NCBI GenBank assembly: GCA_027604505.1 | Contig: JADIIX010000031.1 | Span: 1-64,000, forward strand | DNA: 64,000 nucleotides | From: Gonapodya sp. JEL0774 | Taxonomy: Eukaryota | Direction of reading: 5' to 3' | Part shown: positions 1 through 64,000 of the stretch, one piece after another | Numbering within the stretch: the stretch's first letter is position 1 | Layout of the letters: the number at the start of each line of letters is the position of its first letter | Notes under the pieces: generated by a model | What the model saw: only the letters and a program-made list of their open reading frames with translations | What the model was told of the DNA's origin: nothing | Databases searched by the model: none | Position numbers and translations under genes: made by a program

Positions 1-704
1 GAGCAGTTGGACTTGGAGTGTGGGGCGAGTGTGTAGCACTAGTGACCACAGTAGTGCACAGTGAGCGAGTGATTGTGAATAATATTGAGACGTTGCTACT
101 GCCCCCAGCCCCACGAAAGCTCATTAGCTCTTTCATTTGATTTACCATCACAGATTCTGTTTGTCAATACCTCAATAATCTTTGACAATTGTGGATCGTT
201 CAGTTGATCTGCAATCATTGAATGATATACCATCAAATGCTGTTGTAACATTCTCAGCCAGATCAGTAGAGACTTCAGCATTCATTCATTAGATGTAGCA
301 GCAGTGCTAGTCTTTGTGCTAGATTGAGCGCGAGTCTCAATCACACTCATCAACATTTGGTTTGCTTTGTTCACAGTTTCAAAAGGCACAACTAAGTTTG
401 GCCGAAACATGAAGCAATTCATCACTTTTTTTTTGCCGTTCAACAGGTGCAATAGTAGCCCATGGTTTACCATCACAACATGTAGGATTTCTTTCATCCA
501 CTTTCATGTCGTCACTGGGAAATTCAATTTGTGATAGCACGTCAACATTGACATGACGTTTGCCAGGTTTGTAGACAGGATTGAAATTGAATTCTGTCAA
601 TCAGATAGCCCATGTGGCAATCTTGCCAGTGCTCTTTGCATCTTTCAACATTTTGAGCAACTTATCAGTTTGAAGCTCAAATGGCACCCCAACAAGAAAA
701 TGTC

Positions 705-1000
705 TGTAAAGGATATAAAGAGAATCCAGCACTCTGCCCCTGTACAGGTTTTGCCCCCATAGCCTAACAGGTTATGAGCCTGGACTGCTGACAGGAGAGG
801 TCACATGTTCGAACCCCAGTGGGGGGAAATTTTCCAATGTGGTGGCATGCAAAACTATGAGAGTTTGACCCTTAAAAATAGAGATTTGTCCTGGGTCGGG
901 CAACCCTGAAGCAGAGATGCTGTCTTCAGGGGGAGTGTAAAGGATATAAAGAGAATCCAGCACTCTGCCCCTGTACAGGTTTTGCCCCCATAGCCTAACA
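705..1000 (+). mobile_element. Miniature non-autonomous LTR retrotransposon (TRIM), copy 1, 296 bp
   Basis: Identical 65-bp direct repeats at 705-769 and 936-1000 (TGT...ACA). 5-bp TSD ATGTC at 700-704 and 1001-1005. Copia-type PBS GGTTATGAGCC at 770-780. PPT AGGGGGAG just before the 3' LTR. Confidence 0.95.
753..826 (+). other. tRNA-like sequence (Pol III A-box/B-box) spanning the TRIM 5' LTR, PBS and internal region
   Basis: 74 nt. GCCCCCA...TGGGGGG acceptor-like stem, TAGCCTAACAGG A-box-like, CCTG/CAGG anticodon-like arm, GTTCGAACC B-box. The T-stem does not pair. Confidence 0.65.
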
Positions 1001-4000
1001 ATGTCTGAAATATTTGCAACCCCAAATTGTAGCGAATGCTTCAAGGGTTCTCGTGTCCCATTTGCGCTTGGCAGGAGTCAAACGCTTACTCCCATAACCA
1101 ACCACGTATTCATGACCATTGCCATCACATTGACTCAGAATAGCACCCAGAGCTATCTTAGACGCATCCGTTTGCAAATAAAATGGTCAACTATAGTCAA
1201 CTCTTTGTAAAACTGGTTGAGAACACATGCGATCTTTGATCTTCATGAACGCATCATACGCTGGACCAGAAGTCAAGTCAACTATGCCACCTTCCACAGT
1301 TTGATCAGTCAATGGCGCTACCAGATGCGCAGAATTGCGTATGAAGTGCCTGTAGTACCCTGTTATGCCCAAAAATCGTTGGTGCTCTTTCAGCGTTTGT
1401 GGGATTGGAAAGCCCCTCACTGCGTCAATTTTCTTGGAATCCATTTTGATATTACCATCATTTGTGATGACATGACCAAGATCTGATGTCTTAGCTTGGC
1501 AAAAGGAGCATTTTGCAGCTTTGATCTTCAAGTTTGCCTCTCGCAAACGCCGGAACACTTCCTCAATGTGTTTCAGATGATCATCAAACGACTTTGAGAA
1601 TATCAAAATATCATCAAGATACACGAGAGCAAACTCCCAAGATATGCCACGTAACACTGCATCCATTAAACGTTGAAAGGTTGCAGGTGCATTTGTCAAC
1701 CCAAAAGGCATTCGTCAAAATTGCAATAAACCACAATGCGTACGAAACGCAGTCTTTGGACAATCTTCTTCAGCAATTTCTACATTCCAATAACCCCATG
1801 TTATATCAAGCGCAGAGAAGTAACCGGCACCTTGTGTTGCCTCAAGCATATCATCAATGCGCGGCAAAGGATAAACATCCTTTTTCGTGACGGCATTAAG
1901 TCTACGGTAGTCGACACAAAAGCGTAGCTTTCCGTCCTTCTTCGGCACCATCACAACTGGAGCTGACCAGTCACTGACTGAATGTTCCAAGATACCATCA
2001 AGCAACATTTTATCAGACGCTTCGTTGATCTTAGCCCGATCACCTGGACTAGAGCGATATAGTGGTGCTTTTATTGGTAGAGCATCACCTGTTGGGATAT
2101 GATGTTTAACGCTTGAAATATAACCTGGCTTATCACCAACACTGAAAGCATCTCGATTGCAGTGTAGCAATTCTTTCAAACGGCCGAGTTCTTTGTCATT
2201 AAGAACTGTTTTGGACAAATCAAGACCAGGGATACCTAGGTCAGGAGTATCAATGGTGGGAACCAAATTTGTTTTTGGCTCAAGTATCTTCCCATCACGT
2301 GAGAAACGCGGAGAAGGATCACATGGCTGCTGGTCGTCATTTGTTGATATGAAATGAAAGTCTTTTGTATTGATCAACTCAAAGTGCGCTATGCGTGCAC
2401 CTTGGAGACAAACAAGTCTTTCTTTGTCCAATTCGTCAGACTTATCCAAGCTTCGCCATTGGACTCAAAAGTTTGCACACCATGCGGAACCATAAGACCA
2501 TCGCGTGCCGCATATAACGGACTAGGCCGGACGAGAGCGTCTCTGCCCGCGATATCTTCAATTGAGAATGACGGTGCGCATGAAGGAATAACTTTCACTG
2601 CCACAGATGATTCCCTCGGCACAGTTATGTCTTCCATCAATGCAAGAACGGCATCGCTTGCATCAAGAATCACTTCATGTGATTCAACACTTAACTTTGC
2701 AGGATCTGAGTAACCCAATGTTTTAATAGAAGCGTTCTGTGTCAATGGGAACTGGAGCATTGCAGCTGGCCAATCGATCAAAGCGCCAGAGTTCTTGTGA
2801 TAGCGCGTACCAAGTATTACAACACTTTGTAATCCTGGAATAATATGAAGCCATGAATACAATTGTCGACCGTTCTCAACTTGCACAGGGACATGTATTC
2901 TTCCGACTGAGTACGACGTTGTACCAGTTCCTAACACGATGAAAAATTCACCGACCTCAGATCTACGAGGATCCTTGCGACTATTCAAAAAGTTCTGTGG
3001 CCAAAACGTTTTTGAAATGGCATCAAAGTTGCAACCTAAACCGAGCATTCCTTTTGCGGGTATATCACCAACCACAGTCTTTACATCAGCTGTGTGATGT
3101 TTTAAATTCTCGGCAGGTGGTTCAGTATTCAGCTGCTCAATATTCAAGAGATGACCATCAGGACACTCATTCAGAAGATTGCTTTGATGACTCCAAACAG
3201 CAGCAGCGTTTCAATGTGACGTTATTGCAGGCTCCAAATTCATTTGCAATTCAGCGATATGACATGGACTATTGTCAAGTACAATCGTAGTACCACGCAT
3301 CTCATCATTTGGAATTAATACAGAATTTGCGTCAGTTGCGGGACCAAATTGGTGGGCAAAGTCACAAATCTGCTTAATGAAAAGTTGCATGTTGCGTTAG
3401 AACACTTGCCATTTGCCGACAAGCCGTCAGACTTGAACTCCCAAGAGTAGTCACATACCACTCAGTCAGAGGAGTGACCATTCAAAGCATTCAATTCAGC
3501 TGCGTTATCATTGCAGGGCACTTCAGGGTTCCGCAAAACCTAGTTTCACACATACATTGTGTGGTAACTTTGCCCATGCCTGGAAGCGGTCTACTTCCGA
3601 TCATTGTTCCACTTATGTCAGTCAAACTAACGTTGGATGTGCTCTGAACATCTGGGAGTGGACTGTTCCCGCTGACGTGTACGACTCCATGCCTGGCAAT
3701 GGCAAAGAGAAGCGGCATACGTAAGCTCTTGAGTCAGCCAAACAGAAAAAGGAAAGGCAAGGATGGCATTTATTGTCAGCGCTGACAACGTGCACATGAG
3801 CCAATCAGCTAGCAAACTCCTAGCTCTTTGGCCTTAAAGCTAGTTTCATGCTAGCGCACTCTCGCACAGTTGATCACATCGCGCAAGCAAATACCACAAC
3901 AATAGACGCGCAGCTGACAATTTAAGTCGCTAGGTTTTCTGTCTTTGAGCTACCATTTCCCATAGAGCACGCTCAGGTGGTTGTGCTGTTCCAACCCAGC

Positions 4001-4275
4001 GTTGTACGTTTTGGTGGGAGCCTGAATCGTATGAGCTCTGCACTCCACCTTGAACACAGAACATAGCGTGAAATGTGGAACACTCTACATATACAAACTT
4101 TGATGTCATAGCAGTTGGCCAATGTGAAGTTCGTTTATCACAAACTCTGCAAACGTGGCATCTCAGCGGATCTACTCATCTGAATCACGCCTATTGATGG
4201 TTTCTCACACGCTCAGCGCGCCAAAGACAAGAGAAGTGTGGTCTCAAGCTTTCAAAACTGCAAAATTTCAATCTT

Positions 4276-4572
4276 TGTTAAGCTATGGTGGCAAACACCT
4301 GTACAGGGGCAGAGTGCTGGATTCTCTCTTTTATCCTTAACACTCCCCCTGAAGACAGCATCTCTGCTTCAGGGTTGCCCGACCCAGGACAAATCTCCAT
4401 TTTTAAGGTCAAACTCTCATAGTTTTGCATGCCACCACATTGGAAAATTTCCCCCCACTGGGGTTCGAACATGTGACCTCTCTGTCAGCAGTCCAGGCTC
4501 ATAACGTGTTAAGCTATGGTGGCAAAACCTGTACAGGGGCAGAGTGCTGGATTCTCTCTTTTATCCTTAACA
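4276..4572 (-). mobile_element. TRIM copy 2, 297 bp, inverted relative to copy 1
   Basis: LTRs at 4276-4342 and 4507-4572 differ by one indel. TSD ATCTT at 4271-4275 and 4573-4577. Internal region nearly identical to copy 1. Confidence 0.95.
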
Positions 4573-4842
4573 ATCTTAGAGTTGGGAACATTTGCTCAAT
4601 GAACATGTTCACAGCACTCAGAGTACCACATAACAAGAAGTTTGATTCAAAGCTCACTCGCGTATTCAAACATAAGCTATCACAAGCTTTCTCATTGTGC
4701 TTCTCATTGTCACAAATATTTCACCCCCCCTCCCCTTTGGTCTTCATTTGAGTCAGAGGGGTCCATGTGTTGTCTCCAGAATAACATCTATATGTGGATG
4801 TTTATTTTACAAATGTATCCAAGGTACCTTCTCGATCAATTT

Positions 4843-7800
4843 TTATGAAGTTATAACTAATCTAAAGTCGGGTACAAATGGTTCCAAAGACAACTTGGAA
4901 AACTTGAACAAATCCTTTTGAAATACATCCGCGAAGTTGACAGGATGTCGTGCAAATTGGAATCTCCTGCCCAGTGTCATATGTCGGACAAATCCATGAT
5001 CACCAGAATTCTTTGTAATAAAAATTAACGCGGCACATGCGAACAGCCCACCATCATATAGGTTTGATTGTTGAGGCCAATCCTGTTGGACTATAAACTT
5101 AACCTCTGCATCAATCATGTCCAGTCCAATTCTCTTCCTGATTCCTTCGTTCATGTGTGCAACTGCATCATGGTAGTGGTCAGAAGGGTGGCGAATGGAG
5201 TCAAAAAGTACCCAACACTTCAAAGGAGGATGATAGACTGCCGCAAACCAATGAAGATTTCCTTCGTTGTATGTCGTCATAATAAAGTTCGCGTTTCGTG
5301 CATCTTGAAGTAAATTAGATGTCACTGAGCCTGGTCTGGGGTTCACTTCGCCCAGGTTTGATTCAGGGTTAGTATAGTGCGAAGAGATATAGAAGAGGCT
5401 GGTTGATTCAGCAGGGCGTTCTGTGTCCTCGTGGGTAAGCCACCGACCAAGATTGTTTATTGGTGAGTCTGATAGCCAGATTCCCAGAAGGAGGCGCCTG
5501 AGTTCCTTGTCAAAGGATGTGACACCAGGATGATCAGTTATCCCTTCATCGAAGATCCATCCGGCCGCAATTAATTCGTGGCTTGCTCCATCTACCACAC
5601 CCCCTGTTGGCAGAAATTCGAACCACAGAGCAGGAGCCGCCACAGCAAAGGGAGTTTGATCATTGAGAACATCTGGCTGTACAATTTCGAATGTTCGCCG
5701 ACGGCGCTTTGGAGTTGGAGCAGCAATTGCATCGTCCATGTGGTCAGACAACCGCTTTGGAATAGTTTTTGCGAAAGAAGTAGATCCACGTTTGAGGAAA
5801 AGTTGAGCATCAACAAGCATGTTTTCGATGTCCTGATCTTTGCACCCCGTCAAGTCAGGAAGAGACTCCACAATTTCATCCACATCCACATCCAGTGTTG
5901 CAGCAGTCTCCCAAGTGCTTTGGGTGAATGGTAAGCCATCCCACAAAGTGAGATACTCCCAACGATCAAGTGATGGACCGCCTGTATTGCAGCAAGCACG
6001 TGTAAGTGTTGTTCATGTAACAAAGGTTGGGGGTTTGAACTCACATCGCCGTCGAGCCATCAGCGCCTTCACTTCAAGATCCTTCGTTGGGTGCGTGTTA
6101 CTTTTTTGAAGTATGAGCATTGCGGATACATTGCTGACAGAAACCGTGTTTGGTAGTTTTGCAAGTTGGTAGTGAGGGTAGAATCTTGATGTGGATGTTC
6201 CTGGGAGGTCCCGCGTTTTTGCTGGTCCAGGAGTGATCCACTCAAGCTTGTAGTTGTAGTCTTTAGTGTGTATAATCTTCGCAAGAGCTTGGTATGGGTC
6301 TTTGCCTTTGGCAGGTCCAGCTGAGCGCCTAACAAGAACAACATCCCCGACCTGGAAAGGTGGAGATAGCGATAAATTTGCCAATGACCTGGTTGCAAGG
6401 GGTTCGAAGATTTAGATCAACAGAGTGCGATTAATTTTCGCGTTCTTACCTTGCAAGATCTCGAGCGGCGACTTTTTGCATGTGCTTCTTAGCATTGAGC
6501 ATCATTTTTGAATGGGTGGCAGGGTCGTAGACTACATCGGGAGGTGGATCTGACAATATCCATTTTGTTATGTTAGGTTACATTCACTTTGGATGCTGAA
6601 AACACTAACCCTGTCCTGGAACAGCATAAAAGTTCCGATCTGTCTTTCCATAAAATAATTCATATGGCACGGCATTAGTTGTTCCATGTACCTCGTGATC
6701 AATTGTGTTGTTGACAGTTGGCAAGATGTCTCGAAGACGCTCAAGGCTCAAAGTAGATTCTTGAATGTTGAGCTCCTTCAACACTTTGCGGATACGGTTC
6801 TTGAGGAAGCGATTGCGATTCTCGATGGCACCTTGTGTCGAAGGCTTGTAGGGGCTTCCATGCCGGATCTTGATACCATGGAGCTGGTGGAGTTTCTCGA
6901 ACGCCTTCGAAACAAATTCGCCTCCGTTATCAGAGAGTGTTGAATCAGGCATACCGCCTTCCTTGCTCCACTCCATGATAGAGTCGACTACATTCTTCGA
7001 TTGCTTCATTGAGGGTTAGACCTTTCTCCACTTAAAATTTCTAATAATAGAATAAACGTACCTTTGTGAGGAAAGCGTTAGCGAATCCTTTTTTAGATAG
7101 GTGGTCGACTCCATGTAGAATCCAAAAGCGCCCGAATTTTGTGTAGTCTATCACCCACTTGAAGTGAGGTATGAAAATGAATTAAACCACAGGACTCATC
7201 TGCTTCTGGGTTGTCACTCACCAACTCATTAGGTCGGGAGGTGATGATGGGTACCAAAGGCGCCCTGGATGGTAGCGGTTGTTGCAGGACACATACCGCA
7301 CATGTCAGAATTGTCTTTTCGAGGATCCGGAACAGTCCGCGGGCATAATAGTTCATCACAAGTTTCCTCCACAAGCGCCACAAAGAAGAGTGACCACCAG
7401 CCACAGAAGACGTGTGTACATGCTGAATCGCACGGTTGATTTCGTCCGCAGAGCATACGACCTCACCTGCAATGCAGACTCTTATGGGGCTTGAAAGAAT
7501 CACTCACCATTCTTTTCCAATCCTTGCGATGTGATTTGTTCACATTCCCTTTGCAATGAACCGGTAGTGCTTTGGGGATACAGTTGTTCAGTAGATAGAG
7601 TTCAATCTCAGAATGTTTATTAAGGTAGTCGTCGATTGCATCTTCCGTATCGTCGTCCAACACGTGGTCGGCATCTACATTGCCAGCGCCAGATGTAGAA
7701 TGCGTGACATCCTCGGATGTGGGAAATACATCGCTGAGGTTCGAGATGACTGTTTCGAGTATGTTCTTAAACGAAGATTCTGTTGGTTCTCCACCAACAA

Positions 7801-8050
7801 TGTATTCTTCGCCTGCGACAAGTTCAAAGCGACCGTTCCTCGTCAAAATGGTTCGATTGGGTGCTGACTTTGGTAAGAGGTAGACGTCCAACGGATTTCC
7901 CTGAAGTCTAAACAGCTTCTGCAGCTCAGGGGCGGTGAAAGATGTTTTGTGGAAGAAGTGAGTCTTGTTCAGTTGAAATTTGTTCACAAGAGTGACGGGA
8001 TCTCCTATTTTGTTGTTGAGGTGATTGAACCCTGCTGCAAGATTCACCAA
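4843..8050 (-). CDS. Multi-exon transposase: HHCC zinc finger, DDE integrase, SH3-like C-terminal domain, chromodomain, Ulp1/C48-like peptidase (5' end not resolved; possible frameshift near 7480)
   Basis: HVH..GGH...CAVC; spliced core WVIDYT..VDHLSK..SDNGGEF..SPYKPSTQGAIENRN; FQVGDVVLVRR; spliced EVKALMARRR..WEYLTLWDGLPFTQSTWE; NLHWFAAV..FDS..QQSNLYDGGLF. GT-AG introns join these segments. Confidence 0.85.
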
Positions 8051-8263
8051 AGCGACCGAATGGTGAAAACAAAAATGGCATCCTAAATGGCACCCTACAC
8101 AAAAGGACTACGCTGAACTACTTTGACAATCGTCTGAAGAGAAAGGAACTCGATAACATAGCAAGGGACAGGGATTGCGAAGATAAGGTGAGCACTGATG
8201 AGGATATCAGGCAGAGGCTGTCAGGCCGGGACGACGGGAACAGGGAAACGCCTCATGCACAGT

Positions 8264-9171
8264 AGTTGTCCGCCGGACGCTCTCAGACTCTCTCAGTCAA
8301 GCATCAAGTCGTCTGTTGGATGATTTTCTATCGACGTTGCGGACCTGTATGTCAAGCATCAAGTCGTCCGCCGGACGATTTTCTCTCGCTGCTTCTGATT
8401 GCCTCTGTCAAGAATAAAGTCGTCTGCTGGACGATTTTCTCTCGTCACTACGGAACTCTATGTCAAGCGCTAAGTCATCCGCTGGACAATTTTCTACTGT
8501 TGGTGCGGAACTGTATGTCAAGGATTAAGTTGTCTGCCAGACGATTCTCTACAATCGCTGATAATACTCTCAGTCAAGCGCCAAGTTGTCTGCCGGACGA
8601 TTTTCTTGCGTGTTTTCTGATACTCTCAGGGAAGTGCCAAGTCGTCCACTGGACAACTCTCTTCCATCACTGTGGAACTCTCTGTGAAGCATCAAGTCGT
8701 CTGGCGGACGACTTTCTCCCCTCGTGGAAAAAGTTGCCCGCCGGACGACTTGACTACTCTCGACTCTTTTTTTCTTGTTTGAAGTCGTCCGGTGGACGAA
8801 ATTACTCCTGGCTCTGTGATTTTGTTGTTCTCTCGTCAGGTCGTCTGGCGGACGACTTTCTCCCCTCGTGGAAAAAGTTGTCTGCCGGACAACTTGACTA
8901 CTCTCGACTCTCTTTTTCTTGTTTGAAGTCGTACAGTGGACGAAATTACTCCTGGCTTGGTGATTTTGTGGTTCTCTTGTCAGGTCGTCCGGCAGACAAC
9001 TTGACTACTCTCGACTTTCCTTTTCTTGTTCGAAGTCGTCCAGCGGACGAAATTACTCATGGCTTGGTGATTTTGTGGTTCTTGCGTCAGGTCGTCCGGC
9101 GGACAACTTTCTCCCTCGTGACAAAAGTCGTCCGACAGACGACTTGACTACTCTCGACTTTCCTTTTCTTA
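8264..9171. repeat. Tandem array of ~18 palindromic AAGTCGTCCG(C/G)CGGACGA(C/T)TT motifs
   Basis: Motif recurs at ~8307, 8361, 8417, 8472, 8527, 8583, 8639 and 8694 (~55-bp period), then as a ~144-bp higher-order unit (37+51+56 bp). Confidence 0.92.
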
Positions 9172-9370
9172 GGGCCCGTACGGCACTGGTTTTTTTGGGC
9201 ACAAATAATCGATTATTGGGGAAAGTGCACTATTTTGCGTGTTCGGCACTGCACAATATGAATAATGGTTGAACGCAAATAATCGATTATTTGGGTGGGG
9301 CCAAAAAATCGTGTCCAGGGGCGATTTTTGAAACGATTTTTCACCGCACTATCCACAATCCACCTCGAAA

Positions 9371-10494
9371 ATGCCCCCAAAGGCAGCTGCTTCAAGCGCG
9401 CAGGGACCAAAAAACAATAAAGGAAAAGGAAAAGTGGGCGGAGAGGACGGGCAAGGGGATGCAGGCGACGATAGGGCGAAGTGGGGAGTTCAAGAGAGGG
9501 AGTTGAAGCTCCTGGAGACGCTGAATTACTGGGCGCCAAAACAATCCGCTGGCAGGTTCACCAAGTTGTGGCCGAACATTGTTGCCAACTTCAACAGGCG
9601 TGCCAGGGTAGAGTACGACAAGGACAAAATCAAACGGAAGCACGACGAGCTCAAGCGGATATACACAATATTCTGTAAGGCCAGAGAGCGTTCGGGTGCA
9701 GGAACTGTACCAGGGAAGCCCTGGATTATCACGATGGCACCGGAATCCTGGGAGGAGTTCATAGAGGTGATTGTTTCTGAACGTTCTTTGTCGGCGATTG
9801 GGTTTCGCGATTAAAACAGTATCTAGCACCACCCTACGGCCTCCATTTTCCGCGAGAATGGGTGGCCTCTCTTCATTGAGGCGGACAAGCTATGGGCCAA
9901 CACGAAGGCTGTTGGGGAGTTTGCGGCAAGTGCCGTGGACCTCCCACCAATCGAGGATGATACTGGCATAGGATCGCAAGAAGTTGATACAGGAGACGTG
10001 GAGTATGCACCGGATGGGGAGGTTGAAGGTACGTGTCTCGATGTTTTTTGCAAACTGTGTTCTACCACGCTGAAACTCAACGTACAGACACCGCACCTCA
10101 TCCTCATCCATCGCGCACGCCTACACCCAACTCAGTGATGCCGCGCCGGGATTCGGACGTGAGTGCTCCCCGGAGTGTGGCCCCAACAACCCGCAAGCGC
10201 AGGAGACAGGACACACCGGACCCTCAGGAGCCTGTGAGGATTGCTGGACTGGAACAGATCGCAGAGGCTCTTTCTCAGGGCTTTGGGCGAGCTCAGAGCG
10301 GGGGCTCTCAATCGAACATGGTGTTTGAAGCCCTCACAGCCGCTTTGGAAGATGGATTCTCGGACATGGAGAGAGCCAGGATGGGGAGCATATTTGCGTC
10401 AAACCCCGTGACTGCAATGGTCTTTATGGGGCTTCAGACTGTTGGTGCAAGGAGGATGTGGTACGACAAGGAAGTTGCAGCCATGCGAAAGTAG
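9371..10494 (+). CDS. Harbinger Myb/SANT-like DNA-binding protein (3 exons; introns ~9767-9826 and ~10029-10087)
   Basis: AKWGVQERELKLLETL...FTKLWPNIVANFN...DKIKRKHDELKRIY; position inside the Harbinger TIRs. Confidence 0.9.
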
Positions 10495-10574
10495 CATACT
10501 AAAATAGTGGGAATGTTATGTGATGTATCAAATAGGGTTACAATCAAACGTCTACATATATTCCAAAATGTCCT

Positions 10575-11934
10575 CTACGTGTCGATTACTGGTGGTGCAC
10601 GATATCCACGCTCCTGCCGAATCGCCACGTAATCGTCCCACATCTTCTGTGCAGTACGTTCCCTCCACACCAAAGCAGGATCCATACGCGGCAGCCGCCT
10701 TGCAGAAGGAGGAACAACATCTACTTCAGCCGGGTACGGGTTTTGGCGGACAAATTCATGAGCAATGTCATCACCCGCTCCAAATGTATGGTGGTGGATA
10801 AAATTGTGTATAACTATACACGCCACAACCACCTGCACCTGAACGCGGAAGTCCAGAAACTTTGTGCCGTGTGCCAGGGCTTGGGTTCGCATCTTAGCAA
10901 CCCCAATTGCCCTTTCGACGGCATTCCTCAGTGACGAGTGCCGCAAGTTATGGATTTCGTAAGGTGTTTCAGGTCTACCAGTGTAGTAAATCCAGGAAAA
11001 AGTGTTATTATTAATAAAGGAGTTGTTTCCAAACTTTTGACGTGCAGAACACCCACCTCTTCCCATGGTCGGCCCACTCCTTCAGGTGGTATCGCACTCC
11101 ATTCTTATAAGGAGTCCTGAAGTACATGTTGTGTTCGTATCCAGCATCAACAAGGTACCATCGCCCTTTGGGCACCCGAAATCCACCCCGGTACAGGGTG
11201 TCTCCCAGGACAGTCCCGTCATGAGCGGAACCTTCATATCCTGCATAGACATAAGTAAACCGTCCATCAAAGTCCACTGCCACCAACACATTTTGCGAGA
11301 GGAATCCCTTGCGATTCATGTACGCGACCTGGGCATCCCCAGCTGGCCGGAACGCTCGGATATGCGTGCCATCAATTGCACCCACGCAACCGTCAAAGTA
11401 CGGCCAAAAACGTCCATTTGCCGTAATCCGGGTGGATATAGGAGTATTTTCATTTGGTTGAATGATGTAATCACTTGCGAGAGCACGTAGAGCAGAGATT
11501 CCCGCCCGAATGTAACAGGTTACGGTTGAGAGCGAGTGTTGGAATCGCAAACGCGCAGCACGCATAGAGACACCATGACCGAGGTAGAACATGAGCATCG
11601 CAAGCTGCTCATCAATGCTCATCTTGCAGGTGTCCAGGAGCAGCCGACGTGTCCACGTTTCCGCTACCAACGACCTGAACACGGGAAGTGGCATCCGAAC
11701 ATTGTCCAAGGCCATCTCCTTGTGTCCGTTTAGAATTTCGTACGTGAGGCGCTCCCCCTGAAGAACAGAGTTGGTCATCGGGCGGGGAATCGCTCGAAAA
11801 ATGCGTCTTTGCGCCGTGACGATGGTGGCGACAGCGGCAATCGCACATCAAACCGCCGCCATCACGGCCAGACGTTCCTCGTCGTCACTTATGATCATGA
11901 CGTCACCATCGTACGCGGGGATTCCGAGATCCAT
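10575..11934 (-). pseudogene. Harbinger DDE transposase (intron 10975-11056; in-frame TGA at 11850-11848 after the ATG at 11934)
   Basis: CVGAIDGTHI, NRKGFLSQNVL, GYEGSAHD, YLVDAGY, NLRHSSLRNAVERAIGVAKMR. Could still be expressed from the ATG at 11778. Confidence 0.93.
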
Positions 11935-12070
11935 CGCGTGTACTGTGTTTCGATTGAAGTTTGGTGGTGTTCGGCCAAAAAGTCACCCGAAAAATCACTT
12001 TTCCCCTATAATCAATTGGGACCCCCCCATAATTGATTATTACAGAAAACCACTGCTGTACGGGCCCTTA

Positions 12071-12202
12071 TTTGAAGTCGTCCGGCGGACGAAATTACAC
12101 CTCGCTCAATCTCTCTCTTGCACAATCGTGAAGTTGTCCGCCGGACGACTTGACTACTCTTGTCTTTCGTTATCATGCATCAATTCGTCCGGCAGACGAA
12201 GT
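12071..12202. repeat. Continuation of the palindrome array (3 copies) after the Harbinger insertion
   Basis: AAGTCGTCCGGCGGACGAAAT at 12075, AAGTTGTCCGCCGGACGACTT at 12131, AATTCGTCCGGCAGACGAAGT at 12182. Removing the Harbinger restores a complete repeat unit. Confidence 0.92.
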
Positions 12203-12340
12203 CACATCCTCAAGGGATGTACGGAACATGCAATGGCATGTTTGCCGGAGCGTTCAGGAGGAAGGCTGTGGCATTGAATGAGTTACGTGTGTCTTGTTCT
12301 GTTCCAAAATCTAACATGTCTACACCCTGCAGAAACGCCA

Positions 12341-15300
12341 ATGCCACCTAAACGCAAACCTGCACAAGACGGACCTATGCGCCAGAAGCGTCGAGGAGCA
12401 GAAGACGTTACAGACACCGGTGAAACCGCCGACATGGAAGTAGTTGAATCCAATCGTGAGTGATTGTTACATAAAAACAGAATATATTCTAATGTTTTTG
12501 TTTGTAGCCGAGTCGCTTTCTATGCTCATTGAGACGTGGTCCGAGCCTGCTCACCGAGGTATCCAAATCCCAACACGGTTGATTGACACATCGCAGTTCA
12601 AGAACATCCGAGTGGTGTCGAAGAAGCACCCTGTTTACAAAGAGTTGGTGTGAGTATTAGTGTTCGCAATTATATGGAACGAACGATTAACATGCAACCG
12701 TGGATCAGGCGCCGCATGAGGACCAATGGTCCCGAGAAGAATCGTCCTCTTCTGGCAAAATGGAAAAAGAACTATGGGCGTACTGCATTCGCAAATCTTG
12801 GCGAGCTATTCCGGAAAGCAAAGACTGAACTAACGGATCTCGTTGATGGTTTCCATCGGTATGTACTTGTCACATTTTGCGATTAGTCTCGATGTCAATG
12901 TTAGTTTTGCACATGCAGCCAGGAAGGAGCAGTCGAGATAAACGAAGAGGATGGTGACACTTCAAAGTGCCACAACCAATGGATTATAGCCCTCCGGGTA
13001 TGTTTTCTGTTCAACTCACTTACGCGACAAACCTTACGTTCACATCCCTACCTTAGTGGGACACTCCGGCTGACGTGCTTCGCAAGCTTGCCTTCCTCTC
13101 AAACAACTTGGACGGCCACTCCATTGCTATGGATGTATTTGACCAGGTGAAGTATGTGTCGGACGAGATCGATGCATATATTGCGAGGAATCCTGGGACC
13201 AAACGGGACAGCGTTCAGCCTGTCACAATCGCGAAGCTCCTCCCAAACACAGGAGCTGTAGGAGAGAAATGGACAGAAGTCACCACACTTCGAAAACTCA
13301 TGGTGATCGTGAACTTTTTTGATTCAGTACGTTATGCAATCGATGATTTGTTCCGCTCACGTGCTGATTATAGATCATCATCCGATTAGGTCAAAAACAG
13401 GATTTACGACCATTGCCATACTGGTCTACTCAGTTTCATTAACATGCACTTCAACTTTGCCACAAGGGCGCTGAAGACTGAGGAAGATCAGGTACGTGAA
13501 TAATGCAATTGTTTATGAGAGCTCACACCAGGAAATAAGTTGTTTGCTACCAGCACAAATACCTAGACTACCTCCTCAGCCAACCTTCCCGTGTGACGGA
13601 AGCCCAAGCAAGAGCGTGGTTGGAAAACTTTGCGCGCAGGAAAGCCCTTCGTGAGACGTTGGAGAACAGCAAGTTGGTCCTTGCGGAACGTCTTCCGCAG
13701 ATGCAATTCGACCTGCTTTTCAGGGAGATTGAGAACAGTGCGCACCTTTCATTAAATTTTCCTACATAAACCTAACGTACACTTTTCACTTCATAGGGAT
13801 GTATGACGACAATCCTGATGAACTCAGAGCCGCCATAGAATCAGCAAAAAATCCATCGCCATCGAAGGAACCTCCTGCGCAGGAGATCACTGACCTCGAC
13901 AAAGATGTCTCCCCTCCGGCCCGCCCTGATTTTGGTGTCAAAACCGAGACAACAACGGTTTGCGATGAGATGGCGCTTGGAAGTGCTCCAGAAATTGTAC
14001 ATGACACGGACAATGGAGAGGGCAACGAGGGCGTACAGGTGGTGAAATCGGATTATGATGACAATGACGCCGGTGTGGATATGGACATGGATGGGCCCAC
14101 CAAATCCCGCAAGAAAAACACCTCCTCCGTATCGAAGTCAAAACTATCCGGAGATAAGGTTGACAAAGACGAAGACGAAAGCTCGAGGCGAGTCATTTAT
14201 CATATGCTGCCTTCTCACCGTTGATTTCTTAACACCAATTACGTTTCAAGGGCACCACTCCGTATGCCTTTTGAATTGGCCGAGCCCGCACCGACCGTCA
14301 TTCTTCGCCCCCCAATACGTTCAGCTGGTGACAACAGCAAACCTCTACACGCCCACATCAATAGTGCGTCCATGGTTGTGGTTGATCTGGATCGAGTGGG
14401 GTCTGAGGTGAAGCCAACCTTGGACCTTGCAGGAAAACTTGCAGTTGGCACAGGATGGATTGTTTTGGTGAGTCTCATGTTTACAAACAGCTTGTACGAT
14501 CATGAAATATGGTTGGTACCCTTCCAGCACACTTCCAAGTGGATCGCATTATCAGAAGCACAGAAAGTTTTCCTCTCCGAGTTGGAGTACGAGAACCGCA
14601 AAATCTTCTTTGCAGATGACATTGCGACATGGATGGATCACAAAGAGAAGAAGCTCCATTACTTCCTGGTTGCGCAATGCTTTCTGCAAAGCACAACTAG
14701 CTTTAAAGTGGAAGCACCCTTTGTGGGTCAGCTGCCTCCTTCCAAAGGAATGGATGATGCTTTGAGATTGGCGGTGGGTTTTGTGTTTCGTCATTCAGCA
14801 TAGAACTTACTCTCATCTTCATTTTATAGGGCGACCCTGACCTGCAAGTGCCCATAACTACCGCAGCCTACATCATCCACCAGCTTACCAAAAAGGAAAA
14901 GCTCATCATTGACCTCGGTTGTGGAGCGCCAGGATTTGGAGGTGCTGTACTTTTGACCAATCGCAAGTACATTGGGATCAAATCTGTCACTGATGTAGCT
15001 GGATCTGCTTTGAAGTGCCTTACATTGCTTCATCAAACGTTTGTTGAAGAGAAGGGGGCTCTTGCTGCTAAGTAAGTTATAACGGTTTCATTCTATGCAC
15101 TGTTTGTACACCTTGCCATTTAACTTGCAATTTATAGGTACATTGAATACACTACGTTGAAGTCCGTAGACGTGTGGACAGGTAAAGAGAACGTTCTCCA
15201 TCCACGCCTCCAGTTGAGACCACCCACACCTCGTCAGTCGGCAACTCCACTCAAGACTGGTGTCATCGAGACACGTTCTTTGAAGCGTTCACGAGACAAG

Positions 15301-15441
15301 GATGACACTGAGGAGAATGTAGATGAGGGAGCTTCAGACCGCAAGGGGACGAGAGTAGCACGTAGGTCTTCCCGCCTAACGCCTAGAACTCGATGCTTCA
15401 TTGAGAAATACTGCGTCGATGTACAGGCAAAGGATGACTGA
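12341..15441 (+). CDS. Multi-exon cargo gene: N-terminal ParB/Srx-like domain, acidic linker, degenerate beta-class N4C/N6A DNA methyltransferase-like domain
   Basis: Spliced NIRVV..YKELVRRMRTNG..PLLA..LVDGFHRQEGAVEI..LRKLAFLSN (ParB-like). C-terminal NSASMVVVDLDR...DPDLQVPITTAAYIIHQLTKKEKLIIDLGCGAPGFGGAVLLTNRKYIGIK resembles the N6_N4_Mtase C-terminus. About 10 short introns keep the frame open; one needs a GC donor near 14189. Confidence 0.72.
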
Positions 15442-15776
15442 AGCAAATGTAGATGTAGGATTATCAATACATATTCAAACACCATCTTTCACAAACCATA
15501 GAGGGCATAAGATAAGAGGGAGAAGTTCATGTTGGATCTATAGTGTACGTACAGATATGTAAGGAAACATGAAATAACAGGGCTGCCCAGATAAGAAATA
15601 CGTAAGGGGCAAACAAAAATAATTCAAGACAGAATGATTTCGGGGCAGGGTTAAATCAGGATATGGGGGAGGGGGGGTGAAATTTTTGTGACACTCATAT
15701 CACTCCACACAAAGTGTCCGATAGAAAGTTTGTCCGAAAAGAAAAGTGTTTGCTGCACACCGAACAATTTGATCAC

Positions 15777-17573
15777 TCACGCAGCAGCATTGTTGCTTGA
15801 ACCGTGACCTCTTGTGGCTTTCTTCACAAGATACTTCAGCTGACTTTTAGAAGGAGGGCTGGAGCACGTCTCCGCCAAGTGGTTCTTCCCACTACAATTG
15901 AAACATTTGATGAAAAACTCCCCAGGATTCTCAGCATTGTAATTCCTTCTGTTACAACCACCACCAGATCCACCTTGATACCCTCCATGGTATCCACCAT
16001 GATATCTGCCATGGCAATAGAAACCACTTTAAGAGTGATAGCCTCCACAACTGCGCATTGGTCCGCCACCAGGGTGATTGTCACCTTGGTTTCCATTATT
16101 CTGGTTGTTACTGTGGCCACCATTGCCATTCTGCATGTTGTTGAGTGCAGGTGGTTGCAGCATCACCGGAGTCTGCACTGGTGGAGTGAGCACTACTCCA
16201 TCAACAACAGTCACACTCGCAGGTAACAAGAGGCGGGGTGTATCATTCACACGAGCTCTTGCCAACAAAGCATTGCAACACGGCAGCGCATTCCCTTGAT
16301 TGCACACACCAGCAAGCTGAGTTGCGATTATGTTTCCAATAACATGAAACAACACTTCTTGTTGTGCCATTCGTGCAGCCGCTTGTCTCGAGTCTTTGAT
16401 TCACGTCAAGCATACGCCTCAACACAAACAAAGTTGTTACACAGTGTAGTGATAATATCATTGATGGTTGTACACGCTGCAGAGCCATTAGCGTTGATGA
16501 ACTAGTGCTATTTCATATCACAAAACAAGCTGAGAGCATTGTCAGTCATGCTCTTGTTGACAATCAAGTTCACTGCAAAAGCGAACAAGTCTCAGAGGTT
16601 CTGAATCGGCCAATTATGCAAACCAATAATGGAGTACGGTCCCAGCGGTGCAGGCGATGACCTTCGAAAGCGGTGTGAATATGTGCTGGCAATAGCGGTA
16701 AAACTGCTGTTTTGACACGTGCAGTGTTGATCTTGCCACTCTGCAATGCACCAAGACATGCGACAACAATGACGCACATCCCATAAAAGTAGTTGGATCC
16801 TGTCTCATATGGTTTTGCATTAGAATCTTTGCTGAAGCATTCAAGACTGTCATTAGTCCCACTTTCAAGGCCATTGTCAAGACCATCATTCTCAGGCCAA
16901 CCAACATCTCGCAGTATGCCAATAGGAGGTAACGCATAGCTGCTCTCCAACCACACAGTTGCTACTGGCAACATTTGCAACCTTGGAAAAGCAGCAGTTG
17001 GGGGATCAGCAGCTTGTGCCGCTCGCATCTCAACTGCGGGGGGTGGTGCTACCGTCACTGTAGCACCATTATTCACTTGTCTTACTGCCTGGTTGCTTCT
17101 GTTCTGCTCATCACAACTAGCGTTTGTAGGCAATACATTGGTGCAGCGGCGGAAGGCAATACCACCGTAACCGAACCCAAGTTGATGCTGCAAATCAGCA
17201 ATGGCAATCTGCATTGCCCTTATGGTATCTTTTTGGCTACAATTCACGCGTTCTAATCCGGTAATACGTGCTACACCAACAGGTGTGGATGAGCCAGTAG
17301 CACTCATAGTCCTTTGACAGACAAACTGACCGTTCACATTTTCATTGTCCTCTAACTCCATCTCATCTTGAGAGGCGTTTGTGTTTCCTTGCCTAGCACT
17401 GTCGTTAGCTTCAGCTGATTCACAGGCTTGAGAAGCATTCTCTGACCACGAGTGCATTTGCTCACTTCCTCAAAGTCCTTCTCACTCGGACCATACGGGA
17501 CATCACTGTTTCTTCCATTGTTTTCCAATTCAATATCAACAACAGGCGTGTTCTTGTTGGCCTGCTCAGACAT
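15777..17573 (-). pseudogene. Decayed gag-like ORF with CCHC zinc knuckle; probably the 5' part of the Gypsy element at 96-3147
   Basis: N/G-rich region followed by KCFNCSGKNHLAETC (~15870-15910). Same strand as the pol; abuts the Ginger TSD. Confidence 0.7.
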
Positions 17574-17904
17574 TTCGAACGTTGGCGAGTTTTCGCCGAG
17601 TGAGACAAAACCAAGAAAAACTGGTCCAGACCCCTGGAGAAGCAACGCGGAGGAAAAAATGTTGCAGAGAGCAAGAGAAAGCAAAGAAAAGTGTTGATGC
17701 TTGCGCTCTGGTTGACGTGACTTGAGTGGGAGACAGCGGCAAAATCGAAGTTCACAAAAATGATCGTAGAAGAGTTGAAGGCATCCCAAGCAGCCCAGAG
17801 ATTGTTGCGGTTGTTCCCCCACTTGTGGAGAACTGCACGGGATGGATTGAAGGGGTGGGAGTGTATGATGGTGTTCAAGGTGTAGAATATATTCACTATC
17901 TACG

Positions 17905-19960
17905 TGGCTAAACCCTCACACATAGACCCGTTCCATCGCAGTACATGTCCTTCACCAACAAGCCTGTTGATGTGCTCCACAACTCCGTTCTGTGCAGAAG
18001 TGTCTGTAACAGTTTTAAACATTTGCACTCCCTCTTTCTCCAGGCGACCAGCAAATTCTGCGGCCATAAACTTGCTGCCCATGTCCACCCACAGCCTTCA
18101 ACTTCTCCCCAGTCTGCCGTTCAACCCACACATTCCAAGCGTCAAATGCCTTTGCGGCATTCCTTTTTCTGGTGAGTCCATAAGCCCATACTTTGCTTGT
18201 ATAGTCATCCACAATGGTTAACCAGTATCGTGCATTCTCCACAGAAAGAGCATTTGCCTCCCCCAGATCCATATGCATGAGACCAAGAACTTTCGTGGAA
18301 CGAGGACCATCAGAAGTTTTCCAATTCAAGCGCCGGAAAGTTTGTTTCCCTTCCATATAGAGTTGACACGCGACTGCAATGTCGGTTGGTGTCTTGATAT
18401 TCAGGCCACTAACATGACCTTCGCTGATAGTTTTCCAAACCCGCTCAGGCAACTGATGCCCAAACTGTTCATGCTGCAAGAGAGCAGGATGAACTGTTGC
18501 TGAAGTATCCGAGATACTGATGAGTAGACTGTCTGGAGGTTCACTGAGGTGAGTTGGATATCCTTGAACCGCGTACAAATGGGCCCCTGGGATCTGGTTG
18601 ATGAAACAGACATGATTACTGTCCTTTCTGATTTCCAGGCTGTGATCTCTTCCAAAAACTTCGCAACCGCTGTCGGCAAAAGAAGAGTGTGTGATGACCT
18701 TGCTGTGCGACAATGGTGCAAACAGTGAGTTCGTGAATTTCAGAATGCCACTTGGCTTTCCTGTCCGGTCCATGGTAGTAATGTTCATTGTTCCAACATT
18801 CCTCCATCTGGAATTGTCACCCCTGCCTGCTCAATGAGCTTCCTGTCTTCAAAATCATCTGCGACTCAGGACATACTGCAAGTCGCACCGGAGTCCCATA
18901 TCAACTCTGTCTGAGAGCAGGTCTGGTGAGTGGCGTGAGAGTCCATTGCTGAGATGGTAAATACATGAGTGTCCATTTGATTCACAAACCCTCTGTTCTT
19001 CTCCTTGCCTTTCCCTGCACCGCTCTGATCATCCTTTCTGCTGCTGCCGCTGCATCCCCCATTCTTCTTCGAATGATCACACCACAATTGCGGTTCTGCT
19101 GTGGTTTTTTCTTCCTACAATCATGCGCCATGTGACCGTAAGTACCGCACTTGTTGCAGTTGCTGTGGAAGTGTTTCGAAGTTGAGCTCTACGTGCTTGA
19201 GAATGTCTTTCCAACCTTATCCAGTTGACTATCATCCCTCTAAATTTGCTGTTCCGCCTGGACTCACATCATTTGGAACAATTCCCTGGTGAGTGTCCCC
19301 TGTGTAGGTAGCAGTCCCGCCATTTCTAACTTTGAGCGGTACTTTTTAGGTAGACTGCTTTGCCCACATCATACTTCCGCCCCTCCATCTCGCAAAACTG
19401 CCTAGCCATGCCACCCTTGTCCGTGAGGTGGGTGAGGATTGACTCGCCTGGTGGTATATCCCGTTTGTTGAGTTTTACCGCGTAGTTCTATCAAGTGTGT
19501 AACCAGGTTTGGTTGGAATGTCTGGAGAATGGCTGTGTACATGAGTGCAGAAGTGTACTCTCTGGGATCCGAAGGTAAGTGTTTGAGTATCAGAGTCAGC
19601 AGACTCTTGTCTATTGCCACAATAATGAGGACCTGCGCAACCCTTTCCTTAGCCCACCACTCCTCCAGTTGCCGTAGCTGCCATGCAGACACCCGCAGCA
19701 ACACCTCCCTTGCCCTCATCTGCACCAACACTGGTACCGGGGGCCACAGGTGAGCTGACTGGACTAGCCAACAGCTTTGGCACTTCACCCAGTATGTACT
19801 CCAAGATTCCTAGCTGGTTTGCAATGGTGCTGAAGGCCGTTTTCCAGCTATCTAGGTTGCTGCCAAGTATTAACCTTATGCCGACAAACTTGATGTTAGA
19901 ATTGCTGACTGACATTAAAGGTGAGTCTTCCGCAGTTGACTTAGAGTTCAGTTGCACTGT
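17905..19960 (-). pseudogene. Decayed Ty1/Copia gag-protease-integrase, truncated in the integrase
   Basis: GSNLDSWKTAF..LGILEYILGEVPK; CCHC knuckle ~19120-19150; IWDSGATCSMS; LLQHEQFGH; MHMDLG..YWLTIVDDYT; QNGVVEHINR. Confidence 0.92.
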
Positions 19961-20441
19961 AAATGTGTAAGCAGTGTCAAGTGCGCTGGGTCAGAGTTCA
20001 GGGTTCGGACGTACATTTGTCGGACAGAATTTTGCCAGTAGAAATCTTATCTTGTATGTTCTCTCTCTCTCCAATACAATCTAGTTTATCTCGCTTTATA
20101 TAATATCTACTTGCCCTAAAGTACTGCGCACTCAGCCGGTATGTTGGATTGGGCACAAACCACAGTGCTCCATGTCGCCATGTGCTGCGACATCCAACAC
20201 AGTACAGGATAACAAAGCGCACTGCAGTGATTGAGTGGACACTGGTAAGCAATCCAACATTCCAAACTCTTCCAAGAGAGCTGTAATCTTCTTCTCATTA
20301 TTAACAGTGATGGCACTAGTAAGTAAATCCCAGAAGAAATGAGATCCAAGGAAGCCATGTAAAGTGCCTCGAGAGACCTTCCAACGTCCTGCTAACTCAA
20401 CAACAAAATCCTCATTCTGTTAATCTGTCTGAGGCAATCAC

Positions 20442-20990
20442 TCAGCCATCATCAACGTGAGTACCACATGCCATACAGCGATCCAGATTGTCTGGTGCAT
20501 GAACAAAGAGAGCATTATCACAAGGAAGTTGTTTGAAACCCATATCCTTTGAAGTTTTGATAAAGAATTCCAGCCAAAAATTTGCGGCTTGCTTCAAGCC
20601 ATACAAAGATTCTCGAAGTTTGCAAATGAAGCCAGGTTTACTAAAACCATGTGGCTGTTCCTTATATACATTTTCAACCAAATCACCATTCAAAAACACA
20701 TTGCCAATGTCAAACTGTAGAAATGGTCAACCATCCTGTGCTGCCAGTGTCAAAAGAATCTTCCACAACTTGCCATTCATTGTAGCAGCAGAAGTTTGGT
20801 TGTAATCAATTCCATGCTTCTGAGTAAATCCATGGGCACACTGAGGTGCTTTAAACCAAATGTTGTCATTATCTAGGCCCTTCGCTGCAAAGACCCACTT
20901 TCCTGTCAATATTGGTGACCTTTAGGCACGCATTCAATAGGTACAAGAGTCCAAGTACCAAAGTTGTTTAGCTGGTCAAATTCATTCTGC
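20442..20990 (-). pseudogene. Ty1/Copia reverse transcriptase fragment (separate or rearranged copy)
   Basis: KWVFAAK..FKA..AHGFTQKHGIDY; FLNGDLVENVYKEQPHGF..CKLRESLYGLKQA; HVDD. Confidence 0.9.
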
Positions 20991-21333
20991 ATCGATTGAT
21001 TTCAATATTCTTTATGTTCAGAAATAACGGCCTCCTTTTTATGGTTCGGAGTAGGAACCTTGTCTTGAGTCTGCAAAAAGACCCATTCATGATTGTCCGC
21101 AATATTGCAGGTGTTTTCAGAATGCAGACACCTGGTCCAAAAAATTGTGCACACAAAATTACGAGTCCCTAAACTATTCCTGCAATTCCTCCACATCCAG
21201 ACGTCCCCGTCCAAAAATTCAAATGGAATTACAATGGCTGAGCATATCGGAATTGAATCATGTAGGTTTAGTCCGAATCGGACCAGGTACTACTGACTCG
21301 GTCCAAAGGTGGCGGCATTGGCTTTCCCCCAGC

Positions 21334-21510
21334 ATCCAACGCTAATGACGGCGTCTCTGCCGTGCCAACTCAGAATGCATTTACGTCTCCCCCAAAAGGC
21401 ATGGCTACTACAAAAGCTAACCTAACTCCGTAAATGTATGTACCGTGCACGAAACATATTGTGTGTGGAACTGAACACTCTCCACTTGGCAAATCAACAC
21501 GTCTCCCCGC
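21334..21510. repeat. DIRS left ITR
   Basis: ~21352-21510 is the reverse complement of ~28115-28272. The first ~28 nt match the ICR. Confidence 0.93.
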
Positions 21511-22228
21511 CCTGGGCCACTGGACGCTCATCCTGCACTCATGATGTGAGTGCTCTGACACTAATTCCACCTGTGGGCATGTGTCATGGGCGATTCCAGC
21601 CAGGGTACAGACAAGGCATGCCTCTCTACTACCACACCATATACGTCCCTGATTTGACCTGAGTCTTTGCCGAGGGCGCTCCACAGCGCCAGAAACCCAT
21701 CCTCTCTCATCTACAGTTGGAAGATGTTGACAGAACCAGGCGAAGTTCTCCCAAATCAAGGTGAGATGGAGGTCCCCTCCAACCGCCAATTGGGTGAGCA
21801 GGCAGGGACAAAAATCCGGTCAGGTCACAGGGAAGTTCAAGCCTGGCGTTGATGCCCCACAAGACAGACTGTGATGGCCGCTTCGGCGCCAGGTGCCTCT
21901 CTCTGCTCTGCTCTTAGGTCAGACAGATGAGGGTATCCCCTCTTTGCACTCCGTGAGGAGTAGCAATTGACATTTGATACAGACCGGCTGGCAGTTGCTC
22001 GATGACAATGCCAGAATGAGACTGCCTATAAGGCCCACTCTATCTACTTTGGTTGTACTCTACTACGTTGACCTCTGGTCTGGTCTGCCCCATCGATGGC
22101 CCAGCAAAGACTTCGAATGTTGATGACATTACAGGGGAAATTGAACGCTTGCGGCGCAAAGCGCAGCTTGAGAACACTTGAGCAGACCTTGGGGAAGCTC
22201 AGAACTGCGGTCGTTGCGCGCCCAGTCC

Positions 22229-23904
22229 ATGTCCGATCCAGACATGCCGTACAATGAAAGTCTCCAGTCATACCATCAGAAACGTGGTCTAGCTTGTTCA
22301 ACCTCTGCTCAGCTGGGCTCTCAGACATCTGTCTTGAGCACTGATGGCTTAGATGCTCCAAGCCCTAGCACTGGCATCTGTGGACACAAAAACAGCACCG
22401 CTGGTACCTACAACCCAGCGTCAAGACCCACTCCGGAGATACATCACTCAGAGCTTCTACACAGCAAACCCTTCGCAATCGACAACTTGTCTGACGGGGA
22501 CTACTGGACCCCATCTGAAAACGCCTCTTTGAACTCTGAAGATGAGGAGGGGGATCTGAAACGAAAGCGGGGTTCCGCTTCCTCCGACGAGGATGAGCGA
22601 CCCACACGCAAAAAGAAGGCTGAACTGGCATTTGACCGGTTGGTGTTCAGACACGACGGACGATGGGTGGTGGCTATGTGTCCACTCACCCTTCCTCTCA
22701 TCACATGGTCTGCTATCTCCCTTCACAGATTCAAAACTGAAGCACCTCTTGCTGAGGTCAACACATCCGTCCAAACACACCTAATCGACAGAGACAAGGA
22801 AGACAAGGCGGGTCTGAAGCACCTACAGTCAGCATACACCGTGACCCACCAGCACACTCTCTCACGGAAATGCTTCCAGAAGTATGCGTTTGACAGAACC
22901 CTCGGACTCAGGGTGGACTGTTTGCTGACATGCAGAAGGGCAGCTCCGCCTCCTCATCTCAGGGTCGCTCCACTGATTACATTACACAGCTGAAGCGTCA
23001 GCATGAAGACGTCGAGAAGACTCACTCAATGACACTCACCAGTCTGAAGGCACATCTCCTTGTTACCTCACACGTTCAAGACACATATGAGGCTATAGAA
23101 GATGACCTCACACAGCAAGTCCAAGACGCAATAAGCAGTGTCCATGCCATGGACGTGTTTGAGAAGCCGGACCCGATGGAGACTGAAACAGCGGAGGTGA
23201 CAGAGGGTGACACAGGTTTGGACACCCCAGTTCACCCACTCCTGACCATGGTTCACCATCTGGCATATGCCCTACACACATACAAAACAGCCACTCAGGA
23301 ACATCATGAAAAGTTACTTGAAGAAGCTGACATCTCGGTCCTTGCCACACAGCACATGCTGGTGATGAACTCAGACATCACTGTGCAACGAGTGCGGACA
23401 GTCCTCGCACTCGGCACACCTTGCAGAGACCTCAAAGCCCACACCCCTGGGAGGGGCTCCAACCCCATTTGGGCAGGGCGTCGGCCCAAGCTGGCCGATG
23501 GCACCTACCATTACGATGCCCAGCAGGACCTTGTCACAGCTAAGGACGTCCCATCTCTTGTGTTGGCAGGACATGAACTATAGGACGTGCTCACCAGGAT
23601 GCGCAAGTGACGGTCCAAACCCTTTTTCGACAGCGCCACTGGAACTCATGGGCGTGGGAAAAGTACACGGAGCAGGTACAGCAGTTATAACCGCTTCAAA
23701 TCCTATTGCGGCAGAAGCAACAGATCATGTTATGGCAGTTATGGTGGATATGGGTTCCGCAGCAGTTACAAGAAGTACTCACAGGATGACTACAAGGGCA
23801 GGGACTCGCGTGACCGTCGTGACTCCTCTCCCCCAAGATCAGCAGGCAACTCCTCCTCCAGGAGTTTTCGCGGACGCGGCTCCAGTCGGAGCCGCGGGAA
23901 GTAA
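22229..23904 (+). pseudogene. DIRS ORF1 (gag-like), with a frameshift and nonsense codons
   Basis: Overlapping ORFs 22178-22993 and 22930-23583 continue through TAG/TGA to an R/S/G-rich tail (..RSFRGRGSSRSRGK) ending in TAA at 23902-23904. Confidence 0.7.
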
Positions 23905-26412
23905 TGCACCACATCTCCCCGCCAATAGAAGTCTGTCAACCTCGCATGTTCATCTCATCAGGGGAGTACAGGGGTCACTTGGCAGCAGGGGCGCTACACA
24001 TGATAGACAGCCACCGTCAGACACCGGAGGATCCAGACAGTCCAGAGCCTCCCATGGACAATTCTGACCTCCCATTCAAGTATCTGGAGGGATGGACGGA
24101 GCTGGAAGCTCGACCCAAAGTCCCATCCTTGGATCCACCACCCGAGACAGACACTCCATCGCAACACCCATCACCGGATACAATTTCACCTACATCCAAC
24201 CCCATCGAGCAGATTGCTCTGGAAGGCATACCTGGTACCAGGAGTGGCAGTCCCGGTCATTCCCAACAGCTGCTCACTGGGATCAGTTCTTGCACGGGGT
24301 CTGGAATGCGTACTCAAACCCCGATCTCGATCAGCGAGCACCTCTGCTCGAATCTCTTCTTCCACACCCAGCACCACACATTCCAGTTGAAGGACGCCTC
24401 CGGGACTTCCTTCCTTGCTGGCAACTGGTGACCAAGGACCGGTGGGTGTTGACCACCATCGGCGAAGGGATCATCATCCCGTTACAGTCCTCCCAGCCTC
24501 GGCCCCAGAAGAGGTCCAAAGAATACAAACTGGACTCCTCCCTTGCCGCAATTCCCGCTTCAAACATGGAGGAATGGATACAGAAGAAGATCGAAGTGGA
24601 GATACCCGGGGACGATGGTCTTCCCAAACCCGGGACTCATTATACCCCGATGTTCATAGTCGAACAGGGCGCAAAGAAGCGTCCAATAGCGGACTTCACA
24701 GAGTTCAATGTGAGTCTGGCAGATCAGAAGTTTCGGATGGACACTGCACAAACGCTGAGCGAAACCCTCTGGTCAAACTTGTACACACACGACCAAGACA
24801 GACATCTCGGACGCCTTTCACCATCTTCCGCATCAGCCCAAAAATTACCCATACCTCCGCATTTGCGCCTGTGGTCGGGTCTTTCACTTACTAGCAGCGG
24901 TGTTTGGCATGAAGTGGTTAGCTTGAGCCTGCCCAACTATGTCATTTAGCTTTGGACAAAAAGGTGCTGACTTGCTCAAGGCATGGTTTATAGTAGCATT
25001 CCTCACAATCTTTACAAGACCACACGAGTTCCTGTGGGCATCATTCAAGTCAATGGAGTAGTGATGATCCTGTACGTGGACGACAGCACAAACCAGTCGC
25101 CCGGAATGAACGAGGGGCTAATGCAGACAGCGTTCTTGATACAAGTCTTCCAGTGGTTAGGGTACCGGTTCAAACACCAGAAGATGATCATACTCCCAGT
25201 AACAAGGATCCACTTCTTAGGCTTCGAGTGGGACTATCAGAAACAAGAGATTCGGATTCCACACCAGAAATTAAAGAAATTACGACAGACGTTACAAAGG
25301 CTGGCAAGTTTGTCACAACTATCAACCCGCTCCCTGGCACAGATCGCAGGGACAATGGTATCGATGAAAGAAGGCCTTCAGCAAGCTATGTTGCTGGCTC
25401 GGCCCATTCTGCGACTAATCCGAAATGCTCTCCATCAACAACAAGATTGGGAGGACCCAGTGAACATCTGGAACGAGACCTGACAGATGGCTCGGGACAT
25501 TCTCCCACAACTTGAGGCTCACAACGGGATATCTTACCTGACTCCCAAAGTAGACGCTATCATGATGACAGACGTGTTGCAGTTCGGATGGGGAGCACAT
25601 CCGACCCGGATCTCTGAATCCGGAACGAAAGAAGTCACACAATACGAAGGTGGAGCTTGGAGAGCGCAACTCTTGCACCAGTACCTAGGCAGATCACACT
25701 CAAACAATGAAATACTGTCTTGGCTCGCACAAGTAGACGATCTCACCAACCACACACGTATACAGAACCTGGAGTGCATCACAGTGTTAAGAGGGCTGAA
25801 ACAGTTCAACACACGGGCAATGCTCCACGTCACAAGACACTACTGATACTCTCGGACAACATAGCCACGGTGTACTACATTGCTTGTCAAGGAGGAATGA
25901 AGACAGAGACTCTGTCTCTGATCGCAGAAGGAATAGTGAAATATGCGAAAGTGCATCACATCCACCTATACACAGAACATATCCCGGGAGCAATCAACAA
26001 GGCGGACTTCAAGAGTCATCGCCAATGGGACACACACAATTGGATGCTCAGCAAGAAGATCTTAGTGATGCTGGAGACCCAATGGGACCCGCGCGAGATC
26101 GACGCGTTTGCGACACGCTCCAACACACAGCTACCCCAGTTCTGGGCATGGAATCAAGGCAAACCACTGGCGGAAGCATTCGACGGTATGGCACAGATCT
26201 GGACAGGGACAAACCTGTTCATCAACCCACCGTGGGTGTTGATTCCAATGATCTTAACGAAAATTCTCCGCAAATGCGCAGTAGTCACTCTCATAGTACC
26301 AAAGTGGCCAACACAAGCATGGTTTCCACTCATGCTAGATCTCCTATGTGACGTTCCACTTTTGTTGGCGCTGTTAGAACCAAAGGTCACACACCACAGC
26401 ACCTCACCGTGA
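23904..26412 (+). pseudogene. DIRS ORF2: RT, RNase H and Dam-like N6-adenine methyltransferase domain
   Basis: PVEGRLRDFLPCW, KKRPIADF, KTDISDAFHHL, YVDD, MTDV..GWGAH, SDNIATVYYI..QGG, HIPGAINKAD, IDAFAT, FINPPW, IVPKWPTQAWFP. Confidence 0.93.
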
Positions 26413-26575
26413 CTGTTGTGGTATTGACACCTTGCACATGACCACAGCCTACACATGTATATAAGGCACAACTAGCACCACATAATAAGATCACACTTCA
26501 AATCATCTCACACTCCAGGCCTATCACTAGGCTACCATCCCGTCAATCGTCATAGAGGGCTGAGACCGATACGTA

Positions 26576-27606
26576 GTGACAGCCCCACTACAGGACGACA
26601 TGGTTAATCGCAGTGAGATTATCAGGGATAACCTCACGAAATACGGAGTTGACGCAGAGGATGCAGCAGTATTTGTACGAGCTGGAAAACCAAAGACACT
26701 CCGACAGAAGGATGGACAGTTCACCAAGATCATGGATTGGTGCACACAGAGGGGTATCAATCCCCTTGTTGAGCCTATCAGAGCTATCTCAAAGTACTGC
26801 AGAGTACGAGTAGAACGAGGTGAAATCACTGGCGTGACAGCCAGTAAGTACATTCACACGTTCACAGAAGCCATCACACGTGTAGTCAATGGCTACCCGC
26901 TAGATGGCCACCCTGCGATTCTGATCTTACAGGACCGCGTTCGGGCAATGGTTCCAGCACAAGCACGTCCCATAACCGTAGATCTACCTGCGGCACTTCC
27001 GATACGAGAGATCCTGAAGACCATTAAAGACCCTTCAACTCTGGATTTGGCGACGCTACAGCTGACAACCATCTTAGGCTGCATCACAATCTGGTACCGT
27101 CGCCCCCAGGACATATCAGTAATCTCCGCAGCAAAAACACAAGTCACCGAAGATACGGTGATTCTTCACTTTGCTTCATTGAAAAGTCACGGCACCAATG
27201 CAGCGCGCTCTTACAAGCGCTTCTCTAAATCGGGCGTAGACATCGGAGCTCTCATTCTAGAGGTTCAGAAGCGCAAAACAGAGTCCCCGGGTCGAGATCT
27301 TCCATATTTACTCCGCAGACAAGGTTGTGCTGTCATTAACATCACAGCGAGTACTGTGTCCATGTTGGTTCATTTGGCAATGAAATCAATCGGTTACCCA
27401 GAAACAGTGGCTAAGAGTTACCTTCTGTTGAAGAGTTCATTCACAATAGCCGCAATGGAGCTGGACCGCACGCAATCAGATTGGCGGCCACTCATTCAGA
27501 ATTGATGGGCTTCTGATGTTGTACCGAGGAAACACTATTACCTCCCAGGTGCAAACTTCATTATGTCAGAAGACCCATCTCCGACAGCTCGATCAAAGAA
27601 AGGTGA
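26576..27606 (+). pseudogene. DIRS tyrosine recombinase (in-frame TGA at 27503-27505)
   Basis: RRPQDI, FASLK; reading through the stop gives WASDVVPRKHYY, the catalytic Tyr region. Lies between the MT domain and the ICR. Confidence 0.8.
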
Positions 27607-27631
27607 GCAGTTCATTTGAGCTTTGGGAGAT

Positions 27632-27728
27632 GGCAGAGACGCCGTCGTTAGCGTTGGATCCTGTTAGTTGCTGAGCTTGCGACAGATGCTAGCAGGAGCC
27701 TAGCGGTAGACAGTCTCTGCCGTGCCAA
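27632..27728. repeat. DIRS internal complementary region (ICR)
   Basis: 27632-27659 is complementary to the left terminus 21334-21361; 27661-27728 is complementary to the right terminus ~28257-28324. Confidence 0.95.
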
Positions 27729-28114
27729 TCCCACCCATCAATCCACCCTGGCACGGTAGACTGCTGTTTTCTTTGATCTGAGATGGTATACTCCAACTGA
27801 TTTCATTTGTTTTCTTCTCGATGTCGAACAGAAACCAAGCATGCGACTCTCCGAGGACTTGCGGAATCGGCACAGACACATGCAGATAGAGCGGAGGTTG
27901 AGACAGGATACAAGACGCAGAGTTCGTTAGATCCAGCAGAAGACGATGAGGAGAGCGATGGTTGAGAACATGAGGTGTGCTGTGGTCCACTGTGGTCCGT
28001 TTCAAACCCACAATCGAAGCAGCCCAGCCATAGTTCATTCAAGAGCGTTAGCTTTCTGCACCGAGTAGCGGAACAAGTTTGTCATTTGGCAGGCATGTAT
28101 CTCCAGTTGTTTGA

Positions 28115-28326
28115 GCGGGGAGACGTGGCGATTTGCCGAGTGGAGAGTGTTCAGTTCCACACACAATATGTTTCGTGCACGGTACATACATTCACGTAGT
28201 TAGGTTAGCTTTTGTAGTAGCCACGCCTTTTAGGGGAGACGTAAATGCATTCCGAGTTGGCACGGCAGAGACTGTCTACCGCTAGGCTCCTGCTTGCATC
28301 TGTCGCAAGCTCAGCTACTAACAGAT
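28115..28326. repeat. DIRS right ITR with right-end extension
   Basis: Inverted copy of the left ITR plus a ~54-nt extension matched only by the ICR. Confidence 0.93.
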
Positions 28327-30019
28327 TCACCGCCCATCGTTGCCGATTTCCATGCGGCAATCATCCATCAACTATACATCAAACAAACTTCCGGAATATG
28401 AACCTGAACCTCTAGTCATTTTCTCACACCAATGAGGTCGGATGGTACATTGGATGGTACGATTCTCTTCTCCCCTCTCCGCCCGCAAGGGATACTTACC
28501 CCTGGCGGGCACAAGATCGGCTGGCATAGATTGCAGTGAAAGTCACTGTGGCACGATAAACAAGGGTTGCGTGGTATGAGGGGAGAGGACTTGTGGACAG
28601 GGCAATACTCAACGCAGCCTGCGAGAAGCAGGTTGGATTTGCTGTTGTCACCGTATGTGAGTTGGCGCAGTCGCTCAATTTTTGCGCATGCCGATGCCAC
28701 ACCGCTGACACCGGTGGCCATGATATGAAAATGTACAAGATTATCAATGTTGACCTCGACAATCACCTGCGCGAAACCAGAAGACTCGCTTTATGGTGTC
28801 CACACACGGTTATCGCCAAACTCTTTTGGGTCTTGATCCCTTCTTTGTAATCACCTACTGCATTTTGTCTGCCTACTTCTCTTCGTGATACCTTGGTTCC
28901 CCCTTCCTTCAACACAACCGGCATTGAGGAGATGGACCACAATTTAAGACCCTCCCTTGCCTCATCTGTCGGGACTCTTGGTCCTCCTGGAGCTCAAGGG
29001 AATGGAGGAGACTGGATTTCGGTGTGAATTGCGAGACTGAGAACTTGGCATCTGCATGGTCTCATCGTTGCGCTGCGGATTGTCGTCAGAGTGCGCTGCA
29101 GAGAACGCCATCCCTTTCCACTATCTTTTTCTCCATCAGCCTCGCGACACTGATCCGACAATGGTCGAAGTGGAGCTCTAACGGCGTTCAGGTGCTGCAC
29201 TGTCTAATGTGCGTCATCTTGCTCGAATATCTCATTCTGGCGTTAAAGGCAGCAGGACAGCAGATTCCGGTGGTATGTCCTACTACGCAGTTCAACAATT
29301 ACTTTCCATTTCTCTCTCATAAATTTCAACTCGTCGAGGCCTCCCACTTTAAATGCTCGCTCTTCCGAATAATTACCTCTGCCCCTCGCACCCCCGTATA
29401 TTGGTGCACGCTATGCATTGCACCCCGCACGAGGGCAGGATTGAGGCCGGAGACGGGACATACGAAACAAATGACTACGGAACTCGTGAGTGTGTAATGC
29501 TAGATTTTACCGAGGGTCCCAAATGCCGACCAAGATGCGAAGACACAAGGGAGGTTTAGAGCGAGGGCCAGAGGCAGCGCGGGAGTCGGTCGGTCGATTT
29601 CCACAAGGAGAACGAGCAGCCTGAGGTGGATTCGACGCCGCGAAGAGACGTTCGAGTATTTGGTGGAATGGACGGCTTCCGCCTAGAGGGATCATCCACG
29701 CTTCTGCTTCATGTTGTCAGACAGAAGGGCGTGTCTGCCCTAACGGCCTTTTGAAGCACCATCCATTCTCATGCTGAATACATTATAAACAACAACGGAA
29801 GAGAACATCGAGACGGAGTCCGGAGAAAAGTAATTAACATTGCGCAGCCAATTCCGATTCCGAACAATAATTCTATATATCGTGGTGTTTGAGTCCAGCA
29901 TTAGAGATTTGCGTTGCGTCGTTGGGAGGGTATTGGTTTCCCCGCCCTCCTAAGGATGTTCGGTACTTTATTCTCGAAGATAAAGCACCGATGGATCTTT
30001 GCACATCACACAGTATCCG

Positions 30020-31068
30020 ATGAATTCTGCCAACAAACTCGAATCGACGTCCACTTACGTCAACGCCGGTCTCACCCTTCACTACCTGATCTTGGGTCCC
30101 GAATCTGGTCATATCGTTGTTTTTTTGCACGGACTGGGCAGCAATCGCCTGTCATGGCTTGAGTGTGCTGAGGAATTGGCCGCCAAAGGGTATCGATGCT
30201 ACCTGCTTGATGCTCGGGGACATGGAAGGTCAGACAGGGTCGCCACAGCTCCAGACGATGGTTACCGAATGGAACAGTATACGTAAGTGCCAATTATGGA
30301 AAGAGGGTATATGTTTCAAACTGTACGGACTTCACTTTCATCTTATTCAGCTCGGATCCGGTGTCCTTTTTGGACCAGATTGTGAAACCGACTGGTCGGA
30401 AATGTGTCATGGTTGGACACTCGCTGGGTGCGGCCATGACGTATGGCTGTACTGCTGTGAGACAGGAACTTGTTGCTGGAATGCTTTTGGAAGGTGCCGT
30501 TAATCGTGACGCAATAGCGGCTGGTCAGAACCGAATCAATGAAACTGATTTCTCTATCTGCAACCTCACTCCAGATCCGCCAATGTACATGAGTCCTGCC
30601 CGCTTCGATTCCGGCCCATACCGACCGGTTTTTCTCTCTCACCTCTCCGATTGCCAGAACTGGCGTTCCCTCGGCACACCCATATCCGAAATAACGCAGA
30701 CTGTCGCGTCCCGTCCTATCGCTCCTGGCTCCGCGACCACGTTTGCCGACTTGGTCACCGAATCCGCCCTCACAGCGTCAGTCCAGGGTCGTGTTGAAGT
30801 CGACGTAGCCGCATGGCAAGCTGCACTCCAGGGGCGTACAACCTCTGGTGCCGAGAAACCCCCGTGTTCCGTTCCGGGCATTCTCCTCCGCGCGGACAAG
30901 AACCTGGGACCTGCATTCCAGGAGGAAGATGTCGAGCGGTTCAAAAAGATTGCACCTAATGTGGAGATTGTGGAGGTGAAGGGAGCTGGGCACTTGATTC
31001 ATGCTAGTAGAACGAGTAGAAAAGTGCTGATGAGCAGTTTGGAAAAAGTGCTGAGCATCGCGTTTTAA
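30020..31068 (+). CDS. Alpha/beta-fold hydrolase (intron 30283-30350)
   Basis: FLHGLG, DARGHGRS, nucleophile motif GHSLG, C-terminal GAGHLIH; GTAAGT...CAG intron. Confidence 0.92.
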
Positions 31069-31327
31069 ACAGTCTTTATATTATTCACGACACGACGCCG
31101 TGAACGTGTGATTATCTTAGTACTCTGCCAGTGTTCACTCTTGCGATCGGAAGGCACGACTAACCCGAGTACGTGTACACACCTCGCACCGCTCGTGAGT
31201 GTCTATTCACACTGAACGCTCGAATTTTGCATTCATGTTCCTACACATTGAACAATATACCTAATGTGCGATATCCGAACCTTTGTCATATTTCACATCC
31301 ACTACTCTTCTTTCATTGGTATACTGC

Positions 31328-32420
31328 TCATTCCTCTCTTTGAAAGTGCAGGGCACGAGCTCCCTGATTCACCCCCTTCTCATTCCTACTTGCCCACCCC
31401 TTCACCCAAACTGGTGGCACACACCCTCCTTCCACATCAGAGCAAGTGCACATACCGCCATATTCCGAGGGGAGGTTCTCTGGCGGAACGATTTCGAGGA
31501 GCGCCGCGACGGCTTCGGGGGGTATGGTGGAGGTGGGTGTGGTTGGCGGAGAAAATTGAGAGGGCGAAGCTGGAGAAGAAGACGGAGAGGTGGAATTGGT
31601 GGAGGGGAAGACCCGCAAGCGACGTTTCGTCTCGTCCGTGAGGAGGTTCTGTACGAGAGAGAATATGCGGGCGAAAAAGGGTGGTGCGTTCAGGACAAAG
31701 ATGCGCCACTGTGATCAAATTATGGGGTTGCGGTGTGGACAAAGAAAATGATAAAAGAGAGCAAGAAGTGTTGGGGTAAGTAGTGATCGGATGGATTGAA
31801 GCGATGTGCACGGGGTTCGGCGCAGCATGCTCACGGTCGTATCTGGGTAGTAGTCATGCTGCTGCTGGGCGAAGTTGTGGAAGAAGTGTAAGGCTTTGGG
31901 AGTGATTTCTGGGATAATCGGTATGGCGTTGATCTCCTTTCGCAACAGTAAACCGACCAATAAATATGTCAACGGTCACCAAACTCACGTGAAAAGCTGA
32001 TCCCTGCACAATCTGTCGTGAGATGAAAACAATGGATCGGAATTGCGCCCAGTCGTGTCTGATCGCACCAAACAGCGCGAACTCACCATACACGACTGTC
32101 ACCCTTCCCATTCCCACAACATCCACTCCTTTCTTGTTTGCATCCCTAACCCTCCTCCTCCTCGCTTCAGGCAACAAAACCCTCCGACAAGATTCTTCAA
32201 CTCCTCGAAACCACTCAACCACGCGATCAACAGATCCGGCCGAAGAAAGGAGGTGAGACACCTCGGTACGACCGATACGGTAGATGAGGAGTGGGTTGTG
32301 AAGGCGATCGGTCTGACCGTGCGTGGAAATGGTGGGGAGACCGATTCAGTGATGGAAAATTGTGATCAAGGAGATGCCCTGGTCAACGTGGCTGATCCGC
32401 GCATCGCTTGCTCCAGACTT
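31328..32420 (-). CDS. CRAL-TRIO/Sec14-like lipid-binding protein (multi-exon; 5' end unresolved; apparent in-frame TGA at 32348-32346)
   Basis: HGQTDRLHNPLLIYRIG, QHDYYPDT, LLEIVPPENLPSEYGGMCTC..GGC. Confidence 0.72.
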
Positions 32421-34098
32421 ACCTTGTGATAGCATCCACCGCCCCAATATTTTGTCCACTCCCAATCCTGTGGCCACTGTTCTCTCGTCGGATCAACATT
32501 CACGTTCCCCTTGCCGTCGCCCCATCCAAGTTCGTCCACGGTATGAAATCCACGTACAGGCATCGTTGGAGCGCAGTTTACTAATGGTATTCGGAGATTT
32601 TGTGGTCGGGCGTGAGATGCGTGCCAAGCGACGTATTTCGAGAACATTTCAGCGGCAGAGGAAGGTGAGAGTCGTCGAAACAGGATGAATCGTGAGAGGT
32701 TCTGAAAATAAAATTAGTGAAATGTGTATCAAGCCAGTTTGGAATGCAGTGCAAACGGACAGAGTGTTCAACCAATTCAACTTGCCGTTTTTACTTACAT
32801 CGTCGGTTAATTCCTCATCCGCACACTCGGGTTTGTGAGTACTGTTTGAGATGTTATACTTGGATGCTAAGATGTGCTTAGTGGATGCGACCATTGCAGG
32901 CGTAACAGGAGATGTTTCGACGTTGGAAGAGTACTCGATTGAATCCGAACAGCCTGCGAAACCACTGTCATGATCAGAAGACGCAGATAACCTTAACCCG
33001 TGATTTCCCCAGGTTGAAAGCATGGAATGTGACGGAAGGGAGAAACACGAGTTGAGGTGACCGCTCTTACAAACGCATAGCTTTCACTGCATGACACCGC
33101 GAACCTGAATGCCATGGTGTCGTCTGTTACATCCTTAACAGCAGGTCCTGAATTGTTATTTTGTGAGAGTGTCTCCCTTCGAGAGAGTATTCCAAGCATC
33201 TGCAATGAGGGGATGACGGATGAAGTTTTGATTCGATTCAGAGTCCTCCTTTTCTCTGGGTGGAGCAGTAGAAGTGCGAGGTGAGTTTCAAGTAGAAATA
33301 CAAGTTCCACTGAAGATTTACCAAGTGCGAAATGCGATTATGAAATATCTGTGCGACGCTGAGTTTCAAGACGATCGCCACCCAAAAACTCAGCGGATCG
33401 GAATTTCCGTGTTCTTTCCGCCCCATTCCGGGTGACGTTTACACAGTATCAGAGCATCTCTTTTTACGCAAATTCACGCAAAAGGAACTCACGGGGCAGT
33501 CCTCGCTGGGAACAGTACGAATCATGACCGGATCTTTCGGTCGCCCTGTTGTCGACAGGAATCACCAACTCGGCAGAGTTTAGAGCTTTGTCATCGGTGT
33601 CAGCTACATGAACATCGGTTCATCAAGCGTCTCTATTACCATCTATACCAAGGGAATTTCTTCCGCGCCATCTGCGTCGAGAGGGTTTGACATTGCTCAC
33701 GTAGAATCTTTCGCGTCCATCTTTGGCACTCTCTGTTTCTGCTTCCCCGATTCGTGTTTTTACACTAGTATTTCAGTTCTTACAATTTTATTTACGTGAT
33801 CTTCTGTGTTTTGTGATCAGGACAACTGTCAAAGACCAACTGCTACAGACTGCATAACTGCCAAGTGTCACAACTCTTTCTCTTTCTCGAGTCCAGCGAG
33901 TCCAGCAGTGCTTCTGAGTCTCTGAGTTTTTGAACCAAAACCTTTGTCCCCTATCAGCAGCAGAGGAACCCGGCGAGGGAAGCTTTCCAACAGGTTGAAA
34001 CGTTAGACTTCTCTCCTCTTTCTCTCCCATCGATTGATTCCCGGGATGGATTATAAAAGGAAGGGCTCAATTCGACGCTCCCAACTCCGTCCACGTCT

Positions 34099-35098
34099 GT
34101 GACGGAAATCACCTGCAGCGAGGAATGTCCAATGGTTCAAGACGTTCTCCTGTCACTCCCCACTCGTTATCCAAATCTGAAGGAACTGACGATAACGCCA
34201 TCGTACGAGGACTATCAACTCTCCTTTGGAGGTCTTTCTTTTCCGAAGCTGGAGAGATTGGAAGTAGAACATCAACCACTCGATCATATTATGTTTTCAA
34301 CAGATGGACGTCGGTAAATTCATCTTGGACCTGCCGGGTACGTGTTCTGGATCAGTGAGGGCCGGGGGAGAGGAGGGAGGGGGGGGGGGGGGGCTCATCG
34401 TGTGATGTATATAACGACGCACGACTAACTGAGAAATGCACAATCATTGTCTATAGAACTCCGCTACTTTCATGCTCAGCGTGTCACGGTCCATAAGCCC
34501 TCCCAGTTCGGACCATCTCTCAGTCGCTGCCCCAATCTCGAAACCTTCACCTTTGGGGGCCTTGGTGAGCTACAAAATTCTTGCGTCCCATTTTTCTGAA
34601 TATTTTTTCTCATCCATTGTCGGATCAAATCTAGGCGTCTCCAAGAAATCAAAAAGGCACAAACTCGCGCTCACCCGGTGCACTCAACTGGATTTTTGCC
34701 GTTCTGATGATCTCGACTACCTGGACACTTGGGCCTCAAAGTAAGGAGTTGCATTTTCGAGTCTCGTTGGGCGGTGTGGCACTTTGCCCATTTATTGACA
34801 TGCCCTCACAATCGCCACTGGAACTGGATCCTTCTTAACACTCTTTCTTCCCGCCTCCATGTCAATCAATCCCAGTCTCACTGATTTCAGTCTCAAGGCT
34901 TGCTCCAGTATACAGGAAGTAAACATTCTCGTAAAACCCCCAAGTGGTTATGACATTTTCATGAGAAGCTGGGAATCGTCCAAAGGAGCTTCCTCGTGTA
35001 CTCTCAACCTGATCAACGCAGGGCATCCTGGCGGTAATCTGAGGAACCCAGATCGCTGTAAGAAGGTCCTGCGGGAAGAATCGGAAGATTGGTTTTGA
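34099..35098 (+). CDS. Possible leucine-rich-repeat-like protein; gene model uncertain, may be degraded
   Basis: YPNLKELTI, FPKLERLEV, PSLTDFSLKACSSIQEV; no in-frame ATG found upstream. Confidence 0.35.
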
Positions 35099-36105
35099 GT
35101 ACTTAATACGTATCCAAGCCTTCATAGGAAGGGAGCGGCGCCAGGAACAAAGATGTTACCTGTATTGTTTGATTATCATAGCGACCTTTTGGGCGATGTT
35201 TTTAAAATAATGCAATACATGAGAGTCCAATGCACGTGCACATACACCTTTTGTTTCTCTGACTGAACCCACCAACCCGAAGAGCTCGCACACTGCGACT
35301 CACAGCCTCAAACGAGACTTTTTCTCGTGCATTGCCTCTCACCAAACTTAGACTTCGCAATGCTGTCCACTGGACGCGGAGGTGCGCAACAGAATCGGCA
35401 GGACGGTTACAGGGATTCGGGTCGACAGGGTCAAGGGGGATCAACGTGGGGCCCTGAAGCTCATACTGGAGTCCAAAGTCCCTCTCAGAGTGAGTTCGAC
35501 CGAGGATAGAAGTGCCATTCGGGGAGGAGTTGAGGACTCGAACTTAGAATTCTGGATCTGGGAAGCCACCGTTATTTCCGCGATCCGGGATCCATTACTG
35601 CGGAAACCACATAAGCACCAAAAAGAATACCAGTGATTTGCTGTCCCGGTCGCAGCGTTTTGTTAGAAACATTGCGTGGGTGACGTCAGTATCACAAAAC
35701 CTCACCTCAGATCCCCCACCTCGTTCAGCGGTTGGTACTATTGATCGAGCAAAACCAAACGAAATGATCTCTCTTTCCAGTAATGGTAAGTATTTTGCTT
35801 TATTCAAACCTCAAAGACATCATCCTCAGAAAAGATCTACTTTCCATACGGCCAACGGCACTTACTGTGGGCCGAGAATAGATCCTTCCGAGCCCTCAGC
35901 TACCCAAGCAGCTCGCCTTGATGCAAGCGCCATTCGCCACATAACTCATGCCATGGGTAGCACCTCGATCACCGACTGAATCCGACAGATCTCCCCAGAT
36001 CAGTACCTCCGCGAACGGAGACAAGAGAGAGAAGAGGAACTGCGGCAGAAGCTCAAGCAGATCAAAACTACGAAAGGGAGGGAGGTCAAATCGGGGACCG
36101 GTGCG

Positions 36106-37804
36106 ATGAGAATGGATGGGAGAGGAATGTGGCCACAGCAGAGGGAGAGATCACCGACTTTCGACTCGAGTACCGAGCAGGAGAGTGGTACAAGCTCATC
36201 AAAAGAATGGCTGCATGATGCCTGGGAGGAGCAAATTTCTGATGAAGCCAAGAGAGCGGCCAAGGGGAACAAGTCGAACACCAGGGTGGCTCCTCAGGCT
36301 TCAAGATCCTCGAGAGGTGGAACTACGAGCCGAGAGCCCCGATCAGGGGCGGGTTTCTACGGACGACAAGCCCTTGCCACTTCCAGAAATGTGATATTTG
36401 CTGAAACGCCGTCTAGACCTGCTACCGGGGAGTTTGGCACAGAGTGGGTCACGGAAGATCATCGGCGCGAGTCAAGACAACCCGCTGAGAGAAAATCAAG
36501 CAACTGGGATCAGTCGAGCACAAATTCAATAAGGGGTCAGGAGTCCCATTTCGATTCAGCCAGGAATCAGTGCCGTGAGACTTGGAGTTCAAGAGTTGAC
36601 ACATCGCAGCATGATAAGGTGAGGATGGTTATATAACATGGTCGACATTAATATTTAGCCTTTAACGGAGGTGTTCCAACCTAATGGTGTGCTTGATTGC
36701 GTCCGTACCCCTGTTGCCTTCGCCTACAGTTTCAGAATCCCACATCCCCCTCAGACAAGGTTTACAAACACTTGGGGGCCTTGATTGAGCCAGCAAGATC
36801 TGCCAATTACGGAGAAGTACCAGTTCAGAAAGTGTACAAGGAATCGGATGCATCGATCGCTCCGGTTTGTGTCAGATATACGTTCATACACCACAACCAC
36901 TGATGACCATCTTTTCCAGGATTCCGTTGGAGATCAGAGGGTTTTCGATTCATCAGCAAAGCCCCCTCTCCCGATCACGCTCAATGCCTCCCCGAGTTTG
37001 GCTATATCTGTTCCACAGATCGGCCAATCCCACTTCACGTGGCCATATCACGAACAACGTTCTCCCATTGGTCGCTGTCGCGATCCGATGGCAGGCTGGG
37101 ATTCTGAGACGAGTGCCAGTCCATTCCAAGTCACCAACCGCCGCTCAAGTGCGGATACGTGGAGCTCATCTCGCAGCGGATCTTCTCTCAACCAGGCTGG
37201 TGGAGGTTCGACCCGACGGCATGTGTACCGACACCTCGGTGCTGATTTGCTACCAACTCCAAGCAGCCACTTCGTTTTCTTTACTTTCCCACGTCAAGTT
37301 GATCCAACTTTAAGGTCTGTTCCCGCTGTTGTCTCAAGAGTAGCGTCCTACTTTGTTCCTTCGTCGACGTTCCCTCCATGTTCCGACGGTGATCCAGGGG
37401 ATATCAGGGAAATCACGTTCGCGGATGAAATGAACTGGGAGAGGTGGGAGAGTATGGTAACAGAGAATGGGCTTGTGAGCGAAGCTGACGCATTGGAGGA
37501 AGGCGAAGTGCTGGATGTGGGACATCTAGAGATCACCGTTGAATCCGATCCGACTGACTATGTCAATCAGTCTTTCGTTGTAGGAGCGCTTTGTTTTCAA
37601 GGATACGATCATCAATGGGATGCCACGCTGGAGCCACTTAGACGGTCCAGGTCAGTTGCAGTTGCGAGGTGGGAAATGGGTGCTGCACAAATGCCTGTTG
37701 TGGCATACCTGGTGTGCAGTGGAATCGCTGGAGGCACGAGATTGAAGATGGATGGAGTGATCATTGGGTGTGACAAGGATGTGCTCGTTTGCGTGATGAA
37801 ATGA
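36106..37804 (+). CDS. Hypothetical multi-exon protein
   Basis: Long ORFs 36106-36636 and 36785-37804 with plausible splice sites; no family recognised. Confidence 0.4.
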
Positions 37805-38215
37805 GGGGTGGTTCGCTCGATTGCAAAACAATTACTTCGCAGATAGATCGATTGCAAGGAGCCGACACAATGTCAAAATAATGCAAGAGTTTCAAATACA
37901 AATGAATTCGGTAACAGCATCACATGCGCAATCCAACGGTTCACCATGCGATCCTGTTTTTTGGTGAGACAGATTCGAGCTAAAGCGGCCGAAAGGCATA
38001 ATCATGTGTCCGGATTTCTAAATTTAAGGTGGAGATAAGATTGAACGATACACTCAATGTGGAAAATAGTTTTCCTATTCAACCTCCTGGGTCAAGGCGA
38101 TCAAGGCTCATGTTTCTAACTTTAGCAACCCCCTTGCATCAGGCTGGAGAGAAAAAGCCTATACGAAGAGCTGCAGTTAAGTCATATCAGAGGCGTGAAA
38201 TTGGCATCAGCATTC

Positions 38216-41200
38216 TCATGAGGGTGCTGTGGTTGACGTCGTGGTTGCAGCCAACGCCGCTAATCTCTTAGCCTCCTTTCTCCGCTTCTTCCTTTCAGTC
38301 TTTTTCCTCCGCAAATCTTTCTTGTGATCTTCTCTTGCCGCGTCGTCTGTAAGTGAAGGTGCATTCTGGATTTTGTTGAGTAACTGGGCAACGCCGAAAC
38401 CAGATGGTACCACTTGTTCAGCAGTTGAAGACGTGGATTCGGATGAAATCGAGGCATTCGGTGATGCTCGCGACGTCACATTAGGAGTTATGCTGTGGGG
38501 TAATCGGGGTGCTTTGCGAGATGTGGGTTGGGAGTTCGGGAAGACGGGGCCATCCTCTTCTTCTGAATCACTGTCAGAAGCGGAAGCAGATCGATCGAGC
38601 GGCTTTTCGATGGATCGTTCATCTAACTCATCACTGTTTTCCACTGCTTCTGGTCCCCGTTTTCGTTTCTTACTAGGGATCACGGTTGACGCAACTCGTG
38701 AATGCATGTCCTGCAAAAACAGCGATCAATGTTCACATCAAATGAAACCATGCAAAAATTCCAAACCACAATAATTGGGTGGCAAACGCTTACCTCTCGC
38801 TCTTCTATAACAGCTCCAGCCCTCTTCGCGAGCATCTCACCGACTTTCTCTTTGGACTCGAAACTTCCCTTTCCATCTTTAACCTTCACCTTCTTCACTT
38901 TGCCTGCATCATATTCTGCATCCCACGAGTCAGGCCTTGCCATTCTGTCGGGTTTATGAGACGCTACTAACGCTGCATCTCGCATCTCTATTCCAAACGA
39001 GTCCGCTCCACCATTGTCAGCTCCATCCAAATCATCCCAGCCCGGTACTGCCTCACCAAACACCAACTCTGTTGCGCGATCATGGAGTGATGTGGCAGTT
39101 TTCGCAACTGCCCGAGACTCTCCAACACGCCTTCCCAATGTCGCGGCTTCCTCCCTCTTCACCACTTCAGCCAGGGCGGCACGTTTGAGACCTTCGGCGG
39201 CATCCCAAGAAACTGCAGGACCTTCAGTAACCTTCTTCGGTCTGACCACCGGGCCTGAATGGAGGTCTTCGGATTCGGATTCTGCCGATTCTCGATGAGA
39301 CCGCTTATCTGTCTTCGAAGACGCTGTAGAATCGCCGTCTCCAGCATCTGTCACCGTCCAACGCGATTTTCCGACCGCAATGGGCCAGGAGGTGATGGGT
39401 ACATCAAGATTGGAAGTGGCCACATTGCCAACGGAATCCTGATCTGGAGAAGACTGCCGCTTGCGCTTCCGTGAATCAGACCGCACCGAAGAAGTCGAAG
39501 CACTTTCGACGGTTCCAGTGGAGAGTGCGATCGGGGTCCCAGAAGAGGATAAGCACTTTGGAAGGTCGTTTTCGATGTTGGAATCCGAAAGTGATGCTGC
39601 GTTCTCTTCTCCTCCTTTCACTTTTGGAGTTGGCGAAACCTCCTCCCGTTGGTTGGGCTGCGGTGGGTCAACATTGGGAGTTTTCCGCTGCTTCAGTGCA
39701 TCAGGGATCTGTTTCTCCACAGGAGCGCTGGCGGAAAGATGGGGTCCCTTCCCTCCTGCTCCGTCGCTTACTTGTTCCGAGTGAAGGAGTGGCTTTGCTT
39801 CCACACTTGGCGGATGAGCCAGGCCCGATGCCCCACTGGAATTGTGGAAAAATCCTGGGGGCAATTCAGGCCCATACACGTTTTTCTTGCGCGCCGCGTC
39901 GTCTGTGACAGGCAGGTGTCCCGGTTCAACTTGTTGGGGTAGTTCAGGGCCATACACCTTTGGTTTACGTGGTGCGTCGTCCATGACAGGCAAATGTCCC
40001 GAGTCAATCTGTTGGCGTGTCATACCTTTCGATAATGCGGTGACCGCTCCATTCACCAGTTTGCCGTTCACTGGAGTGAGGGGTGCGCCACCCCTGCCGT
40101 CCACTCTCACGTAAACCAACAGGTACGCCTCCACACCCTCCACGCCCTCCCATCCGACTCTCCGCACTTCCTCATCATCGTAGCATAGCCACGAAGAGGG
40201 TGTTACCCTAGGTGCATCACCAGGTCGGACGGGAGGTCTGGCTTCGAGCGGCAAAGCAGGGCGGACATACGCGACGTAGTGCCCCGATCGAGTAGAGCGA
40301 CCACGATGTGAGACGAGGCCCGTGAGTGCGTACCAGTGTGGGGGTTGGCGGGAGGTGGTACTCGTAGGGGACATGAAGGGTGAAATGTCAAGTAATGCTG
40401 GGAAGGCAACTCGATGGGACAGCTTTTCTGCGCCACCGTAGCCATATCCTCCGCCACTGCCCATGCCACCGAATCCAAATCTCTTGAGTTGCACGCACAA
40501 CACCTTCGGTGCGCCGTGAATTGTCACCCATTTCTCCGCGTCTCTGGGTACTTTGCACTTGGGACACTTCCATCTTTCCCCACCCGTGAGCTTCTCCTTG
40601 CGCGTAAATCGTTCTAGTGCACGATTTAAAGTGGAGCAGTGGTTGATGTCAAGACTGAGGTCAGATAGGGGGTCGTAGGTAGGGGAAGTTGTTTGACAAT
40701 GGAGGCACGTGAGAAGGGACCGTAGGTGGGAGGAGAAGAGGAGGGATGGAAGAGTGGTCGGCAGTAGTGCGGGGGGGATCCTGGTCATTGGATATCAATG
40801 AAGATGATTTAAAATCGAGGTCAAGCGCGCCGAGAAACGCAACTCACTTCTCACCACCCGCTGCACTCTTCTGCATACCTTCCACCAAATATCGCAAGAA
40901 CTCATGGGCATCTTCTTGCCGGCCAGGACGGAAATGGGGGGCGATCACTGCACAGTATATGGCGCAGATCGGAAACTCGTCCTCAGTTCTCAAAACGCGC
41001 AATCCCGCTGTTACACAAATGCTCAAGGATCCACCGGCTTCGCTATGCCAAAGCACTTCCGGCCTCGCACCGCCAGGTCCACAAGCACTCACCTTTCAAC
41101 CTATCCACAAGTCCCCGTGGGTGTAGTGGACCAGTAACTCCACCACCACTTTGCCCACCACCACCCGCAGCGCCGACCATCCTCTGCACCAGCCTCTCCA

Positions 41201-42037
41201 ATTCGCACGTGACACACCAACCACCTCGCCCACACTTTCCTGCTTCTCTCGACGTCCGCCCGTGGTGACCCGAGGCAAGGTACGCTCCGACGGGAGGCGA
41301 GTGGACGAGGGCTTGGAGAGTTGAGTTGAGGAAGCATGTGTTGCCAAGGTTCACGAAGGAGCGGAGGGGACGAAAGGCGTGAGGCCAGTCAGAGGGTATG
41401 GCTGCCACGGAAAAGAGGTAACGTGACGGTACAGGTGGACCCGGGAGCGAGTTTGGCGGATGAGCTGAGGAGTTATTATGGTGACCAGTTCCGAATCATA
41501 AATTTTGGGGAAATGTATCATTTAAGTTCGAGAAAGATGTCCAAACGTACGCTCTTCTTGCTCTATAGCGGCAATCGATTTCGTCTTTCCCGGTAGCGGT
41601 GGCGGTTCTGCTGATGGGTTGAGAGTCCGAAGTCCCCCAGCTGCGAGGCTACCAGGGCTCGTGTCGTTTGCCCCAGCGCCGTCCGCGTTGAGCTGGTTTA
41701 TGGCCCTATATTTGCGCCGCAACTGGTCATACCCCGCGTCATCATTATCTTTGGCCCTTTTGAACGCGATGGACCTCGAAAAGATGGGGTGCGTGCGCTC
41801 GAGCCGTTCGCCGTCCGCTTGACCACTCGCGTTGCTGGCCAGGATCTTGTCAATGAGAGCCCCCTTTCGGCTCTGACTTTGATTCTCGCCCGGCTCCAAG
41901 TTCGGTTCGTCTAAAAGTTTGCTCGTCGTCCTCGAGAGTTTCTCTGCTCCAGCTGTCCCCGTCCCGTTCACGTAGATCGTCGACATCGTCGCGAGACTCG
42001 GCGCCTCCGTGGCCGTCATAGTGCTCGCGCTAACCAT
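38216..42037 (-). CDS. Ubiquitin-specific protease (peptidase C19, USP36/USP42-like), multi-exon
   Basis: Cys box FVNLGNTCFLNSTLQAL, GRQEDAHEFLRYL, KVLCVQLKRF, His box HRGRSTRSGHYVAYV, WLCYDD; basic C-terminal tail. Confidence 0.95.
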
Positions 42038-42393
42038 TTCCTGAACAGATGGCTGTTCTTGAATGGACAATCGCCGAATTTCGCCTTTGTAATGGGCAGA
42101 CGCTTGGACCGTCCCGCAATAAAGAAGGGCAAAGGGTGTTTGTTTTTGCCTGGCAGCAAGGAGGGAGGTGCAAAGAGAAAAATCCACCAACGCCCAAAAA
42201 GAGGATTACCAGGCTCACAATGGAATTAATGACATAAATAGCGTTGTTCCTCTAGTTTTTTTATGCCTTATTTGGTGAAGATGAGGACAAGGAGCTGTCA
42301 GTTGGTTTCTTCGGAACCACGAACCGATGCTCTTCTAAATTTGATCTATGACGTCTTGCATGGTTCCAATCCAAGTTATTTGATAGTTCTCGA

Positions 42394-43391
42394 TTACCGA
42401 CTTCCCCCCTCAAATACTACCTCCACGTCCATTTCTGCCTCGCACCCTGTGCCATTGTGTGGACTGCCGGAGGGCACGAGCCCTTTTTCATTCCTCCACG
42501 CTTCTGCAAAATCGTGGAAAAAATCCACCTGCTTTCTGTTGAGAACGTGTCCTCGCCGTTTCCGAACGTGGTGCAGAAGATCGTGGGAGGATTTGGTGGG
42601 GTAGTGGTGGGCCAAGAAACAGAGAGCCGAGAGGGGAGCCCGGCCTAGTCCTGACAGTTGGGAGCCACAAAGGATCGATCGCAATCACAGTGATGGACGG
42701 GTGAGGTCTCGACTCGTACACACCTGCGTGACAGTGCACGGCGACTTTGAATCCTTTACTAATTGTTGCATGCATTCGCTCAACGATGTCTGCCATTTGT
42801 TCGTACATAGGAACCTGGGAGACATGGTGCAGAGAAGGGTGATCAGTTCTACACGGACTGCAGAGGGGATCACCAGCAGCCAGGACAAACGTGCAAGCAA
42901 CATACCTCCAAATCCTCCCAGCACTGATGCAAATGCTCGATCCCCTTTGATGTCAGCTCTTCCGGACGGTAAGAGAGCCCTGGAGCTGTGCGATGAACTC
43001 CGTCCCCACAGGTGCCGTGTTCCCCTGGTTCCTGACAGCAAACCACCAGTCGAATCCCTGCAGCGTAGAATTTGGTTGCAATATCAAACTGAGAGGTATC
43101 GCCAGCCGCGTTATCATCAACAAATTCACTTGAGTTCTGATCGAAACTCAAAGTACCACTCGCCCAATACGGCTGCGTTCCACTCACCTCCTCAAAAACT
43201 CTAGAGCTCGGTCTGCTCATAACTAGCACATCATCGGTGACCCAAGTCGCAAAAAGCCCATTGAAAGCCGTTTCCCTCTTGCCATTTGTCCCTCTATCCC
43301 ATCGCTTGCCGCAATAAGAGCAGCCAGTGCCACCCGGACAGTAGCACCGAGCAGGCTGGACAGTGACCGTTGTACTCGACTGAGCGCTCAT
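42394..43391 (-). CDS. Dual-specificity/tyrosine phosphatase, PTPDC1-like
   Basis: C-x-C-P-GG..C..C N-terminus, GLFATWVTDDVLVMSRPS, QEPGEHGTCG..GLSYRPE; spliced active site VAVHCHAGLGR. Confidence 0.88.
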
Positions 43392-44110
43392 GGCTGTGGG
43401 TTTCTTTTCGACGTCAAGAGATCTGAATATCTTGGTTTCAGAACCGCATTATATGGCCACAAGAGCCCCTCACACTTGTGGAGGAGTCGCAACAAAAAAC
43501 CGAAATTTCAGATTTCATGCAAGCTGTTCGGCAGCTGGAATCTGACCAGGAATGACTACTTCAACCAAAACTTGGGGGTGCAGACAAGAATATCGAATCT
43601 TGAAATGCGGAGTGCTCTCGTGAGAACTCCGCAGAAGGGTTAAAGAAGCAACTTTCAAGTCACCAAAACCGGAGAGTCACCAAGAAAGCCGCTGCTTTTG
43701 ACCAGCGACTGGCCTTGGATGTGAGGGAAGATGAGGGGCTTGATCGTGGGCAGGAAGCAGTCCAGGTCGGGTGTCGCATTGGCGGGAAAGTCGGGTACTA
43801 TAGCACGCCCCGAGAGCGGATATCTGCAGAATGTTATAAAAAACAGCAATGGTTGTGTCCCCATTTTTATCCCCAGCTTGTTGTTTTTCTCTTAGTTTTC
43901 ACGCACTCACGCACCCGAGGCATCGGGAAAAAGGGCAACACTCGAAGACAAGTCTTTGTTGTACATAATTCTGATCCTTGTACTTCAAACAATCCCAACT
44001 TCGCCTGGCGCATTTTCTCGGCCAACATCATCAGCTTTGTCTACTTCGTGGAGTTGTGTGGGTTCGCTCAAGTTGAACGAAAGGAACAATACGGTCCTAA
44101 CAACTGGACA

Positions 44111-46271
44111 ATGGACGCGCACGTGATCGATGCCGTAGAGCAAGGCGATCCGGAAATCGTCAGTCAGCTTATCGCCGCGGGTGGCAATCCCAACGCGCGA
44201 AAGACCGTCACCCTCACCGTCAACGTGCTGATTTCAAAGAGGTTCTTGGGAAAGCGAAAAGTCAAACGGGGCCTGTTCCGTACAGAAGAAGAGGATCTGT
44301 ACGACGAAATCCGCGAGAAGAAGAGCGACTCGGTATTGGGGGAGTCGGCGCTGGCGCTGGCTATTCTGGGTCGAAACACAGCTGTGCTGGAAACTTTGCT
44401 GGAAGCAGGTGCTGATCCAAACCAACCCATCGATTGGAAAAATGCTGATACTGCATCAGTGTGGGATAAAGATCGATGGGAGAAATCCCGCTGGGTGCGG
44501 ACGTATCACGTGGAGAATGCACTCTTGCTCGCCTTGGTAGGTTGCCGATTTCACCGACTGGCGGCAACGCTTTCCCAAGTGGTAGTGATATCACCGAGGT
44601 ATAAAATGCACTCACTAATCTTTATACTCCATCTTCAGGGCCGCGGTGCGTGCCGTGTGACGGATTACGACGGCTCCCCCTCCACGTTCACCCAACTGGC
44701 CGACATGGGGAAGCTCCGTGTCAATTTCAAAGGTGGTGTTATCACAGTGCATAATCCTACCACGTGGCGCGAAGCCTACTGTGAGGCCCAAGTCAGTGCG
44801 GTATCATCGATCGTTGCCACGTTGCTCCAATACGGAGCTCGTGTGACCGAGCAGGCTCTCAAACTTGCAGCTGCGCTCGACTCACCCAGTATTGCAGACA
44901 TGCTCCGCGGCGTGAATGTTTCCGCCGTACCGACGCTCTCCTCTCCGTCAACCCAGCTCCTCTCTCCAACCTCGCTAACTGTGAGCAACCTTCCAGTCGG
45001 CTCTCCCCTGCTCTCCCCATCCTTCGATTCGGCGCCTGCGAACGAAGGAATGGCCACCCATACCGGCAGCCGGAACCGCTCCCCTTCGCTTGCGTCCTCG
45101 TACCAGTCTAATTACCTATCCAGTGGTCATGCAGGGGGTGGGAACGGCTCAGTCACCAGCAAGAGTCGCACCCCTTCTATCGCGTCCTCTTCGATTTACA
45201 CCAACAATCTCCCTACCAGCTTCACACTTCAGCGGCGTATCAACTTTCCCGAGACTGCATCTGGCACAGCGTCGATTCTAGCTCCTTCCATTGTGTCTTC
45301 CGCCAACACCATCACATCCGACAGTGTCACTGTTTCCAGCCGATTGCTAAGCCGCCACAACCCCAGCATCAGAAACCCTATTCTCAATTCCGCTGGCTCC
45401 TTCTCCTCTTTTTCGACAAACAGCATCACGACGCACAAAGAGGTTGACCAGCTCCATCGAGAGATCCGTCGCCTGACCGCCCGTGGTGCCGAAATCCAGC
45501 TTCGTTCCCAGTCCCTCGAGCTCCGTGTCACGCAACTCGAGCAACAAAACGCGTCCCTCTTGTCTCGCAATCAGGAGCTGGAACGGCAGCTGGAAACATT
45601 TCTCCAGAAGCTGGCAGCTGCAGGTTTAGCCGATGGGCTGTCTCAAGCGACCGGAAGGCTGTCCGCGGCACCTCAAGAAGTAAAACATGTGCTTCGTGTG
45701 GTGTCGGACTTCAATGCAAGAGCAGAGGATGAGATTTCAGTGAGGGTGGGCCAGGAGGTGTTTTGCAATTTGGCCTTTACGGACGGATGGGGCTCGGTGA
45801 GTAGCGAATCGGTCCCTCGGTCGCGCAGACGGCACAAGAGCTGAGAGTTTCGGGTATCCTCAACCTGCTCAAACCATGTTTTTGGGAACGTCTCATCACC
45901 AGGGTCTCAACACAACCACGGGTCAGTCTGGCCACTTCCCTCTTCGATGCATAGATCTCAGCTCTGTCGCAGGCATTACGGTCCCGAGCTCGTCCGCGGG
46001 GAACACGTCTGCCACACTGACTTCCAATTTCGACACCTCCACCCTCACCAATGGGCTCACCAGCAATTTTACCTCCGCGAGCTACCCGGCGACGCTCACG
46101 GTCCCTCTGCCACCTAGTATCTCGTCCAAATCCGACGAGGCTCCTGTATCGGTGTCGGTGAAATCTGTGGTCGAAAGTGTGAGTCTGGATCAGAAGTACC
46201 CCTACTTGCCGACTCCTGCAGGTACGGGCAGCAGACCTGCGAGTCCCCTGGAAGTACCAGCCAATGCGTAG
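44111..46271 (+). CDS. Ankyrin - coiled-coil - SH3 protein, paralog 1
   Basis: AVEQGDPEIVSQLIAAGGNPN, GESALALAI..LLEAGADPN, heptad region, VVSDFNARAEDEISV..DGWGS, then after an intron GLNTTTGQSGHFP. Confidence 0.88.
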
Positions 46272-46647
46272 ATGGACTGTTAGACGTGAAATCAGGTGAG
46301 TCCACCGCATATCGTAAGTGGTGCTTGGGAATGGGTGCAGGCGGATCTGGCACTCACCTGGTGTTTTTTCGCTACTCTTTCGAAACACTTCTTGGCTCCA
46401 AAGATGCGAGACCTTTGATTTTGTTGGATCGTTTCATTGTAGTAATAACGGTCATGTATCACCCAGTGAAAATTTGTCCGAATCAATCAAAATAGTTGAC
46501 CAACCAAGCTCTCCACCATTTTGGGATGCGCCGCGGAGTTTTGTTGGTTTGGGGAAAATAAATTCAGCAAGAGGACCTGAGTCCCCAATAAAGCCTCACA
46601 GGCTGAGTTTCTGAAACAAAGACCATCGGATCGTGAGGGGGAAAACG

Positions 46648-48716
46648 ATGGCGACCAATACCCGAAAAATGCTTACGCCCCAAGATATAGAGCTTCTTGA
46701 ATCAGTCGAATCCGGCGACCTGGAGCGGGTGCGGCTTGCACTGGATGAAGGGGCTGACGTGACCGCACGAAAACGAGTGACTTTGATATGTGACATCAGT
46801 AAGGGACATAAAGCTGTTAGCAAAGTCGTCACGAAGAGGAATCTTTTCAGGAAGGATGTGGTCGAGGAAAGAGTCGAAGAACAGGTGCGTTTGGATGTGA
46901 TGCGTTATATCGTTTAATGGGCCCAAGTCGGACCTTATCCAATATCGCAACGATTCGTGATACCTCGCTCCAGTTCGATCATTTGATGGATGTTGGTCAA
47001 GGTGAATCCGCCTTGGCGCTCGCCATCATCAACGGCGATCCCGAAATTGTTCGGGCTTTACTGGACGCGAAAGCCGATCCAAACACACCCATCGAATGGC
47101 AGGTCGCGGATGCACCAGAACCACCAGCTGTGTGGACTTCCGAGCGGTGGAATACTACGAGGTGGGCGAGGACCTACCGGGTCGAGTCGGCGCTGTTGTT
47201 GGCCGTAGGAAGGGGAGCCATTGTCACCGACAGTGATGGGTCCAATGCGGGACAGCAAGACTCCGAGCGCGGTATATTAAGAGTGAACCAAAGTGGTGGC
47301 ATGGTAGCGCTGCGAAACCCAGTGGAACCGGACCATTCTTATATCGAGATGGAGCTTCAACCCCGGCCCGACATAATTCCGCTCCTCGTTGAGTATGGTG
47401 CCCGCGTAACCTCTGATGTATTTCGCGTGGCGAAACTACTTCAGAACGGAGCGGCCATTGAATCTGCACCTGTTAAACCTCCAATACTCCAGCAACCAAC
47501 GCCTGCACCGAGCCGCAACTCCACTATAATTGAGAGTGTCTCACGTTCGAATTCGCTAACACCAAGTGTGTCTGAACCTCACCCCGTGCCAAAGCCTGCT
47601 TTATTTCCCCGATCAACAATCCCTCTCCATCTTCAAGAGCAGCAAAGCCTATGGCGACGGAGTGCATCGCCCAGTGATGCATCTCGAGAGCAAGTCTCGA
47701 TGATTCGTCAGCCGCACTCCTTACCTCTCCACCAAAACCGTCCCCTTACCGTGAGCGAATCAGGTGATCCTGGCCTTAGTCGCCTTCTCATGGGACAGAT
47801 CCAAGCCAACGACGAGCTCAGAAAGGACAACCGTAACTTACGTGGCTTGGCGGAGGAGCTCGCCCGACGGCTCCGTGGATTCGAACAACGGGTGGCTGAA
47901 CTACAAAGTCGCAACGCAGAGCTGACACAGCACAATATGTCGCTGCAGACTGAAGTTCTGGCGCTCCGGCAAAAGCAACATGTCGGTTCTTTGGTTTCAG
48001 GAACACCAGTGGGGTCGGGGACGAGTGTGAAGCAGCTCTTTTATGTGGTGGGCGAGTTCAGGCCTCGGGAACCAGACGAAGTTGCCTTGGACTTCGGCCA
48101 AGAGGTGTTCTGTAGTACCCTTCACGAGGACGGTTGGGGAGCGGTGAGCTTCCAGCTTTCTGAAACTTATGAAATCGGTACTCCTATTCATGTAATGCTT
48201 GTCTTGATCCGCTTATCCTCTCATCCCGTCGTCGATTATCGCAATGGCAAGGGTCTCAATCTCGAAACCAATATCTTTGGCTACTTTCCCATGTCCTGTC
48301 TCAGCCCTATTCCCGCCCCGGGGCCTTCTTCAGTCTTCTTCAACCGCCGAACCGAATCGCTTCCCGCCATCGCGGGATCGTCAACCGTTGAAGAGCACGC
48401 GGAGGACCCTTTCGATACCAGAATCGCCAGGCGTACATTCTCCGAGGTATCCTCCGAGGCTACAGTTTTCTCTAACATCACCGCTGGGAGGGATTCTTCT
48501 CATATCATGGCCATGGCAGCAGATTTGAGTAACGGCATTGCCGCTGCGGAACCGTCGATAGGACCGGTGCTTGGGCTCGATCGTAAGAGGGCGCCAAAAC
48601 AGATGAAACGAACAGAGTCTACAGTCGCTTTGGGCCGAGAAGAAGAGGAGGAAGATGGCATTCGGGGAGACCACGAGTTGGCGTTTGCCGAGCCAACCTC
48701 CGCCCTGGAAACATAG
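46648..48716 (+). CDS. Ankyrin - coiled-coil - SH3 protein, paralog 2
   Basis: SVESGDLERVRLALDEGADV, GESALALAIINGD, coiled coil, FRPREPDEVAL..DGWGA, then after an intron GLNLETNIFGYFP. Confidence 0.88.
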
Positions 48717-49114
48717 AAGGGCGAGCTTGATCGGAAGCGCCGTCGATTTTGGCTGACATTTTCCCCCACGTCTCGTCAGAAGTACTACCTTGGATGCATC
48801 GAGTTTGTTGTCAATCGCGTTTCCACTGGACATGTAGATTGACCTCCGGATAGCAACGCATCTGCCAACATAGATCTTTGAATGAGTGACGAGCATCGAC
48901 ATCCTCGGCGTATAGCTGCAAATTTATATTTTTCAAAAGTACTTATGTTTGACATGCACACCTTGAATACGAACTATTTATGGTCACTCTTGCCCAATTG
49001 CACTCCACATGATACCACTGGGTGCACCCAATGTATCAACTCGTATTCACAACTACGAGGGTAACTTCATATTTTCATAATCCATTTCACCTCCAACTCG
49101 CTTCACCTCCGATC

Positions 49115-50420
49115 CTACGTCCCTCGTCCCAAAAAATCTTCTGGAAACATGCCAACTTCTCCTGTGTCGATATTTTTCCCCCATGCCCATCCATCTCCGT
49201 ACGATTTTAATAACGCGATTTGATTTCCAGGTTTTAGTGTAAGATCTCCCGCAAAATGAGCCTTGTATTCTTCGCGGGCGTATGTAAGACCGTCAGCTGG
49301 CGGATTGAAGATGAGCGGGTATGGAGGATCCACTGAGATACTCGTGCCGTTCACCGGCTCAATGTGAAAAGAAGGCTCGCGTACGCTCGCTATTCGAGAG
49401 CGCGGTGGTGGTGGGCGGTCAGAGACAGAGCCAAACGCCGATTCCCGAGGAGAAGGAAGTGCACCGTAAGGTGGTTGGCGCACGTCCGCCAATGCCAAGG
49501 GTAGAGTGTCTGGGAAAGAGCCTGGGAGCTCAAGCAAGGTATGTTCAACATCATGCAAATTGTTTGCTGTCCTGATCTGTTGTGCTGGAGAGGCACCTCC
49601 TCGAACCTGACATCCGTAAACGGGATCCAGCAGATGACTGTACTGCATAAAACTCATAATATTAACACACTCACCTTGGTTTCTCCATTCTCAGAGCAAC
49701 GTTGATTCTTCCAAGTTGCAGCGCCAATCAATGTGAGGAGAACCAACGCCACCAGGCCGGCTGCGACAATTCCTCCAACTGCGCCTGCTGAGATGCCAGT
49801 CGAAGAGGGATTTGCAGATCTTGCAACGTCCGTTGCCGCAGCTGAATTGAATGCGGACTCTGTTGTTGTTGGAGCGACACCTTCGGTCACTTCACTAGCC
49901 GGTACTGCAGCGAAGTCGGTGGTCTGTGATGGTGGAGACTGAGATATAGATTCCGCACCTTCAGTCGCTGCGCGGCCATCTGTAAGTGTGTACTGGACAA
50001 TCTGGGCTGCCTTATTATACCGTCGATAGGAATGAATTTCAATGCTTCCCTTCATGGGAAAGTCAGAAATGAAAATGGTGATGCTCACCGAACACGAATC
50101 AAAGCCACGACCAGTAAGATTATCTCGATTCGGAACTCCACGCATGCAAAGAGATTCATCCACAAAGCACCACTATATTGGAGATGTAAGGCAGCGTTGG
50201 AGGTCGTGATCTTGGAACCACCAAATCGTATCTTCCAATATCACAAACCACTCACATTACCTGTTGAGATAACTCCATTATAGCAAGGTGATGTACATAC
50301 GCATCCGTTTTCTGATGGAAACCGTTGGCCGCTTGAGAAACTGATCAGGAGAGTCAACAAGATGACGCCGACAAACGACGCGCCGTGATCAGAGGTCTTC
50401 CGATGGCCTGTTCCAAGCAT
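49115..50420 (-). CDS. Single-pass receptor-like protein: signal peptide, Cys-rich domain, S/T stalk, TM, cytoplasmic SH3
   Basis: ATG 50420 with hydrophobic leader, NGCVCTSPC, WCFVDESLC..TGRGFDSC, TM AVGGIVAAGLVALVLLTLIG, SH3 YAREEYKAHFAGDL..DGWAWGKNIDTGEVGMFP. Confidence 0.8.
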
Positions 50421-50696
50421 CTATCACTGAAAGGCCTGGAAGTTTACTAGAAAAGCCCAAGCGGGTCGGGGAGCGTACTTTTTCTGCCAATATTTCTGAT
50501 GACCGGCGTCACTCGAGCCCGCACGGAATTATTTGTGTGAGCACAAAACAGCATAGTAATTGTACATACAGTCAACTCGGCGCACTATATGTAGTGACAT
50601 GCCTTGTATTGGGCGCCATGATGCCCTTGACATTTTCCGAAAGTACACACCCATCAGTCCACCATCAAAATTTTTCATTATCCACTACCCACACAA

Positions 50697-52479
50697 TCAT
50701 TCTGCCTCCTCCAGAGCACCCCATCGTGCTCCGCTTCGCGCAGGACTGACGTGCCCCTTTGTATTACCAGTCCCCAAAACCCTAGCCTCAGCTGCTGCGT
50801 GCATCGCAAATACGCTTGCAAAAAAGTCCGAGGAAGGTGGGGGCGGGGTTGGAGGTGATTGGTGAGAATTTGGTGTGTATGAGGGTGGGTTGGGACTGCT
50901 GGAGGAAGCCCTGCGACGACTGAGGGAATCGAATGACTGGGGCGCGGACCGACCAGCAGTAGGGGAGAGACACTCCAGTGGAAATATCCCCGACTCAGCA
51001 GTCACAGTGTTTAAACCCTGCAGGGCAGGACATGAAGCACCCTTGGAAAATGATAATTGGCGAAATCTGGCGAGTAGCACTCACTGAAGCCCAACCGTCA
51101 TCGTAATCCCAGTTTACGAAGACTGTTTGGCCCATTTCCAAGCCGATTTCATCTGGCTCTCGTGGAACGTATGGTGTCACCACGTACATCAACTTCTTGA
51201 CATCTCGCCGAGCAGTATAGTTCAGAGTTTCGCCTGGCGACGCAACAGGTGCACCTGTCACACTGTCCACGCCCTGGCTGTTCACACGTGCCAGCTCTCG
51301 CTCGAGCTCCGCATTCCGCTCTTGAACTGTATCGCTCGATATCCCAAATCAGCGAAGTGGGCAGCTCGCTCCGCCATCATAGCCTGCATATTTCGGATAT
51401 CCCGCCGCAGATCCTCATTTTGGCGTATTTGTTCAACAAGAAGGCGAGAAAGTGCAACGTTCCCCATTCCCATGGTCTCGGTGGAGGAGTCACCCGAGGT
51501 CCGACTGAGTTCTACACTGTTGCTGACTGTATTTCGACCACTCGACTTCCGCCATAAATTCGAGGAACCTAGCTGTGTATCGGTGGTTTGTTCCATTTTG
51601 TACTGTTCTAGAATGTCTGTGATGACACGGTTATTGGCGCGTTTCACAGCCTCCAACACGTCCGGAGTTACTTTAGCTCCATAGCGCAGGAGCACTCTCA
51701 CAATTTCTGGTTGCGGATTGATCTCTACATCCCTACACGTAGCGTTCCAGGATTCGGGACTGTGCAGTTGCACCTCCGCACCAAGATGGTTCACCCGGAG
51801 TTTGCCATTGTCCGCGAGTGAAGCCCAAGGACTGGATATTCCATCATAGTCGGTGACTGTGACACCACGTCCGATGGCGAGGAAGAGTGGGCTGTCTGCC
51901 TGGTACGTGCGCAACCATCGGGTGTCATTCCATCGATCTGGACTCCAAGTAGCCGAGCCGTTGGCGTTCGGCCATTCAATTGCGGCATTAGGATCTGCAC
52001 CGGCTTCGAGAAGTGCATCGACCATATCCGCGCGGCCTAAGAGAATTGAAAGACACAGTGCGCTCTCCGCGACCCGAGTGTCTGTGCTGGACTCGAAAGT
52101 GTTTTCCCATCGTTCTTCGTATTCATCACCGAGGAGAAGACTCGAGCGGACTTTGAATTTTCCGAGCGAGCGACGACCGGATCTGATATCGCAGACGAGG
52201 GAGACCTACAAAGTTATCGGAACCCAAAAACGCTTTGGAACTCAATGGAGCATCGAGAAATGAAACAAGTTCCCTGTTGGACGCACTACGCCTGGAATTG
52301 TCAGGTCGGACTTTCATTCTGTGTTCATGCCTGTCGTCCTCGCTCACGAAGGTCGCAACACTGCTCCAACTGACCTTCTTGCGGGCATTGGGGTCGGTCC
52401 CTTCCAAGAGCAGTCTCTTTACGAGATTTAAGTCGCCAGACTCGATGGCTTCAATCAGCATCCTTTCCTGGCCAACCAT
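50697..52479 (-). CDS. Ankyrin - coiled-coil - SH3 protein, paralog 3
   Basis: AIESGDLNLVKRLLLEGTDPNARKK, LLEAGADPN, YVPREPDEIGL..DDGWAS, then after an intron GLNTVTAESGIFP. Confidence 0.88.
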
Positions 52480-52763
52480 GATTTGAAAAGTGCGATCTAA
52501 ACGTGCCGCCGTGCTCAGCATGAACAAGTCTGAGCATCACCCCCAGCATCCACAGATGCTCGGGAAAGAACTATGAACATATAAGAAAAACTGAGCCTCA
52601 ATGAATGATATTGCCGTGGAGCACCATCGACATACAAAACAAAACTTTATAGATACCACAAAGACACGGCAGAAATAGAACGCAATTCCTCAAGAAAGGT
52701 CTCGGCTCTTTCTATGGATTTCAGAAGACGCAGCCAGTTTAGGCACAACAAGGGCTCTCTCAA

Positions 52764-54679
52764 TCACATATCATTGTCCGGCACGTTCCGTGTGACAAGC
52801 TCCAAGATAGAGCTCATCTCGGAGGAGGTATCGAATCCATTCCCAAGCTTCTCTCCAATGTCACCTCCTCTCTTGGGACTCGTAGGATTGACGTTCCCAT
52901 TTCCACGGAGAACCATACCCTCCGCTACTTTAGCCTCCACCTGACCCTGTTTCGCCAGAACCGCCGCAAGCAAATCAGTCGAGGAAGGTGACGTAGAGTA
53001 CGGTATGTAAGGGGGCGATGGGATAAGTGTGCTGGAGCTTGATATCGATGCGGTTCGCCGGCTAAACGACGAAGATACCGTCTGATGTGATGTGGAGCCT
53101 GAAGACAGACAGGCAAGAGGAAACAGTCCCGATTGACCAGTGGTGATGTTTAGACCCTGGTCATAAAGAGGCATAGGTGAATGGAACTGCAGAAGTGCTA
53201 AACATCTGAGTGTGAAACATAACTCACCGCCGCCCACCCATCATCGAAGTTCCAGTTCACAGACACAGTGTTTCCAAACTCGAGCAGAATTTCATCTGGC
53301 TCGGTGGGCATAAACGGGGTTGTCACGGTCATCAGCTTCTTTTCGTCGCGGTGCTTGGACGACATATCCACGGGAGATCCTGCCGCTTGGAGTCGAGCTG
53401 TTTGCTCTGCAAGTTGCCTCCTTAAGGAAAGCAGCTCGCGTTCGAGTTCTGCGTTCCGATCCTTCAGTTCCGTTGCCTGGTGCTCGAGTGCAGCTGAATG
53501 TGCACTTTTCTCAGCTGAGGCCGCCTGCAGGCTCCGAATCTCTCGACGCAGTTCATCATTCTGGCGCATTTGGTCCACAAGAAGTCGCGAAAGAGCCATA
53601 TCACCGTGGTTGCTGACATTAGTGCCCGGGATATCGAGCGAAGGAGGTCTGGGAGAACTGGGGGAGTTGTTGGGTGAAGGCGACCTTGGATAGTAGCCAC
53701 TGGGGTTTCTAGAGCTGGCTTTTCGAGACAAGTTGGCGGTGTTTGCTACTGTGGGTGAAAGAGCGCTCAGATCGAGGATATAAGGGTCCAGCAAGTCCAC
53801 CACGTTCTTGTTGTCGGTGCGCTTTGCGGCTTCGTAAGTTTCTCGAGTGACGCGAGCACCATAACGCAATAATATTCCGATGATATCCGGACGGGGAGCG
53901 ATCTCGCATTCACGGTAAGCTTGTGTCCACGATTCCGGATTCACCAGCCGAACCTCTCCACCGACCTTGCTGATCCGAAGTTTCCCCTTGTCAGCGAGAG
54001 CACCCCACGCGCTCGAGGCGCCGTCAAAATCAGTGACTTTGACACCACGTCCGATTGCTAGAATGAGTGGGGAGTCGGCTCGATATGTTCGCACCCATCG
54101 GGTCTTGTTCCAACGTTCTGGAGTCCACGTCGGGACTGTGTTGGCGTTCGGCCACTCAATGGCGGTGTTTGGATCGGCACCAGCTTCAAGGAGTGTGGTC
54201 ACGACGTCTGCGATACCAGTGAAGATGGCGAGCCCGAGGGCACTCTCTCCAAGAACGGATTCGGTTTTGACATCAAACACGTCTTCGAACCGCTCTTCAA
54301 ACACATCGGCTCGGAAAAGATTCGAGCGGACCTTTTGCTTCCCAAGTGGTCGCTTGCCAACTCGGACGTCGCAGCGTAAGGTAATCTGTGATAGGGGGGA
54401 GTTTGAAGGTTTCAGTGATCGATTGACGTGATAAAATAACACACGGCTCGATCAAAATGCATTCAACGAGAACGAGAGCCGCTTCCAACTCGCATCACAC
54501 CGGCAACACTGCTATAGATCCTCGTACTGAAAGGCTCAACCCTAAGCGCGGCTCCCAGCAGTCACCGTCCTCACCTTCTTCCTGGCGTTCGGGTCTGAGC
54601 CATCCGCAAGCGCTTTCTTCACGAGATGAACGCTGCCAGCCTCCACGGCTTCAATAAGTGCGCGCTCATGCGAACTCAT
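52764..54679 (-). CDS. Ankyrin - coiled-coil - SH3 protein, paralog 4
   Basis: AVEAGSVHLVKKALADGSDPNARKK, GESALGLAI..LLEAGADPN, FMPTEPDEILL..DDGWAA, then after an intron GLNITTGQSGLFP. Confidence 0.88.
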
Positions 54680-55784
54680 TGCGGTAAACGAATCTTGCTG
54701 GATATTGGAAACAAGGTTGTTCACCGCGAGGAGCCACTGAGGTGTGGGTTCCTTCTCCAGGTGGTAAGGGATAACACTCGTCGGATTCGGCATACCGAAA
54801 ATTCCAGCTCTGCTATTCACAAGCTCCCACAATAATTTTCTCTCGTAGCGTTCATCTTTCTCAGCTGTACCTAGTAGGCCGTCGAGCCAGCGGTTCCTTA
54901 GTACCCAAATCCAACCCAGAAAGGCATAATATTGTGTTCAATATATGAATTTGTAGATCAGAATAGAGTGTTAGTGCCCAGGAGAATACGCAGCCATACC
55001 GCAAATATACCGCAAACATTACCTCATCGCGTCAGATGCCCTTTCCTGTTTGTCACCGGGAGCCAAGCCCGTGACCAAGGTGAACCGAGTTCAACAGAAT
55101 TTATATCTCCGAGGATCCAGCGGTGTAAAGCCAAGTGCGCGTAGTTTACCCCCATCCAGGTGAATGTAACGCCTCAGTGGTCGTGCGGCGCGCTGGTGGA
55201 AACTTGCACAATGAGTGTGTTTCTGGTACATCCGAAAGAAGCGCATGAAAATCTAGAGTGGATGCTTGAGTATTCTAAGAGCTTCCTACATCCAAAAGAA
55301 GAAAATGAGTGCCATGCCGCGTCGCTCCAGAAGCGGGTGTACGGCACAACGCCACACTCCTCGTTTGGATAGGTTGATGGAGAAAAAACGAACTACAAAA
55401 AGTGGCAAAACAAAAAATTGCCAGCGCACTTCCAGCGCTTTGATTTGAAGGGTGTGCTTCTCTCGACGTATTGTGTGTGAGTTTTATAAGTGTGTTGCAC
55501 CACCACATACATGAGTTGCCTTCCGTAGTTTACTCAGTCTGTCTTGAAATGGGAAAGCACTCCACATGCATGTGCGTTATACGTATGTGGTTAACTCGTA
55601 TGACGTCATATTGGCACTGAATGCGAGTGAATCTGCAATTGCGGCAGTAGTTGGATCGGCTCAAAATTTTATATCACCAGCGCATAAACTTCGTCCCCTC
55701 AACATAAACAACAGTACCAATGTGATCACGTTGATCAGACATACGTCAGTCTGTCTAGTAAGCTGCATTCACAAGACAAAAGAC

Positions 55785-58700
55785 TCAACCCCAGAAAAAG
55801 ACAAACGTATCTAGTATGAGAACTGGAAGGAAGATGGTGAGGGTCCATCCCATGTATCCGAAGAAGCTGGGCATCTGTGCAAAACAGATCAACCGCGATA
55901 GATCAGGTGAAGCTGCCACAACTTTGAGACAAAATGCTACTCACTTCGATATCGTTCTCAACCGCAATAGATCGAACGAGCATATTGGGGGCGTTTCCGA
56001 TGTAGGTGTTGGCTCCCATGAACACTGAAATTGCAATACGTCAAGGACCACACTAGAATAACCAGCACCCATAGCTCGCTTGCTGAACTTCATCGAAAGA
56101 AGGCTTACCAGCACCACAAGTGATGGCCGCCAGCGTTTTTGCTCCTTGCGTCATTAACTCGGCGGGGTTGCCTCCCGCAGCACCAAAGAAGAGGACGTAC
56201 GTTGGGGCATCTGTTGACAAAAGTGGCTTTGAATTATGTCTCCTTCACAATATCAACTCCCAACTTCGAGTAACTCACTGTCAAGAAATGATGACAGGAT
56301 GCCGGTTGCCCAAAAGTACGTAGCCGGGCGATCGACAAGGCGGGTCACCCATCCCATTGCGCCCGAGGGTCCGTCATCAAACATGAGAAGAATCGGCGAC
56401 AGGTTCAAAAATATGCCGAGGAACAGGGTTGCTAAGAGTAAGGGGCGGAGACGTGCGGTGGGAGCCTTTATAAGTGACCCAAACACGTGGCGTCTCTGGT
56501 TCGTGAATTAGAAACGTAAACTTACAGACTTCCACGATGGGATCCCAAGTAAACCTCTGTGAAACAAAAATCTCGACTCAACGGAAGTTGACATCACAAA
56601 GCATCAACCGAACATACATTGGCCCTATAGTTCTCTTCCGGAGTGAGCTTCATTGCGATCACTGTTGCAAGGACCATGACTGTGTCACGGAAAAGATCCC
56701 CATAGAACCATTGGCTTTGCACAAGTCAAAGTCAGACTGAGGTAGCGACACAAAGCGCCTCTTCGCTGGCTGAGACCACCTAACTCACATATTTTCGTCA
56801 CTTCCGGCCCGCGGACTCTTCATTACAGTGAAATACGAGTCTGGATATTCTTTCTTCAAGATCCCTGATCACATTAGACAATGCATGATGATGGAGGTGG
56901 CTGATTATTTACTTGAGGAAACTGCGGCGTCTGTTTCCCGAATTGAACCGCACCTGACAGTACAATCACAAATGCAACGACCGCCATGCCGACAATGTTG
57001 ACAAGCCCGCTTGCACTAATCTGAGCAGGAGAAAAACGTACAACAATGAGTATCGCGCCGAATAGTGATCGGGAAGACACCGACCGATTCCATCTGGGCG
57101 ATTACTTCCTCGGTCGTTGGATCAATGTAGGTCGCGACGGATGGTTCACGGGGCTTCACGCATATTAATCCTCGATCAGTCACTCGAAACGATACAACAT
57201 GAACATTCTGAAACTAGGTAACAACACTCACCGGTAAAATTCCGAAGCCAACCTGACTCTCCGACTGGCCAACCGGTGCAAGTTCTCCTATCACCTCGTC
57301 CTTTTGGTCACTTTGACCAAAAATGATTGGATCAGACGAAAGGGTGGTCTCGCTACCGACACCGACTGCTCGGTTATACCCTGAACGCTGAATTGCATCA
57401 TTTTGCTTAGGTTCTGGGGAAAGTGGCTCCAGGCGACAGCCAGGATTGTTGTAGCAAAATACCTTTATATTGCTGAGCTCTGGCTCGGCGGCCTTGGCAG
57501 CACCGATGGCCGGCTAGGGAGGTGAGTCGGGACTGTGAGAGTTCAGGTATGCCAGATATTTCGGACTTGCAGTGCTCACCTCGCTCATCCTTTGCTTGCT
57601 CATTTTGTCTCCAGCTAGGTCGGGTTCAACCCCGACCGGAGTGCCGCCACTCATGTGTGAAGGCGGACCCAGTAAAGGATCGGTTTCACCACCGTCCTCC
57701 CCTTGCGTCGGTTTCGGACTTCCAAAAAGCCCTCCAGATAGAGTCTTTGAGGCCCATTTGCGTAATGAGGCGAGTGAACCATTTGGAGCCGATGGTTCCC
57801 TGACAAGTTCATCCAGAACAGCTCGCTCCTCGTCCACAGCCTTGGATAGAAATTCCGCTTGCTCACGGCTGAATAGATATGAGTCAATGAGATAAAACAT
57901 GAGGAGCAATACAATGCTAGTGAAAACGGTAGGAGTACTGCAGTTGAGTAGCGGCCAGAAGAAATCAACGCCCTTGAGGAAGCCCATGAAGACTGGAGGG
58001 TTGCCGACTTATGCAAGAGGAGTAAAGGTGTTCAAAACAGAAATTGGCATTCAAATCTGATCTGTTAATGCAAAAGAACGCAAACATGATGCCACCAACT
58101 TACTGGGAGTCATTGTTCCTCCGACATTGCTCACAAGAATGATGAAAAACACGATGCAGTGCACGCGATCTTTCCTTCTATTCGCACTTCGCACTACCGG
58201 CCGAATCATAACCATGCTCGCTCCAGTAACACCGACCAAACTCGAAAGAACCGTGCCGAAAGCCAGCAGTGCGGTGTTGACCGCGGGGCGACCTGAGAGT
58301 GTGCCGCGGAGGACGAGCCCACCTGCCATAACATAAAGAGATCCGACAACAGCAATAAATGGTATGTAGGAAGAGATCACGCTAGACTCCGCGTGAGCTA
58401 TTAAGTTCTCGTGCATCTTGTCGCTACAGCTTCCCTCGAGGGAATAACACTCACGTATCTATGATATCATATATCAAAAAATCAACGCCGACTGAAAAAA
58501 AAACATATATTTTCATGTTGGTGCGATCGCTCAAACGCAACTGCGGCATTGCATTCCATGAAAACGTACAAGTCAAAGCAAAAGGAACCGCCTTGTGAAT
58601 AAGAAATATACCCGCGCATTTACGCGAAGAGAATCGCAGAGAATAAACGAAGGTATGACGGTGTTCAGAATTTAGACTTTCACTTTTGGGCCACCACGTG

Positions 58701-59108
58701 CTTTGAACCATTCCAAACACGAAACTCACAAAAGCAAGCGTCCATCCAGCCACAAACAGTGGAGAGTATCGCTCCCATACGTGGGCGTTCACAAGAGGGA
58801 CGATTGCGAGAGTTAACAGGAGGGCGAAGAATGCTAAACGTTATAAGACACAGATTACATATAATATATATAGGGAGATGAACGATCGTCAGTTTCATGA
58901 TGAGAGGGGGAAAAATCCATTCGAAAGTCCAGCAATCGCACGGGTACTCACGAATGGCGAATGGACCTGGTACACCGAGCGCTCCATCTTCTAGATCTGC
59001 AATCGTTTTAGTTCTACTTCCATTTGATAGCACTCCAGCCCCAATCGTCAGGGAATTCTCAGCAACGGACTCCAGGACTTGTGGATCAAAAGGTTGTAGG
59101 TGACCCAT
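55785..59108 (-). CDS. Multi-exon ion-transporter (IT) superfamily permease, resembling bacterial sodium:proton antiporter / putative citrate transporter proteins
   Basis: YIPFIAVVGSLYVMAGG, FFIILVSNVGGTMTP..GNPPVFMGFLKGVDFFW, YFWATGILSSFLD followed after an intron by APTYVLFF, FMGANTYIGNAPN, MPSFFGYM. Confidence 0.85.
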
Positions 59109-59636
59109 AACACGCGCTGTACGCCTGTACACGGGGTTGAAGGGACGAATTTGGCACGTGTGGGTGTTGTGTTCATTCGTGCCGAGATGACCCCACCCCA
59201 CGTTCTTTGTTAACAAAATCACCGATGGCGGTTTGACGTTTCTAACACGTCAAACAATAATAAATTATATAAAGAGAAAGCGGGGTTGTTCGCGACAAAC
59301 CATGATATTCTCTCCCGACAATTGTACTCCAGGCTGGATGGTTTCTGTCTAATTTTAAATTATGTACTTATTCGCGATAATAATTAACTCCAAAGTCACA
59401 AGTAAGCGATAGTGTCCAAATCTAATGTGTCGATTGTCATTGGTGGAGTCGATCGTGGATGCTCAGTTCTCAAGTCCATTCCAACCAGCATTCTCGCTCA
59501 CCAGTAGCGGATACCGCTCAATTTCCCTTAAAGAATTAGAAAACGTTCTTGATCACCTCCTCACATAATATACTCTTCCGGCTCCTATGTGATCCTTGCC
59601 GTAGCTCCAGCTTTCCAGTGACCTGCACTTCCTCAC

Positions 59637-62202
59637 CTACATCGCCAACCCTCCCACAGGCGTACCTCTCCCGACTTGGCCTCGCCCCAGCGCCCATTCT
59701 GGGAAGACCCCTTCTTCTCCAGTATCCACATTACGACCCCTTACCACGCCTCCACCGAGTATCTCGGTAACCTCCACTCGGTCGCCAGGCGTTAGCCCAA
59801 TCTCGTCCTTTACAGTCCCACTAGGTACGTACTCTTCTATGGCATACAGCCGACCGTCGGCAGGTGGGTGGAATGTGACATGGAACACCGTCGCTGGGAT
59901 AGGTTGCTTAGGAGGAGGTACTTTGATGCCACTTCCCGAGCCCACAGCACTTGAGGGAGCCATTGCCTGCCCAGTCAAAGGAGGAGACCTCATCCCCAAA
60001 CCACTGTCAGTGCTATCATAACTGTCCGACGTCGAGGGGCTTCGAATCGCATAAGCCCCCATGGTATATTGTGTGGGCGAGTCTGCGCGGACAGGCTCGA
60101 GGGAGTACGGGTTGCCATGCACGATCGGGGATCCAGCGCGCCGAGTGAACGTACCGCCCGCAGCGGCACCCGAGTTGTTGTACGGAGTGGGAATGGGGGT
60201 GCTGCCACGGCGACCTGCCAGGCCAGGAATCCCTCCCATTTCGATCATCTCGTCCATATCCATGGGTTCGGGGGTTTCGCCCATTGGAGGCGGGCTGTTC
60301 GCGTCACGGATACTGGGTGCGGATATGATGGAGCTGGAATCGGACGTGAAGGGGTTCTCGGCAACGTGCGGGTCCGTGAGGTGAGACGTGAGGGTGGTAG
60401 AAAGTGAGGGAGGGCGGTTGTGACCTGGGGTAAAGGTTGCTGTTGTCGTGGGTGCAGGGTTGGTCGTGGAGGCGCCAGTGGCTGTAGAAGTTGGCACGGC
60501 ACGCGTGGTGCCGCTCGAGGTAAAGGGGTTCCCAGCGAGCATTGAGACAGGCGATGCAGCGAGAGGTGGGGCGCCGGCAGTACCGGGAGGGGGTGACATG
60601 ACAACCGGTGGCGCGGGTGAAAATGTGGATTGACGACGGCCAAAGGGGTTGAGGGGACTGGGTCTCATCGGTGACCAAGTCTTTCCCGTTCCCTTGCCCG
60701 CACTTGGCATGCGGCCGACCGCCGGCGTGGGAGATGTGACGACTTTGGGTTCCGACGGAGTAGGCGAGGAGGAGGGGGACGTTGCGCCACCGTTTTCGCT
60801 CTTGGCGGACGCAGACCGGAACAAGCCCCCCGATGACTGAGAGGACCGAGAAGCGGAGCGGTAGAATGAGGAGGAGAACACGTCACCGAAGCGGAGATTC
60901 GTTCCCAAGTCGAGGTCCGGAAGGTAGGGGACGGATGACATGGACGCTGAGGAGAACGGACGGTTTCGAAGGAACTGCAGAGGCAAGGAGAGTGTACGGT
61001 CAGTGATGGGAACAACGCATGACCACAATAAGAGCATGCGGTAATTCTCAGTCATGGGAGCAGACGTTTGCTTCGCAGACCAATATACGTTTGCTCTCTT
61101 TTGTTTCAGCAAATTGCCGGGCGACACTTTCTTTTGACTTCCCATCACAAGAAATAACTCCCCCAATCACTCGACCACACGTGTTTGTTGGTCTTCGGGT
61201 CCGGACTGACCTTGCCGTCTCTGGTGCCCACCACCACCTCTCCCTTTTCTGTTCGGATCATTTTCTCACGCTTCCGGCCATTCCGGGTAGAGAGCCACCA
61301 GCAACAGCACAACAAAGACACGAGAGCCAGGCCACATGCTGCACCAACGGTGGCGTAAAACACGGGCCGGGAGAGACCGACGATGTGGTCCGAGTCCTCG
61401 GGAGCTGACGGTGAGGGAGCCGGTGCGGCAATGATAGAGGCGGCGTCTGAAGGAGTGGGTGTTTTGATCGCGGATGACGGGGAGGATTTGGACGACGATG
61501 GGAAAGCAGAGAGAGTTGGGAGAGATTGTGAGGATGACGTGGCTCCCAACGACATCGTGGGGACTCCCAGCGCAGAAGAAAGCGCGGCCTTATATGCAAA
61601 TTGTAGAAGGGGTCCCAGTGTGAGCCACGGTTGTTCACAAGTGGGCAGAAGCATTGCATGCGAGATCAACTCACCCCAACACAGTAGTCCCACGCTCTTC
61701 CGGTCACGGGGTCTCTAAACGGCGGCTGACACGAGGAGTCGACGACCCAACACCACTTTTTTCGGGCACGAGTCCCAAACGAGTAAATCGGGTGACCAAG
61801 GCAGAACACATATCCGGACGATGGCAGCGAACAGAGCGGAACGTAAAATACATCAGACTCTATCCAACAATGCGCACACACAAATTGGAACCAGCGATCG
61901 CCCGGTTTAAACGAGTTCTGACGGTTCCAAGCATTGTCCTCGGCGATCTTCGCTCCACAACGGTTTCTTTCGTGCACCCGTCACCCCACACTCACCGCCG
62001 TCGACCCCGTTGTCGAGACCATGCACGTCGAGTTACACACACAGCCGCCATTTGTCACGCCCGTAGCCGTCGTTGCTGTCGTCTGAGCATACCCCACTCG
62101 GGAGAACACTGCAAGAGCCACTGTCACGGTGGTCAGCACGGCCCCGACCAACTCCGCCCATCGCGGTCCGCCTTTCCCTTTTCGTCTCGTTGTCGACGCC
62201 AT
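59637..62202 (-). CDS. Second single-pass receptor-like protein: Cys-rich domain, S/T stalk, TM, long S/P-rich tail, SH3
   Basis: Hydrophobic leader, GGCVCNSTC, WCWVVDSSC..TGRAWDYC, TM VFYATVGAACGLALVSLLCCCWWL, SH3 YAIEEYVP..DEIGLTPGD..GRNVDTGEEGVFP. Confidence 0.82.
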
Positions 62203-64000
62203 CTCGGGGCCGTGGAACTGGACGCGTAAAAATTGGCGAAAAAAGGGTCGGGATGTGCCGTTGTTGCCTGGGGGTGGAAATGTGAGGCACTCACCTCCAT
62301 CTGCACGAACTCGTATCAACAATCGAGAACGCACACGGTTCAATACTTTACCAGAGTCCGCGCTGACGCAGGCAAAAAAAATGATTTTTTGCAGAAACAA
62401 ACTGCTCGTTGTGTCCAGTCTCCCCTACAATGACACAGTGTTCGCCCTCTTCGGGACATCTCGGTGTGGCTTTTGTTGTGGGTCGTGTTTTGATGTTTGT
62501 TGTCCAACCCCCGTTCCCCACTGAATCCCAAGACTGGGTGTTGGGAGCGCACTCCTTATGTAGTAGACAATGAGGGTAACGCACAACACTAACTCTTCTA
62601 ATTGCAGCGTGGGGAGGGTGGCCATTGCTGTATTCGGTCAAAGGACACGTGCAGCAGCAGTAGCCGAACGTGTCATTTTGTGGATCAAATTGGGTTGGAG
62701 AGAAGAAACCAGTGACTGAGATCTCGCAAGAAGGAGCCACAGTCTGTATCTTCCCACATGAGAGAATTTGAATCAATTGTGTGCAGAGCATATCAATCAA
62801 TGGTCAACGAACGAGCTGGGCTCAAGATTGTTCCAGTCTGAGCCAGTTGCTACCTGCTTGGGCAGAAGCAAGAGACCGTCGCCCTTCGAGAGATGATGTG
62901 GTGCATAATACAAACAGGGAGCGACCAGTGCACAGTCCAAGCGAATGGCGTGCCTGAACACAGTTCTGTATGTCAGCTAAGAGAGTTAAGCAATTAATAG
63001 CAGGCATGGAGGAATTGGTACGATCCGCAGGAGATGCCAGGGTCAGAGCAACAATCATTCTGCTCCAAGTCCAATCATATTAATGGGACCGTGTTTGGAA
63101 TCTAGTATCGAGAGATCGGTCGTTCCAAAATTGCGCCACCTTTCGCCAATTTCAAATCGGAGCGATTCGTGAGCAACTTGCGATGCATGATCTCACATTG
63201 CTGTGTGTACCGAGTGTCAAAGACATGGTGCGTATTATGCGCGCGGCGGATTTAATATTCTTCTGGACGCAACGAGCACATAGTACACCACTCATGGACA
63301 GGCATGGTGTAGCCAGCGTGTATTCTGAATCGGTAGCTTTGTTGGAAGAGTTCCATTTCACTCGATTGCTGACAAATGACAGCCGTTCCGCCGATCTCCG
63401 TGATAAGTCTCCCCAAGAGCTTGCAGCCGAGAAGAATTTCGACTAGAGCGCTGCATTGCCGTATGTTGCGCGATCTTATGTTTTCATTCTTGGTTTGTGT
63501 TACTCTATTGTGACGTAACAAGAACGAATACGTGGATGTGGAGGGAAGAATCCCAACGGATCCCAGACGGTTGGGAACCATGGGTTTTTTGCACGCAATG
63601 CATCAAAATGAAATACCATAGAAAATTCCGAGGAAGGAATCGGAATAGAGCTCGGTCCTGCTCCGTCGACGCTCAGCAGGTGCTTGGATAGGCGTGACTG
63701 TACCGAAGATGCGTAGATGCACTCGGTAAATACATAGATGCATTGAAAATACAGAAGAACATATCTTTTCGCGTTCTTTGGATAGCGCCACTCTGCTCCG
63801 AGCCAATGTGAGGGTGATAGGGTTCTGGCACTCCGTGTATGTCATGCAGCGATGGGGATTTTATGTCTTGAATACACTTGAAGACATATACCCGTACCGC
63901 CAAGATACCAGGAAAATATCCGCGGGAGTTCAAAAGGCGCGGCTGCCGATTTTCTACTCTTGTAGAACGCGTTCGTCCTCGTCCGGACCGGGTCGCTGAG

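What the first reader, a model, noticed from the sequence alone, without database searches (positions are those of the whole stretch)
4708..15693. Ginger-like transposon with integrase-chromo-Ulp1, a palindrome array and a ParB-methyltransferase cargo
Seen: one TIR/TSD-bounded unit (~8.1 kb without the Harbinger) carries two divergent intron-rich genes separated by ~21 palindromes. Known: Ginger elements use Gypsy-related integrases with TGT...ACA ends and can carry Ulp1 domains. ParB-MTase fusions are typical of phages and bacterial mobile elements, and ParB proteins load at palindromic parS sites. Inference: this could be a self-contained chromatin-manipulating transposon that reads histone marks (chromodomain), counters SUMO-dependent silencing (Ulp1) and binds or marks its own array (ParB-MTase). 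I do not know of a description of this combination.
Basis: partly seen in the sequence, partly recalled or inferred. Interest (0 to 1): 0.9.

Follow-up and report, generated by a model that had tools for sequence, protein, structure and literature searches.

The report
Fungal integrase transposon with ParB-like cargo
An 8-kb jumping gene in a water fungus pairs a retrovirus-type integrase gene with a second, bacterial-style gene, on either side of 21 copies of one palindrome that the second gene's protein likely binds; its methylase and SUMO-protease parts lack key catalytic residues, and a similar cargo is already reported in algal transposons.

Summary
The anatomy is real. It has 28-bp TIRs (TGTCA...TGACA), a 5-bp TSD (CTCAT), two divergent intron-rich genes and 21 palindromes, with a younger Harbinger inserted into one array spacer. 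The left gene is a Ginger2/Tdd-like transposase: H2C2 finger, intact D-D(35)-E, weak chromodomain, Ulp1 domain. The right gene is identical to an annotated Gonapodya sp. protein and has three paralogs there. The Ulp1 catalytic Cys is Gly in this copy. The methylase-like domain keeps its SAM-binding half but has no DPPY-type motif in 3 of 3 copies that cover it. The chromodomain has one of three cage aromatics. The ParB call rests on a motif and a language-model lead; profile and fold tests were inconclusive. I could not test co-occurrence of the two genes and the array in other copies, because no genome or reads were held. ParB(-methylase) cargo and inverted-repeat arrays are already described in algal Sola and Plavaka transposons. 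What is new is the host superfamily (Ginger2-like), the fungal lineage and the domain combination. Most likely the cargo is a non-catalytic self-binding regulator of a CpG-rich shared promoter. Verdict: new variant of a known kind.

The parts
4703..4707 (.). left target-site duplication CTCAT
4708..4735 (+). left terminal inverted repeat, 28 nt, begins TGTCA
4843..8081 (-). Ginger2/Tdd-like transposase gene model, 8 exons (8081-8048, 8004-7504, 7466-7222, 7157-7062, 7003-6610, 6549-6450, 6388-6045, 5981-4843), 950 aa; start and first two introns uncertain
7282..7443 (-). H2C2 zinc finger
   Evidence: Pfam PF17921 E 9e-6
6610..7157 (-). rve catalytic core, D(52)D(35)E intact, split by one intron
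5890..6081 (-). chromodomain-like segment, intron-split; Leu at first and third cage positions, Trp at second (cage positions recalled)
   Evidence: PF00385 E 0.014; weak PDB chromodomain hits; sequence
5014..5304 (-). Ulp1/C48 protease domain; His and Asp kept, nucleophile position (codon 5050-5052) is Gly
   Evidence: PF02902 E 1.5e-7; alignment to SENP1
8263..9145 (.). palindrome array, 18 units, consensus AAGTCGTCCGnCGGACGACTT, spacing 36-56 bp
9172..12067 (.). nested PIF/Harbinger element with TTA duplication, Myb/SANT gene (+) and DDE_Tnp_4 gene (-); a later insertion, not part of the family
12075..12202 (.). palindrome array, last 3 units
12341..15441 (+). cargo gene, 12 exons, 11 introns (52-66 nt, one GC-AG), 813 aa = P0003; ParB-like N-terminal part, acidic linker, beta-class methylase-like C-terminal part
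12560..13400 (+). putative ParB/Srx-like region with VDGFHR motif (identity inconclusive; approximate bounds)
14340..15071 (+). methylase-like domain: SAM-binding half supported, catalytic motif IV absent (approximate bounds)
15666..15693 (-). right terminal inverted repeat
15694..15698 (.). right target-site duplication CTCAT

Best explanation
This is an 8.1-kb TIR- and TSD-bounded element with an intact D-D(35)-E integrase gene, likely a Ginger2/Tdd-type cut-and-paste transposon, whose second gene likely encodes a ParB-like protein predicted to bind the 21 palindromes between the two genes and to act without methylase activity. Shown: the ends, the 5-bp duplication, the catalytic triad, the two divergent genes, the array lying 182 and 139 bp from the two start codons once the Harbinger is removed, and the missing methylase motif. 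Inferred: the array is the shared control region of both genes. The cargo would load there as a dimer (one palindrome per dimer), occupy CpG-rich DNA that the host would otherwise methylate, and so set or protect expression of its own family, as VANC proteins do for VANDAL elements. The methylase fold would serve as a DNA-binding, base-flipping or SAM-sensing module rather than a writer. The chromodomain and Ulp1 domain would tether the transposase to chromatin or SUMO. This copy looks old and drifting: it is interrupted by a Harbinger and carries private substitutions.
For: Ends and TSD. Triad and domains. By eye the core is closest to Ginger2 rows of the published alignment, for example the HG.P..P.TQG..E..N stretch and the DH.SK strand. 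No RT or RNase H inside the TIRs. The cargo is a multicopy family in the same organism: P0001, P0002, P0004 at 93, 87 and 76-86% to P0003, as expected of a mobile gene. The palindrome core is strongly held: 33 of 36 departures from consensus are CpG transitions, 20 of 21 in the 12 units outside the recent duplications. This fits methylation-driven decay of an otherwise fixed site. SAM-binding half matches beta-class methylases (hhalign 95%, E 3.5e-8), with no motif IV in 3 of 3 copies. ParB lead: Atlas 0.90-0.93 to phage ParB/Srx clusters. Of 115 phage proteins selected on IVDGFHR, 103 score with a Spo0J profile. Published parallels.
Against: No other copy's DNA was available, so co-occurrence of integrase, array and cargo is untested. 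No second integrase or Ulp1 copy was found. ParB homology failed to reach significance: score 13.8 against Spo0J versus 8.8-19.3 in 30 shuffles. Against phage ParB only the 13-15 motif columns aligned, and 1 of 12 shuffles scored higher for one set. The Atlas hits share only 101-131 of 256 features. P0002 has N for D in the motif. Both structure models were poor (pLDDT 34.7 and 47.8). Only 2 of 21 units have a perfect core. Part of the array arose by tandem duplication, so units are not independent. 5mC in this organism was not shown. TIRs (28 bp) are shorter than published Ginger2 TIRs (45-297 bp). No phylogeny was built.
Confidence: 0.5

Rival explanations
1. Active chromatin writer: the cargo methylates its own array (4mC or 6mA), the Ulp1 domain removes SUMO and the chromodomain reads methyl-lysine, so the element manipulates chromatin enzymatically.
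For: All three domain families are recognisable. Ulp1 His, Asp and Gln are kept. This copy's cargo has 26 private changes in 606 compared positions, so the Cys-to-Gly change could be private decay. P0001 and P0005 keep the acidic SAM-ribose residue.
Against: No motif IV in 3 of 3 cargo copies covering it, so that loss is shared, not private. Ulp1 nucleophile is Gly. Chromodomain cage is incomplete.
Confidence: 0.12
2. Clamp for transposition: the ParB-like protein loads on the central array, possibly with CTP, slides or bridges DNA and helps bring the short TIRs together or protects the excised intermediate; transcription control is secondary.
For: TIRs are short (28 bp) with no subterminal repeats. 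ParB proteins load at palindromes and slide (established knowledge). 15 of the 19 uninterrupted spacings are 51-56 bp, near five helical turns.
Against: The array is central and abuts both start codons. No palindromes near the ends. ParB identity and CTP motifs are not established.
Confidence: 0.15
3. Passenger and satellite: the cargo is a captured, inert gene (or rides a separate non-autonomous element), and the array is a tandemly amplified promoter repeat bound by a host factor or by nothing.
For: The array shows plain 55-, 107- and 144-bp tandem duplications. No binding data. ParB tests were inconclusive. The cargo paralogs' surroundings are unseen.
Against: Spacers diverge while the palindrome core changes almost only by CpG transitions. 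The cargo frame is intact across 11 introns and is multicopy. The same gene-plus-inverted-repeat pairing is reported in Plavaka elements.
Confidence: 0.2

Closest known systems
Ginger2/Tdd DNA transposons (Bao, Kapitonov, Jurka 2010, PMC2836005; parts 1-2 of 5 read)
   Same: Gypsy-like integrase with H2C2 and DDE, no GPY/F motif, TGTNR termini, 5-bp TSD as in TDD-4/5; core motifs closest by eye to Ginger2 rows such as Ginger2-1_NV
   Different: TIR 28 bp versus 45-297 bp; C-terminal chromodomain and Ulp1; second gene and palindrome array; in that paper the only fungal member is a Malassezia vestige without TIRs
Ginger1 DNA transposons (same paper)
   Same: C-terminal Ulp1 domain, introns, TGT ends
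   Different: Ginger1 has a 4-bp CCGG/CCGT TSD and a GPY/F motif; neither is present here
Sola1-1_Ec32 of Ectocarpus (PMC12477816; passages read, supplements and figures not seen)
   Same: [quoted passage not shown]
   Different: Sola transposase, 21.5 kb, brown alga; no palindrome array or catalytic state mentioned in the passage read
PAG3 of Bostrychia Plavaka elements (bioRxiv 10.1101/2025.02.11.637652; passages read, supplements closed)
   Same: ParB-like accessory protein beside tandem inverted-repeat arrays; cassette moves between superfamilies (Plavaka, Mutator, Zisupton)
   Different: PAG3 is fused to a 2OG oxygenase, the methylase is on PAG2; EnSpm/CACTA host; red algae
VANDAL/VANC of Arabidopsis (PMC5735166; abstract and outline seen)
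   Same: functional analogue: TE-encoded protein binding tandemly repeated motifs in the element's own non-coding DNA
   Different: unrelated protein, Mutator host; anti-silencing shown there, untested here
Beta-class N6/N4 DNA methyltransferases (PF01555) of phages and bacteria
   Same: C-terminal SAM-binding motifs in the permuted order
   Different: catalytic motif IV absent

Membership tests
Ginger2/Tdd | Gypsy-type rve core with D-D(35)-E and H2C2 finger, no RT or RNase H | tested here: met
Ginger2/Tdd | TGTNR termini and 4-5 bp TSD | tested here: met
   TGTCA; CTCAT; criteria
Ginger2/Tdd | no GPY/F motif | tested here: met
   the barrel after the core reads KDPYQALAKII, with no GPY/F (by eye)
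Ginger2/Tdd | no YPYY motif | tested here: inconclusive
   a Y..P segment precedes the finger, next to the uncertain second intron
Ginger2/Tdd | TIR length in the published range 45-297 bp (descriptive) | tested here: not met
   28 bp; filed as Ginger2-like, not as a member
Ginger2/Tdd | placement in the Ginger2 clade of an integrase tree | not testable with these tools
   no Ginger reference proteins among stored sequences; by-eye comparison with the published alignment only
Ginger1 | 4-bp CCGG/CCGT TSD and GPY/F motif | tested here: not met
Ginger1 | C-terminal OTU or Ulp1 domain | tested here: met
   PF02902 E 1.5e-7
IS3EU/GingerRoot | 6-bp TSD, mostly TA..TA ends, no HHCC finger | tested here: not met
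Polinton/Maverick | 6-bp TSD, AG..CT-type ends, protein-primed polymerase, no HHCC | tested here: not met
   no polymerase among the ORFs scanned
Active beta-class amino-MTase | SAM-binding motif I region at the C-terminus | tested here: met
   hhalign 95% and 87%; phrog_18293 E 2e-6 for P0001
Active beta-class amino-MTase | catalytic motif IV [DNS]PP[YFW] | tested here: not met
   absent in P0001, P0002, P0003; DLDR in register, E 0.049 against one profile and unaligned against another
ParB/Srx | ParB_N fold with GxxR motif followed by helical HTH domain | tested here: inconclusive
   motif and Atlas lead; profile tests not significant; low-confidence models
ParB/parS system | specific binding to the palindrome, CTP-dependent loading | not testable with these tools
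   needs bench work
Active Ulp1/SENP protease | His-Asp-Cys triad | tested here: not met
   Gly at the nucleophile position in this copy; family state unknown
Methyl-lysine-reading chromodomain | three-residue aromatic cage (recalled) | tested here: not met
   only the central Trp is present

The most novel reading that the evidence does not exclude
A portable eukaryotic ParB/parS-like module, a bacterial-type clamp with a pseudo-methylase reader plus its own CpG-rich site array, has been captured by a Ginger2-type integrase transposon in an early-diverging fungus. There it competes with host CpG methylation for the element's bidirectional promoter, while a chromo-Ulp1 tail on the transposase engages chromatin and SUMO. 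It would be a fungal, integrase-based counterpart of VANDAL/VANC anti-silencing and evidence that the module jumps across superfamilies and kingdoms.
Probability: 0.3. Interest if true: 0.78.

Novelty: new variant of a known kind. Interest (0 to 1): 0.5.

Why it matters
[quoted passage not shown] This locus extends the design to an integrase-type (Ginger2-like) element and to a zoosporic fungus. It is compact, with a clean 21-bp candidate site, so the binding hypothesis can be tested directly. It also suggests the methylase part of such cargo can be non-catalytic, which changes the expected mechanism from writing a mark to occupying or reading DNA. A structurally complete fungal Ginger2-like element with TIRs and TSD is itself poorly documented.

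Tried and rejected
No whole genome held. No sequencing run was listed, which is no evidence on expression. Homolog searches with the chromo-Ulp1 exon (665-2000 aa candidates) and the integrase core (236-2000 aa) found nothing; 0 of 8 exact single-exon look-ups were in the collection. The cargo protein found no relative in metagenome contigs; in prokaryote genomes it gave 1 locus, a chance match to the acidic linker. The integrase core gave three 17-residue matches in viral contigs, not pursued; the Ulp1 exon gave none. The two-palindrome pattern gave 3 viral and 9 metagenome stretches (8 distinct loci). Of the 11 loci, 8 were inspected directly; the other 3 have the coordinates and contig length of an inspected coding repeat. 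None showed an array like this one or encoded a relative. The best phage tblastn match to the N-terminal part spans two unrelated genes and was rejected. phrog_9096 (E 0.26) retrieves what look like metallophosphoesterases and was rejected. A Pfam TNT hit at E 0.036, below cut-off, was treated as chance. AlphaFold models were too poor to use; Foldseek found nothing at E 0.001 and VIA-align only generic helical bundles, Z up to 8, so ParB is neither shown nor excluded. Rejoining the flanks gave no continuous reading frame and no empty-site copy in the window. A solo LTR-retrotransposon integrase was rejected: seven introns, TIRs, no RT. Harbinger origin of the array was rejected: spacing is restored on its removal. 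Literature searches found no Ginger element with ParB or methylase cargo, and no Ginger2 with a chromodomain; subscription journals and Repbase were not searchable.
Full report
Observation. The unit 4708-15693 is bounded by 28-nt inverted repeats with one mismatch, beginning TGTCA, and flanked by CTCAT on both sides. The 5-bp duplication has a chance of about 0.001, and no other copy of the TIR lies in the window. A Harbinger (9172-12067, TTA duplication, Myb/SANT and DDE_Tnp_4 genes) is nested inside; without it the element is 8,087 bp. Between the two genes lie 21 units of a 21-nt palindrome, consensus AAGTCGTCCGnCGGACGACTT, spaced 36-56 bp. Six weaker hits elsewhere were dropped. A two-unit pattern occurs 10 times against 0 in 100 shuffles. 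Removing the Harbinger restores a 51-bp spacing, so the array is older than that insertion. The array starts 182 bp from the modelled left start codon and ends 139 bp from the right one.

Host. The right-hand gene, spliced at 11 introns, translates to a protein identical to P0003, which its source names as a hypothetical protein of Gonapodya sp. JEL0774. I infer that the window comes from this zoosporic fungus. The element sits in a nest of retroelement remains, with Gypsy-type RT to the left and a gag-like zinc knuckle to the right. Rejoining the flanks gave no open frame. A survey of fungal DNA transposons assigns Ginger by the rve domain alone and lists only Malassezia in Repbase; it notes a Harbinger expansion in Gonapodya prolifera (PMC5751038, passages).

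Left gene. A model of 8 exons gives 950 aa without a stop. Five introns are 58-64 nt with good signals. The first two (43 and 37 nt) are short, and the better donor at the second gives a 41-nt intron out of phase, so a frameshift there cannot be excluded. Domains: H2C2 (E 9e-6), rve (4e-8), chromo (0.014, below cut-off, scanned on half the domain), Peptidase_C48 (1.5e-7). The triad is D(52)D(35)E. Compared by eye with the published alignment in the supplement of PMC10045372 (2 of 18 parts read plus passages), the core resembles Ginger2 rows more than Ginger1, Polinton or IS3EU/GingerRoot rows. Among prokaryotic profiles IS481 scores best (E 7e-13). With TGTNR ends, a 5-bp TSD, an H2C2 finger and no GPY/F motif, it fits Ginger2/Tdd as defined in PMC2836005, except for the short TIR and the Ginger1-like Ulp1 tail. 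No tree could be built, so I call it Ginger2-like. Aligned to SENP1, the Ulp1 domain has Gly at the nucleophile position (that this PDB entry carries Ser there as an engineered change is recalled), with His and Asp kept. The chromodomain has only the central cage Trp (cage positions recalled). No other copy of this gene was found, so it is unknown whether these states are family-wide.

Cargo gene. Three further proteins named from the same organism are paralogs: P0001 (93%), P0002 (87%) and the partial P0004. A search of 1.84 billion representatives gave 5 hits: two of these paralogs and three short fragments at 40-52% identity from other assemblies. The C-terminal part matches the SAM-binding half of beta-class amino-methylases: hhalign 95%, E 3.5e-8 against 77 phage sequences, 87% against 16 bacterial ones, PHROG methyltransferase E 2e-6 for P0001. 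No [DNS]PP[YFW] motif exists in P0001, P0002 or P0003. A weak alignment puts DLDR at that position (E 0.049; unaligned against the second profile). The loss is shared by all three copies, so the domain is probably not a methylase any more. The N-terminal part carries VDGFHR and scores 0.90-0.93 to phage clusters including ParB/Srx ones in the ESM Atlas, with fungal DUF3723 at 0.89, but shares only 101-131 of 256 features. Of 115 phage proteins picked on IVDGFHR, 103 are ParB-like by a Spo0J profile, yet the cargo aligned to them only over the motif. Against 30 Spo0J proteins the score was within shuffles, though the register found was the post-ParB helix and HTH. Folds failed. ParB identity is plausible, not shown.

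State of this copy and of the array. Where three copies can be compared, the window's cargo has 26 private substitutions in 606 positions against 8 for P0001 and 58 for the more distant P0002; 8 of the 26 can be CpG transitions, while CpG bases are 10% of the coding sequence. In the palindrome core 33 of 36 departures from consensus are CpG transitions, and 20 of 21 in the 12 units outside the recent duplications. The array is CpG-rich (observed/expected 1.15 versus 0.60-0.64 in flanking repeats). This fits a fixed site eroded by 5mC deamination, or a site tolerant of those changes. Host 5mC was not shown: the one paper listed mentions a CDCA7-like protein in G. prolifera (PMC10538959, one passage).

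Mechanism. Most likely the integrase cuts and pastes the element through its short TIRs (established for this class). The cargo protein binds the palindromes in the shared promoter and regulates or shields its own family without catalysis (inferred, 0.5). Rivals are an inert passenger with a satellite-like array (0.2), a clamp aiding transposition (0.15) and the fully enzymatic version (0.12).

Comparison with what is known. PMC12477816 (passages) describes a ParB-like plus N4/N6 methylase gene opposite the transposase in Ectocarpus Sola1-1 and proposes self-binding and modification. The Bostrychia preprint (passages) reports ParB-like PAG3 beside tandem inverted-repeat arrays and movement of the cassette between superfamilies. 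PMC4738411 (passages) notes ParB-HTH-fused Dam methylases in chlorophytes and chytrids, a different methylase group. GingerRoot lacks chromodomains (PMC6839031, part 2 and passages). VANC is the functional model (PMC5735166, abstract and outline). A 2026 preprint on transposon regulators has no ParB mention. Ten paper searches found no Ginger element with this cargo; unseen supplements of the algal papers and Repbase entries could hold one. Unchecked notes from this scan describe ParB-plus-palindrome pairs in several other eukaryotic transposons, one with a chromo-integrase, so the design recurs and this locus is one more host for it.

Verdict. A real, well-bounded element. It is a new variant of a known kind: new host superfamily, new lineage, probably non-catalytic cargo. 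Family-level co-occurrence and binding remain untested. Interest 0.5.

Noticed in passing
window 705-1018 and 4259-4572: Inverted pair of 317 bp at 94% identity enclosing Gypsy-type protease and RT remains (1187-3210); possibly long TIRs of another element or a MITE pair.
   Followed up: no
window 21353-28333: DIRS-like retroelement remains: inverted repeats 21353-21510 / 28115-28272, RT, Dam-like methylase (PF05869 E 7e-4) and a recombinase-like ORF by eye.
   Followed up: no
window 15777-17469: Gag-like zinc knuckle (CX2CX4HX4C) and upstream ORFs on the minus strand; the Ginger-like element may have landed in a decayed LTR element.
   Followed up: partly
window 18015-18830: Copia-type integrase fragment by eye (rve E 4e-4).
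   Followed up: no
window 43604-54451: Tandem family of at least four ankyrin, coiled-coil and SH3-like genes on both strands.
   Followed up: no
window 9172-12067: The nested Harbinger appears complete, with Myb and transposase genes in opposite orientation, and split the array 18 + 3.
   Followed up: partly
P0005, P0006, P0007: Short unnamed fragments from ENA and Logan assemblies at 40-52% identity to the cargo; probably single exons of related genes in other eukaryotes.
   Followed up: no

Follow-up and report, generated by a model that had tools for sequence, protein, structure and literature searches.

The aquatic, early-diverging fungus Gonapodya sp. JEL0774 carries a Ginger-like DNA transposon whose second gene, here called the accessory gene, is best explained, with chances slightly better than even, as coding for a dimeric protein that attaches to the palindromes of its own element and maintains that element's activity. 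The element lies in a 64,000-nucleotide stretch of contig JADIIX010000031.1 (positions 1 to 64,000, assembly GCA_027604505.1), referred to below as the window. ParB-plus-methyltransferase accessory genes with adjacent palindrome arrays are already published from brown and red algae, where such ParB-like genes and arrays were proposed for transposons in 2025 and stand at the proposal stage only (PMC12477816, bioRxiv 10.1101/2025.02.11.637652). New here are the fungal carrier, its integrase-type (Ginger-like) nature and the catalytic erosion of the methylase; a literature search made mostly without subscription papers found no account of this transposon in Gonapodya, nor of a comparable gene in any Ginger element.

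The whole element spans positions 4708..15693 (10,986 bp, or 8,087 bp without a later insertion) and is flanked by a 5-bp target-site duplication, CTCAT (4703-4707 and 15694-15698). Its 28-bp terminal inverted repeats (left, 4708..4735, plus strand, starting with TGTCA; right, 15666..15693, minus strand) differ by one mismatch and are thus 96% complementary. These ends bear out the initial annotation, which had placed the gene in a eukaryotic transposon; it mentioned neither the ends of the element nor its Ginger-like transposase, and the array of 21 palindromes is likewise absent from it. The transposase gene (4843..8107, minus strand) encodes an H2C2 zinc finger, an integrase core with the D-D(35)-E signature, a GPY/F-like stretch, a chromo-like domain and a Ulp1-type protease domain. 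Pfam matches were obtained for Integrase_H2C2 (9e-6), rve (4e-8), Peptidase_C48 (1.5e-7) and Chromo (0.014), and the DPY-bearing stretch resembles GPY/F as judged by eye. The gene is open from 7461 to its stop over five modelled introns, its start codon and first splice not being fixed. By its domains and termini the element is classed as Ginger-like. A scan with a transposase pattern gave three 17-residue matches, and the window copy is the one complete element seen. The later insertion is a PIF/Harbinger transposon (9172..12067, TTA duplication, with a DDE_Tnp_4 gene on the minus and a Myb/SANT gene on the plus strand), which lies inside the palindrome array and was no part of the ancestral Ginger-like element.

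The accessory gene (12341..15441, plus strand) lies head-to-head with the transposase gene, on the opposite strand of the same element. Its model is confirmed: once spliced, the reading frame is open from the ATG at 12341 to the TGA ending at 15441 and encodes 813 amino acids in 12 exons (12341-12455, 12508-12649, 12709-12858, 12919-12997, 13057-13326, 13390-13491, 13554-13737, 13797-14187, 14251-14467, 14528-14773, 14830-15071 and 15138-15441). The 11 introns are 52-66 nt long, ten of them GT-AG and one, intron 8 (14188-14250), GC-AG. With the fifth donor at 13327, the spliced product equals letter for letter the NCBI model KAJ3341204.1 of Gonapodya sp. JEL0774 (P0008), which is itself a gene prediction. 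An 87-nt version of the fifth intron was dropped in favour of the 63-nt intron. Intron 9 (14468-14527) is in frame and free of stops, so that it is not fixable from the sequence alone. The open frame noted initially is real, and the count of about 10 introns is corrected to 11. The motifs named at that time are all present: LVDGFHR (aa 130-136), VVVDLDR (aa 520-526), QVPITTAAYIIHQLT, LIIDLGCGAPG and LTNRKYIGIK.

The C-terminal half is, by its sequence, a homolog of the permuted (beta-class) DNA amino-methyltransferases, with a likeness beyond chance. In the methyltransferase-like domain (14288..15071, plus strand, aa about 491-712) the permuted order is present, the motif IV region (from the GD dipeptide, aa 504-505, to residue 526) preceding SAM-binding motif I (DLGCG, aa 660-664); the motif II position is K683. 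The sister copy P0001 matches a PHROGs methyltransferase profile with E 2e-6, PRK13699 of NCBIfam was matched with E 5e-4, and a language-model atlas gave 0.92-0.94 to N6_N4_Mtase clusters. The window exon reached E 0.01 with Pfam N6_N4_Mtase, which is below the cut-off, and the PF01555 scores of 16.3 and 15.6 bits lie under the gathering cut-off of 26.7. The N-half of the domain gave a weak profile alignment (E 0.007, with 1/60 shuffles scoring as high). In the low-confidence, alignment-free fold model of P0002 (pLDDT 39.5), residues 400-515 reached a Z of at most 7.3 against class I methyltransferases (102 aligned, rmsd 3.3), and the top Foldseek row was the beta-class enzyme M1.HpyAVI with E 0.03; both values agree with a Rossmann-type fold but lie under the level that these tools take as a clear match. 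The PHROGs and Pfam values support the beta-class ancestry behind the earlier claim of a prokaryote-derived gene.

The catalytic motif itself has no match. Of 83 frames from prokaryotes and viruses that were retrieved with the C-terminal motifs, 61 have an upstream D/S/N-P-P-Y/F/W. The distance from GD to motif IV is 20 in 45/57 references and 19 in the accessory protein, which places DLDR (aa 523-526) at motif IV, and the loop that follows is short by about 20 residues relative to the references. An alternative register given by hhalign, RPPI (aa 497-500), was rejected, as it reads RAPI in two copies and is out of register with the GD dipeptide. The change of the DPPY position to VVVDLDR, first noted in the window copy, was found in all three copies that reach motif IV (P0008, P0001 and P0002). 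Because of this substitution the accessory protein very probably makes no methyl transfer; in the bdelloid N4CMT a change from SPPY to APPA abolishes activity, as described in PMC8885841. Motif I reads D/E-L-G-C-G in 5/5 sequences covering it. At motif II, P0001 and P0004 have Glu, P0008 and P0002 have Lys, and P0007 has Gly; the Lys claimed initially is thus present in the window copy, and across these sequences it is to be read as copy-level decay, not as a family trait or an adaptive change.

The N-terminal half quite likely has a ParB fold, an assignment based on the order of its elements and one weak language-model match. The region concerned (12555..13170, plus strand, aa about 55-200) contains N-I-R, M-R-T-N-G, R-P-L-L, an insertion of 22-25 residues, D-G-F-H-R and S-N in the ParB-like succession. 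Where the CTPase motif GxxRxxA is expected (definitions in PMC11229316), the protein reads GFHRQEG, with G and R kept and G as the last residue. The motif EN(I/L)QRE(D/N/E)L is not kept, the stretch reading LSNNLDG with one Asn conserved in the environmental fragments P0005 and P0006. The language-model atlas gave weak values of 0.90-0.92 for the region, one cluster containing 12% ParB_N. No ParB match was obtained with Pfam, PHROGs or NCBIfam profiles. Comparison by hhalign with 30 chromosomal, 12 phage and mixed ParB sets yielded E 0.13-0.61, values reached by 3, 13 and 38 of 40 shuffles, and ParB HMM scores were within the shuffle range, also after post hoc removal of the insertion. Fold models were of low confidence (pLDDT 39.5 and 45.8); that of the N-terminal part matched helical bundles only (Z up to 7.0, no ParB listed), a comparison that says nothing on ParB, since pLDDT stays under 50 there. 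A motif pattern composed by hand found the protein and 0/20,000 shuffles; it was given no weight, since it had been written with the protein in view and matches just 5/42 real ParB domains. The ParB-like context of LVDGFHR pointed out in the initial annotation is visible by eye, at no significance in any profile or fold test. Between the two halves lies a predicted helical region (13171..13850, plus strand, aa about 201-365), a candidate DNA-recognition part, conserved in part in P0005 and P0006.

A candidate binding site is found directly upstream of both genes and 3.5 kb from either element end. It is an array of 21-bp imperfect palindromes with the consensus AAGTCGTCCGNCGGACGACTT, 18 copies of which occupy 8263..9145 at a spacing of 36-56 bp and three more 12075..12202; removal of the Harbinger element in silico brings the spacing across the insertion back to 51 bp. 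All 21 palindromes found at up to 5 mismatches lie between the two genes, none elsewhere in the 64 kb and none inside the Harbinger element. At up to 3 mismatches there were 14 matches, compared with 0 in 100 shuffles, and viral contigs contained no exact match. A protein binding as a dimer would suit the symmetry of the site and the regular spacing of 55-56 bp; class beta enzymes are described as homodimers (PMC10406627). Binding of the palindromes by the accessory protein appears fairly probable. Each palindrome contains four CpGs, and the differences at these CpG positions are C-to-T or G-to-A in 33/33 cases, as in CpG-type decay. The palindromes have evidently been methylated, so any protection has failed in the window copy, which, with its array interrupted by the Harbinger element, is probably decaying slowly.

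The accessory gene is multi-copy. Three further annotated Gonapodya copies exist, and identity between copies is 87-93%. The window copy has 26 private substitutions, 8 of them CpG-type; for about 34 private amino-acid changes 1.6-1.8 stops are expected under neutrality, and the probability of none is 0.17-0.20. The initial annotation had pointed to a frame open despite decayed neighbours. Decay is indeed seen nearby, in a reverse transcriptase (RT) frame broken by a stop near 1715 and in a truncated integrase at 18018-18830, but the element's own transposase gene is equally open. With so few stops expected by chance and the transposase gene open as well, the open frame is no sign of an unusual survivor. 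Comparison of P0008 with P0002 shows better conservation in folded regions than in linker and tail (464/515 vs 163/208, p 5e-5); the same contrast against P0001 was not significant (373/398 vs 202/223, p 0.15).

Relatives are few. A phmmer search of 1.84 billion representatives gave 6 matches in all, none named as algal; against solved structures there were 0 matches at E up to 10. Searches for shorter or longer homologs of the accessory protein returned Gonapodya copies only, and none in other annotated fungi. By tblastn a single weak DNA methylase match (E 0.6) was found in phage records, five virus records contained no ParB_N, and a scan of viral contigs for the ParB-adjacent alignment pattern yielded 0 confirmed relatives among 208 candidate stretches. 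The methylase-end pattern found generic prokaryotic and viral beta-class methylases only (48 and 35 loci), with no eukaryotic family member recognised. One single genome match (L084) was rejected as an acidic low-complexity match.

In the explanation that we favour, the probable ParB-type front end would recognise the row of 21 palindromes, and the methyltransferase-like back end, devoid of its catalytic motif, would serve as a non-catalytic module for dimerisation and DNA holding. In our view the likeliest purpose is a VANDAL-like self-protection: the protein would coat the control region common to both promoters, host CpG methylation would be kept off and the transposase would be expressed. 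The four CpGs of each palindrome mean that host methylation could in turn switch this loop off. The catalytically altered DNA-binding regulator suspected initially agrees with these observations in its altered motif and likely in its DNA-binding role. A bolder version, which we regard as doubtful, has unrelated superfamilies of eukaryotic DNA transposons sharing a portable ParB-parS-like module, which in the Gonapodya element would act inside the nucleus as a sliding clamp gated by nucleotides. Such a clamp would load at the palindromes and spread over the element as a shield against host CpG methylation, the dead beta-class methylase would be its dimer gate and DNA-strand holder, and methylation of the four CpGs per site would be the host's off switch.

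If the protein were instead an active non-canonical amino-methyltransferase, its ParB-like end would target the palindromes and 4mC or 6mA would mark the element, as proposed for the algal proteins. SAM binding is possible, given that the protein retains the first Asp of motif IV, the GD dipeptide and the GxG of motif I, to which P0001 and P0004 add the Glu of motif II, and 6mA is described as a permissive mark in early-diverging fungi (bioRxiv 2026.05.21.726589; PMC8885841). However, neither register (DLDR, or RPPI/RAPI) offers a P-P-aromatic in any of the three copies, the loop after motif IV is shortened and the comparable N4CMT mutant is dead, which makes this activity improbable. Domestication by the host, with ongoing selection maintaining the gene irrespective of the transposon, would agree with a frame open over 11 introns, yet chance alone would leave the frame open roughly one time in five. 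The gene is also enclosed by intact element ends and a target duplication, occurs in several copies with diverged and partly CpG-type substitutions in the window copy, and has no relative found in other annotated fungi; domestication is very improbable indeed.

Repeats of many DNA transposons are bound by their own transposase. The palindromes could likewise be sites for the transposase or a host factor, or a plain promoter repeat, with the accessory protein otherwise employed, for example in helping the transposase, and its ParB likeness due to chance or vestigial. The ParB profile and fold tests, none of which gave a significant match, are consistent with this. Against it stands the position of the array, far from either end and next to both genes, and in the published accounts transposase families unrelated to one another repeatedly have a ParB-like gene beside an inverted-repeat array, an argument for the array belonging with the accessory gene; we consider this possibility unlikely. 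Plasmid ParB-family proteins silence genes near their own sites and bridge DNA. With the same anatomy, the protein could bind the array as a repressor or architectural factor, either limiting its own transcription or looping the ends for excision, and spreading and bridging by ParB are described in PMC11229316. Only the CpG-rich site and the VANDAL precedent separate the anti-silencing explanation from such a role, to which we assign a small probability.

The Gonapodya element extends the algal design to an early-diverging fungus and an integrase-type carrier. The methylase half has lost its catalytic motif while folded parts stay conserved, which argues that the core function is binding, not marking. 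The case is compact, with one 813-aa protein, one 21-bp site and a sister copy keeping the motif II Glu. Should binding prove true, this would be, next to VANDAL, a second case in which a transposon protein acts on its own sequence, and the first in which such a protein comes from a bacterial segregation fold.

Among known systems, Ginger1 and Ginger2/TDD as described in PMC2836005 share with the Gonapodya element a Gypsy-like integrase with H2C2, D-D(35)-E and C-terminal Ulp1 domains, introns, and TGTNR termini, here TGTCA at both ends. Ginger repeats are 40-270 bp and the duplications 4-bp CCGG/CCGT, in contrast to the 28 bp and the 5-bp CTCAT found here, a duplication of 5 bp being that of TDD-4/5; the Gonapodya element has, in addition, a chromo-like domain and a second gene, whereas that account gives a single transposase per element. 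With the PF01555 enzymes (CcrM, M1.HpyAVI, M.PvuII and bdelloid N4CMT; PMC8885841, PMC10406627) the accessory protein shares the permuted order and the QxP helix, and it resembles them in motif I, in some copies in motif II, and in a predicted Rossmann-type fold; it differs in DLDR for D/S-P-P-Y, the short catalytic loop and DLGCG for DPFxGSG. The accessory gene is also transposon-borne and multi-copy, not a host gene, and it scores below the Pfam cut-off. Bacterial ParB-parS (PMC11229316) and phage ParB-methylase genes resemble it in the GxxR within the expected element order and in palindromic repeats beside the gene. Unlike the bacterial proteins described there, it does not keep EN(I/L)QRE, has an insertion before the GxxR strand and is set in a eukaryotic nucleus, and no ParA partner was present among the frames scanned. 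VANDAL/VANC of Arabidopsis offers a functional analogy, in that a transposon-encoded accessory protein is described to act on its own repeats against host methylation; this function is shown in Arabidopsis and proposed for Gonapodya, with no claim of a sequence relation.

The closest precedents are algal, in place of the bdelloid N4CMT named initially, as PMC12477816 describes accessory genes of algal DNA transposons that combine a ParB-like part with an N4C/N6A methyltransferase; the paper also cites Iyer et al. 2011 for green-algal cases. The red-algal Plavaka elements PAG3/PAG2 (bioRxiv 10.1101/2025.02.11.637652) likewise combine a ParB-like protein with adjacent tandem inverted-repeat arrays and a PF01555 methylase in the cassette, which is reported to move between transposon families; the ParB-like assignment is itself an HHpred match with E 0.29. 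In the red-algal cassette the ParB part is joined to a 2OG oxygenase-like domain, and a separate gene links the methylase with SET, whereas the Gonapodya gene unites the ParB-like and methylase-like parts in one protein. Sola1-1_Ec32 of Ectocarpus, likened here by its description in PMC12477816, has a large spliced accessory gene, opposite in strand to the transposase, in which a ParB-like domain precedes an N4C/N6A DNA methyltransferase domain; the product is proposed to bind the element that encodes it and to modify it. It differs in that an alga's Sola1 transposase accompanies a protein of 1104 aa, compared with an integrase-type transposase and 813 aa in the fungus, and in being a predicted methylase, whereas the Gonapodya protein has lost motif IV.

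Three-frame reading and removal of 11 introns yielded an open frame at 12341-15441 (plus strand) for the accessory gene. Its introns were 52-66 nt long, with a G+C content of 0.25-0.42 against 0.50 in the exons, and ten of the 11 were of the GT-AG type, the other being GC-AG. Provided that the fifth donor was moved to 13327, the spliced product was identical to P0008 (KAJ3341204.1, 813 aa), the NCBI model of the window copy found by cluster look-up. The gene structure matches this independent gene prediction, which is computational rather than transcript-based; the intronised ParB-like/methylase-like gene noticed in the initial annotation is confirmed. A sequence at 12285-12333 that resembles a branch point and acceptor stops 8 bases short of the start codon (12341) and suggests a 5' untranslated intron.

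By eye, the N-terminal half contains N-I-R, M-R-T-N-G, R-P-L-L, D-G-F-H-R and a helix with a conserved Asn, an order which follows that of the ParB N-terminal domain (12 phage and 30 chromosomal domains were collected), with an insertion of 22-25 residues. The protein atlas (language-model comparison with protein clusters) gave this half scores of 0.90-0.92, mostly with hypothetical proteins from viruses and with 12% ParB_N in one cluster, a result taken as a lead only. All other tests for ParB likeness, in which the query profile was nearly a single sequence, were null or uninformative. The ParB-like context originally proposed is apparent in the motif order, but no profile or fold test gave it significance. 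Mostly from context and precedent, we consider it quite probable that this half has a ParB fold. With respect to the ParB CTPase motifs GxxRxxA and EN(I/L)QRE (PMC11229316), the former is partly kept and the latter is not; our assignment concerns the fold, and no claim of CTP hydrolysis is made.

For the C-terminal, methyltransferase-like half (METHYLTRANSFERASE), sequence-profile matches covered the last third of the domain: PHROGs methyltransferase (E 2e-6), Pfam N6_N4_Mtase (E 0.01-0.016, under the cut-off) and, in NCBIfam, PRK13699 (E 5e-4) and CcrM (E 0.11); P0008 itself had no NCBIfam match. In the atlas, the named family among the matches was N6_N4_Mtase (score 0.92-0.94, 161-194 shared features). 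Searches with patterns taken from the C-terminal end recovered 83 loci from prokaryotes and viruses, and in 61 of the 83 frames, which are classed as beta-class enzymes, D/S/N-P-P-Y/F/W stood upstream of the pattern match. Profile alignment to 31 retrieved sequences gave a probability of 97% (E 1e-11), a score that comes from the C-terminal part, the basis on which those sequences had been selected; the N-terminal half of the domain gave a weak result in the unbiased profile test (E 0.007, equalled or exceeded by 1 of 60 shuffles). An alignment-free model of the copy P0002 was poor (pLDDT 39.5), and its residues 400-515 matched class I methyltransferases (best Z 7.3, rmsd 3.3, 102 aligned), which made up most of the 50 rows in the comparison and were matched over exactly the N-terminal half. 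Foldseek ranked the beta-class M1.HpyAVI at the top (E 0.03).

The register in which DLDR replaces the catalytic DPPY of motif IV, as first suggested, is supported by the position of a GD dipeptide, which lies 19 residues ahead of DLDR here and 20 residues ahead of motif IV (as a GD-type dipeptide) in 45/57 reference sequences. DLDR occupied this position in all three copies, followed by a much shorter loop, and the other register offered by hhalign, RPPI (RAPI in two copies), likewise has no aromatic residue. Since replacement of SPPY by APPA kills the activity of bdelloid N4CMT (PMC8885841), we infer that the accessory protein would not transfer methyl groups. The Lys noted at the motif II Glu is present. 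Its codon AAA, preceded by C, differs by a single CpG-type change from the Glu found in P0001 and in P0004, a further sequence covering the motif, so that decay is the preferred reading, even though the Lys also occurs in P0002.

Gonapodya is an early-diverging aquatic fungus, G. prolifera being placed among Chytridiomycota (PMC5751038). The homolog search gave two matches with one exon-spanning frame, P0001 and P0002, both from Gonapodya sp. JEL0774. With P0002 as query, phmmer found six matches at E <= 0.001 among 1.84 billion representatives: P0001, P0003 (both Gonapodya) and four environmental fragments (55-95 aa, 39-57% identity). These searches and the cluster look-up show four annotated copies in one assembly and, from the environmental fragments, traces of the family outside it. 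P0008 shares 93% identity with P0001 and 87% with P0002. Compared with P0002, identity was 464/515 in the predicted folded regions and 163/208 in linker and tail (p 5e-5); compared with P0001 the values were 373/398 and 202/223 (p 0.15). The window copy has 26 substitutions at positions where P0001 and P0002 agree (8 CpG-type transitions, 6 other transitions, 12 transversions). Because neutral decay, scaled to the whole protein, predicts only 1.6-1.8 stops in this copy, its frame would stay open without selection with a probability of 0.17-0.20. We read this as selection on the family while active; the window copy may be drifting now.

The element carrying the gene is bounded by a 28-bp inverted repeat starting TGTCA (ends 4708 and 15693), with CTCAT on both flanks. 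Its transposase gene (8107 to 4843, minus strand) encodes an H2C2 finger, an integrase core and chromo-like and Ulp1 domains; starting at 7461, it stays open over 770 codons and five introns and retains D-D(35)-E, and the first splice requires either a longer intron or a non-canonical acceptor. In the simplest models the introns at 7507-7462 and 7061-7004 (minus) have non-YAG acceptors (GAG, AAG), which would be due either to decay of the splice sites or to a small frameshift close to 7465. The Ulp1-like domain (5000-5290, minus) keeps His and Asp and has LYDGGLF where the catalytic Cys (DCG motif) is expected; protease activity may therefore be lost in the window copy or in the whole family. 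By comparison with PMC2836005 the element is classified as Ginger-like, but it departs from Ginger1 as described there in repeat length and in the 4-bp duplication. A Harbinger element (9172-12067; TTA duplication, Myb/SANT and DDE_Tnp_4 genes) ends 270 bp upstream of the accessory gene start and is likely a recent insertion, given its little CpG depletion (observed/expected 0.92). Of the mobile-element regions measured, four had ratios of 0.55-0.82, and the value at 30-64 kb was 0.94.

A 21-bp palindrome recurs 21 times between the two genes (18 times to the left and three times to the right of Harbinger) at a spacing of 36-56 bp. Removal of Harbinger restores the 51-bp step of the 36/37-51-56 pattern, and the array therefore predates that insertion. 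Allowing up to 3 mismatches gave 14 matches, and none in 100 shuffles; with up to 5 allowed, no copy occurred elsewhere in the 64-kb window or inside Harbinger, and a 6-mismatch match at 47702 was dismissed as background. Differences at the eight CpG positions were all C-to-T or G-to-A (33/33) and were more frequent than at other core positions (33/168 vs 16/168, p 0.013), the footprint expected of host 5mC.

Elsewhere in the window, a reverse-transcriptase element (705-4575, RVT_1; a stop near 1715 interrupts the frame) is bounded by repeats of about 300 bp that are inverted rather than direct, which is odd for an LTR element; each starts with TGT and holds an internal 65-bp duplication. Directly next to the Ginger-like element, at its right end, the stretch 15700-18830 (minus) holds a decayed Copia-like integrase fragment (rve E 4e-4) and, downstream of it, frames containing a zinc-knuckle-like stretch. 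At 21330-28324 lies a DIRS-like element of known kind, with 158-bp inverted repeats and an internal complementary region. One of its frames (25711-26409) is Dam-like, with NPPW at the methylase motif (Pfam Dam E 7e-4), and another (26564-27505) probably encodes a recombinase. Long intron-poor frames cluster at 38680-61166 (ankyrin repeats, coiled coils, SH3, ubiquitin hydrolase domain).

Taken overall, the interpretation in the initial annotation, an old prokaryote- or phage-derived gene perhaps turned into a catalytically altered regulator, is supported in part. We lean slightly towards a model in which the accessory protein would bind its own element at the palindrome array, the favoured purpose being anti-silencing. 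Capture of DNA-modifying genes by transposons is common (PMC12730594, bioRxiv 2026.05.21.726589), and self-binding was proposed in a Bostrychia preprint for the ParB-like PAG3, which has adjacent tandem inverted repeats. Among the eukaryotic adenine methylases listed in PMC4738411 is a family from chlorophytes and chytrids that has a ParB-type HTH; it falls in group 2 of that paper and is not of the permuted type seen here. In our literature search, neither a Ginger-type carrier nor this fungus was the subject of any paper. Accessory genes on transposons that combine ParB-like and methylase-like parts and come with a palindrome array are a kind already known, recently described; new here are the fungal, Ginger-like carrier and a methylase that appears catalytically eroded.
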